Source: Pedobacter sp.
Lineage (GTDB): Bacteria; Desulfobacterota; Desulfuromonadia; Desulfuromonadales; Syntrophotaleaceae
NCBI GenBank assembly: GCA_050253415.1
Contig: JBFWJC010000005.1
Location: forward strand, 32,001-96,000
DNA length: 64,000 bases
Direction: 5' to 3'
Every line of letters begins with the position of its first letter. The stretch's first letter is position 1. A program made the translations under genes and the position numbers. This document shows positions 1 through 64,000 of the stretch, piece after piece. The notes under the pieces were generated by a model. That model made no database searches and had not been told where the DNA came from. It saw nothing but the letters and a program-made list of their open reading frames with translations.

Positions 1-276
1 GCACCGGGATTCAAGGTACCCGCCTTCCGGCAGGTCAAGTTGTTCATGAAGGTGCCTTGTTAGATTGGTATCGCTCTCATGGCAGCGAGCACGCGTTTCA
101 GGGTGCTGGCGATGAAATTTTGTGCAGATGTCCTGCCAGCCGGCAGCCACGAGGACCGTTCCGTCAACATCGAGGATTGCTCCGAGAAAACCGGATACTT
201 TCCAAATCTTGTCCATCAGGTTCTGGACAGCATTAATGTCTACAATATCGGTAAGTTGTAATTTAATGTGTTTCAA
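1..276 (-). CDS. PocR sensory-domain signalling protein, N-terminal part (runs off the window edge)
   Basis: Not in the ORF track. Manual translation from TTG at 276: LKHIKLQLTDIVDINAVQNLMDKIWKVSGFLGAILDVDGTVLVAAGWQDICTKFHRQHPETRARCHESD, a PocR signature (W..IC..FHR.HP....C.ESD). Frame is open to base 1. Confidence 0.8.
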   Translation of the reverse strand, partial: MKHIKLQLTDIVDINAVQNLMDKIWKVSGFLGAILDVDGTVLVAAGWQDICTKFHRQHPETRARCHESDTNLTRHLHEQLDLPEGGYLESRC

Positions 277-472
277 GTTTTCCCTTTCAGAATAGCTATA
301 AAATATTATATGTGCTACAGCGTCCTGAGTCTTCTTGTTACTTGATTAAAATGTTAAAAAATACAATATATGCTGGGCCAGACTTGCCATTGTGAATTGA
401 AAACATAAGTATGAAAACTTACCGTTTATATGCAATTAAAGGTATTTATAACTTTCGGTATAAAAACTAGGC

Positions 473-2143
473 TCATCCAAACTGGTCAAGCCCCCGGTAG
501 ACCTCAACCCGGTTTCGCCCAAGGTTTTTCGCCTGATAAAGAGCGTTGTCGGCCTGATTGATCGTCTTGTCTATCGTTCCAACTTCCGGAAGTGTTTCGG
601 CCAAGCCTATGCTGATAGTGAGCTGCACCTGAGTTCCCTGCTCGGTAATAAAGCGTATCGATTCAACGGTTTTACGGATGCGTTCAGCGACTATGGCGGC
701 TTCCTTCATATTCGTTTCCGGCATGAGCAGCACAAATTCCTCCCCCCCATAACGTGCAAACAGATCGATCGTGCGCATGACCTGACTGCAAGTCTGCGCA
801 GTATCGTGAAGCACCTTGTCCCCGAAGGCATGCCCATAATTGTCATTTATCGATTTGAAATGGTCTATATCCAACATCGCTACCACTGCAACCGTTTTCT
901 TTCGTGCTGCCCGAAGGACCTCTTTTTGCGCAATATCGAAAAAATAACGGCGGTTGTATACCTGGGTCAGTTCGTCCTTTGTCGCCAGGTTTTTTAGCCT
1001 CATGGCTTTATCCAGAAGCACTTCGGCGGCACGGGCCATTTCGGCGATTTCATCATGACCCGCAAGGGGGAGGTCTCTCTCGCCCTCACCATTCGATTCC
1101 GTCACCATCGCGTTGCTGATAAGGCTCAACCTGTTACCGAACCCCTGTATCACGATCCGTCTATAAAGCATGTAGAAAACAGGCAATATACCGATTACCA
1201 AGGATATGGTCAGATAAAGAATATGTTTCCCCTTCTGGATTAGTCGGTTTGCATGCTGATAAAATTTAGCGAATACCGCCTTTACATGGTTGGAGGTCAG
1301 CAAAGTTAATTGACCGACACTGTCACTTAAGTCGTCAATAAATCCTGGTATTTTGTCGTTTACCTGGAGATACTGGCGTTTTTGAGAAAACAGCTTCTCC
1401 AGATTGGCGCAGCATATACGCAACGCCTTAAGACGGGGATCGGCAGCATCACGCTCTTGCCCGTGTTCACGGTCAAGCAGTCGCCTTCGGATTTTCTCAA
1501 ACACGTCCTGCAGTTCCTCAATATCCTGAAGAGTCCGCACCTCCTCTAGCCGACCAAACAGCAAAATCAGCTCCTGGATCTGCTTGTATATTGGGTCGTA
1601 TTGTCCAGTTGTGTCCGGAGGCTCTCTGGGTAGAATGATGTCAAAGGCAGGCAGACTGGCCAGCGTTGCCTGGATCTCCAGGCTCTTGTGTCGGCTTTCC
1701 TCCTCCAGACCCAGCTTTTGCATCTCCAACTGAACCACCAGTTGCACCTGGGTGCGAATGGCCTGGCTTAGCCAGTTAAGGGTTAGAATATCCGCATCCC
1801 TCTCCTGTTGCGAAATTTTAGCTGTCAGGTTTTCAAGCCGATCGAGCAAGCCATTGAGTTGTCTGAAATTTTGCTCTATCTCTTCTACGGTGTTATTCCG
1901 TATGAGTGATTTGACGTAATTATCCACCCCTTGAGCGGTACTCTGAAGATCGTTGGCGGTTTCGATTTTCGGCAGAGTGGTTTCCATAAAAAGCTGCGTA
2001 GCCACCAGCAACCGACTCGAGCAATAGATATAGATAAAGCCACTGCAGGCCAGGACGACCATGGCAAGCCCAAAAAGGCCAGAAAGCTTGGATTGAATAC
2101 TATAGAATAGGGATTTTTTCACTTCGGTGGGGTCTTTTTCCAA
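473..2143 (-). CDS. Membrane diguanylate cyclase with TorS-like helical periplasmic sensor and HAMP linker
   Basis: Two TM segments, helical periplasmic region, HAMP-like DEIAEMARA, DIDHFKSINDNYGH, intact GGEEF and RxxD I-site (RTID). Confidence 0.88.
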   Translation of the reverse strand: MEKDPTEVKKSLFYSIQSKLSGLFGLAMVVLACSGFIYIYCSSRLLVATQLFMETTLPKIETANDLQSTAQGVDNYVKSLIRNNTVEEIEQNFRQLNGLLDRLENLTAKISQQERDADILTLNWLSQAIRTQVQLVVQLEMQKLGLEEESRHKSLEIQATLASLPAFDIILPREPPDTTGQYDPIYKQIQELILLFGRLEEVRTLQDIEELQDVFEKIRRRLLDREHGQERDAADPRLKALRICCANLEKLFSQKRQYLQVNDKIPGFIDDLSDSVGQLTLLTSNHVKAVFAKFYQHANRLIQKGKHILYLTISLVIGILPVFYMLYRRIVIQGFGNRLSLISNAMVTESNGEGERDLPLAGHDEIAEMARAAEVLLDKAMRLKNLATKDELTQVYNRRYFFDIAQKEVLRAARKKTVAVVAMLDIDHFKSINDNYGHAFGDKVLHDTAQTCSQVMRTIDLFARYGGEEFVLLMPETNMKEAAIVAERIRKTVESIRFITEQGTQVQLTISIGLAETLPEVGTIDKTINQADNALYQAKNLGRNRVEVYRGLDQFG

Positions 2144-3243
2144 TAGCGGATATAACTTTCCCGATATCCGTTTTGCGGATCAAAAAGGTTAATTTGTCCA
2201 GTCTTAGGCCAGATATTCGTCAACGTAACGATATGAGGAGGAGTGACGTACCCGCTCGGCGAATGTTTCTGCAACAAACGATTGATTTCATCGACCAACT
2301 GCCATCCATGGAAAAGCAGCGGTTCGGGAACCGTTGCCTTCTGATAACTGCCGTTGCGAATACGCAAAAAGGCCGAAGCGCTGCCGTCTCCCGCTGAAAT
2401 ATTGAACGGCGGGCCTGTAGGACTATATCCGGCCGTCACCAAGGGTATGACGGCATGATCGAAATACAGATCGTTGATGCCAAGGGAGTACGTCCAGTCC
2501 TGGGCAAATTTTTCCATGAGTGTCGTCATCACCACCGGCAACTGCTGTGCTGCTTGATTTAACGCAACATCTATTACTTCCAAAACCGTGCAACCTTTAC
2601 AGCCGCGAATTATTTCCGCCATGGCATCGGATTTTTGCATAGCTATGGCGAAGCGGCTGTCGGTAAAGATCATGACGGAAGCCGTCCCAGCCGAATCAGC
2701 GATGACATAATGAGCTGCGGTGCGAGCCACCTCCAACGAATCCGTAGTCACGTTAACCTGAATCGGTGTACCGGCGACAGGTCCCGGAAATGGCGCGACA
2801 TGCCAGCCGACAATCGGGATTCTCGCCGCGGCGAATTGCTTCAGATACCGGGAGTTGGCAAGACCGTCCATTCCACCCAGTATCACCGCATCGGGATCCA
2901 TGGAGAGGGCCTCGGCAAAAATGGCCTCGCGCCTTTCGTCCTGGCTTCCGATATCCAAAAACCGGACCTTCCAACCAATGGCGGCCGCGGCCTCACGTAC
3001 TCCGGCGCCAATACCGAGGATACCCCCATTTCGCAGATCTTCGGCTATATAGACGACGGTTTTATCGGCCAGAGCGGCAGGCCCGGAGGGGGGAAGACGC
3101 CAACTCTTTGTCGAAGCGGTTGCCTGCATGGTAATTTTCAGGGATTGTCCGATTACTGACATTCCCCCACTGAACAGAATGGTAGGGTACACAAGAACCA
3201 AGCATATACAAAATATTATCAGTCGTAACATCTTTATACCCAT
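2119..3243 (-). CDS. Periplasmic sugar-binding-fold (TorT/RbsB-like) solute-binding protein
   Basis: Signal-peptide-like N-terminus and class I PBP pattern (GVREAAAAIGWKVRFLD; DAVILGG; ISAGDG). Overlaps the cyclase start. Confidence 0.8.
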   Translation of the reverse strand: MGIKMLRLIIFCICLVLVYPTILFSGGMSVIGQSLKITMQATASTKSWRLPPSGPAALADKTVVYIAEDLRNGGILGIGAGVREAAAAIGWKVRFLDIGSQDERREAIFAEALSMDPDAVILGGMDGLANSRYLKQFAAARIPIVGWHVAPFPGPVAGTPIQVNVTTDSLEVARTAAHYVIADSAGTASVMIFTDSRFAIAMQKSDAMAEIIRGCKGCTVLEVIDVALNQAAQQLPVVMTTLMEKFAQDWTYSLGINDLYFDHAVIPLVTAGYSPTGPPFNISAGDGSASAFLRIRNGSYQKATVPEPLLFHGWQLVDEINRLLQKHSPSGYVTPPHIVTLTNIWPKTGQINLFDPQNGYRESYIRYWKKTPPK

Positions 3244-3387
3244 TTCCCTCTCGCGCCTTTGTGATTTTCTTCGGGTAGAGGAAGCCCTTAATTCAAGCCC
3301 CAGGAATGTATAACTCTCAATTCAAAACGCGAACTCGATATGACAAAGCAAAGAGCAGGAATTAACCGCCAATCCTCATCAAACCGT

Positions 3388-3456
3388 GCAGGCAGTTTTG
3401 CTTTCCACGTCTTTTTGATGTCCTTCAACGCATTATTGCAGGTTTGCTATTATCGA
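3388..3456 (-). ncRNA. Possible degenerate GEMM-I riboswitch remnant
   Basis: Minus strand reads TCGATAATAGCAAACCTGCAATAATGCG...AAAGCAAAACTGCC. The 5' motif and terminal CTGCC match the intact copy at 16424-16500, but the central GGACGCAAAGC core is missing. Confidence 0.3.
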
Positions 3457-3490
3457 GAAGTTGCGCTGGTTCGCTTTTTCATAGGTCTCA

Positions 3491-3506
3491 TGCAAGGATT
3501 TAACCA
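3491..3506 (-). promoter_or_regulatory. sigma54 (-24/-12) promoter for the SBP-cyclase operon
   Basis: TGGTTAAATCCTTGCA = GG-N10-GC, 79 bp from a GCAACAATGGTTGC site. Confidence 0.6.
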
Positions 3507-3584
3507 GTAATACACAGTCCATCCCAAGTCATTGATCCCTAATGGAAAATCAAGGATATTCAGAGGGGGATAACAAAAAGGCCT

Positions 3585-3598
3585 GCAACAATGGTTGC
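3585..3598. promoter_or_regulatory. Palindromic operator (putative enhancer-binding-protein UAS)
   Basis: GCAACAATGGTTGC, one mismatch to GCAACAATTGTTGC, which recurs at 7717, 7827, 23641 and 23794. Confidence 0.6.
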
Positions 3599-3629
3599 CA
3601 GGTGGTCTCCATCCGGGAGATCATCAGTT

Positions 3630-3970
3630 CTAGCAGGCCGTTGAAAAACTAACAGAGAGGGAGCCTGTTCTGTTCCCGTAGTTCATTTTTTGATCTTTGA
3701 CAATCTATGGTCGCCCTGTATGGGCGTACCTCTCCTGAAACAGAGGGGCCAAGTCGCCAAGCGCATTATCCACCATGATTCGGATGGGGCGAAGAAGATG
3801 ATCCTTTGGAACTCGTGAGTAGCTGAACATGGCCTGCTTCTGTGGGTTTTCGCCGCGCATAATGTTTTCTCATTCAATATCAGTAACTTATTCGCGAAAT
3901 TATAACAAAGATGCGACTCTTGTTATCGTAAATTCGAGAGCCTGGGCGAACTGTTTTCAAAAACCTGGCA
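3630..3970 (-). mobile_element. IS5-family remnant, internally deleted
   Basis: From ATG 3860 on the minus strand: MRGENPQKQAMFSYSRVPKDHLLRPIRIMVDNALGDLAPLFQERYAHTGRP*, an IS5 transposase N-terminus. End CTAG-CAGGCCGTTGAAAAA at 3630 and a degenerate inverse near 3950-3967. Confidence 0.7.
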
Positions 3971-3989
3971 GGCAGAAAATCCTAGAATG

Positions 3990-4294
3990 GAAATACCGCG
4001 CTTCGCCACGTCAAATGCCGAATCGAATACGCTGAGCATTTTCTAGTTGCCTTGGTACATCACAATGGGATTATCTACCATCAAGGGTATCGTGTTTACA
4101 TTGCCCGCCTGCTCAAAGGTGACAATTTGGGAGTCGCAGAGACCGCTGATGGCGTCTGGAACGCCCACTTTGGTCCTCTACGATTAGGTACTTTAAAATG
4201 CAAGAGATCAAAAAGGCCCGCAATAACTATCTTAAACTGCATGTGTAACCTGTGTATCTGAACTTTTGTGTTACTTATATATTTGACTCCTACA
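3990..4294 (+). mobile_element. IS481-family remnant (transposase C-terminus and right end)
   Basis: YRASPRQMP...VHHNGIIYHQGYRVYIARLLKGDNLGVAETADGVWNAHFGPLRLG resembles IS481 C-termini. Followed by TGTAAC/TGTTAC subterminal repeats ending in TACA at 4294. Confidence 0.65.
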
Positions 4295-4387
4295 AGGTTC
4301 AAGCTATGGGATCATGTTCCATCAACATAGTGACAGCATATGTCACAGGCACCTTCCTTTGGTGGATAAATACCTGTAATTATATCT

Positions 4388-7351
4388 TTAATGGGCAATC
4401 ACATGATAGGGCGTTGGCGTTGGCGCACACCATGCGAGTCGACTAACCAACAAATCGATAGACCCAGGTTTTCCAAATAAATACCCTTGCAGAAGGTCAC
4501 ATTTAAATCGTTGTAGAAACTCGACTTGTAGTTCTGTTTCTACGCCCTCTGCCACAACAACAAGGGACAGATCATGTGCGAGGCGTATGGTTGATTCCAC
4601 AATAGAAAAGTCTTTATAATTGGTAAGCGCTGCCTGGATAAAGGACCGATCTATCTTTAAGGTACTAGCGGGTAAATTTTCAATGTAACTCAGCGAAGAA
4701 TATCCCGTTCCAAAATCATCAATCGATAGTTCTATCCCCATGCTTCGAAGATTATTTAGTTTTTCAAGAGATTTATCTAGATTTTCCATCAACTTTGATT
4801 CCGTCAATTCGAATACCAGACCTAGCTCCTTTGTTGGGTAATCCTGTTTTTCAAGAATGGATTTTGTTCGCTCGATAAAGGTGTCTTCACAGAGTTGGTC
4901 AATCGACAGATTGACAGAAAATTTTAAGGGTGGTAACCCCTGCTTTTTAAATTTGGTGATATCCTGACACACCGTTTTCAGTAGCCATTCTCCCATCGGA
5001 ACAATAAGGTTTGTTGCTTCGGCGACAGGGATAAATTCACTCGGGGGAACGGGGCCAAGTTTTTTGCTTTCCCATCGCATAAGAGCTTCTGCGGCCACAA
5101 TTTTTTCGGTTTTAGCATCCACGATCGGCTGATAATGAAGGTATAGCTCGTTCCTTTTGAGGGCCAGTCGAAGTTCTTGTTCAAGGACATGATTTCGCTG
5201 GGCTTTGGCTTGTATTTCAGGGCTGAAAAACGCGTATTTACTGCCCGTGGTATTTGCTAAAGATTCAAGTGCGGCAAGCGCATTTTGAAACAGGATGTAA
5301 TGATCGGTGCTATTTTGCGGGGCGATAGAAACGCCCGCTTTGGCTGTTACAAATATATTTTTTTCCTCGAGTGTGGGTGAATCGGGGAAAGAGTCGAATA
5401 GCCGCTTTAACCTTTCATCGATATCTGAAATTTTTTCCACGTTTTCAAATAGCATCACAAACCTGGAAGGGGAGATTCGGGCCAAGGTGTCCGCTCTTTG
5501 CAAATGTCGCTCTAAATAACGAACGACTTCTTTTACCACAAGGTCGCGATTTTCGATTCCATGAACTACCGCTATCTGGTCCAACTGGTCGATACGCACG
5601 GTGACTATGGCGAGATGTTTTCCAGAATCTTTCGTACGGATGAGTCCTTGTTGCAGACGGTTGTGAAGCAAAGTTCGGTTAGGTATGCCCGTTAAAGGAT
5701 CGTAGTGGCTCAACCGATTGATTTCGCCGTCTTTGTGGCAATATTCCAACCCCATTGAGGTATCGTTGGCGAGGTCTTTGAGAAGCTCCATTTCCTCATT
5801 GTTAAAAAAGTCTTTTTCCCTTGAATAAAAAGCCAGGACACCATCATTTTCCGTATCAACGGAGAGCAGGCATACAGCCATACTATTGATGCCGTGCCGC
5901 ATAGCGTTTTTGCGCCACGTTTCGGAGTAAATACTGTTCTCAATATCGTTACAAAAAAAAGCCCCTGGTTTTCGCAGACAACTTTCCCATGGTCCGTTTC
6001 CGTCAAGATTTTCCTTGTAAATTATGTCAGATGATTGGTTGATGTATTCGGATCCCGGTCCACTCCATGCCAAAGGCATTACTTCACCGGTTTCGACATT
6101 TTTTTGTCCTGCCGCAACCAGAAAATAGCCGCATTTGGTGCTGGCAATCTGGCATGCAGCTTTCAGTAAATCTTCTTTGTTGCGAGTTCTTAAAACGACT
6201 TTGTTGAATTCACTAATCACGGAGTACAGTCGATTCAGGGCAAAGATCTGCTTCTGAAAGTGCAACATGCCTAATTCTCTTTGCTCAAGGGTTCGAGCCA
6301 TAAAATTAAAGCATGTTTCTAAGCAAGCAAACTCCTCACAACTGCTATTAATTGTTGCATGGGTGGTTAAGTCACCTTTTGCGATATCCCTGAAATTTTC
6401 TACAAGATGATCCAGAGGTTGCAGGATCCACCTCTTTGAAAAAAAACAAATGAGTGTACCGACTCCAAGAATAAGCACCAAAAGGCCCACAAGATGTTTT
6501 TTGGTGCGCATATTCAACTCAGCATAAAGGCTGGATGTTGGAATACTCAGCGTCAGATACGTCGGGGAGGGGAACGACGCGAGACGGAATATTGCGGAAA
6601 CATGAGATACTCCTTGTTCATAAACCTCTTCCTTAAAGTAATAGGCATCTTGGTCCCGGGACAGTAAAGAAATATAATGGTTTGATGTCACTTTGGGCTG
6701 AGAACCCCGGTTTGTAGCCGTTGTAAAAATGGTTTCCCCGTTTTCATCGATCAATCTAAGGACTGTTCCTTCGGGAAAATTTGATTCACTGTATGCCTGC
6801 TCGAATCCGCCTAGAGACATGCCGGCTATCAAAACTGTCTTCAATCGGTTATTTGGGGTAAAAACTGGTAGCGCAAAGGCTATGACCGGTTGACCGGTAA
6901 CCTTTCCTCGAAGGAGTCCGCTACTGGTCATTTTTTCAATTTTAATGGCTTCTATAAAATAGGCACGATCGGAGAAATTATCAGGATTCGGCGTGGCAGG
7001 CTGTGTAAAAATCGCGGTACCGTCTGGATTGCAAAGGATAAGAGCCGATATGCATGGATGGGCTTCCCTGTATTCTTTGACGATCTTCTGCCAAGCGGCT
7101 GAAGGAAGGTACTGGTTACCTGCGAAGATTTGACTCAACAATAACAAATCGTTCCGAACGAACAAGAATTTCTTTTCTAGTTTTGCTGAAGTTGATCGAG
7201 ATAATTGAAGAAATTTTCTCTTGGTCGCTTCAAAGGCCAAGTTTTTATCTTGTACATGTTCATGGGCAATAATGCATATTAAAGGCAAGGTTATAATCGC
7301 TATTAAAATATAAATATAGACTTTTAATTTAAGCGTAAACTTTTGGTTCAT
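4388..7351 (-). CDS. Cache-HAMP-GAF-GGDEF(degenerate)-EAL c-di-GMP phosphodiesterase
   Basis: Two TMs, dCache motif FSDRAYF, HAMP and GAF. GGDEF site replaced by SPSRF; EAL and DDFGTGYSSL intact. Confidence 0.9.
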   Translation of the reverse strand: MNQKFTLKLKVYIYILIAIITLPLICIIAHEHVQDKNLAFEATKRKFLQLSRSTSAKLEKKFLFVRNDLLLLSQIFAGNQYLPSAAWQKIVKEYREAHPCISALILCNPDGTAIFTQPATPNPDNFSDRAYFIEAIKIEKMTSSGLLRGKVTGQPVIAFALPVFTPNNRLKTVLIAGMSLGGFEQAYSESNFPEGTVLRLIDENGETIFTTATNRGSQPKVTSNHYISLLSRDQDAYYFKEEVYEQGVSHVSAIFRLASFPSPTYLTLSIPTSSLYAELNMRTKKHLVGLLVLILGVGTLICFFSKRWILQPLDHLVENFRDIAKGDLTTHATINSSCEEFACLETCFNFMARTLEQRELGMLHFQKQIFALNRLYSVISEFNKVVLRTRNKEDLLKAACQIASTKCGYFLVAAGQKNVETGEVMPLAWSGPGSEYINQSSDIIYKENLDGNGPWESCLRKPGAFFCNDIENSIYSETWRKNAMRHGINSMAVCLLSVDTENDGVLAFYSREKDFFNNEEMELLKDLANDTSMGLEYCHKDGEINRLSHYDPLTGIPNRTLLHNRLQQGLIRTKDSGKHLAIVTVRIDQLDQIAVVHGIENRDLVVKEVVRYLERHLQRADTLARISPSRFVMLFENVEKISDIDERLKRLFDSFPDSPTLEEKNIFVTAKAGVSIAPQNSTDHYILFQNALAALESLANTTGSKYAFFSPEIQAKAQRNHVLEQELRLALKRNELYLHYQPIVDAKTEKIVAAEALMRWESKKLGPVPPSEFIPVAEATNLIVPMGEWLLKTVCQDITKFKKQGLPPLKFSVNLSIDQLCEDTFIERTKSILEKQDYPTKELGLVFELTESKLMENLDKSLEKLNNLRSMGIELSIDDFGTGYSSLSYIENLPASTLKIDRSFIQAALTNYKDFSIVESTIRLAHDLSLVVVAEGVETELQVEFLQRFKCDLLQGYLFGKPGSIDLLVSRLAWCAPTPTPYHVIAH

Positions 7352-7622
7352 TATTGCTGCCTATCTAAATTCTGGTTTGAAGTAGGAAGTTCACCAGGGA
7401 AATAAGAAAAGCGCCTGGTAAAAAACTTTTTTTAAAAATATGGATATTTCGAGCAAAACAAGGTAAGTGTGACGTGACCGGTTACCATTTTGAGGGAATA
7501 TGCTCCTGAGAGGGCGATGACTATGTCTCTCAATCAGATCCGCAATACTTTTCAACCCACGCACAACGGCTGAAATCACCGCCCTGAACTGGCCCCATAA
7601 GTGGCTAAGGTCACTTGAATAT

Positions 7623-7639
7623 AGCAAGCGTCCTGCCAA
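7623..7639 (-). promoter_or_regulatory. sigma54 promoter
   Basis: TTGGCAGGACGCTTGCT, close to the TGGCACG-N4-TTGC consensus, 79 bp from the operator at 7717. Confidence 0.75.
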
Positions 7640-7716
7640 CCCCTCAGTGTTATCTATAACCTGCTTATTTTATTAACAATGGTCCGCCACTGCCAAAAAT
7701 AGAGGTCTTGAGGATG

Positions 7717-7730
7717 GCAACAATAGTTGC
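7717..7730. promoter_or_regulatory. Palindromic operator GCAACAATAGTTGC
   Basis: Recurrent motif with fixed spacing to a sigma54 promoter. Confidence 0.65.
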
Positions 7731-7813
7731 TAAAAACATGATTAAAAAATCGTGGTAAAAAACGGTTTTCTTAATTATTTAAAGTACTTGTATTGCCATG
7801 AACACGGAAATAT

Positions 7814-7848
7814 AAAAAGAGTGTGAGCAACAATTGTTGCTCACACTC
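7814..7848 (-). terminator. Perfect 30-bp palindrome containing the operator; probable terminator and UAS
   Basis: GAGTGTGAGCAACAATTGTTGCTCACACTC (7819-7848) followed by a T-run on the minus strand, downstream of the 7925 gene. Confidence 0.6.
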
Positions 7849-7924
7849 AAAATGAACAAAATCTGTATCGTGGCATTTTTTGAGGGGCCGGAACCTGATT
7901 TATAGGTTCCCACTTGATAAAGCA

Positions 7925-8757
7925 TCAAACACCTATTGACATACCTTGCTGTAAGTCATTCTCTGGACTGTCGCTGGTAAGTACAATGGAACTCGACGTT
8001 TTTGAAGGAATAGTGTTGTCATAGACAAAGGTCAGTGCCCGTCGAACCCGGGCAAGCAACCGTGTGAAATCCAGCGGCTTGGCTACAAAATCGAAATACC
8101 CCATGTCAAGCAGCTGCGCCTCTTCTTCGGGGTAGGCACGAGTTGACATGCCGATTACTGGAATTTGGCGGGACCGGCAATTGGTCTGTAAGGTGCGAAA
8201 AACATCTTTACCGCTCATACCCGACAATGAAGATTCTAAAATGATAAGATGGGGTATTTTCCTCAGAACCAGCCTCAGGGCATCGGCGCCATTATCCACC
8301 GACAGGGTTCGGTATCCGAATTCCTGTAGCTTGGCGCAGATAGTTTTGCAATAGATTTCCTGATTGTCGACTACCAGAATGGTACGAAAATCGCTGCCGC
8401 GGGGGTCGGCTTCTTCCAGGTAAAATAATCGGATAGCCTGATCAATCTCGGCAGGCGTAGCAAGCACCGGCACCGTGCGCATACCGGTTCGAAAGGAAAT
8501 ATCATCCAAGGTAGCAAGATCCAGCGGGTTGCAGACCGCCAGATAAATTACGCCATTTTTAACCCCGAGGGGAAATATCTTTTTTTGCACCGCCAAGCGA
8601 CTGTCGATTTTTTTGGTCAGGGACTCAAACTGAACAGGTCGCCGGATTTGTTCGATCTTTTTCATCTGGAACTGACGCGCCAGGGCTCGGTTAAGATCGT
8701 TTTCCGAAATGACCCCATTCCGAGCAACATCTTGTCAAAACGTAAGCGTTTTCCCAT
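7925..8757 (-). pseudogene. MshEN/T2SSE_N plus receiver-like protein, frameshifted near the 5' end (ORF 7925-8665 intact)
   Basis: ATG 8757 with SD-like AAGGA gives MGKRLRFDKMLLGMG. One extra G in the GGGG run at ~8713-8716 would continue it as VISENDLNRALARQFQMKKIEQ. REC domain is atypical (IILE in place of the phospho-Asp). Confidence 0.65.
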
Positions 8758-8796
8758 GTACGACAATCCTTTTACAGGCTATCCGAGACTTTTTTG

Positions 8797-11037
8797 CTAA
8801 ATAGACAAGGTGTTAATGAAATTCTGTAAGTAATCATTTTCAATCTCAGGCAGTTTTGCTGATTCTTCCAGAAGATATTTGAAATATCCAGGCTTCAGAA
8901 AGTTTTCCGCTATAGGGGCAGGCTGAGGTTTGCAAAATAAGAAACCCTGTGCAAAATCGACACCTTTGCATTTCAAAAAGGACAATTGTTCCAATGTTTC
9001 CACGCCTTCGCCCACCAAGTAAAGATTAAGAGCCTTACCAAGATTTATAATAGTTTCGGTAATGGTCATCATCTGTGAGCTGGAATTGACTTTCTGAACA
9101 AAGCTCCTGTCGATTTTAAGTTTGGTTAGCGGAAACTTGTTCAGATGGCCGAGGGAACTGTAGCCCGTTCCAAAATCATCCAAGGCGAGTCCAAACCCCT
9201 TGTCTTTCATAGTCTGAAGCGTAATGAGCCCTTTCTCTACTTCGTGCATCAGTTCGTTTTCTAAAATCTCCAAAGTGAAATAGCGGGCCTTTATATCGAT
9301 TTCCTTTAAAATTTGGGTGAGCTTTTCAGAAAAGCCTTCTTTGCAAAATAATCGGGGGGGAAGATTGATGCTCAAGGCTATTTTTTTATGGCCGAGACTA
9401 TGCCAGTGTTTAAGCTGACCGGCAGCTGTTCGGAGGACCCATACAGTGAGCTTTTCGTTTAGGCCCATGCGCTCGACAGCAGGCAAAAAATCTGCAGGGG
9501 GTATTAAGCCCATTTTAGGGTGATCCCAGCGCACAAGAGCTTCCAGGGAAGTGGCGCTACCAGTGCGAAGATCAATGATGGGCTGATAATGTAAAATCAA
9601 TTGATCCTTCTCGATGGCATCCCAAAGCTCAGATTCCAGAAATATCGCCGTTTTCTGGTTGCCATTTAACAAAGAGCGGTTGAAAAATATGCACCCATCG
9701 TCTGCTTTTTTTGCTTGTATTTTTGCCATTGAAGCCCATTCCAATAACTGACCTGGGTTATTCTCGCTCAAACAAGACAAAGCGATGCCGGCATGTGGGT
9801 TCAGGCGCAACTTCACTCCTTCAACAACCATCGGTTTTCTCAATTTTTTTAGAATGTTTTTCGTTATTTTAACGACTTCGTCCTCGGTTTGAATTTTTTC
9901 GAGGACCAGGCCAAAACCTGCGCCGTCTAAACGACCGATGAGGTCTTTCGATGTGGCGAAATTTTCCAGCCTTTTAGCAATGATTTGAAGAACCTTGTCG
10001 CCCATAGTGCGACCAAATGTGTTGTTGAGGTCCCTGATACGTCCGGGTTCTATATTTATTAATGCAATCCGTGTTCCTGCAGTTTGAGCAGTGGTTAGAG
10101 TGATGGAGAGACATTCGACAAAAAATTGTCGTTTTGGCAATTGCGTTAATGGATCAAAAACGGATACTCGTTCTAATTCGTTTTGCGAGTGTTTTAACCG
10201 ATTTTCGAGTTCGATTCTTTCACTCATGTTGACAATGATGCCGCGAATTCCTGTTGGCTCCCCATCTGATCCTAGGATTAAGTTGGCGTAGACAACCAAC
10301 GGGAAACCCGTGCCGTCTTTTTTGCATCCCCAGTATTTTGCACTGGCGTTGATACCGCGAAGCTTCCGAGCAAAATTATCTTTTGCCCTTTGCCTGTCTT
10401 CTTCAATAAGGAAGTCGAAAATGCTAGAGCGTGTCTCTTCTTCGGAAGGGTGAAATGTGAAAAACTTGGAAAAGGCTTTATTGAAATACTGCAATCGCCC
10501 GGAAACATCGGTTTCAAAAACCGCTTGCGGCAACAAATCGGTCAAATCTCGTAAACGCCTTTCACTTTCACGAAGGGCTGCGTTTTCTTTCTTCCGTTCG
10601 GTCAAATCAATAATGACACCGATGAGTCCGCCTAAAGAACCATCCTGGTTGTAAAACTTGCTTTTTTGAAAGAGAACGTCTTTGACCATGCCATTTGAAG
10701 CGACAAGCTTTGTTTCATAAACCTGTTGACAATCTTTTGAATTTAAAAAGACATGATCAGCTTTATAGTAAACATCACCGTTTTCCTTGTTTGATACATC
10801 ATATACAGTGTGGCCTATAATGCGTTCCTTTGGTAAACCTATAAAATCGCCAAAACTCCTGTTGCAACCAAGATAAAAACCACTTGTATCTTTATAGAAA
10901 ACCGGAATAGGAACTTCGTCTAATAATGTTTGTAAAAATTCCATTTTGTTTTGAGAAGTTTCTGATAATTTATTTGTTTTTCTATTTTTAATAATTAGGC
11001 TAATCATTTTGTTTAGAGACTCACATGCGAAATTCAT
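8797..11037 (-). CDS. PAS-PAS-GGDEF(degenerate)-EAL phosphodiesterase
   Basis: Two PAS/PAC domains. GGDEF site reads DGAGF; EAL and DDFGTGYSSL intact. Confidence 0.9.
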   Translation of the reverse strand: MNFACESLNKMISLIIKNRKTNKLSETSQNKMEFLQTLLDEVPIPVFYKDTSGFYLGCNRSFGDFIGLPKERIIGHTVYDVSNKENGDVYYKADHVFLNSKDCQQVYETKLVASNGMVKDVLFQKSKFYNQDGSLGGLIGVIIDLTERKKENAALRESERRLRDLTDLLPQAVFETDVSGRLQYFNKAFSKFFTFHPSEEETRSSIFDFLIEEDRQRAKDNFARKLRGINASAKYWGCKKDGTGFPLVVYANLILGSDGEPTGIRGIIVNMSERIELENRLKHSQNELERVSVFDPLTQLPKRQFFVECLSITLTTAQTAGTRIALINIEPGRIRDLNNTFGRTMGDKVLQIIAKRLENFATSKDLIGRLDGAGFGLVLEKIQTEDEVVKITKNILKKLRKPMVVEGVKLRLNPHAGIALSCLSENNPGQLLEWASMAKIQAKKADDGCIFFNRSLLNGNQKTAIFLESELWDAIEKDQLILHYQPIIDLRTGSATSLEALVRWDHPKMGLIPPADFLPAVERMGLNEKLTVWVLRTAAGQLKHWHSLGHKKIALSINLPPRLFCKEGFSEKLTQILKEIDIKARYFTLEILENELMHEVEKGLITLQTMKDKGFGLALDDFGTGYSSLGHLNKFPLTKLKIDRSFVQKVNSSSQMMTITETIINLGKALNLYLVGEGVETLEQLSFLKCKGVDFAQGFLFCKPQPAPIAENFLKPGYFKYLLEESAKLPEIENDYLQNFINTLSI

Positions 11038-11384
11038 TGATAACCAGAGAGGTGGTAGGCCTTAGCCTCTGTAACTTTTTGAGCATCACCCAGAATTTAG
11101 ACAGACTAACCTTTGAAGTTTGGGGCTTCGAAAAAACTTACCTTTGTCAATTATGATCAACAACGGTGCAACAATTGTATCAAAGAGATTTTGGCGATTT
11201 TTTGGACCTATTTATCTGAAAACCTGGTGCAGACCATTTTGCGTTATGGGCATTTATACCATCAGCAAATTCCTCAAAAGGTCTTGCTGCGTAAAACTCT
11301 CGTGGAAGCCCCGAAAAATTCTCAAAAAAAGAAAACTTAACTTTTTCATAAACAGGTTTGAATCATGTGGGAGCTGACAAATAG

Positions 11385-13058
11385 TTATATTCCGTGTAAA
11401 ACAAGGGCAAGAAGCATCCCATGGACTCCCCATAATGCCCAGCGAAGCATAGTTCGTGAGTGGATGACCAGTACCTTGAAAGATAAAAACAAAATTAGTC
11501 CTTTCATAATCACTTCTGGGTAAATGTTGGGTAGCTTTAAATTTGTTGACGATATCGATATGCATAGGGGGAGACCAAATAGGAGGAAATCCATGGTCGA
11601 ATACCGCATTATATATTCCTTTTTTTTGAAAGCCATTTTGAAAAAGACCAATACAGCTACAGAACAGATAATAAGACGGTTGATCATGGTATATGACACA
11701 AAACAAAAACCGGCAGGCACCATAAGTCGTTCCGATTGAAAAGCAATGATAAGACCGGAAATGAACAGTACTGCCATGAGAAATGGGTTTCGTAAATCCC
11801 TAGCATAAAAAAACGATAAAGAACTCACGGTTAATAAAATCCCTGATATAACCGCGACCTGAGCATCAACAGCTACTGTGTAGTAATTAGTCCGGAAAAG
11901 AAAGACTAATAAAAGAGAAGCTAAAACTGGGTCGATCTTGGTACTCAAGGAGGCAAGCCAACGGTAAAAGCGCGTTTCTCTAAGACTTCGGTCAGAGTCC
12001 AGTCTAAGTATTGGTAATTTTCCTTTGTATTTAATTGATAGAGAGAGAGATGTATAAAAAACAATTGAAAGTATGAGGTAGGTTGAAAATAGCAGTCGTT
12101 CTGGCTGCTGGTAAAAAACCAGTGCCACCATGATCCAGAAAAGCGTGAGTCCATGAATAATCATAACGGTGAAGCGATGGTGAAAACCAAGATCAAGAAA
12201 ACGGTGATGCACATGACTCCGGTCTGGCGAGAAAGGGCTTTTTCCTAGGAAAAGCCTTCGAATCATGACTCTGAGAGTGTCGATGATGGGCAATCCAAGA
12301 ATAAGAAAAGGCACTACCGGTTTAATAGTCGATTCAGGTCCTTGGGTTAGAAAAATAGCCAAAAAACCAAGAATAAAACCAATGGTGAGACTACCTGCGT
12401 CCCCCATAAATATGCGAGACGGATAAATGTTGAATCGCAAAAAGCCGAAAATCCCCCCAATTAAAGCCGCGCAAAGGGACATCACGACTTCATTTCCTTC
12501 AAAATAGCCAATAAGGAAAAAACCACTCAGTGCCATGACCGCAAAACCACCTGCCAGACCGTCCAGTCCGTCGAGAAGATTTAGCGCATTCACTACTCCA
12601 ACAATAGCAAAAACAGTGAAAGGGATGCCGATCCAGAGGGGTAGGCTGATTGGGCCAGTTCCAAGAGGGTCTCCGATATTTGTGATGTACAACTGCCCGA
12701 CAAAAATGGTTATCAGGCAACCACAAATCTCGCCGAAAAACTTTTTTTTGGCGGAAAGACCATACAAGTCGTCCACCAACCCAGTAGAAAATAAAATTAG
12801 GGAGCCCGCTAAAATGCCCCTGACTTGGCAATTAATCTTTTCAAAGATCAAAATAGAAAATAAAAATGCGATGAAAATCGCTACTCCACCTAGCCGCGGC
12901 ATTGGTCGGAAATGAACCTTGCGATCATTTGGGATATCAAAATGCCTCTTTTCGATGGCCCATCGTCTCAAAGCGGGTACCATTATCAGCGAAAGGAAAA
13001 GAGCTGTCATCGAAATGTATATTACATTCGTATATTCTATGGTGAGAGCGTTTTTCAT
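11385..13058 (-). CDS. WecA/MraY-family undecaprenyl-phosphate GlcNAc-1-phosphate transferase with extra C-terminal membrane region
   Basis: RKVH..PMPRLGG, GLVDD, NALNLLDGLDGLA, IFMGDAGS and PDRSHVHH motifs. Confidence 0.9.
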   Translation of the reverse strand: MKNALTIEYTNVIYISMTALFLSLIMVPALRRWAIEKRHFDIPNDRKVHFRPMPRLGGVAIFIAFLFSILIFEKINCQVRGILAGSLILFSTGLVDDLYGLSAKKKFFGEICGCLITIFVGQLYITNIGDPLGTGPISLPLWIGIPFTVFAIVGVVNALNLLDGLDGLAGGFAVMALSGFFLIGYFEGNEVVMSLCAALIGGIFGFLRFNIYPSRIFMGDAGSLTIGFILGFLAIFLTQGPESTIKPVVPFLILGLPIIDTLRVMIRRLFLGKSPFSPDRSHVHHRFLDLGFHHRFTVMIIHGLTLFWIMVALVFYQQPERLLFSTYLILSIVFYTSLSLSIKYKGKLPILRLDSDRSLRETRFYRWLASLSTKIDPVLASLLLVFLFRTNYYTVAVDAQVAVISGILLTVSSLSFFYARDLRNPFLMAVLFISGLIIAFQSERLMVPAGFCFVSYTMINRLIICSVAVLVFFKMAFKKKEYIMRYSTMDFLLFGLPLCISISSTNLKLPNIYPEVIMKGLILFLSFKVLVIHSRTMLRWALWGVHGMLLALVLHGI

Positions 13059-13571
13059 TCAGTTAAATTTTCCGATTATTGTTAAAAAAATCGTAATCTT
13101 TTCAGAGCGAATATCTCTTTGTTAACACCTTTGGGAGGGGGTAGAGTATTTTTGGTCAAAATAGTTAGGATTGCATAGCAAAGGTCTTAAGAAATCACAC
13201 AAGGAAATATTAAATAGCCGCGTTTGTTTAATCTGGAATATAGGCTATTGAATCATTTGTAGAAGACAGTATATGAATTCTTATCTATAAAAATAAAGAT
13301 ACACAGATTTAATTATTTCATAAAATCCGGCAAGCTAAGATAGTATTGATATGTTTCTACGAACAAATATTAATCTTTTTAAAGTAAAAATATTTTTTTC
13401 TACAATAATCACAGCGATAGACGTGCTTAATGAAAAGAAAACTCATCCAAAAAGGTTTTTTTAAACGAAAAACCTGACCAACATTGCACTTAATACACTG
13501 CATATAAAAATCCAAATTAAATAATTAGTAAATAAAGAGTATTTTATTCTACGAAACCATATGGAAACTTA

Positions 13572-15323
13572 TTATTTCAGTTGATTTTTTTTGATCGAAA
13601 TTGAACTTATAAAGTTCAAAATCTTTTTAGGCTTACCAAAATAATAGCCTTGAGCATATCGACAACCTTTAAGAATCAGGAAAATTCGTTGCGTTTCCGA
13701 TTCTACCCCCTCAGCTATTAACTCAACATTGAGTGACTTGGCCAGGCTGATAATTGTTTCAATGATGGGGCAGGGGGCGTTAGCGTCTTTGATTTCATCT
13801 GTAAAAGATTTGTCTATTTTAATCTGATCGATGGAGAAATTTTTCAGATAACCAAGAGATGAGTATCCGGTACCAAAGTCATCTATGGATATCTTAATAC
13901 CGAGAAGTTTTAATTTTAAAAGTAATTCTTTGGCGTTCTGTGCATTTTCCATGAGGATTGATTCGGTAATCTCAAGTTTTAACCGATCTCCCGGAAATTT
14001 AGTTTCAAATAAGATTTCACGAATGACTTCGTTTAAATTCGGCTTTTCGAATTGTCTTCCAGAAAGATTGATCGATAAATCAAGTTGATAGATTTCTTCA
14101 TTTGCTAATGGCAGGAACTCCTGACATGCTTTGCGTATAACCCATTCACCTATGGGGGTGATAAGACCCGTCTCTTCTGCGATGGGTATAAACTCAGCAG
14201 GAGAGATGTTTCCTTTTTCCGGATGATACCAGCGCAGCAAGGCTTCAGCTCCGGTTATTTTTCCCGTTATCATATCGACCTGAGGTTGATATTCGAGGTA
14301 CAGTTCATCGTGTTCCAGTGCTTTTCTGAGGCCATTTTCAATTTCAAGTCTCCTTATGAGTTTTTCATTCATTTCTGAAGAAAAAAACTGATAAGTATTG
14401 CCTCGATGCTCCTTCGCTACATACATTGCGGTGTCAGCATTTCTCATAAGAGTGCTTGTATCGCTCCCATCGAATGGAAAAACTGATATACCAATGCTAC
14501 CTGTAATGTAGACTTCGTGGCCTTTGATGTTAAATGGCATTTCTAAGGCTTTTAAGATTTTATGAGCTATTTTTGATAAATTTTCTAAACACTTGAACCC
14601 AGGTAAAAGGATTACAAATTCATCGCCGCCGAGTCTCGACAGAGTGTCGGTCTCTCGCAGGCATGCAGTCAATCTTTTTGCTACAAACTTTAAAAGCAAG
14701 TCTCCAGCAGCATGTCCAAGACTATCATTTACCTTTTTAAATAAGTCCAAATCCAAAAACATGACAGCAAGATTTTTATCGAACCTTTTTGCCTCGGCTA
14801 TACCTTGTTTTAAACGATCAAGAAGTAGTTTTCTATTTGGAAGATTTGTCAAACTGTCTCGGAAAGAAAGGTCCTGAATTAATTCATTTGCTATGGTAGT
14901 TTTAGAGGAATCCGTAAATAAAAGAACGATGGCTTTATTGCCGTTTATTGTTTTTTTTAAAAATGAACAGTCAATATGTTTTTTATTCTTTGAATTTTCA
15001 AAACCAACTATTGCGTTGTAATCTTTTTCAAAGTCTATTTCTTTTAAGAAATAATTGTTAGGCTTTTCTTGGAAATTTATTGATAAACTTGTTTTTTCAC
15101 AGTCTTTCAGTGAAAGTTTTAAATATTTTATAGATTTATCTGTGACTAAAGTTTCACTGAAAATATCACTTGCGACTTTGTTATAAGACAAAACCTTACC
15201 ATTGTTTAATAATACTATTATGCCAGCATTAAGTTTATTTGTTATATCTTGTAAAAATTCTTTGTCCGTGAACTTAATGTCTTCAAAATTTATAAGCGCG
15301 GAGGTCATATATTTTTTCTCCAA
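13572..15323 (-). CDS. GGDEF-EAL bifunctional protein with PAS-like N-terminus
   Basis: DLDLFKKVNDSLGH, RLGGDEF, EAL and DDFGTGYSSL all intact. Confidence 0.9.
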   Translation of the reverse strand: MEKKYMTSALINFEDIKFTDKEFLQDITNKLNAGIIVLLNNGKVLSYNKVASDIFSETLVTDKSIKYLKLSLKDCEKTSLSINFQEKPNNYFLKEIDFEKDYNAIVGFENSKNKKHIDCSFLKKTINGNKAIVLLFTDSSKTTIANELIQDLSFRDSLTNLPNRKLLLDRLKQGIAEAKRFDKNLAVMFLDLDLFKKVNDSLGHAAGDLLLKFVAKRLTACLRETDTLSRLGGDEFVILLPGFKCLENLSKIAHKILKALEMPFNIKGHEVYITGSIGISVFPFDGSDTSTLMRNADTAMYVAKEHRGNTYQFFSSEMNEKLIRRLEIENGLRKALEHDELYLEYQPQVDMITGKITGAEALLRWYHPEKGNISPAEFIPIAEETGLITPIGEWVIRKACQEFLPLANEEIYQLDLSINLSGRQFEKPNLNEVIREILFETKFPGDRLKLEITESILMENAQNAKELLLKLKLLGIKISIDDFGTGYSSLGYLKNFSIDQIKIDKSFTDEIKDANAPCPIIETIISLAKSLNVELIAEGVESETQRIFLILKGCRYAQGYYFGKPKKILNFISSISIKKNQLK

Positions 15324-15332
15324 ATGAAGGGT

Positions 15333-16268
15333 TCAAGAAAAGTTAAAGCTATTACCTCCACTCTTTTTTGATAAATACATACGTTTGTCGGCCTCAGTAA
15401 TTAACTCTTCAGGCGTATCAAGCTTTTCTATCACTTTTGTTATCCCTATGCTTGCAGAGCAATTTACTTTTTCACCACTAATTAGATAAACAAAATTTAG
15501 ATTATTGACAATTCTTTGAGCGATAACTGGAATCTTAGATTCGCATGATATGTTAGGCAATATGATAAAAAATTCATCACCCCCAAGGCGACAAACGATG
15601 TCATTAGCGCGAAGAGACTCTTTCAGTTTTTCTGCAAAGAATTTTAAAACGCTATCACCTACAGAATGCCCGTACTTATCATTTATCAACTTAAATCTGT
15701 CTAGGTCAATAAGTGCTACATAGTAATTTTTTTTGTTATACTTATTGAAGGCAATGATGTCTTTCAACTTATCAATCAAAAAACTTCTATTATATAGCCC
15801 TGTAATTGGATCAGTAATCGACAATCTTTTTAGACTTTTTAATGACATGGTTTGTTTTGTGAAGTCCATGCCAGCAGCTACTATGTTATAACCATTTTCT
15901 GTTTCAGTGTGCTTCACAGCTACTAATTTTACGTTAATGTACGTGGTAGTGCCGTTGGACTTTCTAACTATTATTGTCTTTGTTTTTTCAGGTTCGTTGA
16001 AAATCTTGTCCTTAATGTCAACCTTTTTAAATCCGCGTAATAACTTTATTAAATTTGGTACCTCATATTCTTTTTCATAGGAATCAAACAAGTTTAAAAA
16101 TAAACTGTTAGCCTTTATAAAATTACCGTCTGAGTCAAAGACGCTTATGTAATATCCAAACAAATTCAGTAATTCAAAAGCACTGTATAATTCATGACTG
16201 TTAATCTTATGGGTGATGCCTGTTTTTTTCTTCAAAATAGAACTTTTTTTATTGACAACTTGTTTCAT
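15333..16268 (-). CDS. PAS-GGDEF diguanylate cyclase
   Basis: DLDRFKLINDKYGHSVGD, RxxD (RAND) and RLGGDEF. AT-rich. Confidence 0.88.
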   Translation of the reverse strand: MKQVVNKKSSILKKKTGITHKINSHELYSAFELLNLFGYYISVFDSDGNFIKANSLFLNLFDSYEKEYEVPNLIKLLRGFKKVDIKDKIFNEPEKTKTIIVRKSNGTTTYINVKLVAVKHTETENGYNIVAAGMDFTKQTMSLKSLKRLSITDPITGLYNRSFLIDKLKDIIAFNKYNKKNYYVALIDLDRFKLINDKYGHSVGDSVLKFFAEKLKESLRANDIVCRLGGDEFFIILPNISCESKIPVIAQRIVNNLNFVYLISGEKVNCSASIGITKVIEKLDTPEELITEADKRMYLSKKSGGNSFNFS

Positions 16269-16355
16269 GTTGGACCTATCACTGAAAATTGTTGACTTAA
16301 AGAATTGAAAGGGTTCTATGCGTCTACAAACGTGTTCCTTGCCTTTAGATCATAG

Positions 16356-16388
16356 AAAAAAGGCCACCTTCAATCCGAAGGTGGCCTT
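16356..16388 (-). terminator. Intrinsic terminator (riboswitch expression platform)
   Basis: Minus strand AAGGCCACCTTC-GGATT-GAAGGTGGCCTT-TTTTT, between the aptamer and the 16268 start. Confidence 0.85.
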
Positions 16389-16423
16389 AAGCACGCATCT
16401 CAGCAATGCGATACCTTTGTCTC

Positions 16424-16500
16424 TTCGGCAGCTTGGCGATCCACACTTTGTGGACCCATAGCTTTGCGTCCCTGTATTGCTACAGGTTTGCTTTTATCGG
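16424..16500 (-). ncRNA. GEMM-I (c-di-GMP-I class) riboswitch with A at the G20-equivalent position
   Basis: Minus strand CCGATAAAAGCAAACCTGTA-GCAA-TACAGGGACGCAAAGCTATGGGTCCACAAAGTGTGGATCGCCAAGCTGCCGAA. Shows GCAAACC, a GNRA-capped P2, GGACGCAAAGC, a P3 stem and terminal GCCGA. Confidence 0.9.
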
Positions 16501-17383
16501 AAAACAATATGAAAATAGTTGTGGGCAAACAATGCCCTGTTTAATTACCTTTTTTTGTAAAAAAATAAGATTTAATAAAATCGAGTAACTTGGTCAGTTG
16601 TCAAACAATTGATCTTCACGTAATTTTTTAAAGCATACTTGTTTTGAAGAGACTAATTCTTATATTTCTTCAATTTTTCTGAATGTTAAAAATTGGAACC
16701 ATTTTATCTTAATCGGATTCAAGTGTCATGCTTTTGACTATTCTCTACATCCTAACAAACCTAATTGTCAAGGTTAAATGTTGAGGTTAGGGTGAGTGTT
16801 TCTCCGTTTTTCTGCGGGATCCATCGAATATATCTTGTTGGATAAGCCACCAAGTAGCCACAATAATTTATGCTTTTGGCGTCTGAAAGGTCTGAAGTCC
16901 TGTTAAACATTATTAAGTCCTTATTGAGTTTACCTTGGGCGATTCCGGTTTTTTAGGGTGAATTCGTTGGTTGGTCCTGTTATGTGATACGATTGTCGCG
17001 CGAGCCGTCCTTAAGCCGGGGGGGAGGATACTCTGCTTTTTACGCACCGGAGGCGCCCTAGGTCACCCAAGCAGCAAGATGTCAAAATCATCTCACCGTT
17101 ACGTCAAACATATTCAATCTCCTGTAATGCTAGAATATTACCTGATGATAGGCACTAATGATCGGAAAAATTCCACGCTACAGTTTGACAATTAATTGAA
17201 AAATGGCTTATAAGTTCAATGTGTACGTGGCAAAAACGCTGGCACGCAGCAGGTCCGGGAGGAAAATCACAGAGGATAATCCTGCTTGCTCTTCAGGCCA
17301 GGCGGGTTTGTAATGTCGCTTGTTGTCATCGATATTCATGCTCCTTCTTCGGTCTGAAGAAGGTTTTTTTGTTGGGAGAGGTC

Positions 17384-19543
17384 GTGAGAAGGAAACTTTT
17401 AATTTGTATTAGTGCATTCACTGTCATATTCATCATCATAATAAGCAGCATTATATGGACCCGCAAATGGCGAATGGTGGGGACTGCACCTGCGTATTCA
17501 AATAAAGTTTATAAACTACAATTCGGTCATGACCTGGCGGCTGACAGTGCTCAACACGTAGCAGCACTAAAATTTGCTTCCCTGGTGGAGCAAAGAACGG
17601 CCGGCCGAGTAAACATTCGAGTTTATCCTGATCACCAATTGGGCAACGATCATGAGATGATCGAGGCTACTCGAAACGGCGATTTGGCCATTACCCTTGC
17701 GCCAACGGCCAAATTGAGTTCGATTGTTCCCGCTATGCAATATGTCGATCTGCCTTTTCTTTTTCCCTCTCGAGAAGACGCCTATGAACTCCTGGACGGT
17801 GAACCGGGGCGAATGATACTTGAACAGTTGAATGCTTATGGGCTTGTGGGAGTTACCTACTGGGAAATTGGATTCAAACAGTTTACAGCCAACCGTTCCA
17901 TACGCCTACCTTCCGATTTCAATGGTCTGAACGTTCGGGTTATGAAAAGTCCTCTTATTATGGATCAGTTCAAGGCTTTTGGTGCCAATCCGATTCCCAT
18001 TGAATTTCAACAAACCTACCAGGCCTTGTTTGACGGGGTGGTTGATGCTCAAGAAAACCCATTGGTTTCTATTGTCAATAGGAAATTTTATGAAGTGCAG
18101 TCCGATGTGGTGATCAGCAACCACGCCTATCTCGGGAGCGTTTTTCTTATCAGTAAAAAAATGCTGGATTCCCTTCCGAAGGATCTTCGCGAAACTCTCA
18201 TTGTCACAGCCCAAGAATTGACCTCCTTTGAGAGAGAAGAAACGCAAGAGAGAGAAAAACGATTTCTTGAAATGTTAGAAACAAAAGGGGTCCATATATA
18301 TTTTTTAAATCCCAAAGAACGTGAGAAATTTCGAGCTGCTACTGAACATATCGTCGCAACCTACCGGGACATCATTGGTCCGCAAATTCTGGATATGACT
18401 TTTCAGTATCTAGACAAAAAATCAGTATTTGAAGGGAGTGAAGCAATCGTGATCGGCCTTGATGCCGATATGACGCTTGGCTCGGGATCTTCAGGCTTGG
18501 CCATTAAAAGAGGGATGGAACTTGCGGTCGATGACATTAACATGGCAGGTGGATTGCTGGGAAAAAAATTGAAAATTATAACTCGTGACCATGGGGGGAT
18601 CAGTGCCCGCGGACTGCGAAATATGGATTTTTTCTCGGGGGTCGGGAACTTGGTGGCGGTGATGGGAGGACTACATAGTCCGGTTGCTCTTTCCGAGCTT
18701 GACTTTATCCATCGAAAGAAAATTATCTATCTCGATCCCTGGGCAGCAGCCACCGATATTGTTAATAATGGATATGACCCAAATTACGTATTCAGGATCT
18801 CAGCAAATGACCGGGATGCGGGGCAGTTTATCGTAGAACAGGCTCTCCACAGATATAAGAATATTGCTCTTCTTTTGGAAAATACTGGTTGGGGTCGGAG
18901 CAATTACCAGGCGATAACCGAGACATTGTCGGATAAAGGAGTAATGCCAGTTGAGGTGCAGTGGTTTAACTGGGGTGAAACCGACATGACACCCCAACTA
19001 ACCAAAATCACAGATTCTGGTGCAGATGTTTTACTTATGGTTGCTAACGCACCGGAAGGAGTCAATATTATCCGTAGCATGAGCAAATTATCCTGGAAAC
19101 TCCCCATCCTTTCCCACTGGGGAATTACGGGAGGGGATTTTTGGGCACATGTTCATGGCGACCTGAAATTGGTTGACTTACAATTTTTACAGACATTTTC
19201 CTTTCTCTCTTCGGAAAATGAAAAAGCACGTAATCTTGGGGAGCGGTATTGTCAAAAATACCACCTTCCCAGTACCGAAATGATTTCTGTCCCATGCGGC
19301 ACTGCTCATGCTTACGATTTGGTTCATTTATTAGGTAAGGCCATCATTCGGGCTGGCTCTTTTGATCGGCCTACTGTCAGGGACGCCTTGGAGAAAGTTG
19401 GCTCTTATCATGGAGTGTTGAAAACGTACGAGCCGCCTTTTACAGTGGAGCGGCACGATGCATTGTCCAAGAAAGACTTCTTTCTGGCCCGGTATGATGA
19501 TTATGGTCATATCATTCCGGTGACTGCAGTCGGCCGGCAGTAA
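17384..19543 (+). CDS. Fused DctP (TRAP) and LivK-type (ABC) solute-binding protein
   Basis: Likely GTG start at 17384 after GGAGAGG (ORF track starts at 17219). N-terminal TM, DctP half (QLG..EM; GLNVRVM; DAQENP; SNH), then a LivK-like half (INMAGGLLGKKL; ENTGWG; AHAYD). Confidence 0.85.
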   Translation: MRRKLLICISAFTVIFIIIISSIIWTRKWRMVGTAPAYSNKVYKLQFGHDLAADSAQHVAALKFASLVEQRTAGRVNIRVYPDHQLGNDHEMIEATRNGDLAITLAPTAKLSSIVPAMQYVDLPFLFPSREDAYELLDGEPGRMILEQLNAYGLVGVTYWEIGFKQFTANRSIRLPSDFNGLNVRVMKSPLIMDQFKAFGANPIPIEFQQTYQALFDGVVDAQENPLVSIVNRKFYEVQSDVVISNHAYLGSVFLISKKMLDSLPKDLRETLIVTAQELTSFEREETQEREKRFLEMLETKGVHIYFLNPKEREKFRAATEHIVATYRDIIGPQILDMTFQYLDKKSVFEGSEAIVIGLDADMTLGSGSSGLAIKRGMELAVDDINMAGGLLGKKLKIITRDHGGISARGLRNMDFFSGVGNLVAVMGGLHSPVALSELDFIHRKKIIYLDPWAAATDIVNNGYDPNYVFRISANDRDAGQFIVEQALHRYKNIALLLENTGWGRSNYQAITETLSDKGVMPVEVQWFNWGETDMTPQLTKITDSGADVLLMVANAPEGVNIIRSMSKLSWKLPILSHWGITGGDFWAHVHGDLKLVDLQFLQTFSFLSSENEKARNLGERYCQKYHLPSTEMISVPCGTAHAYDLVHLLGKAIIRAGSFDRPTVRDALEKVGSYHGVLKTYEPPFTVERHDALSKKDFFLARYDDYGHIIPVTAVGRQ

Positions 19544-19595
19544 CTAAATTGCCTTTGGTGATCAAAATAAAACCAGTGTTGTGTGAATCGAAACG

Positions 19596-22100
19596 ATGAT
19601 ATTTATACGCCAAAAATTGAAAAAAAAATGTTTGAGTAAGCGCCTTGTTATTTGTTTTTCAAGTTTTGTTATCGTCTCTATGGTTTTAATTACGGCAACT
19701 GTAACTGTTGTGGTAACTATTTTCACTTTGGCAGACTTGAAAGAAAATCGTCTACAAAATGTAGCATCGCATGGCATGGATTTATTGGAGCAGCAACTTT
19801 CCTCCCTGATCGAAAACGTTGTGGTGTTCAGTCATAATCATTTTGTCATAAATGGCCTCATCGATCCTTTGGGACGGGAGACTTATTTGCCTCCTCTGGT
19901 TCGAGACTTCAGTTCCCAACCAGGAGTAGCTCGCCTGACTATTGTCGATTTCACGGGGCAAACCATCATTTCAAGTTCAGACAAGCCGCCGAATTTTCAG
20001 ATTATGAAAGAGTTGTTACCTGTCCTGTCAGTCGGTAAGTCCGCTGTCTTAATTTGGGGGAATCCGAAACGGATCATGATCGCCGAGCCTGTGGAATACT
20101 ACAATACTCCGCAAGGAGCGGTGATTTTGGAACTTGACCTACCATTTTTGGCCGCAAAAGTATTATCCCCCAGTTCGGTTGAATTTGAGTCACTGTATTC
20201 TTCCGGGGAAATTATTTTTACCAAGAACTATTTAGATTCGGAATCCTATGTTAAATACAGGGGGGAGCCCACAAGGAGGCATCCGCTTCTTCGGCAATTA
20301 AATATTGAACTTGAGGTCGGTGCCCTCCTAAGCGTTTATCTGAAACCAGTTTTCAGAATTGCTTTTTTGATTGGTGGGATTTCACTGGTGTTCATTTGCG
20401 CAGCTATCTTTCTATCGCGTTACTTGGGGAAAAGCATCGCTCACCCCATTGAGGAATTGTATCGCAGGGTTGAGAGGTCCCAATATGAATCCGTGCGTTG
20501 CAGCCCTTTGGGGACCAATGACGAATTTGAAGCTTTGGCTCAGTCCTTTGATCGGAAGACCGATAGATTGTTAGCCGCGGAAGAAAACTACCGCTTTCTT
20601 TTCAAAAAGAATCCCCAACCCATGTGGGTATATGATTTAGATTCATTACGGTTTTTAGCCGTCAACGACAACGCTCTGACCCATTACGGATATTGCCGGG
20701 AAGAATTTTTGCAAATGACTTGTTTAGATCTTCTTTCTGCGAATGATGACCCGGCTGATGGTATCTTAGAACGCCTCACAGAGGACTCTGAACAACCAAA
20801 GATCTTTCATCATCGTAGGAAAAATGGATCAATTATTGTGATGGATATCGCTTCCCATATACTTCAATTTCATGGCCGGAACGCCGAGTTGGTGGTCGCT
20901 AAAGATGTTACCAAACAGTATTATGTCGAAAAAGCTTTGCGGAAGAGTGAAAAGAAATACAGACTTCTTTCCAGTCAATTTCAAACCATATTAAACGGTA
21001 TTTCCGAACCAATCAGCCTCATGAATTCAGATATGCAGATTGTCTGGGCAAACGAGTCGTATGGAATGTCTGTGGGATGTAAACCAAGACAATTGAGGGA
21101 TCAATTTTGTTACTTTCTTTGGCACGGGAATACTGAAGTCTGTCCAATCTGCCCTGTCAAGGTTTGTTTTGAAACCGGCCAAATTAATGAAGCCAAGGTG
21201 GATACTCCGGATGGCAAAACGTGGCTTCTCAAAGCTTTCCCTATGATAGATTTGCAAGGAAAGGTCGTTAACGTCATTGAAATGGCTAGCGAGATATCCG
21301 AGAAAATCAGACTTCAGCGCGAGTCAGAGCAGTCTGCCCGGTTATCTTCTTTAGGTGAATTGGTTGTTGGTTTGGCACATGAAATAAATAATCCATGCGC
21401 TATCCTTTCTTTTAATATAAGTGTTTTAAATGATTGGTTTGAAAAAAAGTGGCCGCATGTTAATAATTTTATAAAATATGGTGGGTCTGTTAACTTAGTA
21501 GAAAGTAACTGTGCCGACTTTCTAACGGAAATACCAGAGATGCTTGTAGATATGCGTGAAAGTACAGCCAAAATTATAAACATAATAAGGGAATTAAAAT
21601 CATTCGGAAGCATGGAGAAGATTGATGCATTCGAAATACATGACATGAATGAAATTATAAATGCGGCAGTACGACTTACAAATAATGTGTTGAACAAGTC
21701 TACTGATAATTTTGAAATTGTTCTTGCGCCTATGCTACCGAAAATCAAGGCGAGTTTTCAACAAATAGAACAAGTAGTCATTAACCTTATAATTAATGCC
21801 TGTCAGGCTCTCCCGGATAGAAATTGCAAAATTAGCATCACAACCTACTTCGACGAGTCTCTGGGAAAAAACGTACTCAAAATTATGGACGAAGGCAATG
21901 GAATGAGCCCGTCTATCCTCATGCGCATTCAGGATCCGTTTTTCACGACTAGGAGGGATGAGGGAGGTACGGGGTTGGGACTTTCAATTAGCAGGAGGAT
22001 TGTGGAAAATCACAATGGAGAAATTCACATTTTATCTGAACCGAAAAAGGGTACACAAGTCATGGTTTGTTTGCCGGTTAACTGCGAAGAGGGACACTGA
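19596..22100 (+). CDS. Membrane PAS-PAS sensor histidine kinase
   Basis: Two TMs, HAMP, two PAS domains, H-box AHEINNP, N-box NLIINA and G-boxes GTGLGL. Confidence 0.92.
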   Translation: MIFIRQKLKKKCLSKRLVICFSSFVIVSMVLITATVTVVVTIFTLADLKENRLQNVASHGMDLLEQQLSSLIENVVVFSHNHFVINGLIDPLGRETYLPPLVRDFSSQPGVARLTIVDFTGQTIISSSDKPPNFQIMKELLPVLSVGKSAVLIWGNPKRIMIAEPVEYYNTPQGAVILELDLPFLAAKVLSPSSVEFESLYSSGEIIFTKNYLDSESYVKYRGEPTRRHPLLRQLNIELEVGALLSVYLKPVFRIAFLIGGISLVFICAAIFLSRYLGKSIAHPIEELYRRVERSQYESVRCSPLGTNDEFEALAQSFDRKTDRLLAAEENYRFLFKKNPQPMWVYDLDSLRFLAVNDNALTHYGYCREEFLQMTCLDLLSANDDPADGILERLTEDSEQPKIFHHRRKNGSIIVMDIASHILQFHGRNAELVVAKDVTKQYYVEKALRKSEKKYRLLSSQFQTILNGISEPISLMNSDMQIVWANESYGMSVGCKPRQLRDQFCYFLWHGNTEVCPICPVKVCFETGQINEAKVDTPDGKTWLLKAFPMIDLQGKVVNVIEMASEISEKIRLQRESEQSARLSSLGELVVGLAHEINNPCAILSFNISVLNDWFEKKWPHVNNFIKYGGSVNLVESNCADFLTEIPEMLVDMRESTAKIINIIRELKSFGSMEKIDAFEIHDMNEIINAAVRLTNNVLNKSTDNFEIVLAPMLPKIKASFQQIEQVVINLIINACQALPDRNCKISITTYFDESLGKNVLKIMDEGNGMSPSILMRIQDPFFTTRRDEGGTGLGLSISRRIVENHNGEIHILSEPKKGTQVMVCLPVNCEEGH

Positions 22101-23524
22101 TGGACCAAGAACTATTTCCTGATTTTCCGTTGCTTTTAGTGGATGACGAGGAGTCTTGGCTTCGCAGTTGTTCGCGGGTGCTGAAAAACGCTGGAATCAA
22201 TAACATAGTCAAGTGCAATGACAGCCGCAATGTGATTAAGGCCTTGGCCAGCCAAAAAATCTGCTTGATTCTACTCGACCTGACCATGCCTAAAGTGTCA
22301 GGAGAAAAACTTTTGCCAGAAATTGTAGCAAACTATCCTGAGATTCCCGTCATTATTTTAACTGGGATCAATGAGCTTGAAACTGCCGTACGATGCATGC
22401 GTACCGGGGCGTTCGATTTTTTGGTCAAGACGGATGAAGCGAATAAATTGGTTCTTAGAGTTCGTCATGCACTCGAATTAATAACACTCAAACAGGAAAA
22501 TGCCCGAATAAGGAATTCTTTTCTGGAATCTTCGTTTAAGATTCCAACGGCCTGTGCGAATATAATAACTCGGGACCCAAAGATGTTTTCCATTTTTCGT
22601 TATTTGGAGGCAGTGGCTCGCAGTCCTGAACCCCTGTTGATAACCGGCGAGAGTGGCGTTGGAAAAGAGTTGATAGCGCAAGCCGTACATAAGCTAAGAG
22701 GAGAAAATAAGCCCTTGGTGGCATTGAATGTTGCAGGACTGGAAGACACTTTATTTGCGGATACACTTTTTGGCCATGTAAGAGGAGCCTTTTCTGGAGC
22801 TGAGCAAAAAAGAAACGGGATACTTGAGGAAACCGGCACAGGAACGTTGTTTCTAGATGAAATAGGCGATTTATCGCTTGCTTCACAGGTGAAACTTCTG
22901 CGGTTGTTACAAGAAAGAGAATATCTTCCTGTAGGTAGTGACCGCCCTAAAAAGTTTAAGGGGAGCATTATTTTAGGGACAAATGTAGATTTGACTCAGA
23001 AGCAAGAAACAGGATTGTTTAGAACAGATCTGTATTACAGGCTTTCTACCCATCATGTTCACATACCGCCACTTCGTGAACGCTTGGGTGATCTTCCCTT
23101 ATTAATTGACCATTTTATTGAAGAGGCTGCAAATGCATTAGGCAAAAGTAAACCTATTGCTCCGTCGAAGTTAAAAAACCTTCTGGCTGCTTATCACTTT
23201 CCCGGAAACCTTCGAGAGTTGCGAGGCCTCATTTACGAAGCAGTCCTTTTGCATCACGAAGGACCTCTTTCCACAAAGGTATTCGAAAAGGTTTTGCTAA
23301 ATGCTGGGCAGGTAAAGGGAGACGATGAGAACCTTGTTTCGATGTCCTCTTCTGAAGCGCCTAAATTAATTTTCACGGATCAATTACCCTCAATGGCGGA
23401 AGCAACCCAGCTTTTGATTATGGAAGCGTTGAATCGTTCTCAGGGAAATCAATCGATTGCAGCAACTTTGCTGGGAATTTCCCGTCAGGCATTAAATCGC
23501 AGGATTAATAAAGCCAAAGACTGA
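22100..23524 (+). CDS. sigma54-dependent NtrC-family response regulator
   Basis: REC, Walker A GESGVGKE, GAFSGA loop, FLDEIG and Fis-type HTH. Start overlaps the kinase stop. Confidence 0.93.
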   Translation: MDQELFPDFPLLLVDDEESWLRSCSRVLKNAGINNIVKCNDSRNVIKALASQKICLILLDLTMPKVSGEKLLPEIVANYPEIPVIILTGINELETAVRCMRTGAFDFLVKTDEANKLVLRVRHALELITLKQENARIRNSFLESSFKIPTACANIITRDPKMFSIFRYLEAVARSPEPLLITGESGVGKELIAQAVHKLRGENKPLVALNVAGLEDTLFADTLFGHVRGAFSGAEQKRNGILEETGTGTLFLDEIGDLSLASQVKLLRLLQEREYLPVGSDRPKKFKGSIILGTNVDLTQKQETGLFRTDLYYRLSTHHVHIPPLRERLGDLPLLIDHFIEEAANALGKSKPIAPSKLKNLLAAYHFPGNLRELRGLIYEAVLLHHEGPLSTKVFEKVLLNAGQVKGDDENLVSMSSSEAPKLIFTDQLPSMAEATQLLIMEALNRSQGNQSIAATLLGISRQALNRRINKAKD

Positions 23525-23633
23525 TTTATTTCTGATAGTTGTTAAGATTGTTTTTTTAAAATAGTTGTCTTAATACCCTCCTCCTACATCTTTTGGAACT
23601 GGTAATTCTTTCAGGACCGGTTTTCTACTCGCA

Positions 23634-23669
23634 AACGCCAGCAACAACTGTTGCTGGCGTTCTGTTTTT
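23634..23669 (+). terminator. Hairpin containing operator GCAACAACTGTTGC; terminator and/or UAS
   Basis: AACGCCAGCAACA-AC-TGTTGCTGGCGTT followed by CTGTTTTT, downstream of the NtrC-family gene. Confidence 0.6.
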
Positions 23670-23787
23670 CGTCTCTTTTCAGATTTCCTTATTTGATTCG
23701 TTAGTAATTGTATAGAACGGTTAAAATTTCAATGAGTTGCGATGTGGCGAGAGGCATCAGATTTTCGCGTTATCATATTTCCCTAAA

Positions 23788-23813
23788 ATGCCAGCAACAA
23801 TTGTTGCTGGCAT
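23788..23813. promoter_or_regulatory. Perfect 26-bp palindrome with GCAACAATTGTTGC core
   Basis: ATGCCAGCAACAATTGTTGCTGGCAT; the core lies 78 bp from a sigma54 -24 GG. Confidence 0.7.
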
Positions 23814-23883
23814 CCTTGTCTTGATATTATCCATTTTTCATAAATCACTGTAATAACGGCCACTTAGGGAGGGTTTTACTAAG

Positions 23884-23900
23884 TTGGCAGGGCCTTTGCT
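23884..23900 (+). promoter_or_regulatory. sigma54 promoter
   Basis: TTGGCAGGGCCTTTGCT = GG-N10-GC. Confidence 0.7.
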
Positions 23901-24291
23901 CTAACTGATGTGGTGCGTTAGCTAATATTTTGATTGCTATTATTAAGAACACTTTTTTCCAAGAGTTGCTCCAGGTCAGGATGATTGATTCCCTATTGAT
24001 AATACCTTTTGGCGGTAGATTACTTTGATTTGACAGTATCCTGCCGGATGGATTGTGTGCAAGTGCAAATAAACTTAGGTAACATTTGAAAAACTTTACC
24101 ACTATAACCACAGAACAGCAATAATTGTCGATGTTCAAGCAATGGCAATTTATTTTTTTCATAATCTTAATGCAGTTTAGTTATAAGGGTTTATTTCAAA
24201 ATATTTGTAAGAGTTTGACAAAAAAAGTCCATTAACTGGATTGTTGTCTTGTTCTTTTGATAAATAGTCTGTTTTCAAGAGAAACGGAGAA

Positions 24292-24978
24292 ATGATGAAC
24301 ATTCTAATACTTAACGATTGTGTTTCACCGGATACCGATACCTTTTCATTGCTCAGGGGAATCTGTCATGGAATTCAAAAGTCGCATGAAATAGAGTGGG
24401 TGAATATTCATGATCTTAATATGAAGAACTGCAGGAAATGCTTCAAATGCCAGCCCTGTGGTGAGTGTGTTCTTCCCGAGGACGATGCTCACGAAATTGG
24501 GCGTAAAATTTTCAAAACCGATGCTCTGGTTATAGGTCTTGAGTTTCCAATTCAAAATATTAGCTTGCAATTAAAGAATCTTTTTGATCGTTGTGCTTCT
24601 AACATCGCTGTTCAAAAAATGGATGGGAATATAACCCCATGGCGCAAGGATCGCCCTGTTGCGATCGCGTCATTGAAAACTCGGTCGTTGGTTGCACGAA
24701 TCTTCAATAGAATGGTTGGTAATGATCACTGTTATCTAATGCGAACTCTTAAAGACGGTGGTTTTAAATTAATATGCAACTTTGGAGTGCGACCGAATAA
24801 AAAAATTATTCACAGGGAATTACTGTTTGAGAAAGCAATATTCCTTGGTTCTCGCTTATTTCATAATGATATTTGCAGTTTAAACTTCCTCGTATACATG
24901 CATTCCTTTTATTCCCTCTATCAGAACCTCATTAGAAAAACAATGGCAAGTCTCAAAACACACGTTTTGGAAAAATAG
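24292..24978 (+). CDS. Iron-sulfur flavoprotein / NADPH-dependent FMN reductase-like protein (divergent)
   Basis: CRKCFKC...C..EDD cysteine motif and QLKNLFDR. The FMN-binding GSPR and GSP.Y motifs are degenerate. Confidence 0.65.
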   Translation: MMNILILNDCVSPDTDTFSLLRGICHGIQKSHEIEWVNIHDLNMKNCRKCFKCQPCGECVLPEDDAHEIGRKIFKTDALVIGLEFPIQNISLQLKNLFDRCASNIAVQKMDGNITPWRKDRPVAIASLKTRSLVARIFNRMVGNDHCYLMRTLKDGGFKLICNFGVRPNKKIIHRELLFEKAIFLGSRLFHNDICSLNFLVYMHSFYSLYQNLIRKTMASLKTHVLEK

Positions 24979-25165
24979 AATTAATTCTCTGCTGGTGAAT
25001 AGAAAATATTGAGAAGGGGAGGCTAACCCAAGGGGTAGGAGCGCCTATCTATGTATTTTGAAATAGGTGGTTTGGCTCCTAACACAATGGCAAGAACTAA
25101 CCCATGAATTCGCAGTGAGGCTGGAAATAATTCCATGGTTAATGTTGTTTATGGCTAATGTTTAG

Positions 25166-27376
25166 ATGGGAAAAAGTAATGTCAGAAACAGTCTCCAGGA
25201 CCTATGGGGATTGCTCGAAAAGCGAAGGAGCCTTAAATCCTTGATTGAAAATACAGATCGCGGTTTTGTTTGGATTGATAATGATTTTCGGGTAGTTAGG
25301 CATAACAAGTTTATGGCTAGGTATGGAGGAAAATCTTCTGCCGATTTTATAGGTCATCATTGTTATGAGATATTTCGGAATAGGGTCGAGATTTGTCCGG
25401 GGTGTCCAGGGAAGCTAGCTATGGATACACTGGAGCCAGTTTTTCAAGAACTCAAAAAAAAATTGCCAGTCGATGGAAAACCTCAAATAAGATCAATTGC
25501 TTTTCCAAATTTCGATAAGAATGGCTCCGTCATGGGTTTTCTTTTGGTTCAGGGGCATAGTTGTCCTGAGAACGATACTGATAGGGATACCTTTACCGAA
25601 AGCAACCAGCGTTTAAGACATTTAGCTGATTCGACGGGCTGTATGGCTTGGCTTTCAAATCTGGAAAACGAAATCATTTATTTCAATAATGCTTGGCTGA
25701 AGTATACCGGGCGCACTTTGGCACAGGAACTTGGTAATGGTTGGACTGAGAGCGTTCACCCCGATGATCTGCCTCATTGCCTAGCGACGGGTGAAGCAGC
25801 TCTCGTAAAAAGAGATGAATTCCGCATTGAATACCGTTTGCGCAGATCTGACGGCAGCTACGGTCGGCTCCTGTCAATCGCCTCCCCCCGGTTTAGCCCG
25901 GAGGGGTTCTTTGCTGGGTATCTCGGGATCTGTGTCGATATCAGCGAGTACGGTGATCTTGCAGATCAACTCAAAACCTTCAAAGCAGGGTTGGAAAGAG
26001 AAGTTTCAGTATGCACCGCTTCTCTCAAGGATGTCCAATTTGCCTTAAAAAATGAAATTGCCGAACGAAGGCAGATCGAAGAGAAACTTCTTAACCAACA
26101 GGAAGTCCATTTCGAGAAACAAAAAGAGCTTAACCATTTATTTCATTTAGTGGAATTTGCTAAACGGGAATGGGAATCAACTATGGACTGCGTTAAGGAA
26201 GTGGTCGTCCTGGTTGATAATGTTGGAAGGATACGGCGGTGTAATAAGGCCTTGGTTAATTTGACCGGCAAAGGATATGCCGATCTCATCGGCACCGAGA
26301 TACACGAAGTTTTTGGGAAAGGAAATTTTCCGGTTAATGTCCTCTCCTGGCAAGCAGACACTTGCTATGAAATTGACGGAAGGTGGTTTCTAGTAAACAG
26401 CTATCTACTGGACGAAGGTCGCATAGAAAGCGGATCTGTCATCACTCTCTACGATTACACCAGTTTGAAGCAGTTGACTTGCAAACTCGAAGAGTCTAAC
26501 CGTAATCTGGAAAATAAAAGTCTCCGCCTGGAGGAAGCCTACGAGGAGTTAAAGACCACTCAAGTCAAGATATTCAATCAGGAGAAAATGGCTACTATTG
26601 GGCAATTGGCGGCTGGAGTGGCCCACGAGATTAACAATCCGATAGGTTTTATATCGAGCAATCTCCGAACACTCAATAAGTATCTGGAAAAATTGACAGA
26701 GTTTATTGATGTTCAGAGTAATGCATTGCAGGCTGCCGGAAATCCGGAATTCCTTGAAGAAGTGACTAAAGCTCGTAAGGAGCTGAAGCCCGATTTCATC
26801 GTCGATGATATTGTGGATCTGATCGAGGAATCACTTGATGGAGCTGAAAGAGTCAGGAAAATCGTTCAGGATCTGAAGACCTTTTCTCGGGTGGACGGGT
26901 TGGAATGGAAAATGGCCGACCTTGTTGAAGGCCTTGAAAGCACCATCAATATGGTATGGAGCGAGATTAAGTATAAAGCCAATCTCATCCGGGATTTTTC
27001 CGAACTGCCCCTTGTCAGGTGCTATCCTCACCAGTTGAACCAGGTTTTTATGAACCTTCTCATAAATGCTGCTCAGGCCATTGATCATGAGGGGCATATT
27101 ACCGTAAAAGCTTGGCAGTACGGAGAAGAGGTCCTGTTCTCTTTTGCCGATGATGGCTGTGGCATCCCGGCAGAAAATTTATCTAAGATTTTTGAGCCGT
27201 TTTTCACTACCAAAGAAATCGGAATAGGAACAGGTCTCGGCTTGAGCCTCTCTTATGAAATCGTAAAAAAACATAAAGGGGAAATCTTTGTTGAGAGTGA
27301 GCAAGGAAAAGGAACCACATTTACCGTACGACTGCCCATTGATGTGAGGATGATGACCGAGGCAATAAGTGAATGA
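25166..27376 (+). CDS. Cytoplasmic multi-PAS histidine kinase
   Basis: Three PAS domains, [14 protein letters not shown] and HATPase boxes. Confidence 0.92.
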
Positions 27377-27461
27377 CGGATGCTTTGAAAGGCCGCCAAG
27401 GATAAGGTCCAAGCCGTTCGCAATCTGATGCAGGTCCTGTGATTAAGCTTAGTTTTTTCTT

Positions 27462-28304
27462 ATGGTGGAGCGGAGGGTGATGGAGGAACAGGTAAAAATC
27501 CTATGCGTTGATGATGAAAAGAATGTGTTGCGCGCTCTTCAACGGCTCTTTCTGGATGACGACTATGAAATCTATACGGCTCTTTCGGCAAAAGAAGGAC
27601 TGGAAATACTTAATGCCGTCGATGCTGTACAAGTCGTTATTTCCGATTACCGGATGCCGGGCATGAACGGTATCGAATTTTTACGAGAAGTTTATAAAAA
27701 TTGGCCTGATACGGTTAGGCTCGTTCTATCGGGTTTTGCGGATACGGCAGCCGTGGTTGGGGCTATAAATGACGGGCAGATTTATAAATTCATTCCGAAG
27801 CCATGGAATGACGATGACCTGAGGTTTACGATCCAAAAAGGGATAGAACGTTATTTTTTAAAAATAAAAAATTCTCAACTTATGGACGAACTGAAAGCCT
27901 CAAACGAAAAACTGCGGAAAATAAATGAGAATCTAGAGGCCGCCGCGCAATACTTCATTAAGGATACATTTCAGAACCAGGCTAAAAATATTTACAACCA
28001 TATAATCAGCTCATTGCCTTTTGGGATCGTAGGCATCGATTCTGAAGGGTGTATCATATTTTGTAACAATACAGCTCTGGATTTTTTGGGAGAAACAAAG
28101 AGGGAAATTTGGGGCTGGTCTTCGGCTTGTAAATTTCCGGAGGTGCTTTGTCCATTCCTGCAAAAGTTTATGAATCAGGGCGTTCTATCAGAAAATTGCA
28201 AAATTGGTGAACGAAACGGGTGGATCAGAGGTAGCAAAATTTGTCTGGGAAACCAGGAATTTGTTGTGCTGGCCTTTGACCTGGAAGATCAGGATCATGT
28301 CTGA
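27462..28304 (+). CDS. Response regulator (REC, coiled coil, PAS-like)
   Basis: VDDE, ISDYRMP and KPW. Start may be ATG 27480. Confidence 0.85.
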   Translation: MVERRVMEEQVKILCVDDEKNVLRALQRLFLDDDYEIYTALSAKEGLEILNAVDAVQVVISDYRMPGMNGIEFLREVYKNWPDTVRLVLSGFADTAAVVGAINDGQIYKFIPKPWNDDDLRFTIQKGIERYFLKIKNSQLMDELKASNEKLRKINENLEAAAQYFIKDTFQNQAKNIYNHIISSLPFGIVGIDSEGCIIFCNNTALDFLGETKREIWGWSSACKFPEVLCPFLQKFMNQGVLSENCKIGERNGWIRGSKICLGNQEFVVLAFDLEDQDHV

Positions 28305-29256
28305 AACGGTTCTTTTCGTTGATGATGAGGCGAATGTCCTTCGTTCCCTGGAACGACTTTTTTTAGAAAAGGACATGATCTTACGTAGCGCTTCGAACGC
28401 AAGGGCCGCTATGTCCATTATGCAGGAAGAGGATGTGGCAGTTATCATTTCCGACCATATGATGCCTGGCATGTCAGGACTTGATCTGCTTTGCCGAACC
28501 CGGGATATATCTCCCTTCACCGTCAAGGTGCTGATGACGGCCTATGCGGATCTTGGCACCGCTGTTGCGGCAATCAACAGGAGTGAAGTTTTCCGCTTTG
28601 TGCTGAAACCTTGGGACAACAGCGATTTGGAATGGATTGTTGAGGAAAGTCTAGCCCGTTATCGCACAATCCAAGCTCTTTCCCGAGGTGCGGAATCAAC
28701 CTTACTCTCCCTTGCGCGAATGGTTGAGCTCAAGGACCCTTATACTCATGGACACTGTGAAAGAGTCGGCCAATATGCCGTGTCCATGGGGCGTAGACTC
28801 GGGCTTGGGAAATCCGCGCTCAAAGAGATCCAGCACGGAGCCTGGTTGCATGATTGTGGAAAGATCGGAGTGCCGGAGAAAATCCTTAATTTTAACGGTC
28901 CCTTGGATGAGAGCCAGTATGCCATCGTCAAAAGCCATCCCGGGTGGGGGGCGGACGTGGTTCGGCAGGCTGGGCTTCCAAGGAGAGTGATTAATATCGT
29001 CCTGCATCATCATGAACGTTTCGACGGTAAGGGATATCCCCTACACCTCAAAGGACGAGACGTGCCTCTGGAAGCCAGGATTGTTAGTGTTGCTGATGTC
29101 TATGATTGTTTGACGACAGATCGCCCCTATCGAGGAGCTACCTCCAGACGCCAAGCTTTACAAGTCCTATGTAATCTAAAGGGGAATGCATTGGATCCAG
29201 AAATGGTCGACTTGTTTGTGGATTTATTCAGGGAACAAAAGGAATACCCCTTTTAA
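28297..29256 (+). CDS. REC plus HD-GYP cyclic-dinucleotide phosphodiesterase
   Basis: Start ATG 28297 (MSETV). HDCGK, HHERFDGKGYP, DVYD and RPYR motifs. Confidence 0.9.
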   Translation: MSETVLFVDDEANVLRSLERLFLEKDMILRSASNARAAMSIMQEEDVAVIISDHMMPGMSGLDLLCRTRDISPFTVKVLMTAYADLGTAVAAINRSEVFRFVLKPWDNSDLEWIVEESLARYRTIQALSRGAESTLLSLARMVELKDPYTHGHCERVGQYAVSMGRRLGLGKSALKEIQHGAWLHDCGKIGVPEKILNFNGPLDESQYAIVKSHPGWGADVVRQAGLPRRVINIVLHHHERFDGKGYPLHLKGRDVPLEARIVSVADVYDCLTTDRPYRGATSRRQALQVLCNLKGNALDPEMVDLFVDLFREQKEYPF

Positions 29257-29299
29257 ATTGCATGATCCGTTTAAAAAACTTTTTAGGAAGGTTGGGTCT

Positions 29300-29962
29300 T
29301 TGATCGAGTACGACGAAATGGAAAAACGGATGGTGCTCAAGTTGGTTTATTACGGACCAGCTATGTCCGGGAAGACTACCAATTTGCTACAGCTTCACGA
29401 CCTCCTTCAGCAGGAAGGCCGCGGCGATCTCATGGTTTTGGATACGAAGGATGATCGGACAATTTTTTTTGATCTCCTGCCGTTTTTTTTGGTGGCTCCC
29501 AGCGGTTTGAAGATCAAGGTAAAGGTTTACACGGTGCCCGGTCAGGTAAAACATGATGCCACCCGAAAGGCTGTCCTTCAGAGGGCCGACGGAGTGGCGT
29601 TTATAGCTGACTCTCAACTATCGGAAATATCAAATAATTACAATAGTTTCCAAAACCTTGAAAAAAACTTGGGCTTTGTCGGCCTGGATATTGAAAAAAT
29701 ACCCTTGGTGGTGCAGTTCAATAAACGGGATTTGAGCCAGACTGTTCCTGAGGAAGAGATCCGTCGAGTTTGGACCCCCTCAAGTATCCCCGTTTTCATG
29801 GGGGCCGCTCTGCACGGTACCGGTGTTCTGGAGACCTTTATCCATTTGGCGGATCGTGCCTACACTTATGTCGACTCCAGATTTGGACTTTCCAAAAACC
29901 ATGGTCTTGATAAATACATGTTTCTTTCGCAACTTGTGCGTAGGAGTCCAGAGTCTTCTTAA
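29300..29962 (+). CDS. mglA: MglA-family small GTPase
   Basis: KLVYYGPAMSGKTTNL, DRTIFFD, TVPGQ and QFNKRD. Likely TTG start at 29300. Confidence 0.88.
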   Translation: MIEYDEMEKRMVLKLVYYGPAMSGKTTNLLQLHDLLQQEGRGDLMVLDTKDDRTIFFDLLPFFLVAPSGLKIKVKVYTVPGQVKHDATRKAVLQRADGVAFIADSQLSEISNNYNSFQNLEKNLGFVGLDIEKIPLVVQFNKRDLSQTVPEEEIRRVWTPSSIPVFMGAALHGTGVLETFIHLADRAYTYVDSRFGLSKNHGLDKYMFLSQLVRRSPESS

Positions 29963-30110
29963 AGAGAAAAGATCTCTGCTGTATCTGAGAATAGCAAATC
30001 AAACTGAGGATAATCGCTCTTTAATTCGACAAGTCTCGACTTGGTGTGCAAATGAAGATTCTGCTCAAATGTTTCAAGAATACCAGACTGCGTAACAACT
30101 TGGAGTATAT

Positions 30111-31406
30111 ATGAGTATTGCTAATGAGATCGAATTTTTCGTGGGAGAGGAAAAACGTCTTGCAGATGTACTCGATGAATCGCAAATCCTGCCGTTGTTT
30201 AAGAGCGCCGTAAAAGCAGGGATTGGTTTAGCCGCTATCGTCGATGATAAAGACGTCCCTTTGTGGATCCTGGGAACGCACCTCCCTGCAGCAGTAATAG
30301 GGGAGGATAGCTGGGATGCGACCTGCAGACTTCTGTTGGAAGGTGAGCCGGTGGGAACTGTCTGCCTCATACGGGGGCAGGTCCATGCCAGGGAGTGCGG
30401 GATGATGGCCCATCTGATCGGCGAGGCCTTGAACAGCATCATGGCCAATAACCTGAAACGGATGCTGACCACGGAAATTCATACCAGAGTGGTGAACCAG
30501 TCCTACGACGAATTGCTCGAGAGTAACCGGCAGTTGATGGAATCAAAGGAGAAATACCGGGATCTGGCCGAAAACCTTGAGTTGCGGGTGCAAGAGCGGA
30601 CCGAGGAACTCAAGCGCGCCTATGCCCGGCTCCTCCAGCAGGAAAAAATGGCATCTGTCGGACAGCTTGCCGCAGGCGTGGCTCATGAAATCAATAATCC
30701 AAACGGCTATATTCTAAGTAATCTCAATACGTTGCGAAAGTATGTCGGAAGAATGATGAGGATGCTGGAGCACTATCGTGGCCTCCATGAAGCTGCCGGG
30801 TCTGAAAAATGGCGGGAGTTAAAGCTTGATGTTGTGCTCGGAGATGTTGACGAACTTTTGGATCAGAGTGTTTCCGGGGCACAAAAAGTCAAGCAGATCG
30901 TTTCCGACCTCAAGGGGTTTTCGCACGTGGAAGACATGGGGGTAAGCGCCGTAGACATTAATCATGAAATCGACCGTACTCTTGGAGTTCTTTCAGGGGA
31001 AATGCCCAGGGATACCAGGATCATCAAGGAATTTGGAGTTCTCCCGGTGTTTGAGGGAAACGGAGCCCTGTTGTGCCAAGTGTTTTTGAATCTATTGCGC
31101 AACGCCTTCCAGACCAGGCCCGAGGGATTGCAACTGATTATCACTACAGTGCATGAAGACGATACGTTGCGGATACGTTTCTCCGACAACGGCCCCGGAG
31201 TGCCGGATGAGATCCACGGCAGAATTTTCGAGCCGTTTTTCACGACGCGCGATGTAGGTCATGGCACGGGCCTGGGGTTGACCGTCGCCTATGATATCGT
31301 CACTGAATGCGGCGGAACCCTCGAGGTGGAAAACGGTAAGAAAGGCGGGGCAGTATTTCTGGTTCAACTGCCCGCAACAGGGAGAACCGATGGCCAGGTA
31401 CGCTGA
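30111..31406 (+). CDS. Cytoplasmic histidine kinase
   Basis: Coiled coil, [19 protein letters not shown] and GTGLGL. Confidence 0.9.
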   Translation: MSIANEIEFFVGEEKRLADVLDESQILPLFKSAVKAGIGLAAIVDDKDVPLWILGTHLPAAVIGEDSWDATCRLLLEGEPVGTVCLIRGQVHARECGMMAHLIGEALNSIMANNLKRMLTTEIHTRVVNQSYDELLESNRQLMESKEKYRDLAENLELRVQERTEELKRAYARLLQQEKMASVGQLAAGVAHEINNPNGYILSNLNTLRKYVGRMMRMLEHYRGLHEAAGSEKWRELKLDVVLGDVDELLDQSVSGAQKVKQIVSDLKGFSHVEDMGVSAVDINHEIDRTLGVLSGEMPRDTRIIKEFGVLPVFEGNGALLCQVFLNLLRNAFQTRPEGLQLIITTVHEDDTLRIRFSDNGPGVPDEIHGRIFEPFFTTRDVGHGTGLGLTVAYDIVTECGGTLEVENGKKGGAVFLVQLPATGRTDGQVR

Positions 31407-33804
31407 ACTATTCCGAAATGTACTAGGCAATCAGGGCATCGAGGCATCCGTCGAGGATGCTTCGGATAAAATCATCCCAGGACAATGCGCCTATACCCTT
31501 TTGTTTGTTGATGACGAGGACGGTGTTCTCAAGGCTCTGAGAAGGATTTTTCAGGACGAAAATTACCAGATCCTGACCGCCTGCAACGCCTCGGATGCCC
31601 TGACGATTCTGGAAAAGTACACCATCCACTTGATCGTATCCGACCATCGGATGCCCGGCATGACTGGAGCTCAACTGCTCAAACAAATCAAGGAGCGCTG
31701 GCCGGAAACCATCCGCATCATGCTCACCGGGTATGCCGATGTCCAGTCTATCATGGGCGCGGTTAACGAAGGTTCCGTCTATAAATTTATTACAAAACCA
31801 TGGAATGACGAAGACTTGCGGCTCACCATCAGCCTGGCATTGCAGCAATATGCCTTGATGCAGGAAAACCGTAAACTCAAGGAAGTCAGCAGGCAGCAAA
31901 GGGAAAAACTTAAAAACTACTCTACCTTGATCGAGAAGAACAACGGGGTTCTGGGGAGCCTTCTGGCCAAGGCCGGCCTGGTGAAACTGGAGGATTTTCA
32001 TCGTGCTCTGGGCCAACGCCTGGGGGAGGAATTCATTATCGATACTCTGGTGCGCCTGGGCACGGCCAATGAAACCGAAATTCTCAAACTGCTTCAGGAA
32101 AAGCTGCATCTTGAATATGTGGATCTCAAGGAGATGAATCTGAGTGGCGAGGTGGTTCGCATTTTGCCCAAGGAACCTTGCATAAAACACCGCATGATTC
32201 CCATTCGGCTTGATGACCGTCAGTTGACTCTGGCCATGGCTGACCCCTCCGACATCTATCAGTGCGACAATCTCGCCATGATAACCGGGTTCAGAATCAG
32301 TCCGGTGATTGCCCGCAGTTCGGATATCCTGGAAAGACTCCACACCTTTCACGATACCGAGCCAAACCTAGGCAAGGTAAGTTTCGACGACATCCAGGAC
32401 TTCGATCCCATGGATGAGGTGGATATTGTCATCGAGGACGATGAGGTAGATATCAGTGTCCAGGAACTCCTCAGTTCCTCCGAAGTCCCGCCTATTATCC
32501 GGATTGTGAATTCCATCATATCCGAAGCCATCCGCTATCGGGCCAGCGACATTCACATCGAACCCAAGACCAAATACAGTGTTGTAAGATTTCGCATTGA
32601 CGGCATGCTGCATGACAAAATCCGCATCCCTTCGGAACTGCATCCGGCGACGATCTCCCGGATCAAGATTCTGGGCAAACTCGATATTTCCGAGCGACGC
32701 AAACCCCAGGATGGCCGCATCACCGTGAAATCCGCTACCCGGATGGTGGATCTGCGGGTTTCCACCATGCCGTCCATCAATGGCGAAAAGGTGGTTATGC
32801 GGATCCTCGACAAAAGCGCCTCCGTCCGCAATATCGACGAGCTCGGCCTTCTCCCCGATGATCTGAAAAGCATCTACAGTCTGATCAAAAAGCCGCAAGG
32901 GATACTCATTGCCACCGGTCCCACCGGCAGCGGCAAGACCACCATGCTCTACTCGATCCTGGGAAAAATGCTTGAAAGGTCTAAAAATTTCGAGACCATT
33001 GAAGATCCGGTGGAATATTTTGTCGAGGAGGCCAATCAGATCTATGTACGAGACAGGATAGGGCTGTCCTTCGCCTCCGTATTGCGAGCCACCCTGCGCC
33101 AAGATCCAGATGTCATTCTTGTTGGAGAAATCCGAGATTTCGATACCGCCGATGTCGCCTTCAAGGCAGCCCTGACCGGACACATGGTGCTCACGACACT
33201 GCATACAAACAGTTCCATTGCCTCCATTACCCGTCTTATCGATATCGGTATCAAGCCGTATCTGATCGCCTCGGCCCTGGAGGGGATTATTGCCCAGCGG
33301 CTAGTTCGACGCTGTTGTAAATACTGCAGGGTCGAAGAACCGCCGGATAGGGAGATCCTCGATCTTCTTCGCATCTCGCCGGAGATCATCGGTGAGCAGG
33401 TGGTTCGAGGCAAGGGGTGCCCCCGTTGTAATAATACTGGTTACCTTGGGAGGATTGGAATCTATGAGCTGTTCATGATGAACGATGATTTCCGCCATGT
33501 TATTTCGGAAACTTCCAAAGGGTCGGAGTTGCTGAACATGGCCAAGGCCATCGGCATGAAAACCCTGCTCGACGACGGATTGGTCAAGGTCAAGCAGGGA
33601 GAAACGACTCTGAGCGAAATTTTGAGGGTGCTAGGTCCTCAGATACGCCACGAAAGAGTCTGTGGAAAATGTCAGAAAATTATCGATGCCAAATTTCTCT
33701 TTTGTCCGTTCTGCGGACAATTCCGGCGGGATATCTGCGAAAAATGCAAAATTCCGCTGGAAGACGATTGGATCAACTGTGCAATGTGCGGCAGTAAACG
33801 ATAG
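31390..33804 (+). CDS. REC-MshEN-PilB/GspE-family ATPase with C-terminal double zinc ribbon
   Basis: Start ATG 31390 after GGAGA. REC, MshEN-like repeat, ASDIHIEP, GPTGSGKTT, LRQDPDVILVGEIRD, tetracysteine motif and four terminal CxxC. Confidence 0.9.
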   Translation: MARYAELFRNVLGNQGIEASVEDASDKIIPGQCAYTLLFVDDEDGVLKALRRIFQDENYQILTACNASDALTILEKYTIHLIVSDHRMPGMTGAQLLKQIKERWPETIRIMLTGYADVQSIMGAVNEGSVYKFITKPWNDEDLRLTISLALQQYALMQENRKLKEVSRQQREKLKNYSTLIEKNNGVLGSLLAKAGLVKLEDFHRALGQRLGEEFIIDTLVRLGTANETEILKLLQEKLHLEYVDLKEMNLSGEVVRILPKEPCIKHRMIPIRLDDRQLTLAMADPSDIYQCDNLAMITGFRISPVIARSSDILERLHTFHDTEPNLGKVSFDDIQDFDPMDEVDIVIEDDEVDISVQELLSSSEVPPIIRIVNSIISEAIRYRASDIHIEPKTKYSVVRFRIDGMLHDKIRIPSELHPATISRIKILGKLDISERRKPQDGRITVKSATRMVDLRVSTMPSINGEKVVMRILDKSASVRNIDELGLLPDDLKSIYSLIKKPQGILIATGPTGSGKTTMLYSILGKMLERSKNFETIEDPVEYFVEEANQIYVRDRIGLSFASVLRATLRQDPDVILVGEIRDFDTADVAFKAALTGHMVLTTLHTNSSIASITRLIDIGIKPYLIASALEGIIAQRLVRRCCKYCRVEEPPDREILDLLRISPEIIGEQVVRGKGCPRCNNTGYLGRIGIYELFMMNDDFRHVISETSKGSELLNMAKAIGMKTLLDDGLVKVKQGETTLSEILRVLGPQIRHERVCGKCQKIIDAKFLFCPFCGQFRRDICEKCKIPLEDDWINCAMCGSKR

Positions 33805-33883
33805 GTTCCCACTGGATATGTGGAAACGGAAATCCTTACCCGGCCGGTGCAACATTCGGCCTTACGGCGGAAGGCGGCGAGCT

Positions 33884-34444
33884 ATGGAAGAAACTATAAA
33901 CTGCATTTTGCTGGTGGACGATGAAGTTCATGTCGTCAAGGCGTTGCAGCGGGCTCTTATTGAAGAAGATTACGAAATTATTACAGCGAATAGCGGTGAA
34001 GAAGCTTTGGAGACCCTGTCCAGACATGCGGTCAAGGTAATAGTTTGCGATGAAAGGATGCCCGGCATGTCCGGGGCGGAACTGCTTTCCATCGTCAACA
34101 CCAGGCATCCGCAAATCGTACGGATCCTTCTTACCGGATATGCCACCCTTGAAAGCGCTATGAAAGCGGTGAACGAAGGTGAAATATGGCGGTTTTTCAC
34201 CAAGCCATGGAGCGATCTGGACCTTGCCCTAGCGATTCGCTTGGCTATCGAAAAATACGATATGGAAACGAAACTCCGGCAAATGATGGCCTTGGTGCGC
34301 ACGCAGCATCTCGAACTCGAAGCTCTTAAAGGTGTCAATTCTGGAAGCACGCTGTCGGGAAAAACCAAAGATGGCAGCTATTATATGCCTGAGCTGACGG
34401 AGCAAGATATTGCACAAATTTTGGAGGAATGCCGGACAAGTTAG
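33884..34444 (+). CDS. Response regulator receiver protein
   Basis: Start ATG 33884. VDDE, CDERMP and KPW. Confidence 0.85.
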   Translation: MEETINCILLVDDEVHVVKALQRALIEEDYEIITANSGEEALETLSRHAVKVIVCDERMPGMSGAELLSIVNTRHPQIVRILLTGYATLESAMKAVNEGEIWRFFTKPWSDLDLALAIRLAIEKYDMETKLRQMMALVRTQHLELEALKGVNSGSTLSGKTKDGSYYMPELTEQDIAQILEECRTS

Positions 34445-34743
34445 CTTTCCATCTGCAGATCCGGAATGGTCAGAATATACTCTATAGTGAGCCTCACCCA
34501 AAAACCGACCAAGACACACTTATAATTTCAAGTTTGCTTATCTAGATGAAAGAACGGTGCGGCGGCTGCCGTTGTAATGTTGGCGCCAACCTCCTATCTT
34601 TCTTTGAGCATCATGTTCGCTAATGCGGTAATGCTCCAAGAGAAAACTGACCAAAGTGTGACTAGAATCAGGCATTACCACTTTCCGGCAGAACATCTTG
34701 TATCAATTATTTTGCAATGGATTAGTTTTCAGGGGAAGGTCAA

Positions 34744-34961
34744 ATGCACTATAAATTTTCAGACATTGTTGATATCCCAACGATTCAAGAACTAATAGAG
34801 AGTTCATATAGAATATCTTGCATTCCAGTGAGGGTAATAGACACTTACGGAACAGTGCTAATCACCACAGAAAGGATTGATATTGACAGCCAAATTCATC
34901 GTGGTTTCCCGGAAACAAGGTTGCTTTTTCGTGAGAGAGAAACATTCCTTCAGGGGCATTT
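34744..34961 (+). pseudogene. PocR-domain gene fragment truncated by IS256
   Basis: MHYKFSDIVDIPTIQELIES...IDTYGTVL...IHRGFPET parallels the PocR N-terminus at 1-276 and runs directly into the IS terminal repeat. Confidence 0.7.
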
Positions 34962-36329
34962 GGTAGTGTAAAGAATTTTTCGCTTTTTTTCGGCAGCGCC
35001 CCTGTCGGTTAGCTGGTTTCGGCCCCCATGCTCAGTTCCAAATCTTGCTCCCGGAGAAGATCCATATTCAGGTACCGCCTTGAGCCCCACTTGATCCCGG
35101 CGATGTGCCGCAGACGGGCCGCACAGAGCATCAGGGCCGAGTGACCATCCGGAAAGGCTCCGACCACCCTGGTTCGCCTACGGATCTTCTTCATGATCCG
35201 CTCCAGGGCATTATTGGTGCGAATTCGCGTGTGGTGCTGGCGGGGAAAGTCATAATAGGTCAACGTTTCACCAATGGAATCGCGGACCTTTTTAGCGGCC
35301 TCTTTCAGGCGCATCCCGGCCAGTTTTTCGCGGACCTGCTCGGCTTTTTGCTTCGCCGCCTCCTTGTCTTCCGAGGCGTGAATCGCCTTGAGCATAGCCG
35401 CAACTTCCCGCATTCGCTTGGCCAGCAACTCGCTGAAAACATTGCGGTAGAAATGGACCATACAGCGCTGCCATTTGCCCGCAGGAAAAAACTCGCCAAG
35501 GGATTCCACCAAGCCCATGCAGGCATCGGTGATAAAAAGGCGCCCCCCCCCTGAGGCCTCGCTCTTTCAAATGACGAAGAAAATTGGACCATCCGGCTCG
35601 GTCTTCTTTGTGTCCTTCGGCCACCCCGAGAATTTTCCGGTACCCGCAGGCGTTTACGCCGATGGCGACCAGCACCGAAACGTTGCTGAACTCCCCGCCC
35701 CAGGAGCGCTTCAGAACGATACCGTCGATGTAGACGTAGGGGATTCCTCAATGGGGCGGTTTCGCCACTCTTCGATCTTGGCGTACACTTTTTTGTTGAG
35801 GTTGCTGATGGTCCCAGGGCTCACCTTGATGCCCCAAAGGGCTTCGGTGATATCCTCAACGCGGCGCACCGAGACGCCGGCCAGGTACATCTCGATCAAA
35901 GCTTCTTCCACCGAGGCCTCTCGGCGCCGATAGCGTTCGATGATGGCGGTCTCAAAAGTCTGGCGCCGTAGCTTGAGCATGTTCAGCGTCACCTCGCCGG
36001 CCTGAGTCTGTAATTTGCGCTGATAATGGCCGGCCCTGGTATCGGTGCGGGCTTCGTTGCGTTGGTATTTTTCAGCATTGCACAGCCGATCCGCTTCGGC
36101 ATCGAGCATGTCTTTCAGCGTCTGCTCCACGGTGCTGCGCACGATCTGCCCCAGGTGATTGCGGACAGCGGTTTCATTCAGTTGGATAATTTTGTCCCGA
36201 TCTGGTGTACAATCGTTGTCCACGGCAGTGCTTCCTTTCTTGGTTAAGGTTTGCGTTTGGCGACACAATTCTAACCTCAAGGGGCACTGCCGTGCCTCAT
36301 GAAAAAAGCGAAAAATATTTTACGTTATC
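34962..36329 (-). mobile_element. IS256-family element with frameshifted transposase
   Basis: Transposase split over three ORFs (35711-36280, 35292-35675, 35009-35518; EMYLAGVSVRRV, WQRCMVHFYRN, RTNNALER). Terminal IRs GGTAGTGTAAAGAATTTTTCGC and GATAACGTAAAATATTTTTCGC. Confidence 0.92.
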
Positions 36330-36386
36330 AGGGCGATACCTGCGTCTTGCGCAGTCCCTTGTGAAATCTTGCTGCACTAACTGACA

Positions 36387-36735
36387 GGTCTGTTCCTATC
36401 TTAAAATTGGAATTGGACGCAACGCCAAGGCAACCCAAACGATGTTCGCTTAATGGCCAGGTAGGTTTCAGGTGGAAGGGATAGGCAGGCATCTCAAGAA
36501 TTTTAGCGCATTTAAGCAAAGAATAGCTATTAGTCATGCATTCCATAAATGGCAACCCTTTGTCAGGATGGTGCGTTCCGGCAAAGGGGTATGGGTGAAG
36601 TCGCTGAAAACCTTGCGGCAGGAGGAACAGCGATAACGCTGCCGGTCGTTCTGGGTACCGTAGCGAATAATCTTTTCATGCCTACAATGCGGCCAGGAAA
36701 AGCCTTTTCGGAACCTGTTATCACGGACCTCGCCA
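36387..36735 (-). mobile_element. IS1595-family remnant
   Basis: Zinc-ribbon PHC..EKIIRYG....QRYRCSSCRKVFSDFTHTPL, then GTHHPDK..PFMECM, then GVAS and an IS1595-like end AAGATAGGAACAGACC. Core is deleted. Confidence 0.65.
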
Positions 36736-38265
36736 GTCAGGTTGCTGAACTTTAAAATTGACAATCTCATCAATAGCAATTGCTCCCTTCGCAAGCCCCA
36801 GCCTCATAGCAGCAGTTTTCTTGTCAACTTTACTCTTGAGGTAAAAATTGTAATACACTCTAAAAATATCCAGTAGCTTCTGTACCAACGCTGGGTTATA
36901 TGGCTGGTAGCCACTCCAGATTCGATTCTGGTTACTCTTGGACTTTTTTGGCCGATCCAATGGGTTCAGCCTAGTTCGGATCTGGTTGAAGTAGCTATCG
37001 ATGGCATGTAAGCTCGCCATGTGGTACAGATTAGCCAATTGCATCTCATCCAGATCGTTTCGGTTGGTCAGATAGAAAACGGCCTTTTCCGGCTTGCTCA
37101 TATCCTGGAACGGGTATTCCAACCACCGATCCTCCCACCTTCCGATGGTCTTTAGGCGTTTCATCTCCTCGGCAATCCGGAGCAGCCTTATCGATTTATC
37201 GGACAGCATTAGGTATTTGTAGCGTTGTGCATCCATGTCACGCTTATATATAGCAACAAGTCTCTGCTTTTGTGAATGGTCAGATCCTTATTGATGCGTA
37301 CGAAGAAGGCGTCACACTTCCCAGAGATAACTTCATCAGCAAAGGCAGACATACAGGCTGCCCGGATGCCCAAATCTTGATCCAAAAAGAACCAAATCTT
37401 TCCTGCGTTGGAGAGCAGCTTCTTGAGAAAAAAGAAGTGCCCGTACATCGTGTATTCCTCATGGATCTGCATTCCCTTGTGCGGCTCCGGATCGTCCGAC
37501 TCCTCGATCTCGCCTCGCTCCAGAGCATCCTGATAACGCATGGCAATATCGAAGGTCAGTCCTCCCGGCGGGATCGGCCCCTTCTGGTGCTTTGGCCGCT
37601 TGCGGTCGGCGTTGTCATGATCCACTTCAAGCCAAATCCGGGCAAATTCGCGAAACGGCATATCGAGGTTCTCGTCACCATTTTTTTCACAGTCGCCCGA
37701 ATAAAATCAGGGTCGAGGCTTGTGTCGTAGTTCACGTGCATGCCAAAGACGTAACCGGAGCGTATATCGGCCGTGCCGGTTGCCTTGATTATAACGTTGC
37801 GCTTATCCTTCGTATTCGTCCAGTTGACGATATATTCCTGTCGATCCGTGGCACAAGGTATAGACTGTGCATTGAAAGTCCCCCAAGGAGGAATTTGCGC
37901 TCCCTGTCAGCTATAAATGCAAGACAATGGGCATTGATAAAGTCTATCTTCCGATATACGGTGCGCATCGATACCTCGGCCACTTCACAGATGTGGACGA
38001 GCGGCTCCTTGTTCATCAGGAACTTCATGATCGTTTTATTTTTGTAGGCCACACGCTGTCGGGTGGTGGGTTTAGCACTGATTGAAAATGTTTTTCCACA
38101 TTCCTTGCAGCGATAACGTCTGGCACCCGTATCTGTCGTACCGAACTTCTGGTAGAAGCACTTGCCCTCGTTAACGTCGACACCGTAGTTGGTACAGGAT
38201 TCATCAGGACAGCATTGCACAACGTCAGAGGTTTTCTTCCAGACTGAACCCCAACTTATACCCAT
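36721..38265 (-). pseudogene. Fragmented IS1-like zinc-finger/DDE-type transposase-like gene
   Basis: Collinear pieces: CPDESC...RYRCKECGKTF plus HTH (37789-38265), a middle piece (37209-37741) and C-terminal FRVYYNF...TAAMRLGL (36721-37236). Frameshifts and a probable deletion. Confidence 0.6.
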
Positions 38266-38591
38266 AGGTTGGGATTCGGTGATTTAGGGACGGCATCCCT
38301 TTTTTGACATAAGGTTTGTACCGAGCCCTAAATTGACCTAGAAATTTGTCTCGTCAGAATAAATTTAACTCATATGTTCCTAGAACCAACAGAATCAATA
38401 TGCAAAAAATCGGTTTAGAACTATAAAAAACCTAGCGCCGGGTAGACGTACGGCGCAATCTAAGTCTGAGGTGCAGGCGTCTTAATCGAAGCGCTAAGAA
38501 TATTATTCAAATTCAGCTTGTCGTACTTTATTGAAAAAAGGGGGAGGGAATAATACTGCAATAGATACAATCTCTTAATTTTTAAGTATCC

Positions 38592-40754
38592 TTAAATGTA
38601 AAAGCCAACATCTCTATTATATCGCTTATTAATGGCATTGATGAATGCCGATCGGTCACCTACAAATATCACCCTCTCCATTCCACGCGTAAGAGCTGTA
38701 TAGATAATCGAGTTATTAAGGTTGCGGTTTTTATGCATGGGGACAATAACGTTTTTCCATTTAGAACCTTGTGACCTATGGATGGGTAAGGAATAGGCCA
38801 GCTCGATTTGATCAAAGTCTTTTTCATGGATAGAACGGGCCTTTCCATCATCCCAGTGAGCGCTTATAGTCCATCCGTTCTCCTGGTCTAGCGAAATATT
38901 TGTGATGATTCCGAGGCTGTTTTTGAACAATTCAAGCTCGTAGTCGTTCTCGATAAAAATGACGGGGTCACCGACAGCATATTTCCATATCTCGCCGCCA
39001 TAAAAGGTCGAATGATCTTCTATTTGTTGGTGTTGGAGCAATTGATTGAGCGGGTATACACCGGCTCTGCCATTCTGTACAGAGCCGAGAATACGAGTCG
39101 ATTCTATATCATCGTTTTTCAGCCCCTCGAAGGTCTCGGAGACTCTGGTTGGTATATCTTCAAGGGAACACTCAATGAAAAAGACTCCTGGTCTTTCTGG
39201 AGTGGATGGGTTGAAGGGAAGAATTGCATTATTGGCTTTTTCGGCATCGTTTAAGAGAATACCCTCCGCAACATCAAGGATAGCAGAATCCTTCTCCTGA
39301 CTACAGATGACCTCAAGCTCTACTTTGGGCACAAGAACCGATTCTACAAGTTTATGGAACACCAGGCCAAATGAATCGGGTGGAAGTTGACGAGAGTCGC
39401 CAACCATCAGGATGCTTGCACCTCCTGGAATACATGACAAGAGGCGGTACATGGAGGACAAATCCACCATGGAGGATTCAACTATGATGAAAAAGGTGTC
39501 CTCGACCACCTGCCGCTTTCCACTTCTAACGTCCATACAGAATTTAGCAATAGGTAACGCCGGATGTAGCGTAAGATCTCGCATACGCCGGGCTGCAGGT
39601 CCAGAAGGTGCCATTTGGACAACCGGAGTGCCGGTCTTTTCCAAAACTTCGTAAATAGCCAAGAGGACGGTATTTTTTCCCGTTCCGATGCCACCACAGA
39701 TAATACTGAATTTTTCTTCGAGAGCTTGATAAACAGCCTGTTTCTGCTTTTTATTGAGTGTAATGTTTTTATTCTGACGGGCGCTTAAAGCCTTCTCGGC
39801 CGCTCGTATTCCACATTCAATGTCCTTGTCCTCAAATGCGCTAACGAGTTGGGTATCTGCTTCCTTGCGGCCATGAATGGCAAGCAGTCGTTCTCGAATT
39901 CTCCTTTCAAGGCGGGCAACGCCTCTATGCTGATATCCATCTTGCTTATTGCCCACAAGGACCTTTATTTCTTTAGCAACCGTCAAAGCCTTTATAGGCA
40001 ACGAACTATCACCTTCGTTCAGGTTAGCTCTTACCTTTGCCAGTAATTTGGAGTGCGGCGTCAAAGTGTGGGCTTTATCGTGGCGTGAGTATAGAGCTGC
40101 TTCTACTGCTCCTAGAAGGCGTCGATTATCGCATCCCGATATTCCTAAAAGACGGGCAGCGTTATCAACCAACTTCCATCCTGTGAATGCAAGTAGCTTG
40201 TAGGGATCATTACTCAGAAGATCAATAGAGCAGGGGCCCCAAGCTCGGATAATTTCCTTTGCAAGCCGGAAGTCTATCTCATGGTCACTTAGCCACCATA
40301 TGACTCGAATTTCCAAGGAGGCGGCTTTCCAGCGCTCGACCAATTCGGAGGCAAGAGACACGCTGATGCCCTCAGCCTGAACAAGTGTTTTGACGTCCCC
40401 AAGCTCCAAATGGTCCCTTAGGGTAGGGCCAAAAGTCGTCTTGAGAGATTTTATTTTCTTGGCACCAAGTGCGAAACCTCTCATGGTAGGGCTTTTGGTC
40501 AAGTAGTCGATAACGAGCCGACCCGAGGGCATATCAAGCAGAAGGTGGGAAGCACGCAATTGCTTTCCGTGCTTAGGGTGGTGCTCGAACACCCCTGTCA
40601 CAGTCCAAACTTCATCCTTACCCGGAGTTTGGAGGATGATGTTGTAGGGCGCAACAACCTTTATCTCTCCGGAATTGCTCTTCCCGGTAAAGATAGCACC
40701 ACCTCCCTGTGTTGAGAGGACCCTGTCAACGATTAAGCTGATTTTTACGAGCAT
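38592..40754 (-). CDS. RecD2/TraA-like SF1B helicase homolog with degenerate motifs
   Basis: N-terminal OB/HhH region, GGIGTGKN, IIVESSM, GD..QLPP, IHRSQGS and YTALTR. Confidence 0.82.
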   Translation of the reverse strand: MLVKISLIVDRVLSTQGGGAIFTGKSNSGEIKVVAPYNIILQTPGKDEVWTVTGVFEHHPKHGKQLRASHLLLDMPSGRLVIDYLTKSPTMRGFALGAKKIKSLKTTFGPTLRDHLELGDVKTLVQAEGISVSLASELVERWKAASLEIRVIWWLSDHEIDFRLAKEIIRAWGPCSIDLLSNDPYKLLAFTGWKLVDNAARLLGISGCDNRRLLGAVEAALYSRHDKAHTLTPHSKLLAKVRANLNEGDSSLPIKALTVAKEIKVLVGNKQDGYQHRGVARLERRIRERLLAIHGRKEADTQLVSAFEDKDIECGIRAAEKALSARQNKNITLNKKQKQAVYQALEEKFSIICGGIGTGKNTVLLAIYEVLEKTGTPVVQMAPSGPAARRMRDLTLHPALPIAKFCMDVRSGKRQVVEDTFFIIVESSMVDLSSMYRLLSCIPGGASILMVGDSRQLPPDSFGLVFHKLVESVLVPKVELEVICSQEKDSAILDVAEGILLNDAEKANNAILPFNPSTPERPGVFFIECSLEDIPTRVSETFEGLKNDDIESTRILGSVQNGRAGVYPLNQLLQHQQIEDHSTFYGGEIWKYAVGDPVIFIENDYELELFKNSLGIITNISLDQENGWTISAHWDDGKARSIHEKDFDQIELAYSLPIHRSQGSKWKNVIVPMHKNRNLNNSIIYTALTRGMERVIFVGDRSAFINAINKRYNRDVGFYI

Positions 40755-41188
40755 GTTTTGCGTCGAATTTCTCTTCCAGTTTCAAGGAGGTGATCTTCAT
40801 CAGATAGGGCGTTTTGAAGTGCCTTTTTAATAACTTTGTTTTCCTCAATCACAGTCTGGAACTGGTTTTGAAGTTCAATGATCTTATTATTAAGTTTTTT
40901 GATCTCACGATCCCTTTCTAGCAGAAGGGACTCGGTGTTTTTGTTGCTAGTCTTAGAATCCGTGTTGGTTGGTTCGATCATTGGCAGGGTATATCCATGG
41001 CGCTTGCAGTAGTCCACAAGCAATTTGGTTACACCAGTATTCTCATAGACAGGTGTTCTGTATTTGTAACCAACCATTCGAAAAAGCTGGCTAATATTCA
41101 CCTTGCCTGCACGCAGGGGTAATTCCGGCTTTAGAGCCAAAAACGATCGCATCATCTCAACGTGTTTTTTCCCCTGTTCCAAACTCAT
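40745..41188 (-). CDS. Small HTH plus coiled-coil protein typical of integrative elements (VPA1267/TnpC-like)
   Basis: GKVNISQL HTH-like segment, coiled coil and C-terminal LLETGR. Overlaps the helicase start. Confidence 0.55.
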   Translation of the reverse strand: MSLEQGKKHVEMMRSFLALKPELPLRAGKVNISQLFRMVGYKYRTPVYENTGVTKLLVDYCKRHGYTLPMIEPTNTDSKTSNKNTESLLLERDREIKKLNNKIIELQNQFQTVIEENKVIKKALQNALSDEDHLLETGREIRRKTCS

Positions 41189-41202
41189 CGGTGGTTTCCT
41201 AC

Positions 41203-41607
41203 CTACTTAATAATTGCTCGCTCTAGTTCACGTATTTTACCGTATGCTTTCTGGGACTTTTCCTTTTCTTTTTTTAATTCCTCTTCAAGTTTTTTGATTT
41301 TCAATTTTAAGGTTGCATTGACAGAGGCTTTCGAACCTTCAGAAGGGCGCTCCCTTTTCGAGGTTTCGCCAGTAACTTGACCATGATCTCCTTGCCTTTT
41401 AATCAAATCTTCAATCCGAAGACGAAACTCGCTATGATCATAGAGGTATGTTCGCGAAACGCCAGCTTGTCTTGCTACCTCAGCAATAGAAAAAGGTATG
41501 TTGTCTTTAAGCATTTTCTTGATAGCTTTTTGGGTCGATTTGGACTTCTTGTCGACCTTGTTGGCAGTTGCGGCCGCGAGAGCTTCTAATTTTTTAATCT
41601 CAGACAT
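41203..41607 (-). CDS. Tn554 TnpC-like (DUF6262) protein
   Basis: AIKKML....FSIAEVARQAGVSRTYLY...RLRIEDL plus coiled coil, directly after the TnpB-like genes. Confidence 0.8.
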   Translation of the reverse strand: MSEIKKLEALAAATANKVDKKSKSTQKAIKKMLKDNIPFSIAEVARQAGVSRTYLYDHSEFRLRIEDLIKRQGDHGQVTGETSKRERPSEGSKASVNATLKLKIKKLEEELKKEKEKSQKAYGKIRELERAIIK

Positions 41608-41618
41608 AGCTTCAATCC

Positions 41619-43517
41619 TTATATGGCGCTTGAACTTTCCAGACCGGTTATGATCTCTTTCAAGCGATCAATTTTCTTATTTGCTTTGGTTTGCTGTTCT
41701 TCCCAACCATTGTAGTAGGCGATCTTTTCAAGCTCTTCGTTTTCAGCAAGATGCTTTTTGTGAACAGGGAGAAAGACTCTCGTTGTTTTGAAGAATTCAT
41801 AACAGAATAAACAGGCGTCAGCATGGGGGCAATCGCCGGCTAGAACGGGTAGGGTGCAGACGCCATTAGGCAATATCTGTGTCATGATGTTTCTCCTTAA
41901 CCATTTTGTATCGAGGTTGGTGAGCGACATAATCTCATCAGCGACTTTGCCGATAACTTCACTTGTAGACTGAGCAACAAAAGCTTCAAATTCTCTTTTG
42001 GCGGTCTCATCGAATAGATGTGCATAAGTGTCCAACATTGTGTCACTATTGTAGCCCATGTAGCGCATTACGATATGTAATGCGACGTTGTTGTTGATCA
42101 TCCTCGTAGGGACTTGATGTCGATAGCGATGGGGACTCGGTACCCAAATAGAACCCTCTTCATTACGGATCTCGTTAGCCACTGCCCATTCGTGGTAATG
42201 TGCTATAAAGCTGGATCTGTGATAAGGTTGGCCTTGTTCATTTGGAAATAGCAAAGTGCAACCAACACCGTGTGTATCAACAACCCTTTTGGCTTGTACT
42301 GAGATACATTTGGCGAGTTCGAGCGTAATGGGAACGACATGCCACGTCTTTTGCTTGCGGAGATACCGGCTCATGTGCCAATCGCCATCGGAGTCCTGCT
42401 TAAGACAGGTTCTTTCTAGTCCACATATCTCACCAAACCTCGCTCCAGTTTCATCGATTATTGCCAAAGTTGTACGCCATGGTTCCTTTAGGATCTCCAT
42501 GTGCCGAATTATTTGCTCATAGACGAACTCAGAAATGTAGCCTGAGTGTTTGCCTACCCCGCGCGCAACATAAGGTATATCTTCGTTCCATATTAGACGT
42601 TCATCAGGGAATCCATGGTCATCGATGGCCGCTTCGGACTCTAGGATATTGCGAACTATGCTAAGGTTTTTTGCAATTGAGGAATCCTCCAGAACTCCTC
42701 CCTTATTCCGGCCGCGAGTGATTTTCCAGTTTTTAAGGTAACGAATGAACTGCTCAATCACTTCCCTGGTAATTTTTTCAGGAGAATCTACTTTAGGTTG
42801 TTTGTCACCAATGAACTTGGAGAACCGGTTGATGTCCGTGATGCAGCTCTTCAGGTATAGATAGTCGTTTGTTAGCGACCAGTCTTTCCATACGTCTTTG
42901 GCTGCCTTACGGAGCCAGCCTTGGCTGATACCAGTGAAATTGAGAGGCGTTGGAGAATTGCCGGCAGGGACATCAAGGCCTGTTTTAATTGGGCAGACCT
43001 TGTCTTTGCTCCATTCGTCTCTATCGTCATAGAAGTCTTCAAGGATTTTATAGAGAACCGCAAAACGGCAAACCAAGAAGTGCTTGGTCATTTTTCTTTC
43101 CGTGATACAGCCATCGGATTTTGAAAAATATCCTTTTTTAACCGGAAACTTGTACCCATTTTCTTTTAAATAGGTAGTTAGTAACGTTTCCCAAAACTTC
43201 AGAGACTTTTCCATGAGGGAGGATATGCCTGTGATATTGGAGTCAATTATCTTGATATAAATATGGACTCCAAACTGAATTACGTCGGTGCCGAATCTCC
43301 CTTCTTTGATTCCAAGGTAATGGACGACCTTTAATTCCTGGTTGATTTGCTCGATTTTACAGTTGAATCGCACCTCAAGATCAACCTTTGGGGGAGTGCC
43401 GATTGGTATTTCTTTTAGAGGCCAGGTGTTCTTAGCCCAGTAGCCCTGAAGGATTTGGGAGATTTCAAGACCCTTCTTTTCCGAAGCAGCCTGTTTAAGG
43501 ATATAATTTTGATCCAT
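41619..43517 (-). CDS. Tn554 TnpB-like tyrosine recombinase (copy 2)
   Basis: 632 aa. ETGARFGE, HRYRH, MGY, catalytic TYAH and C-terminal LPNGVC...CPHADACLFC tail. Confidence 0.87.
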   Translation of the reverse strand: MDQNYILKQAASEKKGLEISQILQGYWAKNTWPLKEIPIGTPPKVDLEVRFNCKIEQINQELKVVHYLGIKEGRFGTDVIQFGVHIYIKIIDSNITGISSLMEKSLKFWETLLTTYLKENGYKFPVKKGYFSKSDGCITERKMTKHFLVCRFAVLYKILEDFYDDRDEWSKDKVCPIKTGLDVPAGNSPTPLNFTGISQGWLRKAAKDVWKDWSLTNDYLYLKSCITDINRFSKFIGDKQPKVDSPEKITREVIEQFIRYLKNWKITRGRNKGGVLEDSSIAKNLSIVRNILESEAAIDDHGFPDERLIWNEDIPYVARGVGKHSGYISEFVYEQIIRHMEILKEPWRTTLAIIDETGARFGEICGLERTCLKQDSDGDWHMSRYLRKQKTWHVVPITLELAKCISVQAKRVVDTHGVGCTLLFPNEQGQPYHRSSFIAHYHEWAVANEIRNEEGSIWVPSPHRYRHQVPTRMINNNVALHIVMRYMGYNSDTMLDTYAHLFDETAKREFEAFVAQSTSEVIGKVADEIMSLTNLDTKWLRRNIMTQILPNGVCTLPVLAGDCPHADACLFCYEFFKTTRVFLPVHKKHLAENEELEKIAYYNGWEEQQTKANKKIDRLKEIITGLESSSAI

Positions 43518-43531
43518 TTACCCCTCCTGCT

Positions 43532-45373
43532 TTATAAATTTGCCAGGATTTTTCTGAGCTTTGTGCAGGTATTGCCTGAGATCTGGCGCTGTCTTTTCAT
43601 TCCTAGTGAGGCTGCATTCGATTCCAGCTCCTCCGCTCGACTCAGTTGATCCTCAAGTTCTGGCCGCCAAAATTCGCTTGTTCTGAATGAGCCACAGGTG
43701 AAGCAGGCATCGGCATGATCGCACGCTCCCATGGCCTTAGGGCGCCGGCAGAAACCGTTTGGAAGAACGTGAGTAAGCATGTTGTGCTTTAACCACTGAT
43801 TGTCTAAGGAGTTTGGGTCAAACGATTCTTCTGCGACATTTCCATCGCAATCCACGATGCGACCATGATATTCGGTCCACGCCTCTTTAAGGGTTGAATC
43901 GTAAAGATGAGCATATCTCCTTGTAGGTGCAGAGCTGGCATGACCGAGAAACCTTTGTACAGTTTTTTCGCTGCCGGTCTTGTTTAGCATTTCTGTTCCT
44001 GCTGTGTGGCGTGCTTGCTTGGAGGTATATCGCCAGATTGAACCATCCTCTTGCTTAATTTCATTAGCAATAATGAATTCGTTGACATTTTTATTGAAAG
44101 TTGTTTTGGAATAAGGCTTAAGCTGGGAGGACTTGAGGTTGGGAAAGAGAAATTTGGGCTCCTTGCCAAGATTATCTCTAAGATGCTCCTGCCAACGTTG
44201 AATTTTACATGCGAGTTCATCCGTGATAGGCACCACATGGTATTTGCGTTGTTTGAATAAGTATCTTTTAAAGCACCTGTCCTCACCATCATGGTGAAGA
44301 GCATCAAATTCCAATTTGGTGATTTCGGTAACCCTTGGACCGACTTCAAGAGAGATATCAAGCATCAAGTTCCAAGGGTTTTTGAGGTTTTCCAGCTTGT
44401 CAATAATTTGTTTTTTGACGAAAGGGGGGATGAAGTCTGGAAGCGGGTTATCGCTTTTTGGAATGAACTCCTCCTTGACCAACCTTTTAAGTGGGAAATC
44501 AGCCAATCCATGTTTCGCACTGTATTCTAAGAACCCTCTTAAGTGGTAGAGGAGGTTTGCTCTGCTGCCGTCATTTTTAATAATTTTGTTTATGTGGGCG
44601 ACAAAATCTTTAATGGATTTTCCATCAATATCGGAGGGCCTTGCGATCGTGTTCTTTTGTAATATGAATTTGGAGAGGTGGACCACCGCCTCTATGTAAC
44701 CACAAAGTGTCCCCCATGCAATCTCCTGCCTGTTCTGGGCGAATTTAACAAATATATCCCTGAGCCATTGAATCTCAATACGATTGAGGTTCATCGATTG
44801 GGGGTGGGAATCAGGTTCGTGACCTAGGAGGTCAGGGGTTATAATTCCTTTCTCCCAGGGTGTTCTTTTGTCCTCATAATTATAGATTTCTGCATATAAG
44901 CCTCGCAGGAAATTCAAAAGCGGATGATTCTCTGCGTGGTGGTAGGTAACGAGCTCCCCGTCCTTGTTGCGGTATTGAACTACACGAAATTTATTTGGCT
45001 CGAATTCTCTAGCGTAGGGAAGGGCTAGTTTTTCCCATTCTTCAAGCTCCAAATCAAGAATGGAGTGTGTCTTGGGGCGACAGAACTCTATAAATTTAAA
45101 AAATAAGCGAAGGGAAGTTGCGCCGGTGTGGCCCATAAAAGACCACTTGCCACTTATATAATTTCCTTTACAGAAATATTTACATTCGTTATTCAGTTGG
45201 GCTGAAAAGAATTTGAACTTAGAGAAATTATCTTGCCGGTGCAAAGAAGGATCGTTGCCTTCAACAGGAAGCGTTTTGGAAGACCACTGGTCTTTCGACC
45301 AGTATTCTCCAAGCGTTGACTCAATCGGAATTCGAGCCTTATTCTCTTTTGGCACAATAAAGAAACGATCCAT
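43532..45373 (-). CDS. Tn554 TnpB-like tyrosine recombinase (copy 1)
   Basis: 613 aa. EVGPRVTE, KQARH, LGH, RYAH and C-terminal LPNGFC...CDHADACFTC tail. Confidence 0.87.
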   Translation of the reverse strand: MDRFFIVPKENKARIPIESTLGEYWSKDQWSSKTLPVEGNDPSLHRQDNFSKFKFFSAQLNNECKYFCKGNYISGKWSFMGHTGATSLRLFFKFIEFCRPKTHSILDLELEEWEKLALPYAREFEPNKFRVVQYRNKDGELVTYHHAENHPLLNFLRGLYAEIYNYEDKRTPWEKGIITPDLLGHEPDSHPQSMNLNRIEIQWLRDIFVKFAQNRQEIAWGTLCGYIEAVVHLSKFILQKNTIARPSDIDGKSIKDFVAHINKIIKNDGSRANLLYHLRGFLEYSAKHGLADFPLKRLVKEEFIPKSDNPLPDFIPPFVKKQIIDKLENLKNPWNLMLDISLEVGPRVTEITKLEFDALHHDGEDRCFKRYLFKQRKYHVVPITDELACKIQRWQEHLRDNLGKEPKFLFPNLKSSQLKPYSKTTFNKNVNEFIIANEIKQEDGSIWRYTSKQARHTAGTEMLNKTGSEKTVQRFLGHASSAPTRRYAHLYDSTLKEAWTEYHGRIVDCDGNVAEESFDPNSLDNQWLKHNMLTHVLPNGFCRRPKAMGACDHADACFTCGSFRTSEFWRPELEDQLSRAEELESNAASLGMKRQRQISGNTCTKLRKILANL

Positions 45374-45411
45374 TGGTTGTCATGACCTCCTAAGAAGCAC
45401 AGTTTGGCCTG

Positions 45412-46542
45412 TTAGTCCTTCTCCTTTTTTGAATCCCTAATATGGTTGTGATATATATTGATTGACACTCTTGATTCTTCATCATCAACGTGTGCATATC
45501 TATCTAGCAAAGTCGTCACGTCCTTAATCCCGGACCTTTCCTGGGCCACTTTGATGGAAACGCCACTTTTAAGCATGTCAGTGATATTGGTGTGACGAAA
45601 AAGGTGGGGATGTAACCTCTTTATGCCGGTCTTTTTCCTAACAGTTCTTACAATGCTATTAAAAGCACTAACCGTAAGAGCACTTCCTCTTGTAGGACCT
45701 TGCAAAACTACAAAAACGAAATCGTTTTCAAGGTCTTCAACCTCTTCGACAAGGTACGAAGTGTAGAGATTCATAACATCAGGTGTAACATCAAGGGTTC
45801 TCGGAGCTTTTGTTTTTTGATTGGATTTATTGGGATTGTTACGGCGCTTTCGGAAGGTGATTTTATTATCCCAGGCCTCAATGTCTTCATGTCGAAGGCC
45901 GAGTAATTCACCTATTCTGGCTCCCGTTTCATAAAATAGGGAGAATATGAGTTTATCCCGGATGGTTCTGCAACATTCAAAGATCTTGTCTAGTTCATGT
46001 TTTTTTAAAGGACGGATAATTGGAGGGGCTTCTTCGGGAAGCCTGATTTTATTGACAACTTGTGGAGCGTTTTTATCTATCCCTTCGAGGAAATTCCTGT
46101 ACTTTGTTTTTCTTTTGCCACGATGAGAGACAGAAACGGTATTCAAGGGATCGGTCTCGAAGGTACGTATTCTTGTATGGTAATCGTAAAAATTCTTAAC
46201 TGCTATATTTATTGTATTTATAGACTTGTTCCCACGAATGCGCGGTAGTGGCTCATCATTTATGTTTTTTGGGGCTACTTTTAAATAATTGGGATTTTTT
46301 AGCCACCATATAAAAGTTTTCAGTAAGCTAAACGATATATCTTCTTTCCAGTCAGCCTGAACTTGCTCGCAAAAAGTAAAAAAAAGCGTGAGGTGGCGAA
46401 CGTAGTTTTCGACCGTGTTTTCCTCGTAGAGAAGGGCGATAAAGTCAACCCACTTTTCGACATGGGGTAGCGGAAGATAGTCTTTGTTTGCGATGGTCCA
46501 TGATATTGTCCCATCGCTAAGCAGTATTTTCTGCATCTCCAT
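45412..46542 (-). CDS. Tn554 TnpA-like tyrosine recombinase
   Basis: 376 aa. ENTVENY, ETGARIGELLGL, DFVFV, HPHLFRHT and RYAH. Confidence 0.88.
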   Translation of the reverse strand: MEMQKILLSDGTISWTIANKDYLPLPHVEKWVDFIALLYEENTVENYVRHLTLFFTFCEQVQADWKEDISFSLLKTFIWWLKNPNYLKVAPKNINDEPLPRIRGNKSINTINIAVKNFYDYHTRIRTFETDPLNTVSVSHRGKRKTKYRNFLEGIDKNAPQVVNKIRLPEEAPPIIRPLKKHELDKIFECCRTIRDKLIFSLFYETGARIGELLGLRHEDIEAWDNKITFRKRRNNPNKSNQKTKAPRTLDVTPDVMNLYTSYLVEEVEDLENDFVFVVLQGPTRGSALTVSAFNSIVRTVRKKTGIKRLHPHLFRHTNITDMLKSGVSIKVAQERSGIKDVTTLLDRYAHVDDEESRVSINIYHNHIRDSKKEKD

Positions 46543-46546
46543 TTAA

Positions 46547-47008
46547 TTACCTCTTTCCGGTGTGGCCCAACCCTCCTTCACCTCTTTGAGAGTTGCTACT
46601 GAAGTTATCAACGATCTTGAGATCGACTTGGACAACAGGTACAAACATCATCTGGCATATACGCTCTCCAGGTTTGATTTCGAAGGATTCTCCGCTACGG
46701 TTCCAAACACCGATCAATAGTTCTCCTAAATAGTCACTATCGATAACCCCAATTAAATTTCCCAAGACAATCCCATGCTTGATGCCCAAGCCGGAACGTG
46801 GGGCTAGGACTGCCATGTGGTTTGGGTCGTGAATATTGATAGCTAGCCCCGTTGGGATGATTTCAGTTTGGCCTGGCTCGATGGTTACGGGATTTTCAAT
46901 GCAAGCCCTTAGGTCCATTCCAGCAGATCCGTCAGTTGCGTATGTGGGCAAGGGGATTAGGTTTCCAAGCAATGGATTAACAACTTTCGCCTCGACTATT
47001 CTTTTCAT
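46547..47008 (-). CDS. dut: Trimeric dUTPase, element-borne copy
   Basis: Motifs AGMDL, PRSGLG, GVIDSDY, GERICQ and [10 protein letters not shown]. Stop lies 4 nt before the TnpA-like start. Confidence 0.95.
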
Positions 47009-47040
47009 TTATTATAAAATTTCCCCTATTTAATATTGAG

Positions 47041-47163
47041 CGTTGATTCAACGATACCCAACGTTCTTGACACTGTCAATATGCCCTGTCAAGAACGTTC
47101 TTGATATGTTAAATATCCTAACGTAGCTGACGTAGTTGGCACAAGAATGGCATGTATGCATAA
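47041..47163. repeat. Element end with direct and inverted repeats (putative recombinase-binding/att region)
   Basis: AACGTTCTTGA at 47060 and 47094; inverse TGTCAAGAACGTT at 47087; palindromes TCAAGAACGTTCTTGA (47089-47104) and CGTTGATTCAACG (47041-47053); two ACGTAG copies. Confidence 0.6.
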
Positions 47164-47352
47164 GATGCGGATTATCGAGGGGAACTCGGTATTATTCTTA
47201 TCAACCACGGCACGGAAAAATTTGTTATCTCCGATGGTGATCGTATCGCTCAGCTGGTTTTCGCTCCTGTTCAAACAGCCACCTTCGAACAGGTTGAAGA
47301 CCTGGATGAAACGGATCGCAATGATGGCGGGTTTGGTCATACGGGTTTTTAG
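47164..47352 (+). pseudogene. dut: 3' half of the chromosomal dUTPase gene (motifs III-V), lacking its 5' half
   Basis: Not in the ORF track. After an in-frame TAA (47161-47163): [62 protein letters not shown]. Confidence 0.92.
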
Positions 47353-47424
47353 TTAGGTGTCATCTGTTGTTTCCGGATGGGATCCATTGCCTTTGATCTG
47401 GAAAAAGGGAAAGGAAAACTTACC

Positions 47425-48039
47425 ATGTTGCTTGCCATAAATCCCGAAACACCCCAGAAACGTCTGATAACCCGTGTTGTCGATTGTATTAAGCAAGGCG
47501 GAGTTATCGCTTATCCTACCGACACTATTTATGGCCTCGGTTGCGACATTTTCAACCGCAAGGGAATCAAGCGGATTTATCAGCTTAAGGAACGAACGGA
47601 ACGAAAGCCTTTTTCCTTCATTTGTGCTGATCTTTCGGATGTTTCCAATTATGCGCAGGTAAGTAACTTCGCTTTCAAAATCATGAAACGCTATCTGCCC
47701 GGGCCCTACACTTTCGTTCTTGACGCTACTCGGGTGGTACCCGATTTACTGGTAACCAAACAGAAAACCGTTGGTATCCGTATTCCTTCCAATCCGATTG
47801 CGCTAGCTATCGTTCGTGAACTTGGTCACCCTCTTGTCACGACCAGCGCCAATATCTCCGGTGAAGAGCCGTGTTACGATCCTTCCCTGATCGATGAGCA
47901 GTTGGGCAGGCAGATCGATATGGTCGTCGATGGAGGCATTATTCAGGGGGAAGCATCTACCGTTATCAGCCTCATTGATGACAAAATAACAGTGCTGCGC
48001 CAGGGCGCAGGAGACACCAGTTGGATACATCAGCTGTAA
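47425..48039 (+). CDS. Sua5/YciO/YrdC-family threonylcarbamoyl-AMP synthase-like protein
   Basis: IAYPTDTIYGLGC, LPGPYT, GIRIP and TTSAN. Start ATG 47425. Confidence 0.9.
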   Translation: MLLAINPETPQKRLITRVVDCIKQGGVIAYPTDTIYGLGCDIFNRKGIKRIYQLKERTERKPFSFICADLSDVSNYAQVSNFAFKIMKRYLPGPYTFVLDATRVVPDLLVTKQKTVGIRIPSNPIALAIVRELGHPLVTTSANISGEEPCYDPSLIDEQLGRQIDMVVDGGIIQGEASTVISLIDDKITVLRQGAGDTSWIHQL

Positions 48040-48210
48040 TTTGGCAAGTCATTTCCCCCCCTCCCAGTAGTTTCTTTGGTCAAGTTTTGATTCGTTCGGC
48101 AATATTGGTCGCCCAAACTTGAAAAACCGCTGTGCATCGGATATAGTGCCGGCGGTTTATCTGTGCTTTATCTTCTGTTGTTTGCGGCTCCAAAAGGAGG
48201 ATCAATTCCG

Positions 48211-49899
48211 ATGCTGGATTTTTTCAACCAGGCTACCATTTTTGGCCTCATCGGCGGACTAGGCTTGTTTCTGTTCGGCATGAAGATTATGTCGGAAGGA
48301 TTACAAAAGGTTGCCGGGGACCGCATGCGCAAGATTCTTGCGGCTTTAACGAATAACCGTCTCATCGGAACTTTCGTAGGTCTGGCTGTTACAGCCATTA
48401 TTCAGTCTTCCAGTGCAACGACTGTTATGGTCATCGGTTTTGTTAATGCCGGTTTGATGACATTAATGCAGGCTATTGGTGTCGTTCTTGGTGCCAACAT
48501 CGGTACGACTGTTACCGCGCAGCTTCTTGCCCTTAAACTCAGCCAATTTGCCTTGCCCGCTATCGGTATCGGTACAGGACTGAAACTATTCTCTCGCAGT
48601 AAAAAATGGATGTATAGCGGTGAGATTCTCCTTGGGTTCGGTATTTTGTTTTATGGCCTTACCACCATGGAAAGTGCTTTTGTTCCTCTCAAGGGGAGCG
48701 ATGCTTTTCGTGACTTCTTCCTTGTGGTCGGTGATAACTATTTGCTGGCGATCGCAACCGGGGCTTTGCTCACGGTGCTGGTCCAAAGCAGCAGTGCTAC
48801 CATTGCCCTTACCATGTCTCTTGCGATGAGCGGTCTTTTGAGTTTCGATGTTAGTGTCGCTTTGATCCTTGGTGAAAACATTGGCACTACCGTTACCGCT
48901 AATCTTGCCGCTATCGGCACCAACCTTGCCGCTCGTCGTACGGCATTGGCCCACTTATTATTTAATGTTATCGGGGTCGTGCTGATTGTTTTGTGTTTTC
49001 CGCTTTTTTTACATCTTGTCGATGCCTGGACCCCGGGTGATCCCAACTTTGTAATTCATACCGCTATAGAGTCCGTCCAATATGGTGCGGCTATTGGTGA
49101 CCTGCCGAATATAAAATGGCACATCGCAAATGCGCATACATTTTTTAACATCATCAACACCATTGTCTTCCTGCCCCTTATCGGGTTGTTGGCCAAATTG
49201 GCTTGTTTAATTTTGCCGGGCAAAGATGCGTTGATGGAGTTTCACCTTAAATATATCGATAACCGCGTGCTTAATACACCGCCAATTGCCATTGGCCAGG
49301 CCCGTTCTGAAACCAAGCGGATGGCGCATATCACCTTTGAGATGCTCGATGAAACCATGGAGTTTTTTCTGGACGGCAACTCCAAGCGTCTTACCTCTCT
49401 GGATAAAAAAGAAGAAATCGTCGATCTGCTGCAAAAGGAGATTACGGATTTTCTGGTGAATCTCTCTCAAAAATCCATCACTCAGGATATGTCTCGCGAT
49501 GTCGCCTCCATGATGCATATTGTTAATGATCTTGAGCGGGTAGGGGATCATTGTGAGGAGCTCTGGAAATTGGCAGGGCGGCTTCGTGACCTGAATCAGC
49601 CTTTATCGGCAGTAGCTACGCAGGAGGTTGAAGAACTGGCCGGCAAAACCCGAGACTTCCTGGCTTTTGTGATCGATGCACTGGATCGTGGCGATACCAC
49701 AATTAAATCCAAGGCTAGCTATATGGTACATATTATTGACGAGTTGGAAGATACCCTGCGTAATAATCATATCGCCAGGTTGAATACCGGTGAATGTTCC
49801 GTACAGCAAGGATTGATTTTCATCGACATGTTGCATGGCTTCTCCAAAATTGGCAGTCATGCCTTTAATGTCAGTAAAGCTGTTGTTGGTGACAAGTAA
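48211..49899 (+). CDS. Na+/phosphate cotransporter with PhoU-like C-terminus
   Basis: Duplicated QSSSAT and G.NIGTT motifs. Start ATG 48211 after GGAGG. Confidence 0.92.
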   Translation: MLDFFNQATIFGLIGGLGLFLFGMKIMSEGLQKVAGDRMRKILAALTNNRLIGTFVGLAVTAIIQSSSATTVMVIGFVNAGLMTLMQAIGVVLGANIGTTVTAQLLALKLSQFALPAIGIGTGLKLFSRSKKWMYSGEILLGFGILFYGLTTMESAFVPLKGSDAFRDFFLVVGDNYLLAIATGALLTVLVQSSSATIALTMSLAMSGLLSFDVSVALILGENIGTTVTANLAAIGTNLAARRTALAHLLFNVIGVVLIVLCFPLFLHLVDAWTPGDPNFVIHTAIESVQYGAAIGDLPNIKWHIANAHTFFNIINTIVFLPLIGLLAKLACLILPGKDALMEFHLKYIDNRVLNTPPIAIGQARSETKRMAHITFEMLDETMEFFLDGNSKRLTSLDKKEEIVDLLQKEITDFLVNLSQKSITQDMSRDVASMMHIVNDLERVGDHCEELWKLAGRLRDLNQPLSAVATQEVEELAGKTRDFLAFVIDALDRGDTTIKSKASYMVHIIDELEDTLRNNHIARLNTGECSVQQGLIFIDMLHGFSKIGSHAFNVSKAVVGDK

Positions 49900-50826
49900 A
49901 TGCTGGCGGCGGTAGATGTTGGTTCCAACACGGTACGGATGCTTCTTGGTGATGTTCGCAACGGCGCGATCATGCCGATTCGCTATGTGCGTCATGTCAC
50001 TCGTCTGGCCGGCGGTTCTGATCCCCGGTTGGGCCTGGCAGGTCAAAGCATGAATAATACCCTGACTGCATTGGGAGAAATGGCAGAAGCCATAAAAACG
50101 TCCGGTGCCGATAGGGTTAGGGTAGTCGGTACCGAAGCCTTACGTCGTGCCACCAATGGATCCGACTTTGCTCGCAGGGTTGAAGAGAATACCGGACTGC
50201 AACTAGAGATTATCGATGGCGAAGTTGAGGCATGTCTAAGTTGTAAGGGAGTTTTTGCTGCTCTGGATCCACGTCCGGATCGTTGTCTGATGTTTGATAT
50301 TGGGGGAGGTAGCACCGAATTCGTACTGTATGTCGACGGTCGGATCATGTTTCAAAGAAGCTATCCGCTTGGCGTTGTTGATCTCTGTGAGAAGTATTCC
50401 GATCCCGTCAATCAGCAAATATATATTGGTTCGATCCTCGATCGGGTGGCGGATGATTTGACGCTGTCTTCGTTGCTTGATACCGTCCTGGCTTCCTCAA
50501 CAATGTTGGTTGGGACCGCAGGAACGGTAACCACTCTGGCAGCTATCAAGCTCCGAATGACTGTTTATGATGGACTGCTTGTCAACAACCTGAATCTTTA
50601 TCCCGATGAACTTGCTTCATTGCTTCATCATCTTAAACCCTTATCAGATAGCCAGCGTGAGCAGATACCCGGTCTTGAAAAAGGCCGTGGCGATCTTATT
50701 GTACCTGGTATTCGCATTGTCCAGGGTATTTTCGGTCGCTTTCAAAAAGACGTGTTGAAAGTAAGCGATTTCGGTTTGCTGGAAGGGTTGCTTTTGACCA
50801 TGGCCGAAGAGCAGTCTTTATCCTGA
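49900..50826 (+). CDS. ppx: Ppx/GppA exopolyphosphatase
   Basis: DVGSNTVR, DIGGGSTE, GTAGT and GLLEG. Confidence 0.9.
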   Translation: MLAAVDVGSNTVRMLLGDVRNGAIMPIRYVRHVTRLAGGSDPRLGLAGQSMNNTLTALGEMAEAIKTSGADRVRVVGTEALRRATNGSDFARRVEENTGLQLEIIDGEVEACLSCKGVFAALDPRPDRCLMFDIGGGSTEFVLYVDGRIMFQRSYPLGVVDLCEKYSDPVNQQIYIGSILDRVADDLTLSSLLDTVLASSTMLVGTAGTVTTLAAIKLRMTVYDGLLVNNLNLYPDELASLLHHLKPLSDSQREQIPGLEKGRGDLIVPGIRIVQGIFGRFQKDVLKVSDFGLLEGLLLTMAEEQSLS

Positions 50827-50989
50827 GAGGCTGTCGGACTTAGGTCAGAATCCGCTATAAAATGATTAACTCAGCCTATTCTGCGTAAACAGTCGATCCA
50901 TTCGCTCCCTTTGGGCTTACGCATTTACTTAAATCTGCTTCGAATTTCCACTATGTTAAAACGATTCTTTAAGTCCCACCGATTCCTAG
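50827..50989. mobile_element. Possible MITE-like IS-end remnant
   Basis: Imperfect terminal IRs GAGGCTGTCGGACTTA ... TAAGTCCCACCGATTCCTAG around ~160 bp of non-coding DNA. Confidence 0.35.
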
Positions 50990-51092
50990 AGTAATTGACA
51001 ATCTATTTCCGCTTCACTATATTAATTTTCAGCATTTTCAAACACCATTTGTGAAAACATACCATGACACAGAAGACTGAAAAGGACGCACC

Positions 51093-52859
51093 ATGAAACG
51101 CACCATGTTATCTGGAAACGAGGCCATTGCTCGTGGAGCTTTTGAGGCCGGTGTTAAGGTGGCTTCTGCTTATCCCGGTACGCCCAGCACGGAAATTCTT
51201 GAAAACATTACCCAATATCCCACCATCGATGCATCCTGGGCTCCCAATGAAAAGGTGGCACTCGAAGTAGGTATCGGTGCATCGTTCGGCGGTGGCCGGG
51301 CGCTTGTGGCGATGAAACACGTCGGGGTGAATGTTGCAGCAGACCCTTTGTTTACGCTTTCTTACACGGGGGTTAAGGGCGGGCTGGTTCTGGTGACCGC
51401 CGATGATCCCGAGTTGCATTCTTCCCAGAATGAGCAGGACAATCGCAATTACGCCAAGTTTGCCAAAATCCCCATGTTCGAACCGGCGGACAGCCAGGAA
51501 GCCCTGGATTTTACGTGTCTGGCTCTGTCCGTCAGTGAACAGTTCGATACGCCTGTTTTCTTGCGTACCACAACGCGTATTTCTCATTCCAAGTCGGTTG
51601 TCGAGCTTGGCGAACCGGTAACGGATCTTCCCTTGCCGTCGGCTGAAAAGAATCCTGCCAAATTTGTCATGCTGCCAGGCAATGCTCGCAAACGGCATGT
51701 ATTGGTTGAGGATCGTCTGCAACGCATGGAAGTGTGGGCCTGCCAGCAACCGTTCAACCGAATCGAAGTCGGGGAAGGTAAGGTTGGTGTCATAACAAGT
51801 GGTGTTTCTTATTTGTATGCGAAAGAGATTCTGCCTGACGCAGACATCCTGAAGCTGGGAATGGTCTATCCTCTACCAAAGCAGCTAATTAGGGATTTTG
51901 CCAATCGCTACGACACGTTATATGTCATAGAAGAACTTGATCCCTTTATCGAGGAACAGGTTCGGGCCATGGGGATTGCTGTACATGGCAAGGATCTGCT
52001 GCCCATCTGTGGTGAACTCACTCCCGGTCGCTTGCAAAAGGCGCTTACCGGCGAGGAATTCAAGAGTTTTTATATTCCGCAAGAACCTTTGCCCAACCGT
52101 CCGCCCAATATGTGTCCAGGGTGCCCGCACCGCAGTATCTTTCATACGCTCAATCGACTTAAGGCTTTTGTGACCGGCGATATCGGGTGTTACACCTTGG
52201 GCTTTATGGAACCCTTGTCCGCCATGGATACTTGCATCTGCATGGGAGCAAGTATCGGTAACGCAACCGGTATGTCAAAAGTGCTTGATGCACAGGATGC
52301 TCAGCGCATTGTTGCTGTTATCGGGGACTCGACCTTTCTGCACACCGGAATCAACGGTTTGATGGATATGGTTTACAATAAATCGACTGCCACGGTTCTG
52401 ATTCTGGACAACCGGACGACCGCCATGACCGGTCGCCAGGAAAACCCCGGTTCCGGGTATACCCTGGCAGGTGAAGAAACCTACCAAGTCGACCTCGAAG
52501 CCCTGTGCCGCAGTGTCGGGGTTAAGCATCTCACGGTGGTCGATCCTTATGATATTGCCCATACCCGTCAAGTTATTAAAACCGAGATGCAACGCCCCGA
52601 GGTTTCGGTAATCATAGCTAGACGGGCCTGTATGCTGGTTAAGCGGGATCCCGTTAAACGGCAGGCTGTGCTTGCGGTGGATGCGGAAAAATGCACAGGT
52701 TGCAAGGCATGCCTTGCCTTGGGCTGCCCGGCCATCGAATGGCAACCGGATGCTGGCGATAAAGGAAAAGCCGTTATTAATCCGCTGTTGTGCTGTGGGT
52801 GTGGTTTGTGTCCGCAGGTATGTCATTTTGATGCCATAGGAGGCCGTCATGAAGGATAA
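51093..52859 (+). CDS. iorA: Indolepyruvate:ferredoxin oxidoreductase alpha subunit
   Basis: SGNEAIARG, YPGTPSTE, CPGCPH, GDIGC, GDSTF and C-terminal ferredoxin. Confidence 0.95.
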   Translation: MKRTMLSGNEAIARGAFEAGVKVASAYPGTPSTEILENITQYPTIDASWAPNEKVALEVGIGASFGGGRALVAMKHVGVNVAADPLFTLSYTGVKGGLVLVTADDPELHSSQNEQDNRNYAKFAKIPMFEPADSQEALDFTCLALSVSEQFDTPVFLRTTTRISHSKSVVELGEPVTDLPLPSAEKNPAKFVMLPGNARKRHVLVEDRLQRMEVWACQQPFNRIEVGEGKVGVITSGVSYLYAKEILPDADILKLGMVYPLPKQLIRDFANRYDTLYVIEELDPFIEEQVRAMGIAVHGKDLLPICGELTPGRLQKALTGEEFKSFYIPQEPLPNRPPNMCPGCPHRSIFHTLNRLKAFVTGDIGCYTLGFMEPLSAMDTCICMGASIGNATGMSKVLDAQDAQRIVAVIGDSTFLHTGINGLMDMVYNKSTATVLILDNRTTAMTGRQENPGSGYTLAGEETYQVDLEALCRSVGVKHLTVVDPYDIAHTRQVIKTEMQRPEVSVIIARRACMLVKRDPVKRQAVLAVDAEKCTGCKACLALGCPAIEWQPDAGDKGKAVINPLLCCGCGLCPQVCHFDAIGGRHEG

Positions 52860-53442
52860 AGTGACCAATATTCTTATCTCGGGTGTTGGCGGACAGGGAA
52901 TCCTTCTGGCCAGCGAGGTACTTTCAGAGGTTTTGATGCTGGCCGGATACGATGTCAAAAAAAATGAAATTCATGGCATGGCTCAGCGTGGCGGAAGTGT
53001 CGTGTCGCATATTCGTTTTGGAACCAAGGTCTACTCCTCCATAATTCCGGAAGGTGAAGCCGATCTCCTGCTTGGGTTTGAATTGCTCGAAACGTATCGT
53101 TACTTGCCGCTGCTTCGTCAGGGGGCAAAGGTTGTGGCAAATAATTTGAAAATCCTGCCGCCACCTGTCACCCTCGGCAAGGAAAAGTATCCCGAGAATA
53201 TCCAGGAAAAAATCAAGAAAGCTTTTCCGGACACGCTGTTGGTCAATGGAATAGAGTTGGCCACTCAGGCTGGGAACCCGCGAACCGTTAATATCGCTCT
53301 TTTGGGTGCGATGGTCGGAACATTGCCGATCGAGGCTTCGTTGTGGCGTGAAACCTTGCGCCGGATGGTTCCTGAGCGTTTTCTTGACATGAATCTCAAG
53401 GCATTTGATCTCGGCTCCCAAGCCGCTTCAGCGCACAGCTAG
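52849..53442 (+). CDS. iorB: Indolepyruvate:ferredoxin oxidoreductase beta subunit
   Basis: GVGGQG and HGMAQRGGSV; follows iorA. Confidence 0.95.
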   Translation: MKDKVTNILISGVGGQGILLASEVLSEVLMLAGYDVKKNEIHGMAQRGGSVVSHIRFGTKVYSSIIPEGEADLLLGFELLETYRYLPLLRQGAKVVANNLKILPPPVTLGKEKYPENIQEKIKKAFPDTLLVNGIELATQAGNPRTVNIALLGAMVGTLPIEASLWRETLRRMVPERFLDMNLKAFDLGSQAASAHS

Positions 53443-53457
53443 GGGAGGGGCTCCGCC

Positions 53458-54759
53458 ATGTACTGGAATGAAGAATTTGAAACCCTGCCGCGCGAAGCGA
53501 TCGAGGCTCTGCAGCTCAAACGGTTGCAGCATGCCGTAGAGCGGGTTTATGCCACGGTACCCTTTTATCGGGAAGCGTTCCAAAAAGCTGGAGTGACTCC
53601 TGATAAGATTAAGTCCCTCTCGGATCTCCAGCGTTTGCCTTTTACGCTTAAGCAGGATATGCGTGACAACTACCCTTATGGGTTGTTTGCCGTGCCTATG
53701 GAACGTATCGTGCGGATTCATGCCTCGTCCGGCACTACCGGCAAACCCACCGTTGTCGGCTATACCCGTCGCGATATTGAAATATGGTCGGAATTGATGG
53801 CCCGCTCTTTTGGCGCGGCGGGTGTCGGTCGTGGTGACGTTATTCATAATGCTTACGGCTATGGCTTGTTTACAGGCGGCCTGGGAGCCCATTACGGTGC
53901 CGAAAAACTCGGTGCCGCAGTGATTCCCATGTCCGGTGGCAACAGCAAAAAGCAGATCATGATCATGCAGGACTTTGGTTCCACCGTCCTTACCTGCACC
54001 CCTTCCTACAGCCTCTATCTTGCAGAAGTTGCTGCTGAACAGGGGGTCGATATCAAGAGTTGCGCTCTGCGCGTAGGTATTATGGGTGCCGAGCCGTGGA
54101 GTGAATCGATTCGTGCCGAGATCGAGGAAAAGCTTAATATCAAGGCCATCGATATATACGGCCTGTCGGAAATTCTCGGACCCGGGGTGGCGATCGAATG
54201 CATTGAAGAACAGCATGGCCTGCACATCTGGGAAGACCATTTCATCGCCGAGATTATCAATCCCGATACCGGTGAAGTTTTGCCCGCAGGGGAGCAGGGT
54301 GAGTTGGTGATTACCACCATCACCAAAGAAGGCATTCCCATGATCCGCTATCGGACGCGTGATATCACCCGCTTGATCACCGAGCCATGTCGCTGCGGAC
54401 GAACCCATCGTCGCCTGGAGCGCATGAGCGGTCGCACGGATGATATGCTTATCATACGCGGGGTGAACGTATTCCCGTCGCAGATCGAGAGCGTGTTGAT
54501 GAAGATTGAGGGCGTTGAGCCTCATTATCAGTTGATCATCGATCGTGAAGAGAATCTTGACTCACTCGAAGTGCAGGTAGAAGTCAACGAAGATACTTTC
54601 TCCGACACAGTTAAAACTTTGCAGGATCTTGCCGCTCGCATTCGTAAGGAAATCAAGGAACTGCTCGGCATTACCTGCAAAGTTCGCCTGGTAGAACCTA
54701 AAACCATTGCCCGGTCGGAAGGAAAAGCCCAGCGCGTAATCGATCAACGCATCAAGTAA
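53458..54759 (+). CDS. paaK: Phenylacetate-CoA ligase
   Basis: [28 protein letters not shown] and RYRTRD. Confidence 0.93.
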
Positions 54760-54788
54760 CCACGCATACCTGAGATAGGGGAGGTCGC

Positions 54789-55220
54789 ATGAAGGTTCAG
54801 CAGATTTCCGTTTTTATTGAAAACATACCCGGGCGTCTTGCCGAGGTAAGCAGGGTACTCGGTAAAGCTGGGATCAACATCCGCGCTCTGTCTTTAGCCG
54901 ATACCTCTGATTTTGGCGTTTTGCGCTTAATTGTTGATAAAATCGATCGCGCCAAAGAAGTGCTTGCAGAGCATCAATTTACGGTTACCAAGACCGATGT
55001 TGTCGCCGTGGAAGTTCCAGACCGCCCTTTGGGTCTTGCTGAAATCCTCCACATACTCGACTCTGCAGGAGTAACGGTTGAATATCTCTACGCCTTCGTT
55101 GAACGTATGGAAGAAAATGCTGTGATTATTTTCAGATTTGATAATGTTGATGAAGCTGTAAAGGTTTTGATGGGGGCCGGAATCAAAATTCTTCCAGGTG
55201 AAAGAGTATATAATTTGTAG
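54789..55220 (+). CDS. Tandem ACT-domain protein
   Basis: [19 protein letters not shown] and VEVPDRP.GL; typical paaK neighbour. Confidence 0.9.
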
Positions 55221-55293
55221 GCGTTGTTTGACAAAACGCCGAAGTACTTGATTTTTAATGAAAAATATTCCCTGCCTGATGTATGATTTTAGC

Positions 55294-55322
55294 TTGACAA
55301 TTGGTCGCAGATTTAGCATAAT
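55294..55322 (+). promoter_or_regulatory. sigma70 promoter of tRNA-Pro
   Basis: TTGACA-17 bp-CATAAT followed by a GC-rich discriminator. Confidence 0.8.
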
Positions 55323-55339
55323 CCGCGGGCGTTGATTGA

Positions 55340-55417
<78 letters not shown>

Positions 55418-55420
55418 CGC

Positions 55421-55458
55421 AAAAGAGCCGCAATGAAAATTGCGGCTCTTTTTTTTTT
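55421..55458 (+). terminator. Intrinsic terminator (possibly bidirectional)
   Basis: AAAAGAGCCGCAAT-GAAA-ATTGCGGCTC followed by a long T run. Confidence 0.9.
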
Positions 55459-55575
55459 GATCAGCCTGGGGTGTGAATTCGCTGCGCTGAACGATATAAA
55501 GGTTGCTGGGTAAAATCGAGGGAAGCCTTCATCCTCCCTTAACCAAACTCTCCTTCTGAATTATTTTCTCAGTCC

Positions 55576-56340
55576 TCATCTGGAAATCTCCAATTCCCTC
55601 TTTTTTGTATAGAACAGCCTGACCATTTCGTATTCGAAAGGCGACCCCGTCTGGTAATACCGAAAGGATTGCCTGTGTCTTCGATCAACGCTGCTGACAC
55701 CTGTAAAGCTGCGAGACGCTGCATTGCTTTCTACCCAGGCAACGGGTCCCACACCGGCAAAGCTGGCAGAGTCACCGAGAATGCCAATGGTATCGCGCAG
55801 ATTTGACGGCCCAAGGATGGGCAGTATCAGGTATGGACCATGTCCTGCTCCGTAATAGCCGAGGGTCTGACCAAAATCCTCCGGTTGTTGATGTATTCCC
55901 CATCCTGTTGCGGGATCCCAGAGACCGCCGATTCCTACCGTGCTATTGATGACAAGCCTGGAAAGAGTAATCCCCGTGCCTTGTAATTTTCCCTGCAGGA
56001 GGTTGTTGAACAGATTGTTGAATTCGAACACGTTGTCGACAAAATTCGATATTCGGTCTTCTACATAGTTCGGCAAGACAAAATCGTAAGCACTTACCAC
56101 CGGTAAAAAAATATATTTATCGAAATAATAGTTAAATCTGTAGGTTCCTCGGTTGAACCCCTCCAGGGGATCGTAAATCTCCAGTGGGTGTTGTTTTCCG
56201 TTATCCACCAGATCCTCGTATTTCCGTATTGGCGGTTGTGTTTCCATGGTTGTGCGGGGCAGGGTGCTGCAACCGGTTAACAGAAGTCCTGAACACAGAA
56301 TTATGGGTGTCAGTATGGTGAAAATCAGGCGTCCTATCAT
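55576..56340 (-). CDS. mlaA: MlaA/VacJ lipoprotein
   Basis: Lipobox LTGC, DPLEGFNR, EDFGQTL and PYL.LP.LGPS..RD. Confidence 0.9.
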   Translation of the reverse strand: MIGRLIFTILTPIILCSGLLLTGCSTLPRTTMETQPPIRKYEDLVDNGKQHPLEIYDPLEGFNRGTYRFNYYFDKYIFLPVVSAYDFVLPNYVEDRISNFVDNVFEFNNLFNNLLQGKLQGTGITLSRLVINSTVGIGGLWDPATGWGIHQQPEDFGQTLGYYGAGHGPYLILPILGPSNLRDTIGILGDSASFAGVGPVAWVESNAASRSFTGVSSVDRRHRQSFRYYQTGSPFEYEMVRLFYTKKRELEISR

Positions 56341-56341
56341 T

Positions 56342-57631
56342 TTAGTTTTCCTCAGTGCGGAAAAAGTTTGTCATGAAGCGCACTACATCCGGATGGTTCA
56401 TGTTGCCGCAATGCCCTCCTAGCGGATAAATTTTCGCGCGGGGCCCGAAAATTTTGCGAATGTAATCGATGTCTCCCGGATCCAGAATGATATCGTCCTG
56501 GTTGTGCAATACGCCGATTTTATTCGCCTGTCGCAAGTAAGGTTCAAGGTAGTTAAGACTGAGTCTGTCTATCAGATTTTCCTCGGTCAGATTGGGGGTG
56601 AATTGTCTGATATGAGGAAACAGGTATTGATGGAAATAGTCGCCAAACGTCGTGCGAGAAGCGACCATGGCGTAAGGAGTCAGGGAGGTGGCATAGTTGA
56701 ACCCGGCATTTTTCGGTGTTATGTATCCTCCTCCGTTCATGATGTCTGCAGTGAAAATCATATTGGAGGACGACATGCGGAAGGAGAGACCAATGATAGC
56801 TCGGAGAACAGGTTCGCGGCGTGGATACCTTTCATGTACCTTGTAAATATATTCACCGGAAAATTCGAAATAGCCCATTTCCTTGTAAATATCTGAAAGG
56901 TTTTGCATGACGTCGTCAAGCCAGGCTTTAAAATTATTGATCCCGCCAGGAATATTGTCGTCAAGCAAACGATCGAGAATGGAGACCGAACGGTAAAGGC
57001 TGACTGGTGGGTTGATGAGCAACACTTTTTTGAATTGAAATTCCTTTTGCTCCTCGTCAAGTTTAGATACGAAAGCCGACTGAATGCCACCAAGGCTGTA
57101 GCCGGTAAGGTAATAGTTTGTGACGGAAATCTGATTGCTGACCTTTTCCATGGCCAGGCGCATGACCCGGTACAAGTCTTTGGCATCTTCGGTAAGGTCG
57201 CCGGGGACCATACTGGTGGAGGCGTTGATGACAAAGTCCATATGTGTTGGAGAAGAGATGGAAAAAACGTGGAATCCCGCCTGGTATAAGGCGCGTTGCA
57301 GGTCAACCATCTTTGGCGAATCGTAGCGAGCGCCGGTTCCGGCAATAATAAAGATGAGGGGCGCCTTGTGGTCCTGTTGTGCAAGGGAGCAGGGCAGTCC
57401 ATTTTCATACCAGAAAACTTTGGGGATATGTCTCTGCGGGAAAATCTTTAGATTGACAATTGTTTGTGGGATTTTTTTTGGGAGGTCTGCCTGCAATGCG
57501 GGCGGCGTTTCGATTACAGTCGCTTCATAAGGGTTGGTGAAAGGATAAAGGTAGCTGCTCTCGGCAATAGCGCCCCTTCCCGATCCAATAAGTACTATGA
57601 GGGTAAGTAGAATTATGCATAAGGAACGCAT
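56342..57631 (-). CDS. Secreted alpha/beta-hydrolase-fold protein
   Basis: Signal peptide, GYSLG nucleophile elbow, HNQDD and GGHCG. Confidence 0.8.
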   Translation of the reverse strand: MRSLCIILLTLIVLIGSGRGAIAESSYLYPFTNPYEATVIETPPALQADLPKKIPQTIVNLKIFPQRHIPKVFWYENGLPCSLAQQDHKAPLIFIIAGTGARYDSPKMVDLQRALYQAGFHVFSISSPTHMDFVINASTSMVPGDLTEDAKDLYRVMRLAMEKVSNQISVTNYYLTGYSLGGIQSAFVSKLDEEQKEFQFKKVLLINPPVSLYRSVSILDRLLDDNIPGGINNFKAWLDDVMQNLSDIYKEMGYFEFSGEYIYKVHERYPRREPVLRAIIGLSFRMSSSNMIFTADIMNGGGYITPKNAGFNYATSLTPYAMVASRTTFGDYFHQYLFPHIRQFTPNLTEENLIDRLSLNYLEPYLRQANKIGVLHNQDDIILDPGDIDYIRKIFGPRAKIYPLGGHCGNMNHPDVVRFMTNFFRTEEN

Positions 57632-57999
57632 GGCACTCTCCGATGAGTGAACCCTGGGGAGGGGTTCGCAATATTATGAGGGGGGAGGGGGCTTGCCCGC
57701 TCATGTGTAAAAACAAGGTTCATTAGCAATGTTTTAAATGTTGCTACCGGATCTCAATAGGAGATCGTCGTTCACAGATTATGTATTAACTAAAATGAAT
57801 TGGCAACACTATCCAATGAACTAAAACTTTAAAATGTAACTTACTGTAAATATGACTTTTATGCTCCTGAGATGGGATGAAGGGTGATGGGGGGAGGATA
57901 GGTTGTGCCAACTGAAAAAAAATTACTGGTTGTAAAACAGTTTTTGTTTTGTATCATTACCAGTTGTATGTGCAGGTCTTTTGTTCAGGGGGGTACGTG

Positions 58000-58245
58000 A
58001 TGTCGAAAGATTGTTTTGTCTTGGAGAGGCACCAGGAATACGCACAGAGTCTCAAAGAAATGCACTTTCGCTTGGGGCGGATGGCTACAGAGTTGACGGA
58101 TATTTACGGTAAGCCGTCGGCTTATTATGCCAAAAAAGCTCAGGATGCTATCGAAAGCCTAAGGGAATTGCTTGGCGAGGCTTTGTATGCCGAGCACCCT
58201 GAGCTTGATCAGGACGAATCGGGCCTTCTTTACATTATCTCCTGA
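58000..58245 (+). CDS. Small hypothetical protein
   Basis: Helical ORF MSKDCFVLERHQEY... after a G-rich SD-like run. Confidence 0.5.
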   Translation: MSKDCFVLERHQEYAQSLKEMHFRLGRMATELTDIYGKPSAYYAKKAQDAIESLRELLGEALYAEHPELDQDESGLLYIIS

Positions 58246-58319
58246 AAATCCTATCTCTCATCTTTTCTTCATGGTTAATCATTCCGGGTATCGGGACAGG
58301 ACAGGTACGCCCTTGCGGA

Positions 58320-58763
58320 CTAAATTTTTTGAATCCCGAGCGCCTCGGGAAGCGTCTCGACAAATGCCCTGATTTCATCTCGTATCCGCCTGTAACAATT
58401 CAGTTTATCTTCCTCAGTAGTAAAACTTTTCGCCATTTTGGGTGGGTCGTCAAACCCGACGTGGACCACGGTGGCCTGGCCGGGAAATACCGGACAGGTT
58501 TCATGGGCATGTCCACAAACTGTGATGACGTAATCGAAGGGGATGTCGAGCATGTCGCGGATATTCTGCGACTCTTGAGTCGAAATATCGACCCCTGCTT
58601 CGGACATCACCTGTACTGCCAGCGGATTAAGGCCGTGGGTCTCTATGCCGGCGGACCAGACTTCAACCTGATCGCTTTTAAGGTGTCTTGTCCAGCCCTC
58701 TGCCATTTGACTGCGGCAAGAATTTCCGGTGCATAAAAAGAGCACTTTAATTCTGTTTTGCAT
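58320..58763 (-). CDS. arsC: Arsenate reductase, LMW-PTP (thioredoxin-coupled) type
   Basis: CTGNSCRSQMAEG, ITVC....ETCP and FDDP. Confidence 0.9.
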   Translation of the reverse strand: MQNRIKVLFLCTGNSCRSQMAEGWTRHLKSDQVEVWSAGIETHGLNPLAVQVMSEAGVDISTQESQNIRDMLDIPFDYVITVCGHAHETCPVFPGQATVVHVGFDDPPKMAKSFTTEEDKLNCYRRIRDEIRAFVETLPEALGIQKI

Positions 58764-59148
58764 GGGGTAATTCCTTTCATTTATCTGAATAATGGGTGCA
58801 TCAGTAGGCTGACTTTGCCCACATTCAAAGATGTAAGCCCTCTATCTGTCAAGAATAAACCTCCCAAAATCTTCAATACTCATCTAGTTATCTTGGACAA
58901 GGAATCCTGGTCGCCTGGTTTTGTCGACTCGCGTAATTGCTTTCTTTGTAACCACAGTAAAGTTGTGTGGAAACAATCTAGGCCACTTTTAAAAAAATAT
59001 ACGGGGTAAATTGGTTTATACTTTTCCGTAACACATCGAAATAATTACACCTATCCGATTTCTTGAGAGTATAACACAGCAAAGCACTGTGTTATTACCT
59101 AAAATTATGCTTGACTGAATAACAAAAGAAAGTTATCTTTCATGCAAC

Positions 59149-59174
59149 TAACCCGACAAAAAAAATAGGAAATA
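59149..59174 (+). promoter_or_regulatory. Possible Rrf2-family (CymR/IscR-like) operator before the cys operon
   Basis: TAACCCGACAAAAAAAATAGGAAATA imperfect dyad just upstream of the first gene. Resemblance judged by eye only. Confidence 0.35.
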
Positions 59175-59188
59175 GGTGGAGGACTGCC

Positions 59189-59413
59189 GTGGACACAGCC
59201 CGTCGTAGTATTGCAAAAGCCCTTTCGTGGAGGTTTCTCGCTTCCGCGATTACCGGCGTGATCGTTTACCTGGTGACAGGAGAGCTTGAATATGCTGCGG
59301 GTATTGGTCTGGCCGATACCATCATCAAGCTGGTGGTATATGTGGGCCACGAACGTCTCTGGAACAATATTAGCTATGGGCGCGTTGAGAAGCAGCCCGA
59401 GTATTTTATCTGA
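59189..59413 (+). CDS. DUF2061-type small membrane protein
   Basis: RSIAKALSWR ... YVGHERLW..I.YG. Confidence 0.85.
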   Translation: MDTARRSIAKALSWRFLASAITGVIVYLVTGELEYAAGIGLADTIIKLVVYVGHERLWNNISYGRVEKQPEYFI

Positions 59414-59432
59414 AACGCTAGGGGAGGTCGGT

Positions 59433-60146
59433 ATGTCGCAGGATGAAATTAACAAAAACGATTTGCGGTTGCCTGAGGTTGAAGGACTCCAACCTGAGGA
59501 AATCATTCTTGCTGGTGTTAAGGCTGCCTCTGGGGGCGTATCCATGGCCTGCTCTTTTAGTGTCGAGGATGTGGTGGTTGTCGATATGCTGCAAAAAATC
59601 GCTCCCCAGGTGCGGGTTTTTGCCCTCGATACCGGCCGACTCAACGAAGAAACCTATCAGGTTGCCGAATCGGTAAGGGTCCGTTACGACCTGCAGATCG
59701 ACTGGTATTTCCCTGAGCGTCAGGCGGTGGAAAATCTTGAAAGGGATAAAGGGCTTTTCTCTTTTCGCGAAACGCTTGAAAACCGCCATGAATGTTGCCG
59801 TATCCGCAAAGTCGAACCTCTTCAGAGGGCACTACAAGGACTCGGCGCGTGGGTTGTCGGTTTACGGCGTGAGCAAAGTGTGACGCGAGCCAATCTTCAA
59901 GCCCTTGAGGTTGATCAGGCTCATGGCGGGATTATCAAAATTTCCCCTTTGGTTAATTGGACCGAAAAGGAAGTCTGGGCGTATGCGGAAAAGCATGCGT
60001 TGCCCATCAACCGCTTGCATCGCATGGGGTATCCCTCCATAGGCTGCGCTCCCTGCACACGGCCCATCGAGCCGGGGGAAGATTTAAGGGCTGGGCGCTG
60101 GTGGTGGGAGAATCCGGAGCATAAGGAATGTGGTTTACACAAATAA
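59433..60146 (+). CDS. cysH: Fe-S APS reductase (CysH family)
   Basis: Start ATG 59433 after GGAGG. LDTGRL, ECCRIRK, SIGCAPCT and KECGLH. Confidence 0.93.
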   Translation: MSQDEINKNDLRLPEVEGLQPEEIILAGVKAASGGVSMACSFSVEDVVVVDMLQKIAPQVRVFALDTGRLNEETYQVAESVRVRYDLQIDWYFPERQAVENLERDKGLFSFRETLENRHECCRIRKVEPLQRALQGLGAWVVGLRREQSVTRANLQALEVDQAHGGIIKISPLVNWTEKEVWAYAEKHALPINRLHRMGYPSIGCAPCTRPIEPGEDLRAGRWWWENPEHKECGLHK

Positions 60147-60236
60147 GGCGGATCCGGAAAAGCGGAAATCGCCTGAGAATAAGGCAATAGTCCGAATGTC
60201 GACAGACTTCGGTCTGGAACCCGGGATAACACCCCG

Positions 60237-61142
60237 ATGGAGAATGTCATGACTCATCTGGAACAGTTGGAAGCGGAAAGTATACATATTATTCGTGAGG
60301 TTGCCGCCGAGTTCGAAAATCCGGTGATGCTCTATTCCATCGGTAAGGATTCGGCAGTGATGCTGCACCTGGCCCGTAAGGCCTTTTATCCTGCGCGGCC
60401 ACCGTTTCCGTTGATGCATGTCGATACGACCTGGAAGTTCCGGGAAATGATCACGTTTCGCGACCAGATGGCTGCCGAATGCGGCTTTGATCTGCTGGTG
60501 CATGTCAATGAGGAAGGCGTTCGGCAGGGGATTAACCCATTTGTCCACGGCTCGGCCGTGCATACGGACGTCATGAAGACCGAAGGTTTAAAGCAGGCGC
60601 TGGACAAGTATAAATTTGATGCGGCTTTCGGCGGCGCCCGTCGTGACGAGGAAAAGTCGCGCGCAAAAGAGCGAATTTTCTCCTTTCGTACGGCCAGTCA
60701 TCGCTGGGATCCGAAAAATCAGCGACCCGAACTTTGGAACATATACAACGCCAAGGTACAGCCGGGAGAAAGTATTCGCGCGTTTCCCCTTTCCAACTGG
60801 ACCGAACTTGATGTGTGGCAATACATTTACCTGGAGAATATCCCCATTGTGCCCCTCTATTTAGCCAAGGAGAGGCCGGTGGTGGAACGTGACGGCATGC
60901 TGATACTGGTTGACGATGACCGTCTGCAGTTGCGGCCCGGCGAAGAGGTTCAAATCAAGTCGGTACGCTTTCGTACCCTTGGTTGCTATCCGTTGACCGG
61001 GGCTGTGGAGTCGACGGCGGCAACCTTGCCGGAGATTATCCAGGAGATGCTTTTGACCCGTACTTCCGAGCGCCAGGGCCGGCTCATCGATCACGATCAG
61101 AGCGGATCGATGGAAAAGAAGAAGCAGGAAGGGTACTTTTGA
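60237..61142 (+). CDS. cysD: Sulfate adenylyltransferase subunit 2
   Basis: [22 protein letters not shown] and RFRTLGCYP. Confidence 0.96.
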
Positions 61143-61288
61143 TTTCTGATCGAGATCAGAAATCAAAAGTAAGCCGTCAGCTGTAAGCTGTAAGTTTGAA
61201 ATTACTTCTTGTAACTAGAAAAGCAGCTTAGAACATATATTTAAGGAATTGCTTTACTTCCAGCTTATAGCTTCCAGCTTAAAGCTTT
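61134..61288. repeat. Perfect hairpin over the cysD stop plus heptamer-repeat arms
   Basis: TACTTTTGATTTCTGATC-GA-GATCAGAAATCAAAAGTA (61134-61171), then AAGCTGT-type heptamers and later inverse CTTCCAG/CTTATAG heptamers. Confidence 0.7.
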
Positions 61289-61306
61289 TAAAATCGGAGA
61301 TTTTAT

Positions 61307-63055
61307 ATGTCCCATCAATCTGAACTTATTGCTGAAGATATTCACGCATATCTTAAAAGCCAGGAAGAGAAGGGGTTGCTGCGCTTTATCACCTGCGGAA
61401 GCGTAGATGACGGCAAAAGCACTCTCATAGGTCGCCTTTTGTGGGATTCCAAGATGGTTTTTGAGGATCAACTCGCTACCCTGACGGCTGATAGTAAGAG
61501 AGTTGGCACCCAGGGGGAGAATATCGATTACGCGCTGCTCCTCGATGGCCTGCAGGCCGAACGGGAGCAAGGTATCACCATCGATGTCGCTTATCGTTAT
61601 TTTTCTACCGACAAGCGCAAGTTTATCGTGGCTGATACCCCGGGTCACGAGCAATACACCCGCAACATGGTTACCGGCGCTTCCACGGCACAGGTTGCGG
61701 TTATCCTCATCGATGCCCGTAAGGGGGTGTTGACTCAGACCCGACGCCATAGTTACCTTGTGTCGCTGGTGGGCATCCGTCACGTGGTTTTGGCCATCAA
61801 TAAAATGGATCTGGTCGACTACAGCGCCAAGCGTTTCGAGACTATCCGCCGCGAGTACCAATTGTTTGCATCCAGCCTCGGCTTCGACGATATCACCGCT
61901 ATCCCGATCTCCGCTCTTGAGGGGGATAATATCCTGAGTGCCAGTGAGCGCACCCCATGGTACGACGGACCGTCCCTGATGGAACATCTGGAAACGGTGC
62001 AGGTCGAAGATGCGGCAGCATCAAGGCCGTTTCGGTTGCCGGTACAGTGGGTTAATCGCCCCAACCTTGATTTTCGCGGGTTTTGCGGGACCGTCACTTC
62101 CGGGACCATTCGGCCCGGCGACGAGGTGGTGGTGACATCATCCGGTAAAACCAGCCGTGTAGCCCGTATTGTCACTATGAACGGCGACCTTGAGGAAGCG
62201 GTGGCCGGTCAGGCCATAACCCTCACGCTGGCCGACGAGATCGATATCAGCCGTGGTGATCTGCTGGCCGCACCGGATAAATGTCCGCAGCATAGCGATC
62301 AGTTTGAAGCAAGGCTCGTGTGGTTGCACGAGCAAGCTTTGACCACCGGTCGCAGCTATCTGCTCAAGACCTCGTCCGGTAGCGCACCGGCGCAGGTCCG
62401 GGAGGTGAAATTCAAGGTTAATGTCAACTCCCTTCAACAGGAGGAAGGCGATAGCCTGACGCTGAATGAAGTCGGTATTTGCCAGATTATCGTCAGCAAA
62501 AGCATCGCCTTTGATCCTTACCGTGAGAACAGGGCTACCGGCAGTTTTATCCTTATCGACAGATTGACCAATGCTACGGTTGCCGCAGGTATGATTGATC
62601 GGGCTCTGACCGGTGGCGCAGGAGCTGAATGGCAAACCCTTGCCATTGATAAAGCTTCCAGGGCTGCCATCAAAGGTCAACAACCTAAAATTTTGTGGTT
62701 CAGTGAACAACATGGTCGAAATCCAGTGAATATACCTGAGTTGCTGGAGAAAAAACTGCACAGTCTCGGGCGGCATACTTATCTGCTGGATAGCGCCGCG
62801 TTCCATAGCAACGTTGCGAATAATGATGCAGATCAGCAAGTCGTATTTCAAAGGTTGGTGGAGACGGCCGGAATTCTTGCCGATGCAGGGCTTATCGTGT
62901 TGGTGGACGCAACCACTTTGAAAGAGGCACCGCAGATTCCCGCTGAACTGTTGACGGAACAATGGGTGGAGCTCGGCAGTACGGAATGGTCCACCGATAA
63001 GGACCTTGACCATGATAAATTCATTGAAAAACTGGTCGAGAAGATTTTTGTCTGA
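61307..63055 (+). CDS. cysN: Sulfate adenylyltransferase subunit 1 with vestigial APS-kinase tail
   Basis: [17 protein letters not shown] and NKMD. The C-terminal CysC-like region lacks its P-loop. Confidence 0.95.
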
Positions 63056-63196
63056 GCTTATTTGAAAATTCTTTCCATAAATTCCCCGGACACTATTGAC
63101 GTATATTTATGTCGGGGGCATATTGAAAAACGCCGGTCGGCTGGTAATGGCCGGCCGGCAGTACGTTTTCGGCCCTCCAACCAAGGAATTTGTCTG

Positions 63197-64000
63197 ATGA
63201 ACGATAGTGCAAATATCGATTACCGCAATTTTAAGATCAACGGCGTGTATCAGCAGAACGATACACCTGAGCTTATGGTAAGGGCAAAACTGCCGGCTGG
63301 TGTGCTTTCAGCTATTCAGGCTGATGCGATTTGTGATGCTTCCGAAAAGTATTCCAATGGCATGTTGCATTTGACCTGCCGGGGTAACATTGAAATTCAT
63401 GGTCTGCGTGGAGACATTTTACCTCAGGTGTTCCGGCTTTATAACGCCGTGGGATTGACCACCCGTGGCGCTTGCGGCGGGGCCGTGCGCAGCATCGCCT
63501 GCGCTACTGCAGAAGCGGATGGGTTTTCCCGGATTCAGGTATTAGCAAGGCGCCTGCACGATTACTTTACAGGGAATCCTCACTTTGAAGGCTTGCCCAA
63601 GAAGTTCAAGTTGGCGGTTGAAAATGGTTATCAGGGAGCGCGCCACCTCTGCCAGGATCTGGTGATGGTTTATCTCGGAGAGGAAGACGGTCGGGATCTG
63701 TGTGATGTGTGGGTAGCCGGTGGTCTCGGACGTCAACCGCAGGAAGGGTTTCTGCTGGCCGGACGGGTTCCCTTTGAGCGCCTCATCCCCCTCATCGAAG
63801 GCGTGATAAAAGTTTATCAAAAGAATACTCCGGCAGGCAAACGTCTCAAACATCTGCTTGCCGATATCGGTGAGACTGAATTTCGCACGCTGCTTTCCAA
63901 AGAAACCAGCGGTGCGCCGGTTTGTCCCGTTGCCACCCCCCTGGAGGCTGCTTTAGGTCAAGCTTCCGCGCCCGGAGCTTGCGGTTGGATTGAATTGCCT
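63197..64000 (+). CDS. Siroheme nitrite/sulfite reductase, N-terminal part (runs off the window edge)
   Basis: Not in the ORF track. MNDSANIDY...GVYQQ...LMVRAKLPAG...LHLTCRGNIEIHG...GACGGAVRSIAC...LPKKFK...AGGLGR. Confidence 0.85.
   Translation, partial: MNDSANIDYRNFKINGVYQQNDTPELMVRAKLPAGVLSAIQADAICDASEKYSNGMLHLTCRGNIEIHGLRGDILPQVFRLYNAVGLTTRGACGGAVRSIACATAEADGFSRIQVLARRLHDYFTGNPHFEGLPKKFKLAVENGYQGARHLCQDLVMVYLGEEDGRDLCDVWVAGGLGRQPQEGFLLAGRVPFERLIPLIEGVIKVYQKNTPAGKRLKHLLADIGETEFRTLLSKETSGAPVCPVATPLEAALGQASAPGACGWIELP

Follow-up and report, generated by a model that had tools for sequence, protein, structure and literature searches.

A host dUTPase gene split at its most conserved motif by a Tn554-type mobile element that carries a complete dut

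Gene content at the split dUTPase locus

The window (the whole 64,000-nucleotide stretch of DNA that was analysed, from contig C5 of a Syntrophotalea-like Desulfuromonadales bacterium, genome G000) holds the 3' part of a dUTPase gene (dut) and, beside it on the opposite strand, a complete dut heading an operon of recombinase genes. The features, by position in the window, are as follows.

1..35011: DNA that separates the dut halves, in which signalling genes predominate (GGDEF/EAL proteins, histidine kinases, sigma-54 activators, an MshE-like ATPase)
35012..38265: insertion-sequence debris, with two pieces of an IS256-type transposase (35012-35518, 35711-36280) and, at 37789-38265, a zinc-finger ORF of IS1/IS1595-like type
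38592..41188, minus strand: a 147-aa ORF not assigned to a family and a RecD2-like SF1B helicase of 720 aa (38592-40754)
41203..41607, minus strand: tnpC-like gene for a DUF6262 protein of 134 aa (E 1.6e-11, 44.8 bits against a cut-off of 29)
41619..43517, minus strand: second tnpB-like large tyrosine recombinase, B2, 632 aa
43532..45373, minus strand: large tyrosine recombinase of tnpB-like type, B1, 613 aa, with a cluster of Cys residues at the C-terminus
45412..46542, minus strand: tnpA-like tyrosine recombinase, A, 376 aa
46547..47008, minus strand: complete element-borne dut of 153 aa, which opens the operon
47009..47153, minus strand: operon leader with a subterminal ACGTAGCTGACGTAGTTGG motif, a sigma-70-like site and a 13-bp inverted repeat
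47154..47163: tnpA-side tip of the element, which reads ...GTATGCATAA at its end and forms an imperfect inverted repeat with the far tip, TTATGTATAG, on contig C7
47164..47169: 6-bp core GATGCG (Asp-Ala codons of motif III)
47164..47352, plus strand: 3' fragment of the host dut (residues 86-147 and stop)
47377..48039, plus strand: backbone gene of the Sua5/YciO/YrdC family

A tight operon in which dut is followed by three tyrosine recombinase genes and a TnpC-like gene had been proposed from the sequence-only reading of this DNA, and this was borne out by the ORFs, by Pfam and NCBIfam matches and by the intergenic distances (gaps of 4-38 nt, or overlaps). Pfam Phage_integrase matches were found in A, B1 and B2. 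In 65 related loci, staphylococcal ones of Tn554 type among them, the recombinases encoded upstream of a tnpB-like gene are 28-37% identical to A. B2 keeps the R...HxxR...Y set (R360, H463-x-x-R466-H467, Y498) and B1, to which it is 32% identical, keeps R347, R455-H456 and Y487 with the first His replaced by K; on alignment with a staphylococcal protein from the TnpB position, the R, R-H and Y columns did not vary.

The product of the element dut covered profile positions 3-129 of 129 in PF00692 (E 5e-34, 117 bits against a cut-off of 22) and scored 181 bits against the NCBIfam equivalog NF001862 (cut-off 103), and is by these curated cut-offs predicted to be a full-length trimeric dUTPase. 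It is 43% identical to the Dut of a relative of the host, G003, in keeping with the clear divergence of the two dut sequences noted earlier, and its start codon (47008) lies 155 nt from the start of the host fragment (47164), the distance previously put at about 155 bp. The sigma-70-like site of the leader, predicted by consensus alone (-35 TTGACA at 47079-47074, a 17-nt spacer and -10 TATCGT ending at 47051; 10 of 12 consensus matches), is located inside the 13-bp inverted repeat (47060-47072 / 47087-47099).

The host dut in two halves, with the element between them

Positions 47164-47349 of the plus strand translate as DADYRGELG...GFGHTGF, with a stop codon at 47350-47352 and an in-frame TAA immediately upstream. 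These 62 residues align with residues 86-147 of the G003 dut at 81% identity with no stop or frameshift, upholding the earlier description of a mutation-free 3' half; the fragment lacks a start codon and a promoter of its own, and the Sua5-family gene after it is the next gene after dut in relatives. The 5' half, predicted to end at G(T/V)I, was found on contig C7 (3621-3878, minus strand; residues 1-86, 93% identity to G003) at the far side of the inserted DNA, where it terminates ...GTID(A) and directly follows the gene order infB-rbfA-truB-rpsO-pnp-M16 peptidase. Both halves are collinear with backbone genes.

A comparison with relatives, also proposed from the sequence, showed C7 and the window backbone to be contiguous and the M16-dut-Sua5 locus to be unbroken in all five same-genus relatives searched, with homology breaking exactly at the 6-bp core (C7:3618/3619 and window 47164). 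Intact dut-Sua5 ORFs were read in four of the five (G003, G005, G007, G009); in G004 a separate dut was absent from the greedy ORF listing, though the Pfam match there is open. The two flank matches in G006 overlap by 6 bp. Contigs of near-identical DNA from two further sequencing studies ran leftward from 47163 into ...GGTGAACGCGCC(C/A)GGTACCAT, which is an uninterrupted dut, while a contig from another metagenome study (X2 record 2) bridges 40000-47334 and has the insertion; this presence and absence in near-identical DNA suggests that the element may be mobile. A further candidate for a bridging contig, X3 record 14, was rejected as its 23 letters past the junction were too few.

The genome is assembled in 18 contigs and the dut halves sit on separate ones, as they might if the split were an assembly artefact or a chimeric contig, but this is very improbable, as the X2 contig, from an independent study, continues 171 letters beyond the element-dut junction, and an unrelated metagenome-assembled genome (MAG), L015, has both junctions of a comparable element on one 48-kb contig. 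Chance is ruled out as an explanation because the arrangement recurs in this unrelated genome and because relatives have an uninterrupted dut. The host dut has been split, at its most conserved motif, by a Tn554-type mobile element.

The same 6 bp, GATGCN, flank the inserted DNA on both sides, next to element tips that form imperfect inverted repeats (TTATGYATA / TRYRCATAA). The core may be a duplication or a carried-over footprint, which would look alike in sequence; the one-base difference between the two junctions (GATGCT on C7, GATGCG in the window) would fit a carried-over footprint and could also be plain mutation. The element of L015 has the same termini (TTATGTATAC / GTGTACATAA), and its core is GATTCA at both junctions.

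The sequence-only reading had given 38592..47352 as the element; these coordinates take in no more than its recombinase end, and the dut halves seem to lie about 83 kb apart in the source genome. The intervening DNA would extend left of the window to C5:1 and then take in C7:1-3617, the size depending on a C7-to-C5 join that was deduced from a repeat in which the ends of both contigs lie. Some of this DNA may stem from later rearrangement, as parts of it are similar to chromosomal sequence of the genus. C5:3479-10203 matches relative G002 at 92% identity, against only 72-77% for the backbone of G002. Window 25.6-34.4 kb is present a second time on contig C6 (68-88% identity), and C5:21.9-30.7 kb has a look-alike on C1. 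These resemblances, the IS256 and IS1-like debris at 35-38 kb and the cargo-free 6-kb element of L015 would all fit a mobile unit consisting of the recombinase module alone (about 6-10 kb), with most of the 83 kb arriving later through insertion sequences, nested elements or rearrangement and the island as a whole being no longer mobile. We regard this as a serious possibility that falls somewhat short of even odds. Against it, the terminal repeat is conserved at the far end on C7, together with a subterminal motif common to L015, which indicates that both ends are in place, and GInt islands are described as carrying up to 70 kb of cargo from related bacteria; the 83 kb may have moved as one unit. 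A PHROGs scan of 35 cargo ORFs gave scattered matches only and no prophage picture.

A second dut element and other related loci

A search for dut-tnpA-tnpB-tnpB-tnpC neighbourhoods, as the sequence-only reading had advised, yielded this gene order in one of 78 loci with tnpB-like relatives, that of L015, using a pattern built from a 6-sequence B1 alignment (a 26-sequence version was too diverse). The L015 element is an independent 6-kb element with the same five genes (dut-A-B1-B2-C) and no others, so that the 147-aa ORF and the RecD2-like helicase are joined to the operon in the source genome only. Its products are 65, 42, 42, 45 and 40% identical to those of the source element (dut, A, B1, B2 and C respectively), and it is flanked by two halves of a host dut split at the same codons, bringing the instances of a dut-targeting, dut-carrying element to two. 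The 5' half of the L015 host dut carries a frameshift, and precise excision could therefore no longer restore the gene.

The PF00692 matches in each of the two genomes were the element dut and the two host halves, and in G000 no dCTP deaminase above the cut-off and no dimeric dUTPase were found; the element dut is the only complete dUTPase found in either genome. The dut gene is essential in E. coli and mycobacteria. Many phages and other mobile elements encode dUTPases and some bacteria have no dut, so the element dut might serve the element itself, as phage dUTPases do, in a host that tolerates the loss of dut, the sharing of one gene by target and cargo then being no rescue device. We consider this improbable. 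Besides the want of any other dUTPase match in both hosts, the element dut occupies the first position and abuts tnpA in both elements (gaps of 4 nt and 0 nt), and among 45 related loci a whole copy of the target's gene family was found in L015 only. The ORF just upstream of A in these 45 loci was a truncated host gene for RadC in 14, a DEAD-box helicase in 3, an integrase in 3, ComEC in 1 and a ChlI-like protein in 1, and splits of the radC, comEC, helicase and integrase types came without a spare copy of the target family.

Other searches gave more distant relatives or none. A word-based protein search with A returned 8 proteins (best non-self identity 42%), and a single-protein pattern scan of genome contigs with A returned 153 pattern matches, none of them a relative. 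A was found in none of the 40 relatives searched (E 1e-20), B1 in none of 400 genomes sampled from the phylum (E 1e-25) and B2 in none of 40 relatives of the L015 genome (E 1e-30). A metagenome scan with B2 yielded 6 loci, all about 26% identical and of A-B-C type with no dut, and a viral scan gave no matches. An A-B-B arrangement was also seen in 3 Clostridium loci. A weak tblastn match to dut at locus L074 was spurious, lying inside a 1006-aa repeat protein.

Proposed insertion and rescue, and comparison with known systems

Our preferred reading, to which we give a probability of about 0.8, is that the operon forms the recombinase end of an integrative element of the Tn554 family, one that inserts site-specifically, with the motif III coding sequence of dUTPase as its attachment site, and that carries its own rescue dut. 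The attachment site would be the motif III codons, GTID-A/S-D-Y/F-RGE, and the tnpA-like, two tnpB-like and tnpC-like products would recombine the joined element ends with the 6-bp core (GAT-GCN here, GAT-TCA in L015). Integration would put the element into dut, flanked on either side by the core and with the imperfect inverted repeats at its tips, and would leave the host enzyme as two useless pieces. The complete, divergent dut of the element, whose motif III DNA is dissimilar to the target site, would be expressed from its own promoter-like site and would compensate for the broken gene, allowing a conserved housekeeping-gene site to be used without the host losing dUTPase function; we infer this complementation from gene content.

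Likeness to the Tn554 family extends to the set of a small and a large tyrosine recombinase with a DUF6262/TnpC gene, placed at one end and directed inward. Staphylococcal and enterococcal plasmid genes match B1 across 98% of its length at 27-28% identity (E 1e-53 to 1e-55), A shows 33% identity, and DUF6262 is also the annotation of the gene that takes the tnpC position in a S. aureus plasmid locus. Intragenic insertion, a core or footprint of 6 bp and imperfect inverted repeats at the ends, as described for Tn554 (PMC10214605), are found in the dut element too. Unlike Tn554, with exactly three transposition genes, the dut element (and that of L015 likewise) has four, as it has two tnpB paralogues; its target is dut motif III rather than radC (att554), it carries an intact paralogue of the gene that it splits, and its hosts are a Desulfuromonadales bacterium and a MAG rather than Bacillota. 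It also lies in the opposite orientation to its target, tnpA abutting the 3' part of the split gene, whereas in radC-type loci it abuts the 5' part.

GInts are described as islands with three integrase-family genes and a small TnpC-like gene grouped at one end and a large cargo derived in part from related bacteria, inserted site-specifically inside genes or at gene ends with imperfect direct repeats. The dut element resembles them by description in each of these points, including the cargo and the imperfect direct repeats. A scores 18 bits with the NCBIfam 'gamma-mobile-trio' recombinase model, far below its cut-off of 340; we would guess that this model is possibly tied to GInts. The third GInt integrase, GinC, is described as lacking the catalytic RHRY residues (PMC10214605), whereas all three recombinases of the dut element keep catalytic residues (with the substitution in B1 given above). 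SEs, strand-biased circularizing integrative elements, have the order intA-tfp-intB-srap with a tfp that lacks RHRY and are described from Gammaproteobacteria only (PMC10214605); the second gene of the dut element, B1, encodes instead a large recombinase with R, R-H and Y intact. It also differs from RIT elements, which have three ordinary-sized recombinases and no TnpC-type gene, as two of its three recombinases exceed 600 aa and are followed by the DUF6262 gene.

No published account of a dut-targeting, dut-carrying Tn554-type element was found in the literature searched: no paper treated Tn554 together with dUTPase, the papers retrieved for insertions in dut were all unrelated, those on dut in connection with integration sites and recombinases dealt with phages and retroviruses alone, and DUF6262 was not mentioned. 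The main text of the GInt paper names no dut target and no rescue gene, its supplementary insertion-site list, possibly relevant, being outside the scope of this search.

Integrative elements usually land at gene ends and rebuild them, those of the tRNA, icd, dusA and prfC types repairing the target by duplicating the gene end, fused in frame. The dut element likewise would avoid the cost of landing in a useful gene, but it breaks its target in the middle of an active-site motif, leaves it broken and brings a whole separate gene with a promoter-like site that would replace the entire function. If the rescue is real, it would explain how a site of such extreme conservation, and through it a large number of potential hosts, can be exploited at no cost, and the element would hold its host, imprecise loss removing the only dUTPase and, in L015, precise loss doing so too; the recombinase operon would moreover be tied to the promoter of a gene that the cell cannot switch off. 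The same logic of insertion plus rescue underlies engineered home-and-rescue gene drives, which insert into an essential gene with a non-target rescue copy and are man-made, CRISPR-based and eukaryotic (PMC7968924), whereas the dut element is natural and bacterial and uses tyrosine recombinases. We see an even chance that a Tn554-type clade evolved a natural home-and-rescue, landing in the near-universal motif III codons of dut, an essential nucleotide-hygiene gene, across distantly related bacteria, bringing a non-target divergent dut and making its host dependent over time, as the frameshift in the L015 host half would illustrate.

These loci extend Tn554-type recombinase sets well beyond Bacillota, and the truncated radC, comEC, helicase and integrase genes beside their relatives, taken with the dut case, show that the group as a whole habitually splits genes at conserved domains. 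The five-gene, 6-kb minimal form in L015 offers a compact system for how two TnpB-type recombinases and TnpC choose a 6-bp core. As to the origin of the carried gene, the L015 dut has a relative at 91% identity (P0215) and the G000 dut has relatives at 73-74%, and a tree of 123 dUTPases, poorly resolved with 60 of 120 inner branches open, was compatible (AU p 0.77) with a single capture of dut, the two element duts being sisters, as well as with separate captures.

The split host dut gene and the element operon

It is likely, at a probability of roughly 0.8, that a Tn554-type element has split the host dut gene at motif III and supplies a complete replacement dut. The unannotated dut 3' part and the complete dut heading a minus-strand recombinase operon, both noted by the sequence-only reading, were present as described, and the spacing between them, estimated at about 155 bp, measured 155 nt. 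The operon has seven genes, which lie 4-38 nt apart or overlap slightly; with 181 bits, its dut product scored above the cut-off (103) of the NCBIfam equivalog model for dUTP diphosphatase, and its two large recombinases, B1 and B2, are 32% identical.

Host dut fragments and element operon (window positions, or contig C7 of the same assembly)
C7:3621-3878, minus: host dut 5' fragment, Pfam dUTPase match
47164-47352, plus: host dut 3' fragment
46547-47008, minus: element dut, 153 aa
minus: A, tnpA-like tyrosine recombinase, 376 aa
43532-45373, minus: B1, tnpB-like large tyrosine recombinase, 613 aa
minus: B2, tnpB-like large tyrosine recombinase, 632 aa
minus: C, tnpC-like DUF6262 protein, 134 aa
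minus: 147-aa ORF of no known family
minus: RecD2-like helicase, seventh gene of the operon

The 3' fragment encodes DADYRGELG...GFGHTGF and a stop, is preceded by an in-frame TAA and has a Sua5/YrdC family gene as its downstream neighbour. Searched as a whole with the Pfam dUTPase model, the assembly gave three matches, namely the element dut, this 3' fragment and, on C7, the 5' half of host dut that had been predicted, which follows the gene order infB-rbfA-nrnA-truB-rpsO-pnp-M16 peptidase and reads MDILK...NAPGTIDA before passing into unrelated sequence. Against the dut of a relative (G003), identity is 93% for the 5' fragment (residues 1-86) and 81% for the 3' fragment (residues 86-147), both fragments being free of stops and frameshifts.

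Junctions in the host reading direction
5' junction: GGT ACC ATA GAT GCT / TTATGTATAG...
3' junction: ...GTATGCATAA / GAT GCG GAT TAT
Empty site: ...ACC ATA GAT GCG GAT TAT

From the two junctions and the empty site, six bp (GATGCN) lie on both sides of the element, the tips of which are imperfect inverted repeats. Of the two core copies, GCT is the one unlike the empty site, and it is at the end far from tnpA; according to part of PMC10214605, SEs (a published integrative-element group) and Tn554 take along six bases that flank the donor copy on its tnpA/intA side and leave them at the opposite end of the new insertion, a rule which the position of GCT fits, on a single base.

When relatives were compared for an intact dut-Sua5 locus, five had a single dUTPase match per genome, each within M16 peptidase-dut-Sua5; a separate intact dut ORF was listed in four of the five, the listing for G004 being confounded by an overlapping long ORF. 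In a DNA search of five same-genus genomes, homology to C7 always started at 3618/3619 and homology to the window at 47164, and in G006 the two matches abut on a single contig with an overlap of 6 bp. Logan contigs from other sequencing studies were compared with window 40000-50000 (X1 is possibly the source sample and is not independent). One 9085-letter contig from X2 crosses the junction, covering 40000-47334 with 65 differences, and contigs from X3 and X5 match rightwards from 47163 and extend 173 and at least 255 letters to the left. Because these extensions read ...GGTGAACGCGCC(C/A)GGTACCAT, the end of the dut 5' half, an uninterrupted dut exists in near-identical DNA.

A second element and the recombinase family

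An all-against-all HMMER search with B1 gave 128 representatives at E 1e-30 or better, among which P0010 (42%) was the sole non-self match above 35% identity. A pattern scan with a 6-sequence B1 alignment (one genome per species) gave 78 loci, and tblastn of the operon proteins and two Dut proteins against these placed dut in one, L015, on a 48-kb MAG contig; a dut match at L074 was weak and was rejected as spurious. The dut-tnpA-tnpB-tnpB-tnpC neighbourhood envisaged elsewhere by the sequence-only reading thus recurs in L015, and host dut is split there at the same codons. The order is host dut 3' part, element dut, A, B1, B2, C and host dut 5' part, the last adjoining pnp-rpsO; the element is about 6 kb with no further content, and its products are 65% (dut), 42% (A), 42% (B1), 45% (B2) and 40% (C) identical to those in the window. 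Its junctions, ACC ATT GAT TCA / TTATGTACAC... and ...GGTATACATAA / GAT TCA GAT TTT, fall at the same two dut codons; the 6-bp repeat there is perfect, the terminal repeats are the same as in the first element, and the far ends of both elements share the subterminal motif TTACATGT(C/A)AAC(T/G)ACGAT(G/A)G. The PNPases of the two hosts are only 52% identical, so the hosts are distant; that of the window is Syntrophotalea-like, its M16 peptidase sharing 77% identity with the S. carbinolica DSM 2380 enzyme. The L015 host dut 5' half (L015:14300-14560, minus) shifts frame near residue 37 and the 3' half is intact; either the broken dut has begun to decay or this is a MAG assembly error. Insertion into host dut of an element bringing its own dut is therefore supported by both host halves, the intact loci of the relatives and L015.

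B1 matched 449 plasmid records; the best matches, at 27-28% identity across 98% of its length, were staphylococcal, enterococcal and Lysinibacillus genes. One S. aureus plasmid locus among them holds a JAB-domain (radC) fragment, a recombinase, a site-specific integrase and a DUF6262 protein, which is the layout of Tn554, the staphylococcal transposon that targets radC. When B1 and B2 of both elements were aligned with one staphylococcal and two clostridial proteins, no variation was seen in the catalytic columns (Arg, Arg-His and Tyr) or in four C-terminal Cys. Lys replaces the first His of HxxR in the B1s (window 43532-45373; L015:9974-11833), and this His is kept in B2, the staphylococcal TnpB-position protein and the clostridial proteins. 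Given these invariant columns, A, B1 and B2 all look catalytic, whereas one of the three recombinases of SEs and of GInts, another published group, is without RHRY, according to part of PMC10214605.

The usual layout across the 78 loci was A-B(-C), with A-B-B in three Clostridium loci. In 45 loci, upstream DNA sufficed for a Pfam scan of the ORF that immediately precedes A.

Families of the ORF immediately preceding A (loci of 45)
RadC, cut at profile position 77-78 of 121: 14 (L032, L042, L047, L055, L056, L059, L061, L065-L067, L072, L080, L086, L088)
DEAD-box helicase without the end of Helicase_C: 3 (L040, L058, L070; cyanobacterial)
Partial integrase (tyrosine recombinase gene): 3 (L027, L030, L092; Clostridium)
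ComEC fragment: 1 (L017)
ChlI/Mg-chelatase-like fragment: 1 (L035)
Complete dUTPase: 1 (L015)
Other or no family: remainder

These truncated genes indicate that splitting inside conserved domains is common, and gene-internal targets of this kind seem usual throughout the group. Among these 45 loci, only the dut clade carries a complete gene of the family to which its target belongs.

The nearest published idea that we found is an engineered home-and-rescue gene drive (described in part of PMC7968924). We found no publication treating Tn554 and dUTPase together, and no mention of dut in the portions covered of the GInt and SE main texts, or in the SE supplements; within that coverage, nothing contradicted the suggestion that a dut-targeting, dut-complementing element of the Tn554 family is undescribed. 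The recombination machinery is like that of Tn554; new relative to it are the dut target, the doubled TnpB and, as we infer, the built-in whole-gene rescue.

The element dut as a working copy

The assembly is 100% complete by marker genes, 4535 bases being withheld, and in it we found no PF00692 match beyond the element dut and the two halves, no dCTP deaminase above cut-off (the sole match being the element dut itself) and no dimeric dUTPase. Likewise, the dUTPase matches of the L015 genome were the element gene and two host halves, with nothing else. dut is essential in E. coli and mycobacteria, and we infer that this organism needs dut and is rescued by the element copy.

The element contains a sigma-70-like site (TTGACA, 17 nt, TATCGT) 43 nt ahead of the dut start; it agrees with the consensus at 10 of 12 positions and is a consensus match only. 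A 13-bp perfect inverted repeat (47060-47099, AACGTTCTTGACA ... TGTCAAGAACGTT) overlaps this promoter-like site of the dut-recombinase operon and may serve as an operator or bind a recombinase. At the target position the element dut reads GTT ATC GAT AGT GAC TAT TTA GGA, matching the host site at 18 of 33 bases, and the two hosts' sites are far more alike; this divergence would spare the element's own dut from insertion.

Extent and content of the insert

C7:1-276 matches C5:19311-19586 in reverse complement (97.8%; C5 is the window's contig) and C5:1-184 matches C5:19769-19952 (93%), so that the ends of C7 and C5 both lie inside copies of one ~640-bp repeat. Repeat order and orientation are as expected if reversed C7 precedes C5 with about 180 bp between; if this join holds, the insert would comprise 3617 + ~180 + 79163 bases, about 83 kb.

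Signalling genes make up most of it (GGDEF/EAL, histidine kinases, sigma-54 activators, MshE-like ATPase, TrkAH), alongside a BglII-like nuclease and numerous small ORFs without a family, and insertion-sequence debris adjoins the helicase.

Insertion-sequence debris
35012-35518 and 35711-36280: IS256-type (Mutator family) transposase, split in two ORFs
36534-36794 and 37789-38265: IS1/IS1595-like zinc-finger ORFs, beside the IS256-type transposase

The RecD2-like helicase has weak matches (26-29%) near two other Tn554-like loci (L017:1358-2617 and L028:3379-3759), the one in L017 being beyond the element, on the upstream side of the truncated ComEC.

C5:3479-10203 shares 92% identity with DNA of G002, a relative with a backbone identity of 72-77%, and was not found in G006, the closest by backbone (85-87%; genome 84% complete). 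Window 25604-34435 (~8.8 kb; histidine kinase, HD-GYP response regulator, MshE-like ATPase), between the dut halves, is duplicated at C6:168514-177283 with 68-88% identity. C5:21851-30721, with small ORFs of no known family, has an 88-89% counterpart at C1:1395413-1397955 and nearby, possibly a second copy of some other element. GInts are described, in part of the published account, as acquiring cargo from related bacteria, and the parts of the insert resembling genus DNA would fit such cargo. These parts resemble it otherwise than the backbone does, and they fit equally well with a mobile unit of only the ~6-10 kb recombinase module and later accretion of the remainder, the 83 kb then no longer being one mobile unit.

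A short (~50-70 bp) repeat, dispersed over C5:116-184 and about 15 other places on C1, C2, C4, C5 and C7, is found at the contig ends that break the island; its copies are 82-97% identical, and the family resembles REP or MITE repeats. At the C7 end, both C10 ends and the C8 start, a 7-bp unit (CACTTGT or ACCAGTC) is tandemly repeated over long stretches.
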